Source of the DNA: a virus
Lineage: Duplodnaviria > Caudoviricetes
Strand: one strand, 5' to 3'
Length of the DNA: 39,078 nucleotides
Virus record (IMG/VR): IMGVR_UViG_3300020044_009858
Location: 1 to 39,078 of that record
Shown: piece after piece, positions 1 to 39,078 of the stretch
How positions within the stretch are numbered: the first letter of the stretch is position 1
Layout: every line of letters begins with the position of its first letter
Program-made: the position numbers and the translations under genes
Notes under the pieces: generated by a model
What the model was told of the DNA's origin: nothing
What the model saw: the letters and a program-made list of their open reading frames with translations, nothing else
Database searches by the model: none

Positions 1-11
1 GGCGTGATTCG

Positions 12-323
12 TTGGGCAGCTATGAAAAGGAGCTTCGGATGTTGTGCTACAGATTGCTGGCTGGCGGCGTGGAGATTGTGTCTGGCTCCAACTGCGAGGA
101 CGCGCCGGAGCCGTTCCGGCTGAACGACCCTTACCCGTTTTTGCAGCAGGTCATGTCGTGCGAGGAGGCGCTGATATTCGTCAACTGCAATGGTCGCGCT
201 CGCAAATTGTATTTAGTTTTCGGCAACTCGGAGGGCGAGCTTGTGTCGGACTACATCGTCGACGAGATGCTGGAGCCGATTGTGGACGCCCATTACAACG
301 CCTACCAGCAGGAGGTCGCATGA
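12..323 (+). CDS. hypothetical early protein (frame open to the window edge, may be 5' truncated)
   Basis: ORF ends in EVA* inside the GGAGGTCGCATGA junction; no in-frame stop between positions 3 and 12. Confidence 0.7.
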   Translation: MGSYEKELRMLCYRLLAGGVEIVSGSNCEDAPEPFRLNDPYPFLQQVMSCEEALIFVNCNGRARKLYLVFGNSEGELVSDYIVDEMLEPIVDAHYNAYQQEVA

Positions 324-394
324 GCGAGGCTCTCAAAACTGTCGGCGCTGGCTTGGTCGGCGCTGCGTTGATTTACCTACTTTGGATGCTATGA
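320..394 (+). CDS. 24-aa single-TM peptide MSEALKTVGAGLVGAALIYLLWML
   Basis: GGAGG SD at 311-315; ATGA overlaps with both neighbours (320-323 and 391-394). Confidence 0.65.
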   Translation: MSEALKTVGAGLVGAALIYLLWML

Positions 395-606
395 AATACA
401 CGCTTCACCATGTTCTTGTCCGCTGCGACAAGTGCCAATTCAATCGCGAGCAGATAGGGGTCATGGACAACCGAAACGAGGACTGCAATCTGTTCAACTT
501 GTGGGAGCAGGTACGGCGCGAGCTGCGCGACTACCCGCGCTACTGCGATTGCGGCGGCAAACTGTACGCCGCCTACTCCGCCAGCGTTATTGGCGCTCTG
601 ACTTGA
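391..606 (+). CDS. small Zn-ribbon-like protein (71 aa)
   Basis: CDKC...CDCGG cysteine pairs; ATGA-coupled start. Confidence 0.65.
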   Translation: MKYTLHHVLVRCDKCQFNREQIGVMDNRNEDCNLFNLWEQVRRELRDYPRYCDCGGKLYAAYSASVIGALT

Positions 607-655
607 TTGCTCCGCGCTGCCGCTCCGCGAGGGGCGGCAGTAGGGAGCAATCAAG
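602..655 (+). promoter_or_regulatory. long intergenic hairpin, possible RNase III processing site
   Basis: CTTGATTGCTCC/GGAGCAATCAAG 12-bp stem, small internal loop, CTGCCGCTCC/GGGGCGGCAG stem, GCGA tetraloop, no U-tract. Confidence 0.55.
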
Positions 656-678
656 CTCCAACAACCAAAGGAAAAACA

Positions 679-849
679 GTGAATAAACCAACAGTAGAAA
701 CCGGAGAGTTCAAGGGTCATCCAACGATTACGCTGGGGGCGGACGGGCAGTATCCGTTTACATTCGGACTGGGCAAGGCGAAGCTGATTCTGGCTTGTCT
801 GGAAGAGGTTCAAAAATTCGTTGCCGACAACACGAAGGAGGTCGCATGA
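679..849 (+). CDS. hypothetical protein (56 aa, GTG start)
   Basis: AAAGGA upstream of GTG 679; MNKPTVETGEFKGHP...YPFTFGLGKAKLIL...EVA*. Confidence 0.75.
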   Translation: MNKPTVETGEFKGHPTITLGADGQYPFTFGLGKAKLILACLEEVQKFVADNTKEVA

Positions 850-1190
850 GTCCCATGACGATTGAACTGCTCCGGAAGCGCGTGGACTTCTTGAACGCTT
901 TTGCGCTCACGCCGTTGCAACCCTACACGGAAGACGGAAAGCCGAATGTCGGCAATTACCACCTGTACGGAGCTTACGGGAAGTGGAGCCTTCACCAAAT
1001 GTGCGCCAGCGGCGGCACTAGGGATGTTCTGGGAGGGCTATGCAGCAAGCGCGAACTGGCAAACCGCATTAGCTGGTTTAGGGCAGGGTTGGAGGCAGGG
1101 CGGTCTCAAGCGGTTACTGTCATCACGGCGGACGGCGTGAGCGCCGGACGGATTCAGGACGGGCTGGCTGTCATCGGAGGTGCAATTTGA
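846..1190 (+). CDS. hypothetical phage protein
   Basis: GGAGG SD at 837-841 and ATGA overlap; MSPMTIELLRKRVDFLN...GNYHLYGAYGKWSLHQM. Confidence 0.75.
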   Translation: MSPMTIELLRKRVDFLNAFALTPLQPYTEDGKPNVGNYHLYGAYGKWSLHQMCASGGTRDVLGGLCSKRELANRISWFRAGLEAGRSQAVTVITADGVSAGRIQDGLAVIGGAI

Positions 1191-1354
1191 ACAAATACGA
1201 TGCGCAATACGAGATGCTCATGGAGATAGTCGCCCTTCGGGAAGCATGCCAAAAAGACATGAACATCCTTATTGAAGAGCTTGAGGCACGGCGCGACATT
1301 GAGCGCCTCAAGGTGAAGCTTGAGGACGGAGGTCACTCTGGGGAGGTCGCATGA
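1187..1354 (+). CDS. 55-aa helical protein missed by the ORF track (MNKYDAQYEML...GHSGEVA)
   Basis: GGAGG at 1176-1180, TTGA start/stop overlap at 1187-1190, ends in the third GGAGGTCGCATGA junction. Confidence 0.7.
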   Translation: MNKYDAQYEMLMEIVALREACQKDMNILIEELEARRDIERLKVKLEDGGHSGEVA

Positions 1355-1539
1355 GATGCGAGGACTTCCCCTGTTGCGGACATGGGGCGGGAGGCTGTCC
1401 GGACAGTCGTGGGCGCTTCCGGTGTACTTGTGGCGCTCCGTTGCCGCCTCGGGCGCGATACAGCATCTGCGCAAGCTGCATGAAGCGAGCGCAGCGGGAC
1501 GACGACGACGACCCCGAAAGGTTTGACCACGAGGATTGA
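1351..1539 (+). CDS. Cys-rich small protein with acidic tail
   Basis: MRCEDFPCCGH, CTC, CASC and DDDDD; SD plus ATGA overlap. Confidence 0.7.
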   Translation: MRCEDFPCCGHGAGGCPDSRGRFRCTCGAPLPPRARYSICASCMKRAQRDDDDDPERFDHED

Positions 1540-1552
1540 CCTCGCAGCCATC

Positions 1553-1592
1553 AAGCCCCCGCCGGAGCAATCCGGCGGGGGTTTTTTGTTTT
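1553..1592 (+). terminator. rho-independent terminator of the + strand cluster
   Basis: CCCCCGCCGGA-GCAA-TCCGGCGGGGG followed by TTTTTTGTTTT. Confidence 0.9.
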
Positions 1593-1655
1593 CGGACGCT
1601 CTAGGATTGGCTGTGGCGCGTTTTTCCGGCGCGGTTGGTATGGCGATACCCCCCC

Positions 1656-1692
1656 AAAAGCAGAAAGCCCCCCGCCGCTTTTGCGGGGGGGG
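1656..1692 (-). terminator. probable terminator of the DUF932 gene
   Basis: CCCCCCGC/GCGGGGGG stem followed on the - strand by CTTTCTGCTTTT. Confidence 0.6.
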
Positions 1693-1732
1693 GGTGGGGG
1701 GTGGAAGGGAGGAGCGCTGGGAGCGCTGCTGG

Positions 1733-2863
1733 TCAGTTAAGGTTCAGCAATTTTCCGGCGCGTGTCTCAAGGTCTACCCTCGCGTCCATGTAATCAAACC
1801 CGCGAGCGTAAGCGGTCAGCCCCTGTACCACCTGCCACAAAGTCCGGCAATCTCCCTCCTCCGCCTTGGCGAAGTCCCAAGCCCCGCGCACCTCCGCCTT
1901 GGAAAACTTCCCGTTTTTGTTGAGGAACTCTCCCAGCGCGTCAAGTGTCGCCGCCCCGCCTTTTGCCTCGTCGCGCACCACGATGCGCTCAACTGCGCGA
2001 GTGATGGCGGTCTCATCTTCCTTCATGGATGCGTTGGCGTAAGCAAGGAGCGCTGGCGCTGCTTCGCAATCGAAACGGGTAGGAGCGCCGGAGGTATGCC
2101 GGATGGACAACTCATTGATTTTAGTAGCGCCCCAGATAATGTGGTTCCCGCACACATGATTAAAAAAGAAGGTTTTCAGGCTAAAGGTCTTCGCGCCCAC
2201 CTCGCTGTTACTGACAATGAATCCTCTATTGAGCTTGGCGCGTTCCCCCACCTCAAGGGCGCTTCCGCCATCAATCATAAACATGAAGACATCCCTGTCG
2301 CTGGCATACAATCCGGAGGGACGGACTTGACCATGCACATAAGCCTTGGGGTTGAAAAACTTGTTCCCCGTCCGCTCGTTGATGCGCTCGACGCACTCCA
2401 CTGCCTCCGCATCCCAGATACGACCATAAGTCGGAGAGGTGACGGCTTGAAGAATGTTCAGCCCAGAATCCTGCTCGACTGTCATAAACTTGACCGCCTC
2501 CCTGTCGGCAGATTGCACGCCATTATTCAGGCAGTCTACAAGCAGCGGGGTGGGCAAGGTGCGCAAATAATTGGCTGGAGCTTTCAGCGTGGTCGCAAGC
2601 TGACCAAAGCTCCAGTGAGAAGGAGTGCTGGGGGTAATCGTCCCGTTAATAACCAGAGCGCCGGACTCGTCCTGCTTTGCCACGATGCGCGAAGTGTCAA
2701 CGTCAACGGAGCGGGAGCGCAAACGCCGATTGTGTACCGCTTCGCGCAGCGCCTCAAGGGTCTCATAGCGCTCGTCATCCGGACGATTTGCCCACTGGTT
2801 GGAAGCGTCCATCAAGTTGACGGGTTTGGAGGTGTTAGAGGTGGTGATGCTAATTGCGTTCAT
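1733..2863 (-). CDS. DUF932-family protein
   Basis: QWANRPDDERY N-terminal motif, HWSFGQL, YGRIWD, YASDRDVFMF, RGFIVSNSEVG, VCGNHIIWG...RH pattern. Confidence 0.75.
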   Translation of the reverse strand: MNAISITTSNTSKPVNLMDASNQWANRPDDERYETLEALREAVHNRRLRSRSVDVDTSRIVAKQDESGALVINGTITPSTPSHWSFGQLATTLKAPANYLRTLPTPLLVDCLNNGVQSADREAVKFMTVEQDSGLNILQAVTSPTYGRIWDAEAVECVERINERTGNKFFNPKAYVHGQVRPSGLYASDRDVFMFMIDGGSALEVGERAKLNRGFIVSNSEVGAKTFSLKTFFFNHVCGNHIIWGATKINELSIRHTSGAPTRFDCEAAPALLAYANASMKEDETAITRAVERIVVRDEAKGGAATLDALGEFLNKNGKFSKAEVRGAWDFAKAEEGDCRTLWQVVQGLTAYARGFDYMDARVDLETRAGKLLNLN

Positions 2864-2953
2864 AACTATTGGTGCTTGTAACCCAAGCGGGGAGCGTGTT
2901 GCGACAGTGTGTTTTCAATGTGAAAACCTTATCAACCGCAATCCGCTGCCCAG

Positions 2954-3003
2954 ACAATCTCATGTTGTCCGACAGAACGCAACGCTTATTTTTGATTTTT
3001 TTT
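2954..3003 (-). promoter_or_regulatory. probable promoter with TGTCnGACA operator
   Basis: A-tract, TTGCGT (2977-2982), TGTCCGACA at 2966-2974; -10 element unclear; same layout as 9972-10020. Confidence 0.5.
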
Positions 3004-3388
3004 AAATTACCGGAAAGTCTGCCGCTGTTATTTCTAGACCAATGCAAACTCGCTGTTTTTCCCCTGCTCGTTTTCTCCAGTCGTGAATAATAATTTTTCC
3101 GCCGGATTGGAGCCAGACAAGAGCGCGGGGTTCGGCTTTAATTTTTGCGGCTCGGCTCGGCAAGTTTCCGCCACCAGTTACCTGCACCGCAATAATTCCG
3201 TTTTCGGGTTTGGCTACGATTAAGTCCGCGAAGCCAAAAAAATCCCGTTTAATAAACGTGTACGGAATCACCTGCTCGACTACCCCCACTTTGTATCCCA
3301 ACGCCTCAAAGTGTCGCTTGCTTTCGAGGGTCGCCGCAAAGGGCTTCTTCCGCCGCCTATTGGGGGTCGCTGGTCTTGCTGTTTTCAT
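3002..3388 (-). CDS. PD-(D/E)XK-type nuclease, possible resolvase
   Basis: GYKVGVVE...RDFFGFADLIVAK...AVQVT; start 3388 forms an ATGA overlap with the upstream stop. Confidence 0.65.
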   Translation of the reverse strand: MKTARPATPNRRRKKPFAATLESKRHFEALGYKVGVVEQVIPYTFIKRDFFGFADLIVAKPENGIIAVQVTGGGNLPSRAAKIKAEPRALVWLQSGGKIIIHDWRKRAGEKQRVCIGLEITAADFPVI

Positions 3389-3729
3389 ATGCGCTTCTCC
3401 AATAGTCCATGAGCGAAAGCCCAAGATGGGTTGGCGTGAATAAAACTATGGCAGACCCTGCAAAGCCCAATCCATGTGGATTGGTCAAGCAAGTAGCGCC
3501 CCCTCCCTTTAATGTGGTGAATGTCAGTTGCTTTTAATGTAAAGCACTCCCCGCAAAAACTATTTTCTTTCAAGTATTGCTTCCGCTGCTTGGAGTACTG
3601 CTTCATTAATATTTCCATTTTAGCAGAGCGCACCGGAATCCGGTAAATTTTTTTAGCTGGGGGCGCTGGGTTTTTAGCGTCTTGAATTTGTTTCCAGAGC
3701 GCTACTTTTGTTTTTTTAACGTATGCCAT
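3385..3729 (-). CDS. HNH endonuclease-like protein
   Basis: CGEC...DIHHIKGRG...LCRVCHSFIH; likely start MAYVKK at 3729. Confidence 0.8.
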   Translation of the reverse strand: MAYVKKTKVALWKQIQDAKNPAPPAKKIYRIPVRSAKMEILMKQYSKQRKQYLKENSFCGECFTLKATDIHHIKGRGRYLLDQSTWIGLCRVCHSFIHANPSWAFAHGLLEKRI

Positions 3730-3973
3730 ATTTATAAATAATTGATTGGATTGCCACTGTTGCGACAAACTTTCTAACCTGAACAAGATGCCAGCAGTCT
3801 GGGTTTTTATTTTTTTCAAAGTCTGGGCAATTGCATTTGCCAAGCCCTGCCCTGTTTTCCATGTCAACTGTCCACCGGAAATCTCCGTTCTTTCTGGATG
3901 TTACCATAAATACGCTCCTGTCATTGGTGGGTTTGACAGAAGATACAAGTGTTGCTGGTGATGGGAGTCTCAT
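3716..3973 (-). CDS. SWIM zinc-finger protein
   Basis: CNCPDF-x-CWHL matches CxC...CxH. Confidence 0.7.
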   Translation of the reverse strand: MRLPSPATLVSSVKPTNDRSVFMVTSRKNGDFRWTVDMENRAGLGKCNCPDFEKNKNPDCWHLVQVRKFVATVAIQSIIYKYGIR

Positions 3974-4048
3974 AAAAAAGTAGCGCAGGACTGGAAACAA
4001 GATGAACAACTTGCTGGGTAGTTACCATCCCCAGAGTCCTGCGCAAAA

Positions 4049-5452
4049 TCATTCTATTTCGTTGTACCAAGTCTTGGGTTGCTCGCAGCGCTCTTTGGCT
4101 GGCGCTACCTTTGGAAGTTTGATTTTAGCCTCTTCAAACTTGGTAAACTTTTTTCTAAACAGCATCTGAACGCTTCTATTTCTAACGCCGTTTCTGTTTT
4201 TGGCAATCAAAAGATTCATTTCAATCTCATCTGATTCATCCTCTTCCGTTGAAGGATTGGGATTGTACGGCATTAAAACTACGTCAGCGTCCTGTTCAAT
4301 GCTGCCGGACTCGCGCAAATCAGACAAACGGGGCTTGCGTCCCTTCTCTGATTCAATAACGCGATTTAACTGCGACAAAAGTACTATTGGCATTTTAAGT
4401 TCTTTGGCTAGGTTTTTTACCCCTGCCGATATTTCGGAAACTTCCTGCTGCCTGTTGTTGTCTCCCTTTCGTTTTGGGGAAGACATTAATTGCAGATAAT
4501 CAATAACTAACAGTTTGATACCAAACTTGGAAACCATTCTGCGAGTTCTAGCCTTGACCTGATTAACTGTTAAAGCTGGCGTATCATCAATGTAAAGCTT
4601 GGCGCTTTTGATTTCGAGCGCTGCTTTTGCAATTGCTTTAACTTCGTCAGCATCCAAATCTCCGTGCTTTGCTTTCATGGAATCCACCATTGCCCTGCCG
4701 CATACCATGCGAAAAGTAATAGCCTCCTTGTCCATTTCCATGCTGAAAACCCCAACCGGAACATTGCAAGCCAAGCTTGCGTGTTCTGCAATATTCATTG
4801 CCAGCGCTGTTTTTCCTTCGCTTGGGCGTGCAGCCACAATCACAACTTCCGAATTGTGAAGACCTGCTAACAGAAAATCCAATCTTTGGTATCCTGTTGG
4901 AATCCCAATAATCTTTCCCTTGTTCAACTGATACTGCTCTATTTTTTCCAAAACAGAATCAATTGCTGTTCCAATAGACTGCGCTTCTTGGGTTTTTCTT
5001 GTGGTATTAACCGCCAGAATGTCCCGCTCAATTTCATCCATGAGAGAATCAACCGCTCCGGTGTTCTCTTTTACCTTTTGAACGCCTTCGGTGCAGACCT
5101 TAAGCATGGAACGCATGAGATACTTGTCTTTTAATATTTCAAGATAAGTAGATAAGTTTGCGGTGCTTGGCACTGCGTCCTGAATTTGCGTAAGGTATGC
5201 AATTCCACCTACTTGTTCCAACAGCCCAAAATCCTTAATGCGCTGCTGGATTGTGATAATGTCTCCCTTTCCGTCCATCACTTCCCATATCACTTGATGG
5301 CGAAGGTCGTAAAACATTTCCTTTTTGTCTCCCACAACGTTTAAAACATCGTGAAAACAATGCTTGTCTTGCAATATGCATCCAAGCACTGAAGCTTCTG
5401 CCTCAATACTGTGAGGCGGCAGTTGTTCATTCTTTTCCGCTAACAATTTCAT
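4049..5452 (-). CDS. dnaB: replicative DNA helicase, DnaB family
   Basis: PPHSIEAEASVLG, Walker A ARPSEGKT, FSMEM, IDYLQL, LSQLNR, LRESGSIEQDAD, IAKNRNG. Confidence 0.97.
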   Translation of the reverse strand: MKLLAEKNEQLPPHSIEAEASVLGCILQDKHCFHDVLNVVGDKKEMFYDLRHQVIWEVMDGKGDIITIQQRIKDFGLLEQVGGIAYLTQIQDAVPSTANLSTYLEILKDKYLMRSMLKVCTEGVQKVKENTGAVDSLMDEIERDILAVNTTRKTQEAQSIGTAIDSVLEKIEQYQLNKGKIIGIPTGYQRLDFLLAGLHNSEVVIVAARPSEGKTALAMNIAEHASLACNVPVGVFSMEMDKEAITFRMVCGRAMVDSMKAKHGDLDADEVKAIAKAALEIKSAKLYIDDTPALTVNQVKARTRRMVSKFGIKLLVIDYLQLMSSPKRKGDNNRQQEVSEISAGVKNLAKELKMPIVLLSQLNRVIESEKGRKPRLSDLRESGSIEQDADVVLMPYNPNPSTEEDESDEIEMNLLIAKNRNGVRNRSVQMLFRKKFTKFEEAKIKLPKVAPAKERCEQPKTWYNEIE

Positions 5453-5637
5453 TTTTTAACCTTTCTGTTTTCTATTTCGCAATCAGTTGAAAACAAACAA
5501 TCTTGATAATACTCAACAATATGCGGTTTGTTTAACAAACGATAAGCGTCTATTCCTTTTTGATACCCCTTTTTAAAATCTTTAAGCTCTTGGTCAGTTG
5601 ATTTTTTTAATATTTGTTTAAATTCATAAGTGTTCAT
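5449..5637 (-). CDS. hypothetical protein
   Basis: ORF with ATGA overlap into dnaB. Confidence 0.6.
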   Translation of the reverse strand: MNTYEFKQILKKSTDQELKDFKKGYQKGIDAYRLLNKPHIVEYYQDCLFSTDCEIENRKVKK

Positions 5638-5650
5638 ATCTCAATCCCGT

Positions 5651-5968
5651 TCACTTTTTTTCAAGCCATAAAGACACGGGAACGCCGTGAGTATGCATTG
5701 GATGATTTTGACCAACCACATAAATAACATTTAATTTTTTAGCCCTAATCATTGCCCCGCCCCAAGCCCTTCGTTCTTTTGGCATTTCAAGCCCTGCGTT
5801 TTCCGCCCATTCCCTTGCTTCTTTGGCAATAAATGGTCTTTTAATGGTTTTGGCGAACACTTGAATCATGTAAACTGCTTTTACTTGCCAAGCTTCTCCC
5901 ATTTTGTTTGCGGCAGATTTAGCTGATTTATGACCAAGTTCAATTGCTTCCGTTTTTAAGTTTTTCAT
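5651..5968 (-). CDS. hypothetical phage protein, possibly winged-helix
   Basis: PKERRAWGGAM...HGVPVSLW; coupled start. Confidence 0.65.
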   Translation of the reverse strand: MKNLKTEAIELGHKSAKSAANKMGEAWQVKAVYMIQVFAKTIKRPFIAKEAREWAENAGLEMPKERRAWGGAMIRAKKLNVIYVVGQNHPMHTHGVPVSLWLEKK

Positions 5969-6213
5969 TTTTTATCTCCCCAACAGTATTTTTTGTGCTT
6001 GTCTAACAATTCTTTGCTGCTTTTTGTCCAATAATGGCAGTCCTCGTATTTTGCTAGCTCATCTGCCAAGTCTGAAGCCAGCACCTGACATTCTTCTAAT
6101 TCTTTCTCCAGTTCTTTTTGAGCATCTTTTTGAATTTCCTCAATAAAACTGAATATGTTCCCAACGTTTCCGTTTGTTGCTACTTTTAAAACCCAAGAGT
6201 AAGGAGTGTTCAT
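5965..6213 (-). CDS. hypothetical coiled-coil protein
   Basis: start MNTPYSW at 6213 gives ATGA overlaps on both sides. Confidence 0.6.
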   Translation of the reverse strand: MNTPYSWVLKVATNGNVGNIFSFIEEIQKDAQKELEKELEECQVLASDLADELAKYEDCHYWTKSSKELLDKHKKYCWGDKK

Positions 6214-6443
6214 TGTGCTGTAGCTGTTATTCCGGTTATCTGGTAAAAAGTATGTTTCTTGCCGTTGATAAAGCGGATGCGGCAATCCACTTTAAAACCA
6301 AACTCCCTAATGTCGCTAATGCGTCTGCTAATGCTGCCCACTACGCCGTGCTTGGTTCCGCTTCCAGCCCTGTGCAATTCAATAACATCAATCTCCGCTC
6401 CGGTTGATAATGCTTCAAGTATTCGTTCTGTTTGGTTGTTCAT
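6210..6443 (-). CDS. winged helix-turn-helix protein
   Basis: NQTERILEAL...SISRRISDIREFGFKVD...TFYQI pattern. Confidence 0.65.
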   Translation of the reverse strand: MNNQTERILEALSTGAEIDVIELHRAGSGTKHGVVGSISRRISDIREFGFKVDCRIRFINGKKHTFYQITGITATAQ

Positions 6444-6670
6444 TTTGTCCTCCATACGCTGTAACAATTTTTAGTTCTGTTATATCTGACGGCTATTGTG
6501 TGTCCGGTATCGTATAATTTCTGGCGGACATTGGAACAATCTACTGGCATTTCCACCATGTCCCCAATTTTCATCTCATCGCTTACAATTAATTTTACTA
6601 GCTGCTGGGTTATACCAGTCATCTTTTGCTTGTCTTGGTTAGGTATGCTTATGTTTTTGTGTATTTTCAT
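6440..6670 (-). CDS. hypothetical protein
   Basis: MKIHKNISIP...MKIGD...SVWRTK; ATGA overlap with the next gene. Confidence 0.6.
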   Translation of the reverse strand: MKIHKNISIPNQDKQKMTGITQQLVKLIVSDEMKIGDMVEMPVDCSNVRQKLYDTGHTIAVRYNRTKNCYSVWRTK

Positions 6671-6881
6671 TTTTTTCCTTTTCTTGGTATGGTCTTACTT
6701 TCCAAAGCGGACAAAGAATGGCACAACAGTCTCTCACTTCTGTCCTTTGATAATTGCAGCAATCTAAACATTTAGAATTGATTGAAGCCCTTAATCCGTT
6801 GCCATTCCATGCTCGCCTGAATTGATTGTGATAAACCTCCGGTATGCTTTTCAGCCTTATCTTTTTAAGCTCTTCGTTCAT
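6639..6881 (-). CDS. small Cys-rich phage protein
   Basis: KCLDCC...C...CPLW.VRP. Confidence 0.65.
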   Translation of the reverse strand: MNEELKKIRLKSIPEVYHNQFRRAWNGNGLRASINSKCLDCCNYQRTEVRDCCAILCPLWKVRPYQEKEKNENTQKHKHT

Positions 6882-6976
6882 ATATGTGGCAAGATAAGAA
6901 TCATGTAATAAGCCAACACAAACAAAAACACTATGAGTGTTAACGTTGCAACAAGCTCTTCAAGAAAGCGTTTCAT
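6878..6976 (-). CDS. 32-aa TM peptide MKRFLEELVATLTLIVFLFVLAYYMILILPHI
   Basis: read manually; ATGA overlaps at 6973-6976 and 6878-6881. Confidence 0.55.
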   Translation of the reverse strand: MKRFLEELVATLTLIVFLFVLAYYMILILPHI

Positions 6977-7131
6977 TTAATGCATCCTTTGATAATTAAA
7001 ACCAAAATAATAGCTGCTCCTACAATAATGATTGCATTCATTAATTGTTGGTGCGCTTTTTCAGCCCTAATCCTTGCGGCTCTGCACAAATCAATTCTTT
7101 CGTTATTAGTGTTTTTGTTTTTAGATTTCAT
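6973..7131 (-). CDS. 52-aa protein with C-terminal TM helix
   Basis: read manually: MKSKNKN...AIIIVGAAIILVLIIKGCIK. Confidence 0.55.
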   Translation of the reverse strand: MKSKNKNTNNERIDLCRAARIRAEKAHQQLMNAIIIVGAAIILVLIIKGCIK

Positions 7132-7297
7132 TTTTTTCCAGTATTTTGTTTTCCAACGCTGTTATTTCTTTGATGATTTTAAGCGTTTCTTCTTTGAAGT
7201 CTTCACAAACAGATTCGTAATACTTTCCTCTGTAATGCGTTTTGCTTGCTTCCAGTGCGGACTCCAAAACTTTCATGCTGTTCTTGTCTAGGTTCAT
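7121..7297 (-). CDS. hypothetical protein
   Basis: start MNLDKNS at 7297 overlaps the upstream stop (ATGA). Confidence 0.55.
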   Translation of the reverse strand: MNLDKNSMKVLESALEASKTHYRGKYYESVCEDFKEETLKIIKEITALENKILEKNEI

Positions 7298-8127
7298 GTT
7301 GCTGTTTCCGTTTTTTGTTTTATTACGATTTCGTTGCTTGTTCTTGTGCAAGAAAACTCAATCCACCATCCGCCTATTGGTCTGGATGCTCTTCCGCCAG
7401 CGGAATGCCATCCGGAGGTCTCGTTTTTGTATGTAGAGCCGCGCAAAAACAATTGTTCTCGCTGGACTATGTTCCCTTTGCTTGTAACGTCCGTTATGAT
7501 GTTCTCGTCCATGTTCCTCCTGTGAATGTGTCCGGAATAGAAAATGTCCGCATTGTACTGCCCCCTAGTCCTGTTGTTGTCAATCAACCCTCTAGTGACT
7601 TCACCGCCACCGCCGTATCCGTGATGATAAAACAATTTTTTGATTTGCAATTTTTTATGGTATGAAAACCTAAATGTTACATATCCCCAATATCCACCTT
7701 GTTTAACTCCTAATTGAGAAGTAAGCCTATCAATTAAGTTAGTTTGATGCCTGTCAACAATTGATTGTTCGTGGTTTCCCATTCCAATCAATGCAATGTT
7801 CTTTGCGTAAGGCTTGTACCAATCGGCGGCGGTGTTTACCAAGTTGTCTAAATAATTGTTTCCACGATGTTCTTTCCTTAACTGTTCGGCGTCTGCGCGT
7901 TTGTCCCATTTGCCCTGCATTGCACAAAAAGTATCTCCAAATTTAAAAATAAGAGCTTTTTTTTGCACTGCTTCTTCGTGGTGGCGTTTTAAAACGTCCA
8001 ATTTGCAGAGCTTGTTGTCCCAATGCTCGTCGGACATTAATAAAACGTTAAATATTCCTTTTGTGTTTTCAAAAAAAACGTCAACTAAATGTGACTGCCT
8101 GTTTATTTCTGTTATTTTATATTTCAT
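7294..8127 (-). CDS. calcineurin-like metallophosphoesterase
   Basis: SDEH, FGD, GNHE, HHG, GHIH motifs in canonical order. Confidence 0.9.
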   Translation of the reverse strand: MKYKITEINRQSHLVDVFFENTKGIFNVLLMSDEHWDNKLCKLDVLKRHHEEAVQKKALIFKFGDTFCAMQGKWDKRADAEQLRKEHRGNNYLDNLVNTAADWYKPYAKNIALIGMGNHEQSIVDRHQTNLIDRLTSQLGVKQGGYWGYVTFRFSYHKKLQIKKLFYHHGYGGGGEVTRGLIDNNRTRGQYNADIFYSGHIHRRNMDENIITDVTSKGNIVQREQLFLRGSTYKNETSGWHSAGGRASRPIGGWWIEFSCTRTSNEIVIKQKTETAT

Positions 8128-8912
8128 TGCTGTTCTGGTTTATATTCGTTAACCCATTGCCATACTCCCACCAATTTGTGAAAAGCGCGATAGGTCTCTT
8201 CTACGTCAGTATTAATACAAACAGCGATTTTACCAGCCTCTACAGTTGAAATATAAATGTTGCAGGTTTGTTGTGTATACTCTTCCGGCATCTTATATGC
8301 GTAAGAATAAGCAGCCAATTGAAGCCTGTTTTCCTTGTGTGATTCTTTGGGAAGCTTCTTTGTAGTTTTAAAATCAACAACAGTGTAGGTCAAACTGTCT
8401 GCATTTACGCATATAAGGTCTGTCTTTCCTGCGTATCCATCCCCAACAAGTGTTAATTCGGTAGCCATTACAACGCCAAACTTGTCCACTTCTTTTAAAA
8501 CTGGCTCAACATAAGCTTTTAAACTTTGGTCGTAATGTCTGCCATGAATTGCGTTTTCCAACGCATTGTGAATTTCTGTGCCAAGCTTTGCGGCGGCGGC
8601 AGCTTCTTTGTCCTGTTCCCTGTCAACAGATAGCACCCGTTTTACAAATGCATCATCATCTTCCCCGTTAAATCTTGGCGTTGTAAAAACAGCCAATATA
8701 ACCTGCTCCATCTTCCAGATATTTAACGCTGGTTTGTTCAGGCACTTCAGAATAGTGGTGACAGACGGGAGAAGGTTAAGCTCTTTAGCATGGCGAAGAG
8801 TTGTCTTCGTCATCCCGCTGCCATCCTTCTTTGGCAATTCGTAACACGGACTTCCATCTTGCGCGTACCAGTGTTCACCCTGACTGTCTCTTATATTGGC
8901 TGCTGTTGACAT
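8124..8912 (-). CDS. PD-(D/E)XK exonuclease (RecE/Cas4-like)
   Basis: LPSVTTIL, GTEIH, YAGKTDL, VVDFKT, LQLAAY. Confidence 0.88.
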   Translation of the reverse strand: MSTAANIRDSQGEHWYAQDGSPCYELPKKDGSGMTKTTLRHAKELNLLPSVTTILKCLNKPALNIWKMEQVILAVFTTPRFNGEDDDAFVKRVLSVDREQDKEAAAAAKLGTEIHNALENAIHGRHYDQSLKAYVEPVLKEVDKFGVVMATELTLVGDGYAGKTDLICVNADSLTYTVVDFKTTKKLPKESHKENRLQLAAYSYAYKMPEEYTQQTCNIYISTVEAGKIAVCINTDVEETYRAFHKLVGVWQWVNEYKPEQQ

Positions 8913-8913
8913 A

Positions 8914-9159
8914 TTAAATAAGTTTTTGTTTGCGTTTTATTCTGTTCATCATCTTTTCCGCCATTTCTTTAGTTTCTCCGTAAGCCAACAGCCTAAAAAT
9001 TTGTACAGTTTTGTCGGTTGTCTTGTATCCAGTCTTTCTGTTTCCCTCGTAAACCGGAACAACCATTGGGCGGTTTTCCATTACGCCAATCTGATTGTTA
9101 AGCCACGGGTTAATTGTGGAATTGTATTTGCGTGTAATCATATTATTCGGGCAATCCAT
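8914..9159 (-). CDS. hypothetical protein (start may be 9141)
   Basis: ORF fills the gap between the two recombination genes. Confidence 0.55.
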   Translation of the reverse strand: MDCPNNMITRKYNSTINPWLNNQIGVMENRPMVVPVYEGNRKTGYKTTDKTVQIFRLLAYGETKEMAEKMMNRIKRKQKLI

Positions 9160-9937
9160 CGGGGTAGAGTTCCATTGCAGCTACGTCTAAAGCAGCGCGA
9201 AAATCAACATTGCGGTCATCAATGTTCTTCATGTACCAAAGCAAAGAATTGGGCGGCAGTTCTTGCAATTGTTTGCCCTTGTTCTTGCCAAACGGAACAA
9301 TCTGCGTTTTCCAATCTTCAGCGTTTTCTGATTTTTGAAAAACAGGCTTCGGCTGCACTTCTTCAATCTCAATTGCTTCAGGAGTAGCAGCGGGTTTAGG
9401 AACGGGTGACTTGTAAACTGCGCGAGGCGCTTGAGGCTCGTCATTAAATCCTCCCTCCGGCACTTCTTCAGCGGGGGTGGTAGACAATCCGGCGTCCATT
9501 AGCACAACCACATGGGCAAAAGCAGAACGACAAACACGGCTGATAGCACGGGTCTGTGCCATAGCGCGAATTGCGTAATCTGCCCTTTTGGGCAGGGTTT
9601 TTCCGCTTCCGGTTTGTCCGCCATACCATGTAGGCTCATCTTGACCGACAAATCCTTCTGCCGTTGCGAGCAGGGAATTGTCACTCATCCGGCGAAGCTC
9701 TCCAATTGCGCGTACGCCTCCGTCTACTTTTTCAACTGACGAACAGCCAGCAACACAACCATGAGCGGTTGCAATTGATTGCCATCCTTCCACCTTGACG
9801 TATTTCCGTCCCTGAATATTGCAAGCGGTTTTCAGGACGATTTCTTTGCATAAACCTGCAACGTCAGAAGCGCGGCGGGTCAATACTTGTGCGTTTTCAT
9901 TTTGAGGAACAACTGCTAGTGATGTTTCTTTTTCCAT
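9143..9937 (-). CDS. probable ssDNA-annealing/recombination protein with C-terminal PFGKxKG domain
   Basis: IQGRKYVKVEGWQ, MAQTRAISR, TPAEEV, Pro-rich linker, VPFGKNKGKQL..LP...L.WY; near the exonuclease gene. Confidence 0.6.
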   Translation of the reverse strand: MEKETSLAVVPQNENAQVLTRRASDVAGLCKEIVLKTACNIQGRKYVKVEGWQSIATAHGCVAGCSSVEKVDGGVRAIGELRRMSDNSLLATAEGFVGQDEPTWYGGQTGSGKTLPKRADYAIRAMAQTRAISRVCRSAFAHVVVLMDAGLSTTPAEEVPEGGFNDEPQAPRAVYKSPVPKPAATPEAIEIEEVQPKPVFQKSENAEDWKTQIVPFGKNKGKQLQELPPNSLLWYMKNIDDRNVDFRAALDVAAMELYPDGLPE

Positions 9938-9971
9938 AGTGTTTATTGGTTATTATTGTCGGACGAGAATG

Positions 9972-10020
9972 ATTATGACAGTTTGTCGGACAGAATCAAG
10001 AAATATTTTAATTTTTTTTT
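9972..10020 (-). promoter_or_regulatory. sigma70-type promoter of the recombination/replication operon with operator
   Basis: A-tract, TTGATT (9994-9999), 16 bp, TGt-CATAAT (9972-9977); TGTCGGACA at 9984-9992 in the spacer. Confidence 0.7.
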
Positions 10021-10039
10021 GAAGATTAAAAAAAGACTG

Positions 10040-10068
10040 TTGACAGAAAAATCTGCGCAGCGTAAATT
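10040..10068 (+). promoter_or_regulatory. sigma70-type promoter, divergent
   Basis: TTGACA-17 bp-TAAATT with upstream A-tract. Confidence 0.75.
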
Positions 10069-10074
10069 GCCGAC

Positions 10075-10340
10075 AGCAGCATGATTGTATTCAAACAAAT
10101 TTTTAGAATATGCCTTATTCCTCTTCTGGAACAAAGGCAGACTCGTGCTGCTAATACCCGTCCCGTGCTTGAATACCACGGGGCGGGTTTCTGCTCACGG
10201 GTAGCAAAGCCATAACTTTCCCGAAACATTTTTGGTGCGTCTTTGGATGTACTGAAACAAACGCAGCCGTGGACATTACTCCGTTGCGTGGAGAAGGAAA
10301 AATCCAGCCTTCAGGTTTGAGGGTTGGCTTTTTCTTTCTT
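10075..10340 (+). ncRNA. candidate structured regulatory RNA or attenuated leader
   Basis: lies between the promoter at 10040 and the terminator at 10304; hairpins 10111-10139 and 10156-10188; loop complementary to 10087-10094. Confidence 0.45.
10304..10340 (+). terminator. rho-independent terminator
   Basis: CCAGCCTTCA-GGTT-TGAGGGTTGG followed by CTTTTTCTTTCTT. Confidence 0.75.
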
Positions 10341-10447
10341 CTTTAAACTTTTTTTCCTCCAGTGTGGGGGGACTTAAGGGGGGTCTTTTCTTCTTCTTTC
10401 TTGTTTGTTTTACATTTAACTTTCTTTAACCAATTGCGTAGGTTCAA

Positions 10448-10476
10448 TTGACAGACAGATAGAGGTCTGACAAATT
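10448..10476 (+). promoter_or_regulatory. promoter of the RHH gene overlapped by two operator-like boxes
   Basis: TTGACA-17 bp-CAAATT preceded by TGa; TGACAGACA 10449-10457 and GGTCTGACA 10464-10472. Confidence 0.6.
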
Positions 10477-10484
10477 GCCAACAT

Positions 10485-10673
10485 ATGGAAGCTCAACGCA
10501 TTAGTATTCGTTTAAATGAACAAGAACTAGCCCAATTCCGCTCATTGTCCGGAACTACGGACGCAGAGCGGTTTCGCATACTTCTTAAAGTTTATGCTGC
10601 CGCCAAAGTGGAAGTTGATTTGGACGATACAATTAAAAGCGATAAGCGGATTGGTCGGAAGCGGAATTCATAA
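10485..10673 (+). CDS. ribbon-helix-helix (CopG/Arc-like) transcriptional regulator
   Basis: QRISIRL beta-strand, NEQELAQFRSL helix, G-T-T-D-AERFRILL helix. Confidence 0.65.
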   Translation: MEAQRISIRLNEQELAQFRSLSGTTDAERFRILLKVYAAAKVEVDLDDTIKSDKRIGRKRNS

Positions 10674-10956
10674 GTTTTCGTATTTTCCGGCTCCACATTG
10701 GGTCTTGAGCGTACCGCTTGCCTAAAAAGTCTAAATAGTCTTTTTTTGCACCTGCTTTATTCCAATCCCTAAATGCGTGTTCTATGGTGTTTTTACACCA
10801 TTGTCTGGCTTCTGGGTAGGTCAACCTACGCTTGGAATGTATTCCGTAAGGAAAGCGCGTATTTTGACCACCTTCTTGAGTGTAAATGGCATTTAGCAGC
10901 TTGGTTTCGTATTGCGGTGTAAAGAACAATGCGGCAGCTAACACAATGTTTGTCAT
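10633..10956 (-). CDS. small lysozyme-fold muralytic enzyme, putative endolysin
   Basis: AIYTQEGG (candidate catalytic Glu), YGI, FLGKRYAQDPMW; hydrophobic N-terminus. Confidence 0.55.
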   Translation of the reverse strand: MTNIVLAAALFFTPQYETKLLNAIYTQEGGQNTRFPYGIHSKRRLTYPEARQWCKNTIEHAFRDWNKAGAKKDYLDFLGKRYAQDPMWSRKIRKLMNSASDQSAYRF

Positions 10957-13900
10957 TTTTTAATAATGTATCCTTCCGGCGGTTTAATTTCGGGCAACGC
11001 AGCTTGATTTGGAGACGGCGGGTGAAGCTCATTATACACAATTGCAAACCTTTGCCAGATGTACTGTCTCAATTCTTTTGCTTGAGCGTAAGTGCTTTTT
11101 TGTTGGTCTGTAAGGCTGTTTACAAATTGGGCTTCGTATTTGCCAGCGTATTTGTGAGTAGGAGCAAGAGATATTCTCATTCCGTTAATATTTCTGCCTT
11201 CAGATTCAAGCTTTTGAATTTCTTTTTTAGACCCTTCGTAGTCGCCAGCAATTAACAATGCGCGAAGGTTTGAATATCCTTGATGATTAACAAGGTATGC
11301 CTTGGAGCCGTATTTGTTTTGCAATTCCTTGTTATTGCTTTTGTCAGCCCATTTCGCTTCGTTTTGATAAGTTTCTTCAACGGCAGAAGCTCCTTTGTGC
11401 ATTGGAACAGACAAAGCAAACTGGTTTCCACGAAGAGCAAACGGAAGGAATATTGAACCAGCAGACACAACCCTGTCTGGAATACTGTAAAATTTAACTT
11501 TGTTGTCTAAAACCCACGATGCAGGATAAATTCCCAATTCGGTTGTAGGCGAAACGCCAGAAATTTGTTTGGTAATTTCCTGAATTGGTTGCGCAAGCTT
11601 TGGAACAAACGCCAACGGGTCAGTTGCCCAACGAATAATTTCAGAAGCTCGTTTTCCAAGATTAATGTAATGCCTTGTTAAATCATCTTTATGGTGCCAC
11701 GGCATCATTCTTAAAGCCGGAGTAATATCAATGCTGAATTTTTCACCGGACTGATTTTCCCACACAAAAGGTTTGTCGCCTTTTGATTTATCACCAAACG
11801 TTTGATACAAAGCCCATTGGGTAAATATTGAACCAATTGCCAAAGCGGAAAGCTCGCTAGCCCAAAACCTCATTCTTAACTGATTTCCTTTCCAGCCTTC
11901 GTATCTTGGGGCGTATCCTTTAACCACTTTAGACGCCATCCAGCTTGTTGCGTCTGAAATAAATGGAACGCTTTTAAGAGTTGAAATTGTCCAATCCGGA
12001 GCAAGTAAAAGTCTGCCCATTAGTTTTTGAACAGACGGACTCGCCCAAAACATAGCCTGTTTTTCTTGTCCGCCAAATGCGTCATTAATGTAAGAAGCGG
12101 CAATTTCCTTGTCTATTCCTTTGGAAACCAAATCCATCCAAGCAATCATTTTGTAGGCATCGTGCGTATTACGCCACAACGCTTTTTGCCTCCATTGATA
12201 AAGGTCAATTGCCTTTCCAACGCCTTTAATGTCTTTAACCCGCCTTAAAATGTTGTCTAAAGCAGATTGAGCGCCCATTTCAAACTGGTCTGCGTCCCTG
12301 TGGTCAGAAAGCTTTAAGCCGGAATAAACAGCCTCTTTTACAACGTCTTCGTTTTCCAACGCTTGCACACCAACTTTTCTAGTGCTTTGAAAAAGTTTTC
12401 TTTCTCCAGTAATAGGGTCAAACTCATTGAGCAACACCAATCCCCGAAGCGGATTATGTAATTGCAACATAGCGCCAACAGAAGCAAGGCGAAGCGTAAA
12501 ATCGTGAAATAAAGAACCAGCAAAAACACCAAGCCTAGTAGCAGAATTAAGCGCATCATAAAATCTTCCAGCCATGCTTGAAGTAGGTCTTTCTAAAATT
12601 TGCTTTAAAGCAGGAGCAACGTCAGGATGAACCATTGCACCAGTTCTCCACAACATTAATTTTGAACGGCTTCCGGTAGCCCAAGTAATCTGAATTAACG
12701 GGTGATTCATTAACACCCAATCTTCAGGAGCCAAGTCTTTTGGCAAAACAACAGCGTTTCCGTCTTTGCCTTTAAGGTTTTTGAGTTCTCCCAATACTTT
12801 TCTGGCAGCGGCAACGCGCCAGTTCATAGAAGTATAAATGGCATACAATTCAGACGGGTCTTGGCTAATGGGTTTTAACCCCAATTCAACAGCTTCCCTT
12901 AATGTGGGAAGTTTGCGTTCTTTTGCGCTTGAACTTTTTTTAGCCCAACTTGTAATTGCAGACGCGATTTTTCTAGAGCTTCCTTGATAAAAATGAGGAA
13001 GATAATCTTTAAGGAATTTAAGATATTCCGCTTCTCCATAATTGCGCAGCAATATGTTTATGTCTTGGCGTGTTTCTTCAGTGCTTTTGCGATAATCAAT
13101 AGCAAGTTCTCGCATTTCTGGCGTCATTCTTGCCACAACATCCGCAATTGTGTCTCCTGCAATTTCTAGGTTTCCAATGCCTTCAATGAACGCGCCAACG
13201 TCATTTCGTCTTGCAACATCTGGAACAAGCTTTTGCCATTTATCTGCTTTAATTTGAGCAGCTTGTTTGTTTGCGTCCGCCATTCTTACGGCTTCAACAA
13301 CAATTCCTTGAGCTTTTATGGCTAAATCTAATTCGTAATAAGTGTCGGCAGGTTTTCCGCGAGCCGGAAGCTTTCCGGTCATTCCCGCTGGTTTGCCAGT
13401 TGGAGCAGAAATTCGCTTGGCTGCAACTGGAGTAACATTTTCAACGTTTAATTCATCTAAAAGTATTTTAACATCTGGATGTTTAATAACTTCTTTTTCA
13501 AAAGCTTCTGTGAATTTTGGAGCCATTGACCTAGCCAATTCGGGGTCGTGAATGTAAAGACACATAAAATCGGCAAATAGCTCTTTGCCTTGTCTTCTGT
13601 ATTCAATAAACCGCTTGCTGCCAGCAATTTTGCCACGAAGCATTTCTGAAATAGGAATTATTTCGCCACGAACAATACTTTCCGGAAGATTAAACTTTTT
13701 GCCAAGAGCAGTGTATGGTTTGTCTTTTATAAACGGAAACATCGTGTTTTCAACGGCATGACCAAATTCATGTGCCATTGTGCGTTGATTTCTAATGTTT
13801 CCCATATGAATTTTGTCTTCAGCACCGCCCCAGAAAAAGGCTCCCAATACCCCGCCTTTCATGGCTTTATACCTAGCCAACGCACCAATAACACGGGTGG

Positions 13901-16900
13901 CTTCCAACAATTGACCAGTAAACGTTTTTCCGCGCTTTCTTACATTGGGCGGCAATCCAGAATCAGGCTCCGGTATTGGATGCACCTTTGAAGCTTCAAA
14001 ATCAGCAACGGCGTTTGCTGCGCTTTTGCCTTCTTGTTCAACATCCAAAACATCCATTTCAGCCATTTCTTTGGCAGTTTTGGGTTTTTTGGCTAAATCT
14101 GCTTTTGTAACGTGCGTTGAAACTTCTGGGTCATCTTTACCCCTAAACGGCATTACAATGTATTTTCCGTTTTTCCCAACAAGTATAATAGGAGCAAGTC
14201 CGGTTGTTGGCTTTCTTCCTTGGTCAAATTTTGATTTAATTGAAAACGTTTCGTCTCCAATTAAACGCAACGCATTTATGCCATCTAACAAATATTGAGG
14301 GTCAATATTGGCAATAATTTTAGCGCCTTTTTGCAATGAGCTTCCGTATTCGCCTATGTCTTCAGAAACAGCAGAAATTCCAATTGTTCCGTCTGGGTTG
14401 CGGTGAAGAGTAATTGATTTTTCTTTTTCAGTAACAATTTCTTGAGCTTGTCTAACAGATTGAAAAAGCTTTTCAGAATCAACGGAATCAACAATTGTGT
14501 CAATTTCGTTGTCCTTTGGAACTATTTGTTTCCAATTCGGATAAGCGCTTCCCGATTTAACTTCATTTCCTTTTTCGTCTATTAAAATTGGGTTTTTGCT
14601 TGTTCCGCCAATTTCGGCATTAACAATTAAAAGTCTTCTACCATCAGTAGAAACTGTAACCTCACCATCGCTAAATATGTGAACAATGTCTCCACGGCTT
14701 GTGTCTTCGCTAATTGAAATACTTGAAGCTTTTAAAATGTTTTCTTTTTTTAAGCTGCCCAATACGGCTGGCTTTGTTTGCGTAACTTTTACGTTTCCAG
14801 AAGTTTTAACGGCAATTCCAGAAGTTGGAAAACCAACAGCATGGTCATCTCTAAACTGTTTTAAAGTTTCTTTTGAATTAATTACAGAATAAACGCCATC
14901 TTTTGGTATTTTAATTGTTACAATAGGAGATTGATAAACAATTTGAGATTTAAGAATACCGGAAGAATCTTTGTCGCCTAACAGCAATCTTACTTTTACA
15001 TCGTCCGGTTTGTTTTTGTAAAACTCGCCAAAATCATATTTGCTTTCAATTTCGTCCAAAATTTTCTTTCTTCTGGCTTCAAATTCAGAACGTGTTTCTT
15101 TGCCGTTCATTTTGCTTGCTTCTTCAACAAGCAAAATGTCTTTGTCGGCTTGTACTTCTGGGCGCTTTTCTGGGGCTTCTTTAATGGCTTGGTCAACAGC
15201 ATCCAGCAAAAACTTCTTTTGTTCTTTGGCTTGTTTTGGGCTAAATTCTGTTTTTGTTGTGTCAATTTTAGCAGTTGTTTTTACATTTTCTGCGTTAAGA
15301 ACAATTTCTGTTTGACCTTTAACAGTTTCAATTTTTGGCAATTCAATTGGTTTTGCAACAATTTCTTCCGGCTTAACGGCTTCAACTGGTTTTTCTGTAG
15401 CAAATTTAACCACTTGAGAATGACCAAAAGACTCTACAAGACCTTTAACGCTTTCTCCGCGCTCGTTTACGTCCCCGTAACCAATTTTAACAATAGCGCC
15501 GTCATAGCCTTTTGATTTAAGGTATTCTTGGAGTTTAATTGTAGACGGGGCAATAAGCTCCGGATTTTTGTACCAAGTTTCCCCACGGCTATCTAATGCC
15601 GGAGTGTTGGCGTCTTTAAGCAACTGCCTCCATTTGGCATCGGAATCAATAACAATGGGGTTTGAAAGCTCTACATCGTAAGCCGTAACCTTTCCGTATA
15701 TTTGAGCGTCTTCTCGCGTTTCAGCGTAATAATCGCCCTTGCCAAGAATTGGCACAGCCCTGCCTTCTGCAACGGCTTCTGCTCCATAAATGTCTTCCGG
15801 CTTTGCCCCGCGACCCTGATAAAGCTTCTTTTTAAATACAGGCGGTTTGGCTTTAGTTGGAGGAAAATAAGTTTTAACAACATTTACGGATTTATTATTA
15901 AAAGAAAGATAATAATCTCCAGACGTAATTCCTTTTTCTCCGCCTTTAAGTATTAATCCATCATATCCTTGAGATTCAAGATACGATTTAATTTTATCGC
16001 CTCTTATTGGTTTTTTAACTGGGTCGTTTTGGTCTTCTCTAAATTTTTCAAAAAATTCACGCGCTTCATTTTCTGAATAAAATATTTTTGGATTGTTAAT
16101 TATTATTTCTCCGTAAAGAATGGCTCCCTCTCCGTTTTCTATGCTTTTTCCAAAAAAAACGGCGTCTTCAATTTTTGAAGACCACCAAGTTCCCATAGAA
16201 TCAGCGGATGCACCAATTTCTCTAGTTTTTCCGGCTGGAGAAATATTTAAAACAAGACCTTCAAATTTTCCTTTTCTCGCTATTTCAGCAGACCCGTGAT
16301 AAACTTTAATTTTTTTACCAGCGGCTTGATTTACGTCTTTTGGTGCGTCTATTGCTTTAGAAACATCAATTGGCACTGGCTCAACCGGAACAACTGGCTC
16401 CGTTGCTTTAGTTTTTGGGTTTCTTTTAATTAAAGAAATGCCATCTGATTCAAAACCAAGTTTTTCGTACCATTTGCGAAGCTCTGCTTTATTAAGGTTT
16501 TTTTGACCTTTTTTAATAAAAATTTTTATTGGAGCAATTTCTGCCGTTAATTTAGTTCCGACAGCATCGGCAACTTCAACAACATCTTTCATCATTTTTG
16601 AAGCTCCTCCCTTTCCTCTTGCTTTAGGGTCTGTAACTATTGCTTCAATATGAAAGCCGTCTTTTTTGTTTTGTAAATATCTGTGTACATCGCCTTTTTG
16701 TTCGCCAAATACATCAGTAGAAAAAGCTAGCTTTGTTTTTCCGTCTGGAGAAATAAGGGTTATGTAACTTGAATTTCCTATAACAAGTTTGTTTTGGGAA
16801 TTAATTTTATGCCCAGCGTATGTATATCCGCGATTGAGCATCCCTTCTATCCAATTATCTTGAACATCAATGCCAGATTTAAGTTCAGCAGGAATAATTG

Positions 16901-19190
16901 GCTCCGGTTTAACGGAAACAATTGATTCTGGCTTAATTGGCTCGGCGGGTTTTGGCTCTTCTGGCAAAACAGCGGGTTTTGCTTTTGTAATGTTTTTTCT
17001 TAAAACAATTACAGGAGCATTGTCTTCATTTATTATCTGAATTTCGTCTCCAGATATGGATACTATTTTTCCTTTATGAACAAGCCCTTTAATTTGATGA
17101 GATTTTGCTTCTATTGTGTCTCCAATTTTTATTGAAGAAAATTCTTGTTTTGGTTTTTCAATTTGTGTTTTTAATTTTCTTTTTTCAATTTCTTCGTTTA
17201 TTAATTCTAAAACATGGTCTTGGTGCTTTCCATATCCATAAATGTGGTTTTTAATAATTTCAAGGTCTGAATCTGGACGCTTGCTTAAATTAAGTTTAAA
17301 ATCAACTACAGTTTTTTTATTTAACCTTTCTTGTTTTTGTTTTTCAGGCTTTGATATTCTGGCGTCATCCAATTTAAGCCCAAAATCTTTAACAGCTTCG
17401 TTTACAGCTTCTTCCCAAGTGTCGTGTGTTCTGTGGCTAGAAGCGCCATCTTTGTCAAAAATAGTATATCTCCACTTTCCTTGTTCTGTGGGTTCAGGAG
17501 ATACAACAATGTAAGCTTTACGTTTCTCGTCTAATTTTTCTGGTGTGCCTTGAAACGTGACTTCCCCGTGTTTTTTTTTAAATTCGTCTATGCTTTCTTT
17601 TCTTTTTTGGATGCGCTGTCTGGCTTCTTCAAGAATTTGCCTAGCCCTATTGGTCAAATCTTCGCGTTCTTTTAAAAGGTCTTCACTGTGCAGCTTTCCT
17701 TTTCCTTCTCTTCCGGACGCAACCCAAGCTTCTTCTCTGTTTAAATGTTCCCCAATAACACCTCCTTTGGCGTCTACAGGCACAAAAACATGATTGGAAT
17801 CATCGTCATGCTGCGCTTCAATCATCCTAGCGCTTTCTTTGTCACCATTTGCTTCAGCCAAAGCAACTTGGTTGTCCATGATTTCCTTATGGGTATCCCC
17901 GCCAATCACGGGTTGACCATTTATAAGCAAAGCAGGACGCAGCTTAATTTTGGCTGGTTTTTCGGCTGGTTTTGCAAAAACGGAGGTTGGCTCCGGTAAA
18001 GCCGCCGAAACACCTTTTGGCGGTTGAAAACCCTGTCCCAAGGGCATTTTATTCTTAAGAGTAGCCTGAAGGTCAGCCAACATATCCGGCGTAACTTTAA
18101 CCCGTTCAGAAGGCTCAACTTTAACAAAATCGGCTGGAGCGCCAATTTGAGGCATTGCAGAAGCTTCCCAAGTAGCTAGGCGCGGAGACAATGCGGTTTC
18201 GGCTCTTAAATCTCCGGTTTCGTCTCTAAATTTACCCTGATTAACCTGTTGGTTAAGCCTAGACATTAATTTGTCTGTGGTAAATTGATGGCGTTTACCG
18301 AAAATTCCAAGCACTGTCATTGCAGCAACATTACCAATTGCGTCTATCCAAGCATCTTTTTGCTGCTCTTTTGGCAATTTAAAGATTTCATGGGCTTGGT
18401 CTGCCGTAATTGCAGCCGCAACAGTTCCCGCACCACCCGCTTTGTTTATAACATTAAGGGCGGCGTCAGACCCAATTCCGGCTTTTGCAGCTAGGTTTTC
18501 AGCAATAGCGCCGGAATACTTGCCAATAAAAGGAATAATACCAGCAACAACGGCTTGTTTTGGACTAAATCCTTCAGGCGTTAAACCAAAAGACATTGCT
18601 CCCAAAAATGGGTCTGCTGAATAAACAGCCATTTCAGGAGCGGTTTTCATTATGCCAGCAATGCCAGATTCAACCATTCTAGCTGCAACTGGCATATTCT
18701 TCATTTCCTGCTCGTAAGGAGGCTGTTCATCTTTAAAAACGGCTTTAACGTTTCTAAATTTGCTTTCGCCAGTTTCAATAGGGAATGTTCCTATGTCGGC
18801 TAACAATGCAGGAATTGCAGCCCCTTCGCGCTCCAAGCCTTTTCCAAGCTCTGTAAGTACGCCAGTTTGTGGGTCTGCAATTGCGGCAAGAAAATCCGAA
18901 GTGTTACCAAGTGCGCTTTTGTCTTTTAAAGTATCATTTGCCCGATAAATAGCAGCTTCAAACGGGTCTAATTTGACTTTTGAAACATCTGGAGCGGAAA
19001 CTTCTTTAATTTTTCTTAAATCGCCAGCAACGCCAGATTCTGGAATTTCTTTGATTTTACGAAGGTCGCCTTCAGGTTTGCCAAAAGCTTCGTCTAATAG
19101 ACCGCTTTTGGGTTTGCCACCAAAAGCTTCAGACAAAAGCCCTCCAGCTTTAGGCGTTTCACCAAAAGCTTCTTCAAGTAATCCAGCCAT
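10953..19190 (-). CDS. giant polyvalent internal virion/ejection protein (SH3-like, GNAT, two ART-like, beta-clamp-like, zincin peptidase, helical C-terminal region)
   Basis: 2745 aa, last large gene after the tail/ejection genes; RGKGGAS...WYEKLGF; VYHGS and two GYDG motifs; STDGRRL...YPNWKQIVP...YIVMPFR; HEFGH...ELFA. Confidence 0.85.
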   Translation of the reverse strand: MAGLLEEAFGETPKAGGLLSEAFGGKPKSGLLDEAFGKPEGDLRKIKEIPESGVAGDLRKIKEVSAPDVSKVKLDPFEAAIYRANDTLKDKSALGNTSDFLAAIADPQTGVLTELGKGLEREGAAIPALLADIGTFPIETGESKFRNVKAVFKDEQPPYEQEMKNMPVAARMVESGIAGIMKTAPEMAVYSADPFLGAMSFGLTPEGFSPKQAVVAGIIPFIGKYSGAIAENLAAKAGIGSDAALNVINKAGGAGTVAAAITADQAHEIFKLPKEQQKDAWIDAIGNVAAMTVLGIFGKRHQFTTDKLMSRLNQQVNQGKFRDETGDLRAETALSPRLATWEASAMPQIGAPADFVKVEPSERVKVTPDMLADLQATLKNKMPLGQGFQPPKGVSAALPEPTSVFAKPAEKPAKIKLRPALLINGQPVIGGDTHKEIMDNQVALAEANGDKESARMIEAQHDDDSNHVFVPVDAKGGVIGEHLNREEAWVASGREGKGKLHSEDLLKEREDLTNRARQILEEARQRIQKRKESIDEFKKKHGEVTFQGTPEKLDEKRKAYIVVSPEPTEQGKWRYTIFDKDGASSHRTHDTWEEAVNEAVKDFGLKLDDARISKPEKQKQERLNKKTVVDFKLNLSKRPDSDLEIIKNHIYGYGKHQDHVLELINEEIEKRKLKTQIEKPKQEFSSIKIGDTIEAKSHQIKGLVHKGKIVSISGDEIQIINEDNAPVIVLRKNITKAKPAVLPEEPKPAEPIKPESIVSVKPEPIIPAELKSGIDVQDNWIEGMLNRGYTYAGHKINSQNKLVIGNSSYITLISPDGKTKLAFSTDVFGEQKGDVHRYLQNKKDGFHIEAIVTDPKARGKGGASKMMKDVVEVADAVGTKLTAEIAPIKIFIKKGQKNLNKAELRKWYEKLGFESDGISLIKRNPKTKATEPVVPVEPVPIDVSKAIDAPKDVNQAAGKKIKVYHGSAEIARKGKFEGLVLNISPAGKTREIGASADSMGTWWSSKIEDAVFFGKSIENGEGAILYGEIIINNPKIFYSENEAREFFEKFREDQNDPVKKPIRGDKIKSYLESQGYDGLILKGGEKGITSGDYYLSFNNKSVNVVKTYFPPTKAKPPVFKKKLYQGRGAKPEDIYGAEAVAEGRAVPILGKGDYYAETREDAQIYGKVTAYDVELSNPIVIDSDAKWRQLLKDANTPALDSRGETWYKNPELIAPSTIKLQEYLKSKGYDGAIVKIGYGDVNERGESVKGLVESFGHSQVVKFATEKPVEAVKPEEIVAKPIELPKIETVKGQTEIVLNAENVKTTAKIDTTKTEFSPKQAKEQKKFLLDAVDQAIKEAPEKRPEVQADKDILLVEEASKMNGKETRSEFEARRKKILDEIESKYDFGEFYKNKPDDVKVRLLLGDKDSSGILKSQIVYQSPIVTIKIPKDGVYSVINSKETLKQFRDDHAVGFPTSGIAVKTSGNVKVTQTKPAVLGSLKKENILKASSISISEDTSRGDIVHIFSDGEVTVSTDGRRLLIVNAEIGGTSKNPILIDEKGNEVKSGSAYPNWKQIVPKDNEIDTIVDSVDSEKLFQSVRQAQEIVTEKEKSITLHRNPDGTIGISAVSEDIGEYGSSLQKGAKIIANIDPQYLLDGINALRLIGDETFSIKSKFDQGRKPTTGLAPIILVGKNGKYIVMPFRGKDDPEVSTHVTKADLAKKPKTAKEMAEMDVLDVEQEGKSAANAVADFEASKVHPIPEPDSGLPPNVRKRGKTFTGQLLEATRVIGALARYKAMKGGVLGAFFWGGAEDKIHMGNIRNQRTMAHEFGHAVENTMFPFIKDKPYTALGKKFNLPESIVRGEIIPISEMLRGKIAGSKRFIEYRRQGKELFADFMCLYIHDPELARSMAPKFTEAFEKEVIKHPDVKILLDELNVENVTPVAAKRISAPTGKPAGMTGKLPARGKPADTYYELDLAIKAQGIVVEAVRMADANKQAAQIKADKWQKLVPDVARRNDVGAFIEGIGNLEIAGDTIADVVARMTPEMRELAIDYRKSTEETRQDINILLRNYGEAEYLKFLKDYLPHFYQGSSRKIASAITSWAKKSSSAKERKLPTLREAVELGLKPISQDPSELYAIYTSMNWRVAAARKVLGELKNLKGKDGNAVVLPKDLAPEDWVLMNHPLIQITWATGSRSKLMLWRTGAMVHPDVAPALKQILERPTSSMAGRFYDALNSATRLGVFAGSLFHDFTLRLASVGAMLQLHNPLRGLVLLNEFDPITGERKLFQSTRKVGVQALENEDVVKEAVYSGLKLSDHRDADQFEMGAQSALDNILRRVKDIKGVGKAIDLYQWRQKALWRNTHDAYKMIAWMDLVSKGIDKEIAASYINDAFGGQEKQAMFWASPSVQKLMGRLLLAPDWTISTLKSVPFISDATSWMASKVVKGYAPRYEGWKGNQLRMRFWASELSALAIGSIFTQWALYQTFGDKSKGDKPFVWENQSGEKFSIDITPALRMMPWHHKDDLTRHYINLGKRASEIIRWATDPLAFVPKLAQPIQEITKQISGVSPTTELGIYPASWVLDNKVKFYSIPDRVVSAGSIFLPFALRGNQFALSVPMHKGASAVEETYQNEAKWADKSNNKELQNKYGSKAYLVNHQGYSNLRALLIAGDYEGSKKEIQKLESEGRNINGMRISLAPTHKYAGKYEAQFVNSLTDQQKSTYAQAKELRQYIWQRFAIVYNELHPPSPNQAALPEIKPPEGYIIKK
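19004..19190 (-). repeat. N-terminal peptide repeats GLLxEAFG x3 and GDLRKIKE x2
   Basis: visible in the translation; CCAAAAGCTTC recurs at 19081, 19119 and 19162. Confidence 0.85.
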
Positions 19191-19192
19191 AA

Positions 19193-20122
19193 TTATAGTA
19201 TGCTAGTGTCGTAGTTGTTTGCTTTCAACCATTTTATTGCTTCTTCTGGAGTTTTCCAATTGTTTGCATCTTTTAATTTATAAAACAATTCTTTATCAAG
19301 GGGCTTTAAATTTCCTGAATCAACAGTGGCTGGAATCGCATTTGTAACATCAGAAGACAAAAGTTGGCTAAAATCTGGCAAGCCGCTTGTTCCAATATTT
19401 TTATCACTACCAGCAAATACTTTTTCTGTTTGAGAAACCTTGTTTTCTGGATGCATTGGGTCTGCAACTGTTGTTGTTGTTCTTGAACCAATTGCCAACG
19501 GATTTTTTTCTGGTCTGGTGGACGTTTTTTGAAGATGCCCGTAAATCATTTGAGCCATTTGATAACTGTGTCTTGCTCTTTCCATGTCTCCGGAAGCTTG
19601 AGCATCTTTTGCGTCTTCAATATATTCGTTTAATCTTTCTTGCTCTTTTTCAAAAGCAGTTCCTTGGCGTCCGTACCTAGACCATTTTTCATCAAAAGGA
19701 TTAATTCCTTTTTTGTTAAACTCTTCTATTGCTTTATTATAATCGTTTTCGTTGTCAAATTTTATGTCTGCTCCGCCAATTTTTAAACTGTAAGCATTAG
19801 ATGAATTTGAAGCTTTAAGCTTTGGATTTGCTTTTAAAACAGCGTCTAGTTGTTCTTGAGTGCCAGTAAAATCATATGTCAAATTGTTTTCTGGATTATT
19901 AATTGACGTTTTAATTTTAGGCTTTTGTTGTTCTTTAAATTGTTGCGCAGATTGTTTTTGCCCAGCTTGTTCAAGCGCCATTTTTTGAGCAAATTGAGAC
20001 TGGTCTTGCGCAAGCGAAGCTTGTTTTTCAGTATATTGCTGATTGGCAAGGCGCTCTCTTAAAAGCGCATCTCCAACATTTCCCAAAGATTGATTAAGAA
20101 TTTCTACGTCTTTGTATGTCAT
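19193..20122 (-). CDS. probable internal virion/ejection protein
   Basis: Q/A-rich helical N-terminus; lies between the ejection-like genes and the giant protein. Confidence 0.6.
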   Translation of the reverse strand: MTYKDVEILNQSLGNVGDALLRERLANQQYTEKQASLAQDQSQFAQKMALEQAGQKQSAQQFKEQQKPKIKTSINNPENNLTYDFTGTQEQLDAVLKANPKLKASNSSNAYSLKIGGADIKFDNENDYNKAIEEFNKKGINPFDEKWSRYGRQGTAFEKEQERLNEYIEDAKDAQASGDMERARHSYQMAQMIYGHLQKTSTRPEKNPLAIGSRTTTTVADPMHPENKVSQTEKVFAGSDKNIGTSGLPDFSQLLSSDVTNAIPATVDSGNLKPLDKELFYKLKDANNWKTPEEAIKWLKANNYDTSIL

Positions 20123-20125
20123 AAA

Positions 20126-21406
20126 TTAAATCCCACCAGTTGAAGTGCTTTTAGCAACAGTTTGTCCGCTTCCAAATCCTTTAATTCCGGCGGAAGCTAA
20201 ATTTAAAGCCCCAGACATTCCAGCCATCCACGGGTTTGGCTGGTTCATTGAGGCTTCGTATCCGGTTAATGCGGCTTGAGAGCCTTGTTGACCAGCGCCC
20301 ATATTGTAAGACGGAAGCGCAGAAGATTGGGCAATTGGCGTCGAACCAGCACTAGACAATGAAGAAAACTGGCTTTGTGGCGTTTTTCCGCTGTAATAAT
20401 CAGCAAGATTTTTAAGGTTTTGCTGTTCTGCACGATACGCAATATCGTCCGGCGTTTCTCCGGAAGCCAACCAATTCATGCCAGCACCAACATTTTCGCG
20501 TTGTCTTTGACTGCCAGCAAATCCAGTTGTTAATGCTTTTGAATAATCGGCAGGAGCAGAATAATCGCCTCTGGCAGACGTAGCTTGAGCAACGGCAGTA
20601 TCAAGCATAGATTGTTCTTCCGGAGTTAAAGCAGACCCAGCAGCCACTTTTTCTTGAACTTGTCTGTTTAATTGTTCTGCAACAGGGCTTTGCGGGGGGT
20701 TTTTAATCTGTTCTTGTATTTTGCTGTAAAGAGCCTCCCTAGCGGCAAATTTTTGCGGGTCTGCTTGTTTTTCTTGTTCAAGAGCAGCGGCAATAAATTG
20801 AGGGTCGTATTTCTTGCTTGTTTCTAATTGCCCTTTAGCCAAATCAGTCATTATTTTGCCTTGAATATCGGCTTCTCCAATTCCAGTAAAATCTGCTATT
20901 GCTTGAGATTCTCCAACAATTTTTCCTTTGGAATCTTTGTAAACGCGAGAGTCTGGTTGAACTCCAACAAGTTGTTTTTTTAAAGCTTCAATTTGAAGCG
21001 GAGCGTACATATCATTACTTTTAGACAACGCATCTATTTGTTTTTGAATTTTGGCAATGTATTCATTTGAATCTCCAAAATCAGTATAGCCATATTTTAG
21101 CATTTTTCCGCCAAGCTCTGCCTGTGCTTGCATACCCCTAACAGAAGGAAGCATTTCTGCCTGTAATTGAGCCATTTTACGGCTAGAAGCGTTTAAATCT
21201 GGGCTGCTTGGGGAAAACGCACCAGCCGCAGAAGCGACAGACATTCCAAGTCCTGCAACGCCAACGCTAGCAGAAATTGCCGCAATTGATGCAGCAGACA
21301 ACCCAAACGTATTAAAGCGTGGCTCTACAAACAAAGATTGTTCTTTGGTTATAATTGTCTCTCCGCGATAACTAAAATAATTTTTACGGATGTTCATGTG
21401 CATCAT
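20126..21406 (-). CDS. ejection/pilot protein paralog A with N-terminal leader and Gly/Ala/Ser hydrophobic segment
   Basis: FGLSAASIAAISASVGVAGLG; Q/A-rich; collinear similarity to 21857-22900. Confidence 0.7.
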   Translation of the reverse strand: MMHMNIRKNYFSYRGETIITKEQSLFVEPRFNTFGLSAASIAAISASVGVAGLGMSVASAAGAFSPSSPDLNASSRKMAQLQAEMLPSVRGMQAQAELGGKMLKYGYTDFGDSNEYIAKIQKQIDALSKSNDMYAPLQIEALKKQLVGVQPDSRVYKDSKGKIVGESQAIADFTGIGEADIQGKIMTDLAKGQLETSKKYDPQFIAAALEQEKQADPQKFAAREALYSKIQEQIKNPPQSPVAEQLNRQVQEKVAAGSALTPEEQSMLDTAVAQATSARGDYSAPADYSKALTTGFAGSQRQRENVGAGMNWLASGETPDDIAYRAEQQNLKNLADYYSGKTPQSQFSSLSSAGSTPIAQSSALPSYNMGAGQQGSQAALTGYEASMNQPNPWMAGMSGALNLASAGIKGFGSGQTVAKSTSTGGI

Positions 21407-21857
21407 AAATTGGCAAAGCTTTGTTTTCTAATGTATTTTCTTCAGGATTATAAATTACATCTTTTTCAATTTCTTCCAAATTAGTTTTATTTGTTGGATG
21501 AAACGTAGTCCATTCACAATCTTCGTGAATAAAAATAACTCGCCTAGTACCAACTTTGGTAATGCCTTTGTGCGGAGCTTCAATAATTTGTTCTCCAATT
21601 CCTTCAATCCAAACAGAAACTTTGCCTTTTGTAATAACGTAAGGATGTTCTGTCTTGTGAATTTTAGAAACAACCACTGTTCCCGCTGGCATTTTAATTG
21701 TCCGAATGTACATATTTGGGACAAATTCATGCGTTAACGGCAATTCAACTTTAGGCAATTCTTTAATAAATTTAGCAAATTCACTAACGGCACGTTGACT
21801 AGGCGTGTTCATAAGCCCAGCAACGTATTCGTTAGTTGTTTGAACTGACAAATTCAT
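21384..21857 (-). CDS. cupin-fold protein
   Basis: HEF..NMYIRTIKMPAGTVVVSKIHKTEHPYVITKGKVSV...GTRR...TTFH double-stranded beta-helix pattern. Confidence 0.75.
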   Translation of the reverse strand: MNLSVQTTNEYVAGLMNTPSQRAVSEFAKFIKELPKVELPLTHEFVPNMYIRTIKMPAGTVVVSKIHKTEHPYVITKGKVSVWIEGIGEQIIEAPHKGITKVGTRRVIFIHEDCEWTTFHPTNKTNLEEIEKDVIYNPEENTLENKALPIYDAHEHP

Positions 21858-22900
21858 TAAAATCCTAATCCTCCGGCTTGAATGTTACCAATAAAATTAG
21901 TTCCCGCATACGGAATAGGCGGAGGTGCAGACATAGTTGGAGACGGAGAATACGGAGTTGGCGCTTGATAGCCAGACTGATATTGATACGGGCTTTGTTT
22001 AAAATATCCGCTTTGCCCTATAAGACCAAGAGACGTAGCCCCAAGACTTAAACCAGCCATATAAGGATTGGCTTGCTGTTGATTGGCTCCGTACAACCCA
22101 AATGCTTGATTAATTCCCTGTTGAGCGCCTTGGGCTTGATTCATTGTCGGCGTTGAATAACCAGTAGAAACGTAAGGAGCAGCTCCCTGTTGCGCACCAG
22201 ATAAACTAGAAAACTGCGCAACTGGGTCTTGTTTGTTAATAAATGCTCCAAGATTAGCCATATCTTGCTGAATTTTGCGGTATTGTATGTCAGACGGGCT
22301 AATGCTTGCTTGAAGAAAACTTTGTGCTTCTTGTTGAGCTTGTTGCTGTTTTGTGTCTGTGGCAGCAAGAGCAGCCCCAGCTTCTTCTTGTGTTTCAGCG
22401 CCACCAAGATAAAGACCTTTAGAAACTTGATTTCCTCTAACCTGTTCTTGAACTTGCTGTAATTCTTTAGGGGTTAATGCTTGTCCTTGATTAAGAATGT
22501 CTTGAACCTGCTTTTGCGTAGATTCAGACAAAGGCATATTAGGAGGCTGCGCGGCAGCATCCTCTTGTATTTTGTCAAACAATTGTTGATAAGCAGCGTA
22601 TCCAGTTGGGTCTGATTGTTTTAAATTAGCAAGTTTTTGAGCAATAAAATCGGCTCCCATGCCGTTTTGAATGTCCAAAAAGACTTGAGCCATTTGATTT
22701 TGAAACTTGTTTTGAACGTCTGCCGTTCCTAAACCAGTAAAATCAACAGTGGACATTTTTCCACTAGGGCTTAAAAGCGTTTGTTTGCCGCCCATTTGCG
22801 ACAAAGCATTAACAATATAAGAATAAGGATATTGGTTAATTTGCTCTTTTAGCCCTTGCATTGCTGCAACATTGGGGTCTGGTATGCTTCCTCCTCCCAT
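21857..22900 (-). CDS. ejection/pilot protein paralog B (MGGGS start)
   Basis: Q/A/G-rich; MGGG N-terminus; similarity to 20126-21406. Confidence 0.7.
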   Translation of the reverse strand: MGGGSIPDPNVAAMQGLKEQINQYPYSYIVNALSQMGGKQTLLSPSGKMSTVDFTGLGTADVQNKFQNQMAQVFLDIQNGMGADFIAQKLANLKQSDPTGYAAYQQLFDKIQEDAAAQPPNMPLSESTQKQVQDILNQGQALTPKELQQVQEQVRGNQVSKGLYLGGAETQEEAGAALAATDTKQQQAQQEAQSFLQASISPSDIQYRKIQQDMANLGAFINKQDPVAQFSSLSGAQQGAAPYVSTGYSTPTMNQAQGAQQGINQAFGLYGANQQQANPYMAGLSLGATSLGLIGQSGYFKQSPYQYQSGYQAPTPYSPSPTMSAPPPIPYAGTNFIGNIQAGGLGF

Positions 22901-22901
22901 A

Positions 22902-23360
22902 TTATTGGTTTCCTTTCATAATTCTTGGCAATATTTTGTCCGACAAACAAACAAGTTTATTGTTTCTATATGTAAATATTGAGACTGGTTTGTTTTTAAA
23001 AAGCTTTTTTACAACAATTGGGTGAATTTTTTTAAAACAATCCATTGTTCCAAAAATGTCCCCGTAAAAAATTGAATCCCCAGTGTTTTTTGAAATCCAA
23101 GAAAATTGAGGCTTATTGTTTTCGTATTTTTCTTCAATGTGTTCTTTCCAATCAACCCAATAAAATATAGCCATTTTAATTTTATTGTCTTCTATATCTA
23201 AAATTAATTTGTCAGTTAACAAACAAAATAACACATAATTGTAAGCTTGTTCCGGCGTAAATTGAGCAAACGACGATTTGCCAATATTTGCCATGCAAAA
23301 ATCCACAATGTCCCAAACATGGTCTGCAACAGTGTATTTTTGTTTTAATGCAGTATTCAT
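22902..23360 (-). CDS. possible GNAT/HlyC-like acyltransferase-fold protein
   Basis: IFYWVDW...E...FSW...TGDSIFYGDIFG resembles the HlyC W..G..LW..D pattern; position equivalent to T7 gp13. Confidence 0.4.
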   Translation of the reverse strand: MNTALKQKYTVADHVWDIVDFCMANIGKSSFAQFTPEQAYNYVLFCLLTDKLILDIEDNKIKMAIFYWVDWKEHIEEKYENNKPQFSWISKNTGDSIFYGDIFGTMDCFKKIHPIVVKKLFKNKPVSIFTYRNNKLVCLSDKILPRIMKGNQ

Positions 23361-24973
23361 GCGGCGGGGTCTCTTATAGACTTCATAAATGCCGAAGCCA
23401 TTATGTTTCTAATTTCAAACCAGCCAGCAGTGCAAGAAATTTTAAAATAAACTTCATTGCAATATCCAAGCCCTTCTAAACCGCGATAAACTTGAACCGG
23501 AGAAAAAGATTCTAATTGAAACGGCAAAATGTCAGTGCCAAGAATGTCCCCTGTTCCAGTAATAGAATTGTTCCAATCGTCAACGTCAGCCAAATCAAAT
23601 ACAGCATTAAATAAAACAGTTGCGTCTCCTTTGTTAAACCTAAACAAAGCAGCACGCATTTTTTTATTTGCATCAAAATTGCCAAAAATAAAAGACCTAG
23701 TATCTAATTCACAAGGAATATCAACTCCATTGTCTTGGTAAGTTGTATTTATGTCTTCTAATACAACGGCATCTTTCCATTTATTAACATAGCCTTTTGT
23801 GGCGTTGACGCTTCCATCGCCAACATACAATTCAACAGTGTTATTAAATCTTGTTACACACGCGCTTTCAGCGTTTACGTTAGTCCAATAACCCGTCCAT
23901 TGGGCTATTCTTCCATTCCAAACAAGCGCGTAATTGTTAAATGTGGAGCTATCAAGCGGAACAAAAAAAATGGCTAAATTGCGGTATTTTACAGCTTTAA
24001 TGCTTTGAGATTGCGACCAATTAATTCGGTCAATAAGCGGTTGAATTGGCAAACTTAATGGCGAAGTAAGCTGATATTGACCTGCCGCAGCTTGCATCCG
24101 CTGAAGGCTTTGAACGCCATCTTGAGACATAAACAGCAAATCGTTTTGATATACGCACCATGCGTTTTTGCCAACACATCCAACCCCAGAACCAACTAAA
24201 TCTCCTTGTTCTTGAGCAGACCAATTTGCGATTGGGTTGCTTGCGCTTGTATTGGCAGATGTCATGTTTAACAGCCAAACAGAATTTTCTTTTAATACGG
24301 CAACATTTGCGTTTTGCATTGCGGCAAGCGCAACAATTGCCTGACCATCTCCATTGCCAATTCTTGTAGATTGGGTTGATAAATCCCAATTAGATGTTCC
24401 TGCGGATTTTGGAGCAAAATCCAACATATGGCTAAAAAATATTGTATCCGGATAAGCCGGATTTCCGGACGCCAACATCCGTCCGGTTGACCAACAAAGA
24501 ATAGAAACGCCATTTAAAAACGTTGAATCAGCAGAAGTGTACGGCGTAAACGTTGTTCCATCAAAAAATTTTGGATAAGACTGACCATCCGTAATCATTA
24601 ATTTATCAACGCCTTGTTCCATTGATACATCAACAATTGAATTTGTAAAAGTTTGAGATAAATCAGCCCAATTTGTATTGTCCCAACTGTAAAGCTTTCC
24701 ATTTTCTGCAACCAATAATTTAGAATAAGAAGCTTTATTGTAATAAAACATTCCTTGAACAGCGCTTGGAGAAGTAACAATTGTTGAAAAACTGGTTCCG
24801 CCAACGCCAGCGGCAAGGTCAAATCCAGCCCTAGTGCGACAAGCAAAATTGTCTTTAACAACAACATTTTGCATAAGAGAAGACTGATTGTCTCCAATTT
24901 CAGAAGCGGGGCGATACATATCAACCCCACCACCAAAGTTTCTTATGCGGTCATATTGTCTTGGGCTTGCCAT
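23357..24973 (-). CDS. tail nozzle/head-closure protein (P22 gp10 or tail tubular B-like)
   Basis: NFGGGVD start, beta-propeller-like repeats, GVGCVG, LLFMSQDGV, LSLPIQP; synteny. Confidence 0.75.
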   Translation of the reverse strand: MASPRQYDRIRNFGGGVDMYRPASEIGDNQSSLMQNVVVKDNFACRTRAGFDLAAGVGGTSFSTIVTSPSAVQGMFYYNKASYSKLLVAENGKLYSWDNTNWADLSQTFTNSIVDVSMEQGVDKLMITDGQSYPKFFDGTTFTPYTSADSTFLNGVSILCWSTGRMLASGNPAYPDTIFFSHMLDFAPKSAGTSNWDLSTQSTRIGNGDGQAIVALAAMQNANVAVLKENSVWLLNMTSANTSASNPIANWSAQEQGDLVGSGVGCVGKNAWCVYQNDLLFMSQDGVQSLQRMQAAAGQYQLTSPLSLPIQPLIDRINWSQSQSIKAVKYRNLAIFFVPLDSSTFNNYALVWNGRIAQWTGYWTNVNAESACVTRFNNTVELYVGDGSVNATKGYVNKWKDAVVLEDINTTYQDNGVDIPCELDTRSFIFGNFDANKKMRAALFRFNKGDATVLFNAVFDLADVDDWNNSITGTGDILGTDILPFQLESFSPVQVYRGLEGLGYCNEVYFKISCTAGWFEIRNIMASAFMKSIRDPAA

Positions 24974-24974
24974 A

Positions 24975-25952
24975 TTAGTAAGGACTAGATTTCATGTTCC
25001 AGCTTGCTCCAAAATATTCATCTCCGCCAAACCCAGATTCTGGCATAATGCGAGAATTGTATGCGGCTTGAACAGTTTCTTCTTCAATTAACATTTTTTT
25101 AAGAGTATTAGCGTATTCAAGGCAATCCCTTGATTCTTGCGTTCCTCCGCGCTCATCGCGCAAAAGCATATCATAACAAACCAATTCCATTAAAACGCCG
25201 TCCATTCCGTTTACGGCAGGGTAATCTGTGTCTAATGTAAAACTGGGGGTTGTTTGTTTGCCAAGTACTCTTATTTCGTAAGAAACGTCAGGTTTATAAA
25301 GAAATTGAACGCGCTGGCTTTTAGGCAACGTAACATCGTTAGCGCCAAGCGTTACAATAACATTTGAATTAGAATCAACAAAACTAACAGTTCCTTGGGT
25401 AACGGGTTTAATAGCAGACACTAAAGATTCTATTGAACCAGTTGTTAGACCAGCAGCAAGAGCAACAGTTGTTTTTGAAACGCTAACATTGTCTGCTCCA
25501 ATAATGCTATAAGTCAAAGAAACACCAGCATCGCCAGCATTTGAATATTGAATGTTTAAATTCTGTGCTGTGTCAAAATCCCACAAAACAGAAGATAACG
25601 TCATAAAATCCGTTGGATTTCCAGTTTTAATAAACTGGTCTTGGTCAACGCGATAATACAACATTGGGCGCTCAACGTTTAATTTGCCTTTATCTGTTCT
25701 AGCAGCAATTACTTGAGCAATAGTTGGCGGCAAAATAAGGATGCCCTTTGTCGGCAAAAACGAAGAATTGGTAGTATATCCGCCATTAGGGTCAATTGGA
25801 ACAACCCATTCACACAAAGAATCTTTCCACAAAAAAGACCGCCACAATTGGTCGTGCCGCATTGTAAGAAAAGATTTACAAGTGGCAATATCCCTGTCTT
25901 GAACAAGACCAGTTCTTTGACCAATTATTGATGCAATTTCAGAAAGATTCAT
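24975..25952 (-). CDS. head-tail adaptor (tail tubular A-like)
   Basis: likely start MNLSEIASIIGQRTG at 25952; helical ends with beta-rich middle; precedes the nozzle gene. Confidence 0.65.
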   Translation of the reverse strand: MNLSEIASIIGQRTGLVQDRDIATCKSFLTMRHDQLWRSFLWKDSLCEWVVPIDPNGGYTTNSSFLPTKGILILPPTIAQVIAARTDKGKLNVERPMLYYRVDQDQFIKTGNPTDFMTLSSVLWDFDTAQNLNIQYSNAGDAGVSLTYSIIGADNVSVSKTTVALAAGLTTGSIESLVSAIKPVTQGTVSFVDSNSNVIVTLGANDVTLPKSQRVQFLYKPDVSYEIRVLGKQTTPSFTLDTDYPAVNGMDGVLMELVCYDMLLRDERGGTQESRDCLEYANTLKKMLIEEETVQAAYNSRIMPESGFGGDEYFGASWNMKSSPY

Positions 25953-25953
25953 A

Positions 25954-27318
25954 TTATCGGTAATAACATTTAGGTTTCCATTGTGCTTCAAGTCCGTTGG
26001 CGTTGTTGGCTCCATCTTTTTGAAGAATAGTTCCAATGGTTGCGTTTTTAACAATGTAAATGTTGCTTGAATTGTACCAAAAAGAAAAAATTCTAGTTCC
26101 ACTAGCTACAAAAGAAGAAATGTCAACTTCGTCGTTTGTTACATAAGTAGCATTTGTTGCAACGCACACCATTGACCACCTTACATAAGAAGGCGTGTAT
26201 CCTAAATTGTGAGCAAAATTAGTTGTCCAAGTTCCAGCTGTTATGTTGTTTGTGCCAGTAAAAATATAATTTGTGGGGGCGTAATTTGTTACAAAATATT
26301 GAGCTAAAGCGTTAAGCGTCAAAGTTGTGTTAGTTCCTTGAATTGTTGAAAACAACGGAAAAGTGTCGTTTGTAGAAAGCGTTGCAAGTCCATTGGTTCC
26401 AGTAGCCGCATTGCTAACAATAATTGAAGTAATTGGAAAATTGGTGACGTATCCAAACCCATTGGTCGTTGAATTAGTGCCGTAAACTAACCACGGGTAA
26501 AACAACTGCTTGTTAACATACGGAATATTGCGGTTTGTGCCTAAATCAGAAGCAAAAATTGTCTCTAAATTAGACAAACTTTGTTGATAGGGTATTCCGT
26601 TTGTTCCCCACCAAAGAGTTTGGGGATGATTGTTGGTCTGAAACCCATAAAAAGAGCCAGTCCAATTTGAAAGAACGTATCCATTTGTCCCGCCATAACT
26701 TAAATAAGAAACATTAATATTAGAAGATGCGTTTTTATAAAGGTTAGTAATTGATACGCTTCTTAAATCGTTATTAGTCTGACTGTAAAACATCATTAAA
26801 TCAGTAGATTTTGGAATATCTCCCGCAAGACCTGTAAGCATTAACGGGTTTGCAATAATGTTAGCATAAGTAACTTTGTACAAAACCCCACCAGAACTCA
26901 TTAAAAAATAATCAGCATTAGCCGGAAAGCTGTGCGTTGTTTTTGCCGTAATAAAAGTAGCCGGAATAGTGGCGTTATCCACTAATTGATGAAGTTGCGA
27001 TGCATTAATTTTTTGACCATCAACAAACGTAATACCTCTGGTAATGTCGGTTCCTCCATAACAAGCCATTGTAAATGCAAAAAACAGCCCAATAGCGGCA
27101 GGTTTAGACCATTGTTTTTTAATAAAGTCTACAGACATACCAAAATGTTTAGATATTTCTTTGGCGCTTATGGGGCGCTTTGCTTTGCGTTCTCCTTTTT
27201 CAATTTCAGCTAAAGCTTTAGGAACTTTGGCAAACACAGAGTTTGGGTCAACGGCTGGATTTCCGCATTTGCCAAATGGAGGGCGACCACTATGTAAAAT
27301 TTCAATAAGCTTGCTCAT
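25954..27318 (-). CDS. tail fibre-like protein with basic/HTH-like N-extension and signal-like hydrophobic segment
   Basis: DITRGITFVDGQKINASQLHQLVDNAT fibre-like segment, FAHNLGYTP C-terminal motif, 18 TN dipeptides. Confidence 0.65.
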   Translation of the reverse strand: MSKLIEILHSGRPPFGKCGNPAVDPNSVFAKVPKALAEIEKGERKAKRPISAKEISKHFGMSVDFIKKQWSKPAAIGLFFAFTMACYGGTDITRGITFVDGQKINASQLHQLVDNATIPATFITAKTTHSFPANADYFLMSSGGVLYKVTYANIIANPLMLTGLAGDIPKSTDLMMFYSQTNNDLRSVSITNLYKNASSNINVSYLSYGGTNGYVLSNWTGSFYGFQTNNHPQTLWWGTNGIPYQQSLSNLETIFASDLGTNRNIPYVNKQLFYPWLVYGTNSTTNGFGYVTNFPITSIIVSNAATGTNGLATLSTNDTFPLFSTIQGTNTTLTLNALAQYFVTNYAPTNYIFTGTNNITAGTWTTNFAHNLGYTPSYVRWSMVCVATNATYVTNDEVDISSFVASGTRIFSFWYNSSNIYIVKNATIGTILQKDGANNANGLEAQWKPKCYYR

Positions 27319-27518
27319 GGATAATTAGTAATATTTAACGAATTTAGACGATGAAGAATATCCTGCATGACAACAGGCGGAACAATGTAATTTGTTCCGT
27401 CATACCTAACTTCACGATTTGCTGGTATTACTATTATTCTTGTCTTGCAACCCATCGTGCAAGATAACATTAATAGTGTCAATGTCACCATCAACAATTG
27501 CTTTGTCAGCTTTTTCAT
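27315..27518 (-). CDS. o-spanin-like lipoprotein
   Basis: MKKLTKQLLMVTLTLLMLSCTMGC signal with lipobox-like Cys; overlaps the 3' half of the i-spanin-like gene in another frame. Confidence 0.65.
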   Translation of the reverse strand: MKKLTKQLLMVTLTLLMLSCTMGCKTRIIVIPANREVRYDGTNYIVPPVVMQDILHRLNSLNITNYP

Positions 27519-27624
27519 TTGCCTTATTTTGCAATGCTTTTGGCGTATTGTTGGCGGCAATTCCGGCAAGAATAACTGGCAACAACATACAAATAATTTG
27601 TATAATGCCGCCAATTATTGTCAT
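27412..27624 (-). CDS. i-spanin-like protein
   Basis: N-terminal TM segment then short helical domain; directly after the holin. Confidence 0.6.
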   Translation of the reverse strand: MTIIGGIIQIICMLLPVILAGIAANNTPKALQNKANEKADKAIVDGDIDTINVILHDGLQDKNNSNTSKS

Positions 27625-27630
27625 AAAGCA

Positions 27631-27855
27631 TTAAGCTTTAGGAGCATTTGCCGTTGCTTGTTTGTGAATAATAGACCAAACGGCAGTAATCACGGCAATA
27701 ACACTGCCAATAAATTGAGGGTCAGTAAGTTGCGCAGTCAAAGAAACAATTTGGTCTTGAGTAACTTTGCCTTTAGCAACAAGAATACCGCCACCAAAAG
27801 CCAACAATGTACGCAAAATGCCTTGCAACGTGTTTATATTAAGCCAATTAAACAT
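27631..27855 (-). CDS. putative holin
   Basis: QGILRTLLAFGGGILVAKG...IGSVIAVITAVWSIIHK, two TM segments; start MFNWL at 27855. Confidence 0.7.
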   Translation of the reverse strand: MFNWLNINTLQGILRTLLAFGGGILVAKGKVTQDQIVSLTAQLTDPQFIGSVIAVITAVWSIIHKQATANAPKA

Positions 27856-27856
27856 A

Positions 27857-28036
27857 TTAATATCCTTTTTTGTCTTGTATGTATTTGTTTCTATAATACC
27901 GCGCTGTGTAAAAACCAACTACAATTGCCATGATTCCGGCGCTAATTTGAACAAGCAAATTTACTATTGGTAAAAATGACGTAAAAGCCGATATTGTTGT
28001 AACAGCGGTTCCAAATAGTCCTTTATGGTTGTTCAT
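27857..28036 (-). CDS. 59-aa holin/antiholin-like membrane protein missed by the ORF track
   Basis: MNNHKGLFGTAVTTISAFTSFLPIVNLLVQISAGIMAIVVGFYTARYYRNKYIQDKKGY; ATGA-coupled start. Confidence 0.6.
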   Translation of the reverse strand: MNNHKGLFGTAVTTISAFTSFLPIVNLLVQISAGIMAIVVGFYTARYYRNKYIQDKKGY

Positions 28037-28269
28037 AATTTATCTTTTGGTTCTTCTGCGGCACGAACAGACATTCTGCCACAGACAATACCGACCAATG
28101 CTCCAACAACAGTTTGAAACGCAGGGTCGATAACTTTGAAAATTTCGTTGTTATCTATGCTGCTGACAAACAATCCAATCATCAGCGAGATAACGACGCA
28201 TAGCACGACGCTGCTTAAGACGCAGATGGCTATGAACGTAATGGCTTCGTTGATTTTGAACGATTTCAT
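28033..28269 (-). CDS. two-TM membrane protein
   Basis: two hydrophobic segments flanking IDNNEIFKVIDPAFQTVVG. Confidence 0.65.
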   Translation of the reverse strand: MKSFKINEAITFIAICVLSSVVLCVVISLMIGLFVSSIDNNEIFKVIDPAFQTVVGALVGIVCGRMSVRAAEEPKDKL

Positions 28270-28538
28270 TATTTGACGCTGATGTAGACAGTAAATGTGC
28301 CGTCAAGATTCTTGCGGACATTAACGCCCTGCAAATTGTCCACTGTGATTGGCACATTAGCACTGATGCCGCCAGCCTCAACAGCAGTAATGATTCCAGC
28401 AAACTGTTCTTTAGTCAGTTGGATGGGTTGCACCACAGTAATGATGTTGGTCTTCGTGGTCACATTGATGCTAGGAACATCTTGTGCGTTGATAACCCCC
28501 GCAATAGCGAGGCCGATAGCGATGATTGATTTTTTCAT
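28269..28538 (-). CDS. small secreted protein
   Basis: MKKSIIAIGLAIAGVINA-Q signal peptide. Confidence 0.65.
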   Translation of the reverse strand: MKKSIIAIGLAIAGVINAQDVPSINVTTKTNIITVVQPIQLTKEQFAGIITAVEAGGISANVPITVDNLQGVNVRKNLDGTFTVYISVK

Positions 28539-28541
28539 AAA

Positions 28542-29345
28542 TTAGTATGTAAACGAACCGTAAGGCAAAGCAGCACCGTTGTTGTATAGTTTGTTAATAT
28601 CCGTTGTAGACAAACACCTATTCCAAAATCCCCATTCATCAAGTTTTCCTGCAAAACTACTGTTAGAACCTGGGGAGCCGGTTCCGCCAGTGCCGTTGTT
28701 AAATAAATCTATTTCAACCGCCGTGTCGTAAAGCGAAACAGAAGTGCTGATTCCAACAAGTGTTCCATTAATATAACCAGACACAGTTGCCGTGGAACTG
28801 TCATAAGTCATGGTCAAATATACCCAAGTGTCTGTTGGATAAGTATCTGTAGAAATAACACCAGTACCGTCTGAATTTTTTTCAAAGAAAAGAAAACCAT
28901 CGTCAGCAATAAAAATTTGAGGAGAGCCATTGTATGTGTTAATGGATACAAGAATTTCTTGAGCAATTCCTATCTGGGTTGAATCAATATAAGCCCATCC
29001 ACTTAAACTCCAGCTTCCTGTAGTGTTTATTGTTGGATTAGCGCAATAAAGAACGTCATAAGAATTAACTGTTGCGTAAATAGCAGCCAAATTTATTTTA
29101 CCCGAAGCGTTATCAATACCGTCAAGATTAACTGGATCTACAAAGACATTGTTTGCATTAACTTGACTTACGCGATTTTGACCGTTTGATTCTTCGAGTT
29201 TCCAATACGCTTGCAACGAATTAAGCAATCCGTTTTGAGGAACAATGTACGGCATAGCCCCATTCACAAACTTCCCGCTTACAAACTTGCTACCTCCAAA
29301 GCAAGTAACAGTTGAGAGCAATAGGATGGCAATAAGTTTGTTCAT
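28542..29345 (-). CDS. LamG/concanavalin A-like domain protein with signal peptide
   Basis: LQAYWKLEE, WSLSGW, TWVYLTMTYD, YINGTL, FAGKLDEWGFWNRCLS...LYN; MNKLIAILLLSTVTCFG. Confidence 0.85.
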   Translation of the reverse strand: MNKLIAILLLSTVTCFGGSKFVSGKFVNGAMPYIVPQNGLLNSLQAYWKLEESNGQNRVSQVNANNVFVDPVNLDGIDNASGKINLAAIYATVNSYDVLYCANPTINTTGSWSLSGWAYIDSTQIGIAQEILVSINTYNGSPQIFIADDGFLFFEKNSDGTGVISTDTYPTDTWVYLTMTYDSSTATVSGYINGTLVGISTSVSLYDTAVEIDLFNNGTGGTGSPGSNSSFAGKLDEWGFWNRCLSTTDINKLYNNGAALPYGSFTY

Positions 29346-29923
29346 AGACGCCAGCAGACAACATTTGTAACCGTGACAGCAGCAGAATTAGCAGCATTGG
29401 TTTCAAACTTAAACGTAGCACCAACGCTCATTGGAATACAAAAAGGCTTGTAGGTCATGCCAGATGACCCGTTTGCGTGAGCAAGTCCAAACTGGAGCGC
29501 GTAGCCTACGCCGCTATTTGTGTAGCGCAACACACAACCGGAACTGCCGCCAGCACTTACAGCAGGTATGGCAACGGAACCGACAAGCAAACAACGCTGT
29601 CCAGAATTGGTATAAAGCGTTTGAATTGTGTATGTGTTAGTTGGATTGCTAGATGTGTTGATAGCCGCCGTGTTAGTGTCAATGTTAGACACATACGCAT
29701 TAACACCATTCGTAAACAACGTCACATCAAACACGTTTGTGCCTGTGCCGGTAGCGACAAAGTTAGACGCATAAGCTGTGTTGGTCACAAGGATTCCGGC
29801 AAAGTTAGTACCGCCACCACCGCCAGCTCCAACAGTTCCGTATGAACCAGTTTGACTGCCAAATTGTGCGCGAACAACAACCGCACTAATTAAGCAAATA
29901 ATTAGTGATAGTTTTAATTTCAT
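29342..29923 (-). CDS. secreted TN-rich beta protein, fibre/spike-like
   Basis: MKLKLSLIICLISAVVVRA-Q signal, poly-Gly linker, 10 TN dipeptides. Confidence 0.7.
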   Translation of the reverse strand: MKLKLSLIICLISAVVVRAQFGSQTGSYGTVGAGGGGGTNFAGILVTNTAYASNFVATGTGTNVFDVTLFTNGVNAYVSNIDTNTAAINTSSNPTNTYTIQTLYTNSGQRCLLVGSVAIPAVSAGGSSGCVLRYTNSGVGYALQFGLAHANGSSGMTYKPFCIPMSVGATFKFETNAANSAAVTVTNVVCWRL

Positions 29924-29924
29924 G

Positions 29925-30266
29925 TTATCCTTTAATTACAATTACAATGCTTCCGGATGCAGATGCAATGGTTTTTGTTGCCGCTGTGCTAGACCAGCAA
30001 CAATAAACCCCCGTCATGTCGCAAGAGCGACCAAGCGTACCGCCAAGACCACCCAATACAGGAAAAGAAAATAAAGGAACAGCTCCCTCCGAAGGAGCGG
30101 TTGCAGTACCAGAAGGAATTTCGTGTACCTGCAAATAAAGCGTTCCGCCAGTGCTGTTAAAGCACAGAACGTCCATAAGCTTTTCAGGACGAACAACACT
30201 GTTTTCAGTTCCAAAGCGAGAAGCAACATTGCTTGCGTTGCCAATTACATGAGTGGCGTGATTCAT
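29925..30266 (-). CDS. small beta-rich virion protein, possible decoration protein
   Basis: FNSTGGTLYLQV...P..GAVP...TG...CWSST; downstream of the capsid gene. Confidence 0.55.
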   Translation of the reverse strand: MNHATHVIGNASNVASRFGTENSVVRPEKLMDVLCFNSTGGTLYLQVHEIPSGTATAPSEGAVPLFSFPVLGGLGGTLGRSCDMTGVYCCWSSTAATKTIASASGSIVIVIKG

Positions 30267-30273
30267 AATTTTA

Positions 30274-30684
30274 TTACATCATTCTGTTAGCAGCTTCTGA
30301 TTTCAACTGGGCAAATTCATCCATTTCTCCACCTTCCGGAGTTTCGGTATTGTATTCGCCAGTATCAGCAGTGCTTTCTTTTTCTTTGGTAACAGGCTTT
30401 CCATTGACACTTTCAACAAAAATATAAGCATTGTCACCCTCAATTTTAGAAACTTTACCTTCAATTTGAAATTGAACCATATCACCAGATTCAGGGCTAG
30501 CCATCTGGTCATCTTCGGCAGGGCTGGCAAGAGACGAAACGGGAACACAAACTTCCATAGAAGTAGAATTTTCCATTCCTTTAGCCCCCATTGCTTTTTC
30601 CATATTTTTGCCAGCGTGCATTTTAGCTGGTTTAGGAGCCATATCATTTTCAGCGCCCATATCCATCATGTCTTTTTTTGCCAT
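30274..30684 (-). CDS. Met-rich acidic hypothetical protein
   Basis: ORF after the capsid hairpin; central beta segment PESGDMVQFQIEGKVSKIEG. Confidence 0.6.
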   Translation of the reverse strand: MAKKDMMDMGAENDMAPKPAKMHAGKNMEKAMGAKGMENSTSMEVCVPVSSLASPAEDDQMASPESGDMVQFQIEGKVSKIEGDNAYIFVESVNGKPVTKEKESTADTGEYNTETPEGGEMDEFAQLKSEAANRMM

Positions 30685-30699
30685 ATATAATTTAAGTTA

Positions 30700-30729
30700 G
30701 GGGCGGCAGGGATTAAACCCTGCCACCCC
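30700..30729 (-). terminator. hairpin after the major capsid gene (weak terminator or stabiliser)
   Basis: GGGGTGGCAGGG-TTTAAT-CCCTGCCGCCCC with only a weak U-tract. Confidence 0.6.
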
Positions 30730-30745
30730 GATTAACTACCAAGTT

Positions 30746-31855
30746 TTACTGGAACGAAGACTGACAACGGAGAGCGACAACGTGAGGAACGTCAGACGCA
30801 TCGCTGGTCAGTTTGAGGATGCTGCCGTAGTACACTTTCCAGCTACCAGCAACAACCTGATTGTAGCGGTCAGATTTGTCGGGCTGGTCAAGGATGGTGA
30901 TTTTAGGAGCAGACGGGTCGCCGCCAGCAACGTTGGTGGACAGTTTGACAGTGCCGTAAGCATCGTCGCCAATGTACAAACAGCTAAAAATACCGCCCGT
31001 GGAATCAAAAGTTCCATAAGTGGCATTTTCAGTCCACGGATTGGTGTGGCTAATAAACGCACCGCCATCAAGCTCAAAGTCTTCATACTTATAAAGCATT
31101 TGATTATCGCGCTGCGTCATAGCAGAAACCAGCGTTGCGTCTTGGCGAATATCAAACATCACCTGCGGAGGCGTAAGCACAGGATAAGCTTTGCCATCCG
31201 GAGCTTTAACATCGTTAGCGCGAAGCTGCGTAAGCGCACGGAGATGTTCCAAGCGCGTAAACTTGCTGTTAGCGCGGGTCAAGCCGTGCAGCGTGCTAAA
31301 ATCATTGGCGCTGTTGCCAGTGTTAACAACACCAGCAAAACGTTCAAAATAATTAGCAGAAGAAATGCCGTACGTCCCATTGCTGTTAAACAGCGTGGTC
31401 TGTGCAGCGCCCAAACCAAGAGCTTTAGCCTTGGCAGTGGTAGTCGCATCGCCCATCAGCGAGTTAGTAATAACTTGGTCAAGGTCAAGAGCAGCGTCCT
31501 TGCCCAGCGTCTTCATGTAAACCTGAAGCGTATCCAAAATATCCGTTGCACGGACAATATCAGAAATTTCAAAGTCATCACCACGCTGGTTCAAATAACA
31601 ATCCAGCGTGCCAACAGTGACAGTATCTTTGACAAGGTTCTGCACGCCTTCAGTAAGGTTCTGCACATAACCCTTACGAGCCTTACGAGCGCGGAAGAAA
31701 CGAATAGCCAAAAAGCCATTAGCCGGAGCCGATTTCTTGTCGGCAAACTGTGCCATGCGAAGGTTAAATTCAAGTTCCTTTAACAGTTCTTTGCTGAAGT
31801 ACACTTGCCGACGATTTGCAAAATCTGCCGGATTAGTTGTAGATGCCTGTGCCAT
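30746..31855 (-). CDS. major capsid protein (N4-gp56-like)
   Basis: LTEGV, ISD, DLDQVI, IGDDAYG, DKSDRYNQ...WK; follows the scaffold gene and precedes a hairpin. Confidence 0.88.
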   Translation of the reverse strand: MAQASTTNPADFANRRQVYFSKELLKELEFNLRMAQFADKKSAPANGFLAIRFFRARKARKGYVQNLTEGVQNLVKDTVTVGTLDCYLNQRGDDFEISDIVRATDILDTLQVYMKTLGKDAALDLDQVITNSLMGDATTTAKAKALGLGAAQTTLFNSNGTYGISSANYFERFAGVVNTGNSANDFSTLHGLTRANSKFTRLEHLRALTQLRANDVKAPDGKAYPVLTPPQVMFDIRQDATLVSAMTQRDNQMLYKYEDFELDGGAFISHTNPWTENATYGTFDSTGGIFSCLYIGDDAYGTVKLSTNVAGGDPSAPKITILDQPDKSDRYNQVVAGSWKVYYGSILKLTSDASDVPHVVALRCQSSFQ

Positions 31856-31881
31856 AAATAAATATTAAGTTATAGGAATAA

Positions 31882-32958
31882 TTAAGACATGACTGCCGCA
31901 TCAGAACGCAGGGCTTCAAACTGTTCTTCTGAAGACATGGCTTCAAAAGATTTATTGTTTTTAGGCAATTTTGTTACCCCACCAACTGGTGTCGGATTAG
32001 TCATTAAATTAAGTTCTTCCAGTTTAGATTTTGTTTCTTCTAGCTCTTTAGTCAAAATAGGTACACGGGCAGAAGCAGCTTCAGCGTTAGCAATACGAGC
32101 GCAATAATAAACAACAGCCGGAAGGTTTTCAATTTCAGGATGCTGTTGAATCATTTGCTTGTACAATTCGGCAGCAGATACTTGAACGCTGCTATTTTGT
32201 TTAGCAAATTCAGGAAAATCTATTGCCGCTTTTGAAATCCATTCCTTTTGCTGCGCAACAAATTGTTCTTTGTTTTGTTGTACAGTTTTAGGCGGATTGT
32301 TTCTAACGTATTCAGCAGATTTATAAGCAGCTTGAGCATCGCGTTTGGCAAATTTTGCCTCATCCCTCAATGTTTCAGCTTTATCAAAGTCCCCATTTTT
32401 GTCTGCTTTATCAGCTTCTTGCTCTTTTTGTTCAGCAAGCTGTAACTGTTTAGCGGCAAACAATTCATACTTTTCAGGAGTAGGCTTTGTAGCTTCTTGT
32501 TCTGCTTTAAAAGCAGCAACCTCTTTATTAAAGGCTTCAATTTTTTTCTGTTGTTGCAATTCAAAGTTCTTTTCAGCTTCTTTAATTGCATCCCAACGAA
32601 TTAAACGTTTGCCTAAATCAGCCCCATACTTGCTTTGCGTTAATTTAAGATAAGCATTAAATTTCTTTTTCTCATCTTCATTAAGCGCAACAGGCTGTTC
32701 TTCAACAGGTTTTTTGCTTTCTTTAACTGGCTTTTCTGCGTCTGCCCGTGCATCTATCTTTTCTTTAGGGCTAGTTTTGGATTCAACCTTTTCAGCCGTA
32801 GGCGGGGTTTTTTCACCTACTTCATTACCCTGTTCTTCAATTTTAGGTTCAACAGATTCATTGGCTGTTTCCACAGAGGCTTGCTCTGCTTCCATCCTAG
32901 ACAATTTTTGTTCTGCCGTTTCTTCAATTGAGCTTTTTTCTGTTAGGTCTTTTTCCAT
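31882..32958 (-). CDS. capsid scaffolding protein
   Basis: E/K/A-rich coiled coil ending FEAMSSEEQFEALR; immediately upstream of the capsid gene. Confidence 0.75.
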   Translation of the reverse strand: MEKDLTEKSSIEETAEQKLSRMEAEQASVETANESVEPKIEEQGNEVGEKTPPTAEKVESKTSPKEKIDARADAEKPVKESKKPVEEQPVALNEDEKKKFNAYLKLTQSKYGADLGKRLIRWDAIKEAEKNFELQQQKKIEAFNKEVAAFKAEQEATKPTPEKYELFAAKQLQLAEQKEQEADKADKNGDFDKAETLRDEAKFAKRDAQAAYKSAEYVRNNPPKTVQQNKEQFVAQQKEWISKAAIDFPEFAKQNSSVQVSAAELYKQMIQQHPEIENLPAVVYYCARIANAEAASARVPILTKELEETKSKLEELNLMTNPTPVGGVTKLPKNNKSFEAMSSEEQFEALRSDAAVMS

Positions 32959-32960
32959 TT

Positions 32961-33323
32961 TTAATGCGTAAAGGCGAGTTCATTTATAACGGGCATCTCA
33001 TCTTCGCCAAAACGAGGCTCGGTTGTTGCATCTTGAACGGGGGATGCTCCCGAAATTTGAGACAAACTTTCAAGCCAGTTTACTGCGTCTGAAAATCCAG
33101 CAGCCCTATCTGGCGAAATTGCTTTTTTAGTACAGGCGTCTAATGCCAATTTACACTCAAGCGCTCTTGCGCGAGCCATTAAAACCCTGCCTTCTTCGCT
33201 ACTTAAAAACTTTTTAAGACCAGTAGCATAGTCCGGCGTCCAGTCTGGAGCAAAAGATGGCGCGGCAATAAGGCTTTTTTTACGCCTAATCAACCGCGCC
33301 ATCAATTGTTTAACCATACTCAA
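32961..33323 (-). CDS. hypothetical protein upstream of scaffold
   Basis: W...LKKFLSSEEGRVL...RAAGF helical pattern. Confidence 0.6.
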   Translation of the reverse strand: MSMVKQLMARLIRRKKSLIAAPSFAPDWTPDYATGLKKFLSSEEGRVLMARARALECKLALDACTKKAISPDRAAGFSDAVNWLESLSQISGASPVQDATTEPRFGEDEMPVINELAFTH

Positions 33324-33953
33324 TTACGGGAGAAACGTACCAGCAACACCATTAATGCCACCATTAGACGTATAAGCCGTTGAAACCAGCAACGGCTCAC
33401 CACGGGAACCAAACCCAATATACTGACCAAGCAAAGAAATGGTAGTTGCTTTGCAAGGAACAGTAAAATTAGTAGTGTATCCATACACTTTGTCGCCAGA
33501 AACAACAGCATAAGTAGGAGCGCTATTTACAACAAAGTTAGTAGCAGTAACGCTAGCAACAATACGCACTTCATAAATATCGCTAGCAGAATGACGAATA
33601 ACAACCGGATTGCCAGCAACAATGCCATTAGTCTGACTGTTTACAACGTTAGTATTAGCATCCGTTGAAAAATTAACAGTAATGGTTGTGGTTGAGTTAG
33701 ATTGGCAAAGATTGCCAGTTGTGCTTTTCCACACTTGGACAGCGCCAGTAGCGCTATCATTAGTAGCAGAAAGATAAGTAATAGCAGGAGTAAGACCGCC
33801 AACGCTATTAATGCTTCCAACAGCAAAATTAGTTGTGCCAAACGTAAATGAACCAGCCGCTGAAAATGCCGAAACAGTATTTGGAGAAAGCTGCGCATTA
33901 GAGGTTACGCTGGTCAAAATAGCCAGCCCGATAATTGTCATTAGTTTTTTCAT
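33324..33953 (-). CDS. secreted TN-rich beta protein
   Basis: start MKKLMTIIGLAILTSVTSNA-Q at 33953; 6 TN dipeptides. Confidence 0.7.
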   Translation of the reverse strand: MKKLMTIIGLAILTSVTSNAQLSPNTVSAFSAAGSFTFGTTNFAVGSINSVGGLTPAITYLSATNDSATGAVQVWKSTTGNLCQSNSTTTITVNFSTDANTNVVNSQTNGIVAGNPVVIRHSASDIYEVRIVASVTATNFVVNSAPTYAVVSGDKVYGYTTNFTVPCKATTISLLGQYIGFGSRGEPLLVSTAYTSNGGINGVAGTFLP

Positions 33954-34012
33954 TATTTTATTGTTAGTGCGAATTCTCGCTTTGTTTATGGTTAACTGCA
34001 AATTTAATTTAG

Positions 34013-34462
34013 TCAAACCCCAACTTCTCTATAAAAAAAGCCTTCTGTAAATACATGGTCTTTTTCAATCGGATTCCAAACAGGCAACACGCCTTGATAT
34101 TCCAATTCTTTTCCAGAAGTATAAGCTTCTTCAAAAGCTTCTTTTGTTATAATGTAATTTTGTTTTGGTTCAACTTTAATTTCTTCTTCAAAAACAGTTG
34201 GTTCCTGTGGAATTTCTTGGACAACAACAGGTTCTTTTTTATTTAAATCCTTAATTCCAGCAGGAAGCTTGTTTGTTCCAATCATTTCAATTGGAAATTC
34301 AATTGGCACAGTAAGTCCGCTTTGAAATTTATCATACTCCCACAAAATGGTAATACGTTTAAGTTCATTGTCGTAAGAAACAAAATGAACAAACTTATTA
34401 TTAGGAAGTTTTGATAAAACTTCTTCTACTTGTACTGGCAAAAATGTCTTAAAAAGTGACAT
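34013..34462 (-). CDS. hypothetical protein
   Basis: 149-aa ORF in operon orientation. Confidence 0.6.
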   Translation of the reverse strand: MSLFKTFLPVQVEEVLSKLPNNKFVHFVSYDNELKRITILWEYDKFQSGLTVPIEFPIEMIGTNKLPAGIKDLNKKEPVVVQEIPQEPTVFEEEIKVEPKQNYIITKEAFEEAYTSGKELEYQGVLPVWNPIEKDHVFTEGFFYREVGV

Positions 34463-34482
34463 GGTTAAAAATTATATTAGTT

Positions 34483-35772
34483 TTAAGAAGGTTCAAGAAC
34501 AATTTCAGGGTCTGGAATTTCTAAATCAGTAAATTTAATTCCTTGTTCTTGTTCAGATTCAATTTCTCGTATTACATCTGCAAGCGCTTCTACATCTGCA
34601 TTAGCTCCATCCGGAAGCTCGTCCGACAATTTATTAATCTTTTCAAATACTTCTTTGGGAGTATTTCCAGTAGCTCTTAACCAGCCAATTGTTGAGCTAT
34701 CGTCTACTGGTGGATACCACAATTGCCCTTTGTTTTCGCAACATTGTTGAGAAAGCAGCTCTTTTTTAATTTCATCACTTATAACGCACGTTTGCCATAC
34801 GTTTGTATCGCCTTTAAGCGTAACCATACATTCAGCAGAAAATTTAAAACCATAATCAATCTCAACAAATTCACCCCTAGCGCCATGATAAATAACTTCT
34901 GCCGTATTTTTGGCTGCTAAAAATGTATTTGTTGACGGAAGACCACCACGAGTTGTTGCATCAATAAAAAAGTTTTCTTTTTTAGTAACGCGAACCTCCA
35001 TACTCCATTGGTTTCTATAACCAACTTCATTTAAATATGGGCTAAAAGCGTTCATTATTGGCATTAATTGCTCCGGCATTTCAGATTTATGCGTAACGGC
35101 AGCAAAATAAGCAGCATCTTTGCGTTCAATGCCATGAAGCATCATGGTAGGAAATTGACCATCAACACAATAAGTGTCAGCACCAATTTCTAAATCTGTT
35201 TCAATTTTAGAAAAACAAATAAAATTAATACATTCTTTAATTCCACCAAATTTAACAGCCCAAGCATCAAGATTTTGCCAATCTTCATTCCAGCTTCTCC
35301 AATGGCTTGTTTCCCACGAACCGCGCCATTTGCTTACTTTAATCCAAATATCTTTTTTATTTTTAAGAAAAGCAGAAAGGTTTGAAACGCCTTGAATAAT
35401 GTCGTATTTAGGCACATCAAGGTTTAATTCGTGTAATTTTTTGAGAAAATGCACTCTGTCTTGTTCAAGAAGCATCCCTTTATGGCTTCCCCATACTGGT
35501 TTGTTTTGAGAGCGCAACTCATCTTGCATCCCGCAATGACGAATATCAGGAAAAACAAAACAATCTATTTGATTTTTATAGCCCCAAAGGTCATCTACGC
35601 AATGTATGTCAGGCATCCCGTCTCCAATAATAGCCTCATCAATGCGGTCTTTTCTATCAATAGGAGTAGCGTAAAAAACTCTAGCACCAGACATTGCAAG
35701 CCTTCTTGCAAGCCCAACAAACAAGCCAAAATGGTCTAATACACCGAATGTTTTGCTAGATAAATCGTTCAC
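34483..35772 (-). CDS. PurD (GARS)-like ATP-grasp ligase
   Basis: PVWGS...LEQDR, VPKY, IWIK, EIG.D, YRNQWSMEV, FIDATTRGGLPS parallel PurD IFGP..LEGSK, VIKA, VIEFNCRFGDPE. Confidence 0.7.
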   Translation of the reverse strand: MNDLSSKTFGVLDHFGLFVGLARRLAMSGARVFYATPIDRKDRIDEAIIGDGMPDIHCVDDLWGYKNQIDCFVFPDIRHCGMQDELRSQNKPVWGSHKGMLLEQDRVHFLKKLHELNLDVPKYDIIQGVSNLSAFLKNKKDIWIKVSKWRGSWETSHWRSWNEDWQNLDAWAVKFGGIKECINFICFSKIETDLEIGADTYCVDGQFPTMMLHGIERKDAAYFAAVTHKSEMPEQLMPIMNAFSPYLNEVGYRNQWSMEVRVTKKENFFIDATTRGGLPSTNTFLAAKNTAEVIYHGARGEFVEIDYGFKFSAECMVTLKGDTNVWQTCVISDEIKKELLSQQCCENKGQLWYPPVDDSSTIGWLRATGNTPKEVFEKINKLSDELPDGANADVEALADVIREIESEQEQGIKFTDLEIPDPEIVLEPS

Positions 35773-36143
35773 AATGATTGTAATTTTTTTTCGTAATCAG
35801 CCCAACAAACTCTAATAAACGCTGCCGCTATTCTTTCTATGCCAGTTGCAACGCAATGTTCTGTTCTATATGGTGAGTTTTTGTTGTCTCCTGCTTCGTC
35901 AAAATTGTTTTGTTTTCTTTTCTTTTCAAATTCAAAATCAAATTTATCTACTTGTTTTTCAGAAATTTTATTGTGTTTGCACAAAAAAGCTTCAACAAAT
36001 TCATGCAATCCAATTAAAAATTCATATTTCCAATTGCCTAAATTGGAAACTTTTATATACAAATCATTATTAAAATAATACCAATCACCAGCAGTATTGT
36101 ATCTTTGCTCAATGTGCGGGATTGTTGATATAATTATGTTCAT
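35769..36143 (-). CDS. HExxE metal-binding protein
   Basis: QRYNTAGDW, LHEFVE, EAGD...SPYRTEH..A..IER; GTGA-like ATGA-free overlap of 4 nt with the ATP-grasp start region. Confidence 0.6.
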   Translation of the reverse strand: MNIIISTIPHIEQRYNTAGDWYYFNNDLYIKVSNLGNWKYEFLIGLHEFVEAFLCKHNKISEKQVDKFDFEFEKKRKQNNFDEAGDNKNSPYRTEHCVATGIERIAAAFIRVCWADYEKKLQSL

Positions 36144-36271
36144 TTTACAACAGCAGGTTTAATTACCTTGTTGCTTTTTTTAACCGCTTTTTTAATTATT
36201 CTGCGATTTTTTTTTAATAATTGCAACGCAATGCTGGTTGTTAATTTTGAATATATTTCTTTAAAAGTCAT
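36140..36271 (-). CDS. 43-aa basic peptide
   Basis: read manually: MTFKEIYSKL...KKAVKKSNKVIKPAVVK; overlaps the portal stop and the next start. Confidence 0.45.
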   Translation of the reverse strand: MTFKEIYSKLTTSIALQLLKKNRRIIKKAVKKSNKVIKPAVVK

Positions 36272-38232
36272 TATAACATCCTCATTTCGCTTTGCGGCGG
36301 AGATTGCGGCGGAGTCAATTGCGCTTGTGATTGCCCTTGCATTTGTTGTTGCGGCATTCCTTGTTGTTGCATTGGCTGTTGTTCTAGCTGTTTAAGCTCC
36401 ATAACAATTTGTTTGTAAGCAACTGGCTGCAATTGTTTGAGAATTTGCAAATGTTGAACAAGATGTTCTTGAATTCTTTGTTTTGCAAGCGGGTCAACTG
36501 TTTTGTTTTTTGCTCCTTGTGCCTGAAGAAACTGAACAATTGTTTTAATTCTTGTAATGTGGTCTTCTTCTGGTTTAACAGGAGCCGGAAAATGAGTAAC
36601 AATCATTGATGTTATTTGATAATTCTCATCTTCAGCTTCACTTGCAGCTTTTTGCTGGCTTGGAATTAGCAAACGCTTAACAAGTCTGGCATCATCCGCA
36701 GACAAAATGTCTTTAACAAGCTCATCTTGATTAACGTTTGGAGCGCCACGCAATGCTTGAAACCGCTGCACTGCGCGTTGCATTTTTTGACCCCTATCCC
36801 AATCGTCTAAATTGCCAGCAGGAGTAATTAAATATTCATCATGCAATGCTTGTTCTGGCAATGTTTTTAAATCTTCTGCAACAAAGTAAGTAAGATTGTT
36901 GCGTTTGTATTGCAAACACAATGCCCAATCAAACCTTAACAATTTTGACAAACAATCTTTAAATATGTAGCCAAAATGATTTTGTCCTACCTGCGACAGC
37001 GATGCTGCGACACTAATTTCTCTGGCAGTTCTTTTTTCGCTTCTGCCTTGATTGGCTTTTTCAATTCCCAAATCAGGCATTTGAGCAGCAATTTCTGCCT
37101 CACCACGGGCAAAATTAATTTCTGAATCAAAGCTAAAAGCTGGTTGACCAAATTGAACTGGCTTAATGTTATTGGGAATATATTCGCCGGGTACTTGTCT
37201 ATAATTTGATGGGTTTTGAATAGGCGTATCACTTGTAAACATTGGCGTGTTAAAATAAGTGATAGCATCTGCTTTAGCGTTCCAAAGCTTGCAAGCGTAA
37301 ATCTCTTTATCTGCAATTTTTTCTGCTACGCCGCGAGGTGAATACCAACCTTCATCTTTAATTTCAGCAACAAAACTAAAAAACGGAGCGGTAACTTTGC
37401 CTCTAACTTTGTAAGGAACACCAAAAGGTTTGCGCACTTCTACATCCATTGCAACTGGGCAATAGGTATAAACCATAATGCCGCCCATTGTACGAACATA
37501 ATGTTCCCAAAGAATAATTGTGTCTGCACTTGCGCTATGTGTAAACCCTTCACGATATTCTTTATCAATTTGAATTTCGTCAAAATCCCTACCACGTTGA
37601 GTTTTTAATCTGTTTAAGGCATCTTTGCCACCGCGCATCAAAGATATTTTGTAATTAGTATCAGACTCGTTTTCTTCTGTGTTAAATCTATTAAAATAAC
37701 GGCGGTCTCTTTTAAATTTTTGAACGCTAATTTGACGCACATGAACCCATTCATCTGCATCATCAAAATCATTGGCTGTGTCAGCCATTAACAAATAAAG
37801 CGGGTCAACGTTTTCGTGAATTATTTTGTAATCATCAAACGGGTCAACGTAAGCTTTAATAATTCCCCTGCCGCGAAGCCACATTGTGTCTACCATTGAT
37901 TCAAGAATTTTAAAAAAATTACTTCTTTCCCTTAATTCAAAAGAAAAAAAGTCGGCAGAACTGTCACTGGTTTCTTGAAGTTGTTGGCGCATTGCAACGA
38001 AGCTAGCAAGCCTTGGAGCTGATGTTACCTGCGCCAACGTGAATGGTTTGAGTTTTGAAATTGCTTCGTCAACCAGCGCAAGATGAAGGTCGGCAGCACT
38101 GGGAAAAGGCTTGTTCCTACGGCGAAGCCCGTCATGCCGCATAACATAATAACGGCGCTGTTTGTTTTCCCAATCTTGGCGGTCTTGTAATATTTGCCAA
38201 GCTCTACCGAATAAATCTTTTGGTGTTTCCAT
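36271..38232 (-). CDS. portal protein (P22-like)
   Basis: 653 aa after TerL; GRGIIK, WYSPRGVAE, RTAREI, Gln-rich tail. Confidence 0.88.
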   Translation of the reverse strand: METPKDLFGRAWQILQDRQDWENKQRRYYVMRHDGLRRRNKPFPSAADLHLALVDEAISKLKPFTLAQVTSAPRLASFVAMRQQLQETSDSSADFFSFELRERSNFFKILESMVDTMWLRGRGIIKAYVDPFDDYKIIHENVDPLYLLMADTANDFDDADEWVHVRQISVQKFKRDRRYFNRFNTEENESDTNYKISLMRGGKDALNRLKTQRGRDFDEIQIDKEYREGFTHSASADTIILWEHYVRTMGGIMVYTYCPVAMDVEVRKPFGVPYKVRGKVTAPFFSFVAEIKDEGWYSPRGVAEKIADKEIYACKLWNAKADAITYFNTPMFTSDTPIQNPSNYRQVPGEYIPNNIKPVQFGQPAFSFDSEINFARGEAEIAAQMPDLGIEKANQGRSEKRTAREISVAASLSQVGQNHFGYIFKDCLSKLLRFDWALCLQYKRNNLTYFVAEDLKTLPEQALHDEYLITPAGNLDDWDRGQKMQRAVQRFQALRGAPNVNQDELVKDILSADDARLVKRLLIPSQQKAASEAEDENYQITSMIVTHFPAPVKPEEDHITRIKTIVQFLQAQGAKNKTVDPLAKQRIQEHLVQHLQILKQLQPVAYKQIVMELKQLEQQPMQQQGMPQQQMQGQSQAQLTPPQSPPQSEMRML

Positions 38233-38243
38233 AATTTAAATTG

Positions 38244-39077
38244 TCATAAACAAGCTTCCGCTGGCAATACACAAGTTTTATCCATTTCTTCTTCTGCCCG
38301 TTCTAGCCAGCCTCTAGTATCTTCTCTAGAATTACCACCAATCATGCTAGAACTAAAGCCTTTAGTGAAAGGCATCATTGCCCGTAACACTGCGTCAGCT
38401 TCGTCAGGGCTATCAAGACCTCTGCTTCTCATGTCTTCTTTGCTTTCTAATTGAAGCTTTCCGGAGCTATTACGTTTGCTTTGCCTTGATAAAACCTGAC
38501 CCCGAAAATCATCATCATCCGGAAGGATAATATCACGACTAATTATTTTTCCTATAGATTCATGCCATGTTTCGCTAATAAGATTGTTGTAATGCTCTGG
38601 TTCATTAGCGGCTCTTGACCCGCCATGAAACTCCGTACAATTCATTCCCATTTCGCGCAACCTATGCACAAGTCCTATGCCTAAACCATCTGCGTCACAT
38701 TCAACTTCTTCGGCTTGTAATCCGTATTGGCGTTGCAATTTTTTAAATATTGTCATGCACTCACCAACAGTTGCCATTGTGTCACGCTCATTCCATTTCT
38801 TTTCAATCCATACTTTGTTGCCAACCCTAATAGCAAAAACGTTTTTATCCCGTCCTGCTGCAAAATCAATAAAAGCGTGCCTGTCGTTGTGTCCAAGTAT
38901 CCATTCTGGCGGATTAATCTTGCAAGCTTCATATTCACCAAGCGACAGCATTGCATTGGCTACACGTTTTGCAAACTCACCAAACACGTTAGATTGAATA
39001 AATGGAGATTCTTTTCCACGCCATTTAGCAATCTTACGTTCTACAGATTCTGGAGTAATCCAATAACCATCTGTAGT
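38244..39077 (-). CDS. terL: terminase large subunit, C-terminal nuclease domain (5' truncated by the window)
   Basis: VFGEF, IDFAAGRD, DADGLG, LESKEDMRSRGLDSPDEADA; frame open to the window end. Confidence 0.92.
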   Translation of the reverse strand, partial: TTDGYWITPESVERKIAKWRGKESPFIQSNVFGEFAKRVANAMLSLGEYEACKINPPEWILGHNDRHAFIDFAAGRDKNVFAIRVGNKVWIEKKWNERDTMATVGECMTIFKKLQRQYGLQAEEVECDADGLGIGLVHRLREMGMNCTEFHGGSRAANEPEHYNNLISETWHESIGKIISRDIILPDDDDFRGQVLSRQSKRNSSGKLQLESKEDMRSRGLDSPDEADAVLRAMMPFTKGFSSSMIGGNSREDTRGWLERAEEEMDKTCVLPAEACL

Positions 39078-39078
39078 C

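Follow-up and report, generated by a model that had tools for sequence, protein, structure and literature searches.

A giant phage protein of 2745 residues carries, embedded in its chain, a miniature beta clamp that keeps the partner-docking pocket of DnaN and has lost much of what builds the ring. This mini-clamp spans residues 1482-1684 of the ORF (14139..14747, minus strand) and is recognized both by sequence profiles and by its predicted fold. A tentative reading, which falls a little short of probable, is that it works as a cut-down, ringless receptor for host clamp motifs, likely injected and acting locally at the entering DNA. The window analyzed here is the whole linear virus record of 39,078 nt, whose completeness is estimated at 64%.

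A beta clamp fold inside a giant phage protein

Five motifs typical of the DNA polymerase III beta clamp had originally been noted in this region, following one another in their DnaN order. All five are present in the ORF at 10953-19190 (minus strand), at residues 1492-1500, 1514-1520, 1550-1558, 1629-1638 and 1677-1683, running from nt 14717 down to 14142. Searched alone, the segment matches PF02768 with 25.7 bits (E 1.1e-5), just below the curated cut-off of 27. It also matches PHROG 6615 (E 1.1e-8), and its matches to beta clamps in the PDB have an E of about 0.02. When a family profile of 40 sequences is used instead, beta clamps make up 49 of the 50 PDB matches at E<=0.01, the best reaching 1.2e-14. 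A profile of 145 relatives, comprising the best 150 clusters minus five that were partial or non-matching, aligns to E. coli DnaN 133-366 with 60.9 bits.

Structural modeling points in the same direction. AlphaFold, supplied with a 40-row alignment, gives a pLDDT of 90.3 and a pTM of 0.78; the single sequence without an alignment reaches a pLDDT of only 34. Foldseek searches with the model return beta clamps throughout among the PDB matches listed, and the top viral fold match is the 217-aa gp53 of phage Sam46. In the VIA comparison with the PDB, the top five chains score Z 19.3-19.4 with an rmsd of 2.3-2.6 Å over 180-189 residues, and their aligned ranges start at DnaN 131-139 and run to the end (131-366). 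VIA Z scores to PCNA are 11-13.7, compared with 19.4 to DnaN. Together, the Z of 19.4 to beta clamps and the profile matches argue that the likeness is not due to chance. The model of residues 1482-1684 thus has the clamp-domain fold of DnaN (pLDDT 90, rmsd about 2.5 Å), and the DnaN origin put forward in the original prediction holds.

Loss of domain I, half of domain II and the dimer face

The mini-clamp consists of two unequal parts. Residues 1482-1549 (14544..14747, minus strand), delimited by an alignment gap, motif spacing and the model, form the pocket half of DnaN domain II and contain the first helix, the R152 loop, the TDGRRL hairpin and one more strand. Residues 1550-1684 (14139..14543, minus strand) comprise, by alignment and model, the interdomain loop (YPNW) and a complete domain III that retains the pocket strand IVMPFR. 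The modeled partial domain II comprises a long helix, a short helix and four strands, and domain III has two helices and eight strands; a normal clamp domain is described as two helices with two four-stranded sheets (PMC11139829). The segment was originally predicted to represent domains II-III, which is right for domain III but only half right for domain II, leaving 1.5 domains.

In the alignment, about 32 residues of domain II, corresponding to E. coli DnaN 203-234, are deleted. The missing piece is presumably the second helix plus three strands facing domain I, and it is taken here to include the edge strand for pairing with the neighboring protomer. The spacing from T172 to P242 is 36 residues in this protein, has a median of 39 in the 145 relatives and measures 70 in E. 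coli. It is at most 50 in 139 of the 145 relatives and 67-79 in 31 of 34 host DnaNs (those with a measurable similar pattern). Domain I is absent, as predicted: E. coli domain I, compared with 135 upstream stretches, gave a best E of only 0.24, and no upstream domain I completes a clamp.

The dimer face has changed as well. Here Q1581 stands for R269, E1584 for I272, I1585 for L273 and S1617 for E304, and the family keeps the host-like residue at these four positions in 3%, 4%, 16% and 3% of members, respectively. R269 is replaced by Q in 87% of the family and A302 by Y or F in 75%. According to PMC12269063, R269 is required for beta dimer stability. The mini-clamp accordingly has neither the three domains per protomer nor the conserved dimer-interface residues (R269, I272/L273, E304) of DnaN, and it also differs from PCNA and gp45, which have two complete clamp domains per protomer, in that its first domain is partial.

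These losses support the ring-incompetence that had been deduced from the missing domain I, although that argument alone is too weak: PCNA and gp45 are two-domain clamps as well and nevertheless form closed, trimeric rings (PMC4858162). The mini-clamp should be ring-incompetent because domain II is half-deleted and the dimer-interface residues are lost. Ring closure of the PCNA type would be open to a protomer with two complete domains; a 1.5-domain protomer should not achieve it. The mini-clamp is therefore predicted to be a monomer that is unable to form a ring.

Conservation of the partner-docking pocket

The pocket itself is intact, in agreement with the idea that this segment could still bind clamp partners. 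Across 18 pocket positions taken from PMC11139829, covering subsites I and II, 10 residues are identical to E. coli, six are conservative and two are host-type, namely R for H175 and Q for R246, which match the consensus of 34 DnaNs drawn mostly from Verrucomicrobiota that may not be this phage's host. Family-wide conservation was compared at 64 positions, each of them shared by 80% or more of these 34 host DnaNs, a comparison that is biased because 29 of the 34 were chosen, from one phylum, as top scorers against the family profile. The 145 relatives keep the host-consensus residue in 75.1% of cases at 15 pocket positions and in 31.9% at the 49 others (p=3.2e-6, indicative only, as the rows are related). 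Removing five deletion-edge columns changes the latter value to 33.6% (p=8e-6).

Individual residues follow this trend. R152 is found in 95% of the family and R175 in 83%, and surface residues P242, P346 and M362 are retained across members only 26-41% identical to the 2745-aa protein. Subsite II drifts more than subsite I, with M364 at 52%, R365 at 67%, R176 at 59% and V344 variable. On these sequence comparisons, selection has retained the pocket and discarded the ring.

Partner binding was also modeled, using the N-domain of an Opitutales delta subunit as a stand-in partner. The predicted complex with residues 1470-1686 scores 0.42, against 0.00 for the best of three controls, in a range (0.60 or less) that counts as weak, since 18 of the 157 solved complexes reached this mark, as did both of the two passing mismatches (of 215). 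The runs share at least 83% of their contacts, and the partner has a pLDDT of at least 84. Because a like complex, 1JQL, has already been solved, the score may reflect that known structure.

Genomic setting and other domains of the giant protein

Nearly all genes of the record lie on the minus strand, and the giant polyvalent protein (10953..19190, minus strand) is the product of the last large gene of the virion operon. The same gene run holds the major head gene (phrog_1357) and matches to virion, tail and structural PHROGs, and two of its mid-sized ORFs resemble ejection proteins when read by eye. Beyond the giant ORF in gene order come exonucleases and DnaB; portal and terminase were assigned to 36271-38987 by eye, without a database match. 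In a Lacunisphaera prophage, the C-terminal part of a frame that, by its coordinates, appears to be the giant homologue matches phrog_6651, 'internal virion protein', at E 1.7e-17. Judged from sequence and gene order, the 2745-aa product is likely an internal (ejection) protein.

Several other genes of the record were noted. A small acyltransferase-like gene at 22902-23360, with a weak match to PF02794 (E 0.003), lies amid tail and ejection genes, and a 107-aa gene directly after the giant protein (10633-10956), whose match to a glucosaminidase is weak (E 0.026), possibly encodes a lysozyme-like protein. A 429-aa ORF at 34483-35772 has no Pfam or PHROG match and, read by eye, looks like an ATP-grasp enzyme; at two related loci, L131 and L006, its strong homologues (E 1e-56 or lower) adjoin the giant gene. 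Positions 1-2900 have a GC content of 54-62%, against about 40% elsewhere, and contain a DUF932 gene, so that the first 3 kb may possibly be a recently acquired segment.

Upstream of the mini-clamp, the giant chain contains a GNAT acetyltransferase core at residues 842-914 (16449..16667, minus strand; PF13508, E 1.2e-6 and 29.3 bits when cut out) and an ART-PolyVal-like domain (15891..16322, minus strand; PF18760, E 3.5e-4, below the cut-off). A second ART-like stretch (15396..15836, minus strand) was recognized from motif likeness by eye and has no Pfam ART match. The original prediction raised the possibility of a functional tie between the clamp segment and these enzymes, and a conserved link did not emerge: searches with the three regions against 135 relatives gave 0, 0 and 2 matches. 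A Pfam search of 46 whole relatives, which has low sensitivity, found LPD38 in eight, PBECR3 in one, ART-PolyVal in one and GNAT in none. The LPD38, PBECR3 and ART-PolyVal matches place the carriers among the polyvalent proteins, and a 'large polyvalent' UniProt protein is among the fold matches. Downstream, a zincin metallopeptidase motif, HEFGH (13758..13772, minus strand), follows the mini-clamp by about 120 residues, and 40 of the 135 relatives have an HExxH within 400 aa downstream. The zincin could release the mini-clamp module; a processing role for the zincin domain has been proposed in section 33 of PMC5512222.

Two short modules precede the mini-clamp in most relatives. The hairpin-helix m2 (residues 1421-1456; 14823..14930, minus strand) lies just upstream and occurs in 134 of 145 relatives, and the helix m1 (residues 1319-1341; 15168..15236, minus strand), separated from m2 by a variable insert, occurs in 111 of 145. 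Neither has a match in Pfam or the Atlas, and their interpretation as a remnant of domain I was rejected on an hhalign probability of 0.45%. Among 72 fetched frames with m1/m2, 41 lack the mini-clamp, some of them being duplicates, which indicates that many giant proteins manage without it. The m1/m2 pair, which bears a PGDG motif, recurs widely among giant phage proteins, whether or not they contain a mini-clamp (L008, L009, L115, L120, L123 and others).

Nine frames, picked by eye, contain a further-reduced, clamp-like stretch of about 150 aa with eroded motifs, which has an hhalign probability of 60% (E 8.5e-5), against 0.4% for a reversed control. These stretches (L007, L126, L130, L134, L139, L156, L160, L167 and L171) lie about 15-200 aa after m1/m2 and retain a hairpin resembling TDG/SNG as well as a final strand resembling VMP. 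Their pattern suggests stepwise shrinking around the pocket.

The giant proteins themselves were considered as pocket ligands. QxxLF motifs are not enriched in 136 carrier proteins (35 observed, 47 expected), so the pocket ligand is probably not the protein's own chain, and this candidate was rejected. A separate count of hexameric clamp-motif-like strings in the same 136 carriers shows depletion, with 1 observed and 14.6 expected.

Distribution of embedded and free-standing mini-clamps

Sequence searches reveal that the fusion of a clamp to a giant protein recurs among relatives. HMMER over 1.84 billion representatives found 207 clusters (50% identity) at E<=0.001, 103 of them at <=1e-10, and 140 of the best 150 have a chain length of at least 1000 aa. 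The embedded mini-clamps sit in chains of 1000-5700 aa. One relative, P0145, apparently has two copies, at residues 934-1138 and 1368-1613 (48 and 139 bits). Other searches returned less: a word-index homologue search, which considered 946 candidates, recovered nothing beyond the 2745-aa protein itself, the segment had no tblastn match at E<=0.01 in 50,697 annotated phages, a viral scan with one relative as query yielded no confirmed locus, and a genome scan with alignment A2 confirmed 0 of 20 stretches. Locus L001, a viral ATPase-like gene that is unrelated, was rejected as a spurious match.

In species genomes, the mini-clamp was found in five of 94 pattern matches (80 with full flanks), from Lacunisphaera, Opitutus, Kiritimatiellia, Planctomycetota and Clostridia (a 4-kb contig), the last four on short contigs of uncertain binning. 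The Lacunisphaera copy belongs to an integrated prophage that is flanked on both sides by housekeeping genes and has matches to portal, head and internal virion proteins. Among 401 Verrucomicrobiota genomes searched, only one, already known (G001), has a giant-protein match; the other 57 matching at E<=1e-20 have frames of 364-695 aa, and the 29 that were fetched are ordinary DnaN.

The carriers also bear on replication strategy. Reliance on the host replisome, originally read from the window's gene content, has little footing in a 64%-complete contig alone but holds in relatives: Pol A, Pol B and Pol III alpha occur in none of 19 carrier virus records, six of them at least 90% complete and one (L150) only a partial match. 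DnaB occurs in four of the 19.

The same deletion is found in free-standing genes. It is common to Sam46 gp53, BCJA1c gp19, Staphylococcus SPbeta-like gp017 and LfeInf gp039, with a spacing of 33-34. These Firmicutes phage genes encode about 215 aa, keep the pocket motifs, score 48-54 bits against the family profile and probably correspond to PHROG 6615. Sam46 gp53 is matched by 13 phage records, one of which, Perkons, has a full clamp, and Atlas clusters 193-213 aa long contain 53-227 members each. The Sam46 paper (PMC8190038) treats gp53 as an ordinary processivity factor. In a quick unrooted tree of 57 rows, limited by long branches, skewed composition and thin host sampling, embedded copies fall on one side of a branch (96), and free copies group with one full-length phage DnaN (99). 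This topology hints that embedded and free-standing mini-clamps arose by two separate truncations.

The neighborhoods of the free copies vary. Those of Sam46 and BCJA1c lie within recombination/replication modules, the LfeInf copy adjoins a terminal repeat, and the Staphylococcus SPbeta-like copy (L188:4971-5651) is two genes from the anti-restriction gene ArdA. In the Psychrobacillus phage Perkons, the full-length clamp ORF14 (L190:4614-5708) lies within three genes of ArdA in a small-gene cluster, a setting like that of the Staphylococcus copy. A pairing of two free-standing mini-clamps with ArdA was thus rejected, as only one qualifies and Perkons ORF14 is full length. The ArdA neighbors of one mini-clamp and one full clamp hint at a counter-defense use of clamp copies.

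Proposed role and alternative explanations

The proposed mechanism starts from a clamp fold whose pocket is kept and whose domain I and residues 203-234 are missing, with a changed dimer face. Given the synteny and the PHROG match in a relative, the mini-clamp would be packaged and ejected within the giant protein. Its pocket may then bind host QxxLF/SLF-type motifs, to which the weak delta model lends some weight. What these comparisons suggest, taken together, is an injected, monomeric protein that docks host clamp motifs, and such binding is judged quite probable. Beta in its monomeric form has an affinity for delta about 50-fold higher than that of the dimer and is unable to tether Pol III for processive synthesis (PMC11139829). 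This preference makes the clamp loader and Pol III holoenzyme the first candidate partners, followed by ligase, Pol I, MutS/L and RecB. In this way, the replication and repair enzymes of the host could be held at the entering genome to seal it, protect it and start its copying. Because monomeric beta gives no processivity, recruitment would need another part of the chain to hold DNA, and none was identified. Injected proteins are present in few copies, which, together with host-replisome dependence, favors local capture at the entering DNA; global sequestration by few virion copies seems unlikely.

The same data would fit a decoy equally well, in which the pocket absorbs harmful clients such as the RecB nuclease, mismatch repair, clamp-docking toxins or defense proteins, or, in a variant, stalls host replication through the captured clamp loader. 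RecB binds the clamp pocket, and loss of its motif impairs DNA degradation by RecBCD (bioRxiv 10.1101/2025.08.20.671105). The SPbeta-like copy near ArdA and the LfeInf copy beside a terminal repeat are compatible with such a role, and free-standing genes could yield enough copies for titrating partners. However, an injected protein arrives in few copies, the carriers depend on the polymerase and loader of their host, the copies in Sam46 and BCJA1c sit in recombination/replication modules, and the second ArdA neighbor, Perkons ORF14, is a full-length clamp; the decoy as a whole, its variant included, is considered rather unlikely. Few copies would suffice for catalysis if the pocket served as bait, delivering clients to the ART, GNAT or peptidase domains for covalent modification. 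GNAT and ART-like domains do lie 200-700 residues upstream here, and 40 of 135 relatives have a zincin motif in the 400 aa after the mini-clamp, but the free-standing copies have no enzyme and the GNAT and ART regions are rarely shared (0, 0 and 2 of 135; Pfam ART-PolyVal in 1 and GNAT in 0 of 46), leaving this explanation improbable.

Equally improbable is a pocket reassigned to a phage or virion partner, or a domain that persists as a structural spacer or decaying relic. The nine hand-picked frames with an eroded version of about 150 aa, the many giant proteins that have lost the mini-clamp and the additional structural roles of the T-D-G and M-P residues would agree with this, but own-chain motifs are not in excess, and R152, R175, surface P242, P346 and M362 are kept at 26-41% identity in a pattern that mirrors the host pocket. 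A working clamp, whether as a PCNA-like trimer once proteolysis has freed it or as a poison subunit that pairs with domain I of host DnaN, could draw on the complete domain III, on the trimerization of two-domain clamps (PMC4858162) and on the naming of a free-standing copy as a processivity factor (PMC8190038). Half of domain II is gone, R269, I272 and E304 are lost and the embedded copies sit in chains of 1000-5700 aa, so this possibility appears very improbable. Local capture by a ringless receptor stays the preferred reading.

A wider interpretation, somewhat more tentative still, is that the beta clamp was trimmed by phages, at least twice, to a monomeric pocket of 1.5 domains, yielding an 'open-clamp mimic' that captures clients early in infection. 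One such reduction would have taken place inside the injected giant proteins of PVC-group phages and the other as a free gene in Firmicutes phages. The mimic would target clamp clients of the host, such as its clamp loader or RecB, during the first minutes of infection. If true, mini-clamps would be a widespread class of phage effector that copies a hub rather than attacking it. They are common (207 clusters plus the free-standing genes), small (about 200 aa) and easily purified, and they open to experiment the question of which clamp client helps or threatens a phage when its DNA enters the cell. They also offer a minimal soluble pocket for studies of clamp-binding motifs, and their existence suggests that 'processivity factor' is the wrong name for some of the phage genes annotated that way.

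Comparison with known clamp and phage systems

A truncated clamp within phage virion proteins was not described in the literature searched, which was largely open-access. A close framework is that of the phage polyvalent proteins (Iyer et al. 2017, PMC5512222), giant multidomain chains with GNAT, ART-like and zincin domains like those of the 2745-aa protein. With 2745 aa, the present protein is likewise a very large chain of disparate domains encoded alongside head and virion genes, as PHROG matches show, with portal and terminase assigned by eye only. The main text of PMC5512222 mentions no clamp, DnaN or DNA polymerase III, although its lists of 131 domains and of LPD1-40 may include the domain under a code.

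Compared with DnaN (PF00712/PF02767/PF02768; 1MMI, 7RZM), the mini-clamp shares the fold of 131-366, both subsites, the interdomain loop and the C-terminal MP motif. It differs in lacking domain I, residues 203-234 and the dimer face, and in being fused within a giant protein of a virion operon. By domain count and interface it stands outside the DnaN family, but it likely functions as the pocket of a monomeric DnaN would. Its best analogue in function is the monomeric beta mutant I272A/L273A bound to delta(1-140) in 1JQL (PMC11139829), a ringless protomer whose pocket works. That protein is engineered and has three domains, whereas the mini-clamp is natural, phage-encoded and reduced to 1.5. 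Free-standing proteins of the Sam46 gp53 type share the deletion and pocket motifs, yet they are separate genes annotated as ordinary clamps, and the tree places them apart from the embedded copies.

Other phage proteins are also known to act on the host clamp system. Gp168 of phage Twort (7EVP), as reported in PMC11139829, and the clamp-binding activators of phage Mu, as reported in PMC12867686, both bind the host clamp. The mini-clamp instead imitates the clamp and would bind its partners. A natural ringless pocket of this kind would reverse the strategy of Gp168 and the Mu activators, imitating the hub and taking its partners.

What the first reader, a model, noticed from the sequence alone, without database searches (positions are those of the whole stretch)
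25954..33953. Virion-module proteins carry Sec-type signal peptides and are studded with an order-specific Thr-Asn motif: possible periplasmic maturation/glycosylation pathway for phage appendages
Seen: five genes inside the morphogenesis operon encode signal-peptide-like segments: 33953 (VTSNA-Q), 29923 (VVVRA-Q), 29345 (VTCFG-G), 28538 (GVINA-Q) and the fibre at 27318 (internal, MACYG-G). Three of them are very TN-rich by hand count: 18 TN versus 1 NT in the 454-aa fibre (all after residue ~180), 10 TN in 193 aa, and 6 TN in 209 aa. The o-spanin also has 2 in 67 aa. The capsid has 4 in 369 aa and the nozzle 3 in 538 aa. Established: tailed-phage fibres normally fold and assemble in the cytoplasm; the canonical N-glycosylation sequon is N-x-S/T, not T-N; Gln at +1 after SPase I cleavage is the Bacteroidota pyroglutamate Q-rule. 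Inference: these proteins are exported, modified at [T/S]-N by a host periplasmic enzyme, and then either join virions at or after lysis or decorate the infected cell surface. My unverified recollection is that TN enrichment marks secreted proteins of some Verrucomicrobiota, which would make this a host signature exploited by the phage.
Basis: partly seen in the sequence, partly recalled or inferred. Interest (0 to 1): 0.85.

Follow-up and report, generated by a model that had tools for sequence, protein, structure and literature searches.

The report
Exported, Thr-Asn-rich podophage tail fibre
In this uncultured short-tailed phage and its relatives the tail-fibre gene carries a predicted export signal exactly where sister phages start the same protein, and only the signal-bearing versions are packed with Thr-Asn pairs, so the fibre is likely matured and probably modified outside the cytoplasm before it would join the virion.

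Summary
Observation largely confirmed. TN is far above composition in the fibre (18 vs 4.9) and the 193-aa protein (10 vs 2.1). It is marginal in the 209-aa protein and absent from the LamG and 89-aa proteins.

The new evidence is comparative. Among 121 homologues of the fibre's N-terminal domain, 29 start at Met1 (TN 0.8x) and 82 have a signal-like segment ending at that position (TN about 3.1x). Met1 forms lie just after a nozzle homologue, and members of both forms carry tail-collar domains. A complete relative has one copy, signal-bearing. TN is the top dipeptide and is aperiodic; N-x-S/T is not enriched, and Gln at +1 is a minority.

Best reading: a Sec-exported fibre, probably modified at T-N by a host envelope enzyme, that docks at lysis. 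Export, modification and docking are inferred: there was no SignalP, the host is unidentified and the Verrucomicrobiota idea is untested. The scan noted exported fibres, and TN twice, on other DNA. My literature searches found no paper describing either.

The parts
25954..27318 (-). Tail fibre gene, 454 aa: N-terminal extension + signal-like segment + family N-terminal (predicted virion-attachment) domain + TN-rich shaft and tip (18 TN)
27100..27318 (-). Fibre residues 1-73: basic (15 K/R vs 7 D/E) extension with a helix-turn-helix-like end; homologous to a stand-alone 90-aa gene just upstream of the fibre in complete relative G009
   Evidence: sequence; (28% identity, E 7e-6)
27055..27099 (-). 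Fibre residues 74-88: internal hydrophobic stretch and predicted SPase I site (C-Y-G|G)
   Evidence: heuristic, no SignalP
26839..27054 (-). Fibre residues about 89-160: conserved N-terminal domain that starts at Met1 in sister phages; TN-poor
33324..33953 (-). 209-aa signal-bearing protein (signal 33894-33953), 6 TN; low-confidence model of a beta-sandwich with an inserted six-stranded barrel
29925..30266 (-). 113-aa protein without signal, conserved directly before the signal-bearing block; possible capsid-side base for the exported appendages (inference)
29342..29923 (-). 193-aa signal-bearing protein (signal 29867-29923); conserved 13-residue mature N-terminal tag shared with unrelated C-terminal domains in relatives; 10 TN
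28542..29345 (-). 267-aa signal-bearing LamG lectin-fold protein (signal 29295-29345); near-invariant signal + tag shared with glycine-rich and PKD+LamG variants; 0 TN
28269..28538 (-). 89-aa signal-bearing protein (signal 28485-28538), 1 TN
27631..28269 (-). Three small membrane proteins; one is a holin (PF23987)
27315..27624 (-). Predicted overlapping i-spanin (27412-27624) and lipoprotein o-spanin (27315-27518, 2 TN); its stop overlaps the fibre start (ATGA)
   Evidence: spanin call is from architecture
23357..26015 (-). Context: predicted adaptor (24975-26015) and nozzle (23357-24973), both without signal and not TN-rich; no gene between the nozzle and the next conserved gene, which is the slot where sister phages carry their Met1 fibre

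Best explanation
This phage lineage encodes its only fibre-family protein, and a block of variable appendage-like proteins, behind predicted Sec signal peptides; they are likely cleaved and folded in the periplasm, probably modified at Thr-Asn sites by a host envelope enzyme (most likely glycosylation), and would dock on finished virions when lysis merges cytoplasm and periplasm. Shown: the signal-like segment ends where cytoplasmic sister fibres begin; there is one copy per genome; TN is 3-fold enriched only in signal-bearing versions and is spared in the first 50 mature residues. Inferred: export, cleavage, the nature of the modification (O-linked on Thr somewhat likelier than N-linked on Asn), the host origin of the enzyme, and docking at lysis.
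For: 1. Same domain, two forms: 29 Met1 forms with TN 44 vs 55.1; 55 with a plain signal, 730 vs 231; 27 with extension + signal, 367 vs 123; Mann-Whitney p=1.4e-12 on 27 vs 80 proteins.
2. The family is a tail fibre: Pfam Collar in 3 Met1 members and 1 signal-bearing member, Mtd second domain in members of both forms (92 scanned). 57 of 59 distinct Met1 forms have a nozzle homologue upstream on the locus (gene order).
3. Replacement, not addition: one family match in each of 5 records at least 90% complete and in the window. In complete G009 the copy has a plain signal.
4. All 7 signal-clade loci have the fibre just before the adaptor, TN 140 vs 39.5 (hand sum), at 49-62% GC.
5. TN is the top dipeptide (1096 vs 353); NT 0.9x; N-x-T 390 vs 352; N-x-S 204 vs 241; first 50 residues 0.65x.
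6. TN excess recurs in unrelated signal-bearing folds of relatives: GDSL 16 vs 6.1, LamG 7 vs 2.1, 812 aa 22 vs 7.2, 604 aa 22 vs 4.4. T/N-rich tail-region proteins of unrelated phages sit at or below chance: 9 vs 12.5, 12 vs 12.3, 9 vs 11.2.
7. No glycosyltransferase family was hit among 33 window proteins or the G009 proteins scanned.
Against: - Signals are heuristic calls. A signal-like start also precedes one adaptor (L034) that has 0 TN and whose conserved Met lies 24 residues downstream, so false signals occur.
- The signal-bearing fibres are kin and may stem from one gain; no tree was built, so the p-value overstates independence.
- The Met1 loci were fetched with Met1-derived queries.
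- The window's LamG protein has 0 TN and the 89-aa protein 1.
- Cytoplasmic capsids show a small TN excess (4 vs 1.9; 6 vs 2.3).
- A cytoplasmic 157-aa gene matches PHROGs named 'short tail fiber' and 'tail fiber adhesin' (E 1e-30), although it looks cupin-like (E 0.17) and lacks the fibre domain.
- The window's own fibre has no Pfam or PHROG hit.
- The host is unknown, so no host TN signature or enzyme was shown.
Confidence: 0.5

Rival explanations
1. The fibre is exported and docks on virions, but TN is not a modification site. It is a structural or recognition feature of exported proteins in this host, such as a turn cap, a chaperone or secretion signal, or a metal or polysaccharide contact.
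For: No enzyme or mass shift is shown. Context beyond T-N is weak (Gly at -1 2.0x, Pro after N 0.42x). Some TN columns are conserved in the alignment.
Against: Strict order (TN 3.1x, NT 0.9x), many unrelated folds and linkers, absence from Met1 homologues and sparing of the N-terminal domain fit an enzyme sequon better.
Confidence: 0.2
2. The proteins are exported and probably modified but never join virions. They act on the infected or lysogenic cell as receptor-blocking decoys, superinfection-exclusion factors or adhesins, like Lom, Bor or Cor (recalled), and the virion adsorbs through its nozzle or another protein.
For: The block also holds outer-membrane barrels and lipoproteins in relatives. 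Several relatives are temperate. PMC10367356 (passages read) reads signal-bearing prophage genes as host-surface modifiers. The gene has left the post-nozzle slot.
Against: The N-terminal domain is kept in every signal-bearing copy and stays TN-poor. No second family copy exists in the complete genome. One signal-bearing member has a tail-collar domain.
Confidence: 0.22
3. The hydrophobic segment is an uncleaved or reverse-oriented membrane tether that holds fibres at the cytoplasmic face of the inner membrane, where they are added to virions; TN is a lineage quirk.
For: 27 of 82 signals are internal, behind a 55-110 residue extension, which resembles a signal-anchor.
Against: 55 of 82 are ordinary N-terminal signals with small residues at -3 and -1. 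The extension is basic, which favours N-in, C-out. TN is shared with barrels and lipoproteins that must be exported.
Confidence: 0.08

Closest known systems
T7-like podophage tail fibres, e.g. Legionella phage LME-1 (PMC12407071, passages read)
   Same: Portal, adaptor, nozzle, fibre and ejection-type genes; in LME-1 the fibre trimer contacts adaptor and nozzle.
   Different: The paper has 0 occurrences of 'signal peptide' or 'periplasm'. Here the fibre family domain follows a signal and the protein is TN-rich. No sequence match to any solved fibre was found.
Signal-peptide (Q-rule) genes of Porphyromonas gingivalis Nixviridae prophages (PMC10367356, passages read)
   Same: Phage genes predicted to use the host Sec system; some here also have Gln at +1.
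   Different: Those are of unknown function and read as outer-membrane modifiers. Here the exported protein is the fibre-family gene; Gln at +1 is 13 of 80.
Bacteroidota general O-glycosylation motif D-(S/T)-(A/I/L/V/M/T) (recalled) and O-OTase systems PglL, PglS, TfpO, TfpM (PMC12645811, table passage read)
   Same: A short order-specific motif confined to exported proteins.
   Different: The motif is T-N and matches none of the sequons in that table; no enzyme is identified.
Filamentous phage coat proteins pIII and pVIII (recalled)
   Same: Virion proteins routed through Sec.
   Different: Inoviruses assemble in the envelope without lysis; this is a tailed phage with holin and predicted spanins.
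Lom, Bor and Cor of lambdoid phages (recalled)
   Same: Exported proteins encoded among late genes.
   Different: They are not fibre-family proteins, and those phages keep cytoplasmic fibres.

Membership tests
Podophage tail fibre | N-terminal domain shared with tail-fibre proteins | tested here: met
   homologues by the N-domain carry Collar (4 of 92) or Mtd second domain; the window's protein itself has no Pfam or PHROG hit
Podophage tail fibre | Encoded next to adaptor or nozzle, one copy per genome | tested here: met
Podophage tail fibre | Trimeric fibre fold | tested here: inconclusive
   monomer model mean pLDDT 47; no usable fold match
Podophage tail fibre | Starts at Met1 without an export signal (cytoplasmic folding) | tested here: not met
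   signal-like segment precedes the domain
Podophage tail fibre | Present on the virion | not testable with these tools
   needs virion MS or cryo-EM
Sec/SPase I substrate | Basic n-region, hydrophobic h-region, small residues at -3 and -1 | tested here: met
   by eye and Kyte-Doolittle rule in 82 homologues; SignalP not available
Canonical N-glycosylation (PglB/AglB) | Excess of N-x-S/T | tested here: not met
   N-x-T 390 vs 352, N-x-S 204 vs 241
Bacteroidota Q-rule substrates | Gln predominates at +1 | tested here: not met
   13 of 80 aligned fibre starts; 3 of 5 window proteins have it
Beta-solenoid Asn ladder | Regular TN spacing in one repeat fold | tested here: not met
   fibre spacings 4-22, 193-aa protein 8-40 (positions); many unrelated folds
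Verrucomicrobiota-infecting phage with a host TN signature | Host genome carries the prophage and its exported proteins are TN-rich | not testable with these tools
   no Verrucomicrobiota genome could be reached; the idea is recalled only

The most novel reading that the evidence does not exclude
A widespread podophage lineage builds its host-recognition gear in a second, periplasmic assembly line. The tail fibre and tag-docked head appendages are Sec-exported, glycosylated by an undescribed general bacterial system that reads Thr-Asn, and snap onto virions only at lysis.
Probability: 0.35. Interest if true: 0.93.

Novelty: new variant of a known kind. Interest (0 to 1): 0.8.

Why it matters
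Tailed-phage morphogenesis is taken to be wholly cytoplasmic (established knowledge). An exported fibre would mean a compartment-split assembly path that is completed at lysis, and virions wearing host-made modifications. The T-N signature also points to a possibly undescribed bacterial protein-modification motif. It gives a sequence handle on the host: look for the lineage whose exported proteins are TN-rich. The paired Met1 and signal-bearing forms of one domain make the switch directly testable.

Tried and rejected
Structure.
- Complex prediction of the adaptor with three copies of fibre residues 90-200 gave no answer (score 0.00); it is evidence neither way.
- The fibre monomer model was low confidence, and fold searches on it were uninformative.
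- The 209-aa model (pLDDT 57) gave no Foldseek hit at E<=0.001. Its barrel matches phage tail and tailspike barrels (Z 9.6, rmsd 1.7, 71 aligned; Z 9.2; Z 9.0) but also translation-factor barrels (Z about 6). The whole-chain match to the HFTV1 turret base is Z 5.4, rmsd 4.0. This is weak.
- The 209-aa and 113-aa families are not detectably homologous.

Host.
- One genome contig hit, in an Acidobacteriia MAG. Rejected as host evidence: 0 of 400 other Acidobacteriota genomes searched hold the capsid, and the longest frames of that MAG's 20 LamG loci show TN 74 vs 61.2 (hand sum, overlapping loci).
- The provirus integrase scan gave only 667 bases of flank with tRNA-Val(GAC).
- Cluster look-ups gave no organism names; Atlas taxa were uninformative; searches gave nothing on the host.

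Other searches.
- No GenBank phage match for the capsid or the fibre N-domain.
- Loci were unrelated phages sharing only a middle domain; they were used only as a TN control.

Literature. Listings showed no paper on exported tail fibres or a bacterial T-N motif. I read listings and abstract starts only, apart from passages of PMC10367356, PMC12407071, PMC12494034 and PMC12645811. Subscription papers are not covered and no supplements were opened.

Not done. The genome-wide signal vs non-signal tally and a tree of the N-domain were not computed, because the script machine was lost.
Full report
Setting. The window is a whole linear virus record, 64% complete. It has a T7/P22-like podophage gene set on the minus strand. 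Capsid (phrog_1357, E 7e-24) and holin (PF23987) are called by library hits. The nozzle matches records annotated 'phage stabilization protein' at 23-27% identity. Portal, adaptor, spanins and ejection proteins are called from weak hits, position and architecture.

Observation. All five signal-like segments are present. TN is significant in the fibre (18 vs 4.94 expected) and the 193-aa protein (10 vs 2.11), both p=0.0002. It is marginal in the 209-aa protein (6 vs 2.67) and absent from the LamG (0 vs 2.43) and 89-aa proteins (34 ORFs). Structural proteins without signals sit near chance. TN spacings are irregular (4-22 residues in the fibre), so this is not a solenoid ladder.

What the fibre is. 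The window's protein has no library hit, so I searched with residues 90-179 against 1.84 billion representatives and got 121 hits. By what precedes the domain: 29 start at Met1, 55 have a plain hydrophobic signal, 27 have an extension plus signal, 6 have short or truncated leaders and 4 are internal matches. The signal ends where the Met1 forms begin. Of 92 homologues scanned, Collar (PF07484) was found in 3 Met1 members and 1 extension+signal member, and Mtd second domain in members of both forms (PHROG tail-fibre hits). One search gave 75 distinct matches in viral loci: 59 Met1 forms, 7 signal forms and 9 internal matches. 57 of the 59 have a nozzle homologue upstream, and L064 shows the order adaptor, nozzle, fibre, small gene, ejection genes. 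These loci were fetched with Met1-derived queries, so their number is not a frequency. In the window and G009 the post-nozzle slot is empty, and the fibre lies before the adaptor, at the end of a block of signal-bearing and lysis genes. Each of five records at least 90% complete has one family match, as does the window. In the complete genome G009 that copy has an ordinary 18-residue signal. The exported form therefore replaces the cytoplasmic one.

TN follows the signal. TN observed over expected is 0.80 for Met1 forms and 3.15 and 2.98 for the two signal groups. One search compared 80 signal-bearing and 27 Met1 proteins; four were dropped as fragments or a probable truncation (P0061, P0109, P0096, and P0094, which has 14 TN and starts inside the domain). 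TN is the top dipeptide (1096 vs 353); 39% of Asn follow Thr, against 7% in Met1 forms. NT is 0.9x, SN 1.07x, N-x-T 1.1x and N-x-S 0.85x. The first 50 mature residues are spared (0.65x). By hand sum, Met1 loci give 132 vs 195 and signal loci 140 vs 39.5. The excess holds from 37-38% GC in the window's fibre region to 62% GC, so it is not a mutation bias. It recurs in unrelated signal-bearing folds of relatives, and TN often follows the predicted cleavage site directly in barrel proteins. T/N-rich tail-region proteins of unrelated phages show none. Limits: the fibres are kin and no tree was built; capsids show a small excess; the window's LamG has none, though its counterparts in L007 and G009 have 7 vs 2.1 and 5 vs 2.5.

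The internal signal. Residues 1-73 are homologous to a separate 90-aa gene directly upstream of the fibre in G009. They end in a helix-turn-helix-like motif and are basic. The start codon overlaps the o-spanin stop. The fused form thus reads as small cytoplasmic protein + signal + fibre, with N-in, C-out topology (inference). Similar fusions of a holin or HTH in front of an exported domain occur in relatives.

The other exported genes. The 193-aa protein begins its mature chain with a 13-residue tag that is kept in front of unrelated domains in three relatives. The LamG protein shares a near-invariant signal plus tag with glycine-rich and PKD+LamG variants. A constant tag with a swappable domain is the pattern of receptor-binding modules (established knowledge), and suggests docking on a fixed partner. 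A candidate is the 113-aa signal-less protein just upstream (inference). Relatives add barrels and lipoproteins to the block, so some members surely act on the cell envelope rather than on the virion.

Host and enzyme. The host was not identified. The single genome hit lies in an Acidobacteriia MAG, but 0 of 400 other genomes of that phylum searched hold the capsid and the MAG's LamG proteins are not TN-rich. The Verrucomicrobiota (Pedosphaerales-like) idea matches my own recollection but comes from no call. No glycosyltransferase family was hit in the window or in G009, so a modifying enzyme would probably be the host's.

Mechanism. Shown: signal position, single copy, motif statistics. Inferred: Sec export, SPase I cleavage exposing the N-terminal domain, modification at T-N, and docking when holin and spanin action mix the compartments. 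That tail appendages can be added last, even in vitro as for P22 tailspike, is recalled knowledge. I give this 0.5; export and docking without modification 0.2; export without joining the virion 0.22; a cytoplasm-facing tether 0.08. Against the main reading: the signals are heuristic, one adaptor has a probably false signal-like start, and a cytoplasmic cupin-like gene carries PHROG fibre names.

Comparison and novelty. It works like a podophage tail fibre and meets the sequence and synteny tests, but fails the Met1 (cytoplasmic) feature. It fails the canonical sequon and Q-rule tests. Signal-bearing phage genes are in print (PMC10367356, passages), but as genes of unknown function. My searches (listings only) showed no paper on exported tail fibres or on a T-N motif. 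Earlier notes of this scan report exported fibres on other DNA and TN excess twice; they are unchecked leads, not support. Verdict: real, a new variant of a known kind, interest 0.8.

Noticed in passing
window 34483-35772 (-): 429-aa ATP-grasp-like gene (weak PurK-type hit) between portal and scaffold; conserved in close relatives but not seen at that place in L031, L034 or G009; a possible peptide-ligating modifier of virion proteins.
   Followed up: no
window 10953-19190 (-): 2745-aa ejection-type protein with GNAT and beta-clamp-like domains, resembling a polyvalent protein.
   Followed up: no
L036:9539-10537; P0163; P0130: Fusions of a small cytoplasmic or membrane protein in front of an exported domain: holin + barrel, HTH + FN3-like, 269-residue extension + fibre.
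   Followed up: partly
window 21384-21857 (-): Cupin-like protein among the ejection genes that PHROGs name 'short tail fiber'; also in G009; probably a propagated misannotation.
   Followed up: partly
L034:16356-17834: Adaptor ORF with a signal-like 24-residue start ahead of the conserved Met, 0 TN.
   Followed up: partly
L045:438-512: A related provirus sits beside tRNA-Val(GAC), next to its integrase.
   Followed up: partly
window 1-2900: GC rises to 58-59% against about 40% elsewhere, over small plus-strand ORFs and a 376-aa minus-strand ORF; possibly a recently gained module or a chimeric end.
   Followed up: no
window 10633-10956 (-): 107-aa possible endolysin (weak glucosaminidase hit) with a hydrophobic N-terminus, far from the holin and spanins.
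   Followed up: no
L037:18667-19065: Acb2/Tad1 hairpin-domain gene (anti-defence) in complete relative G009.
   Followed up: no
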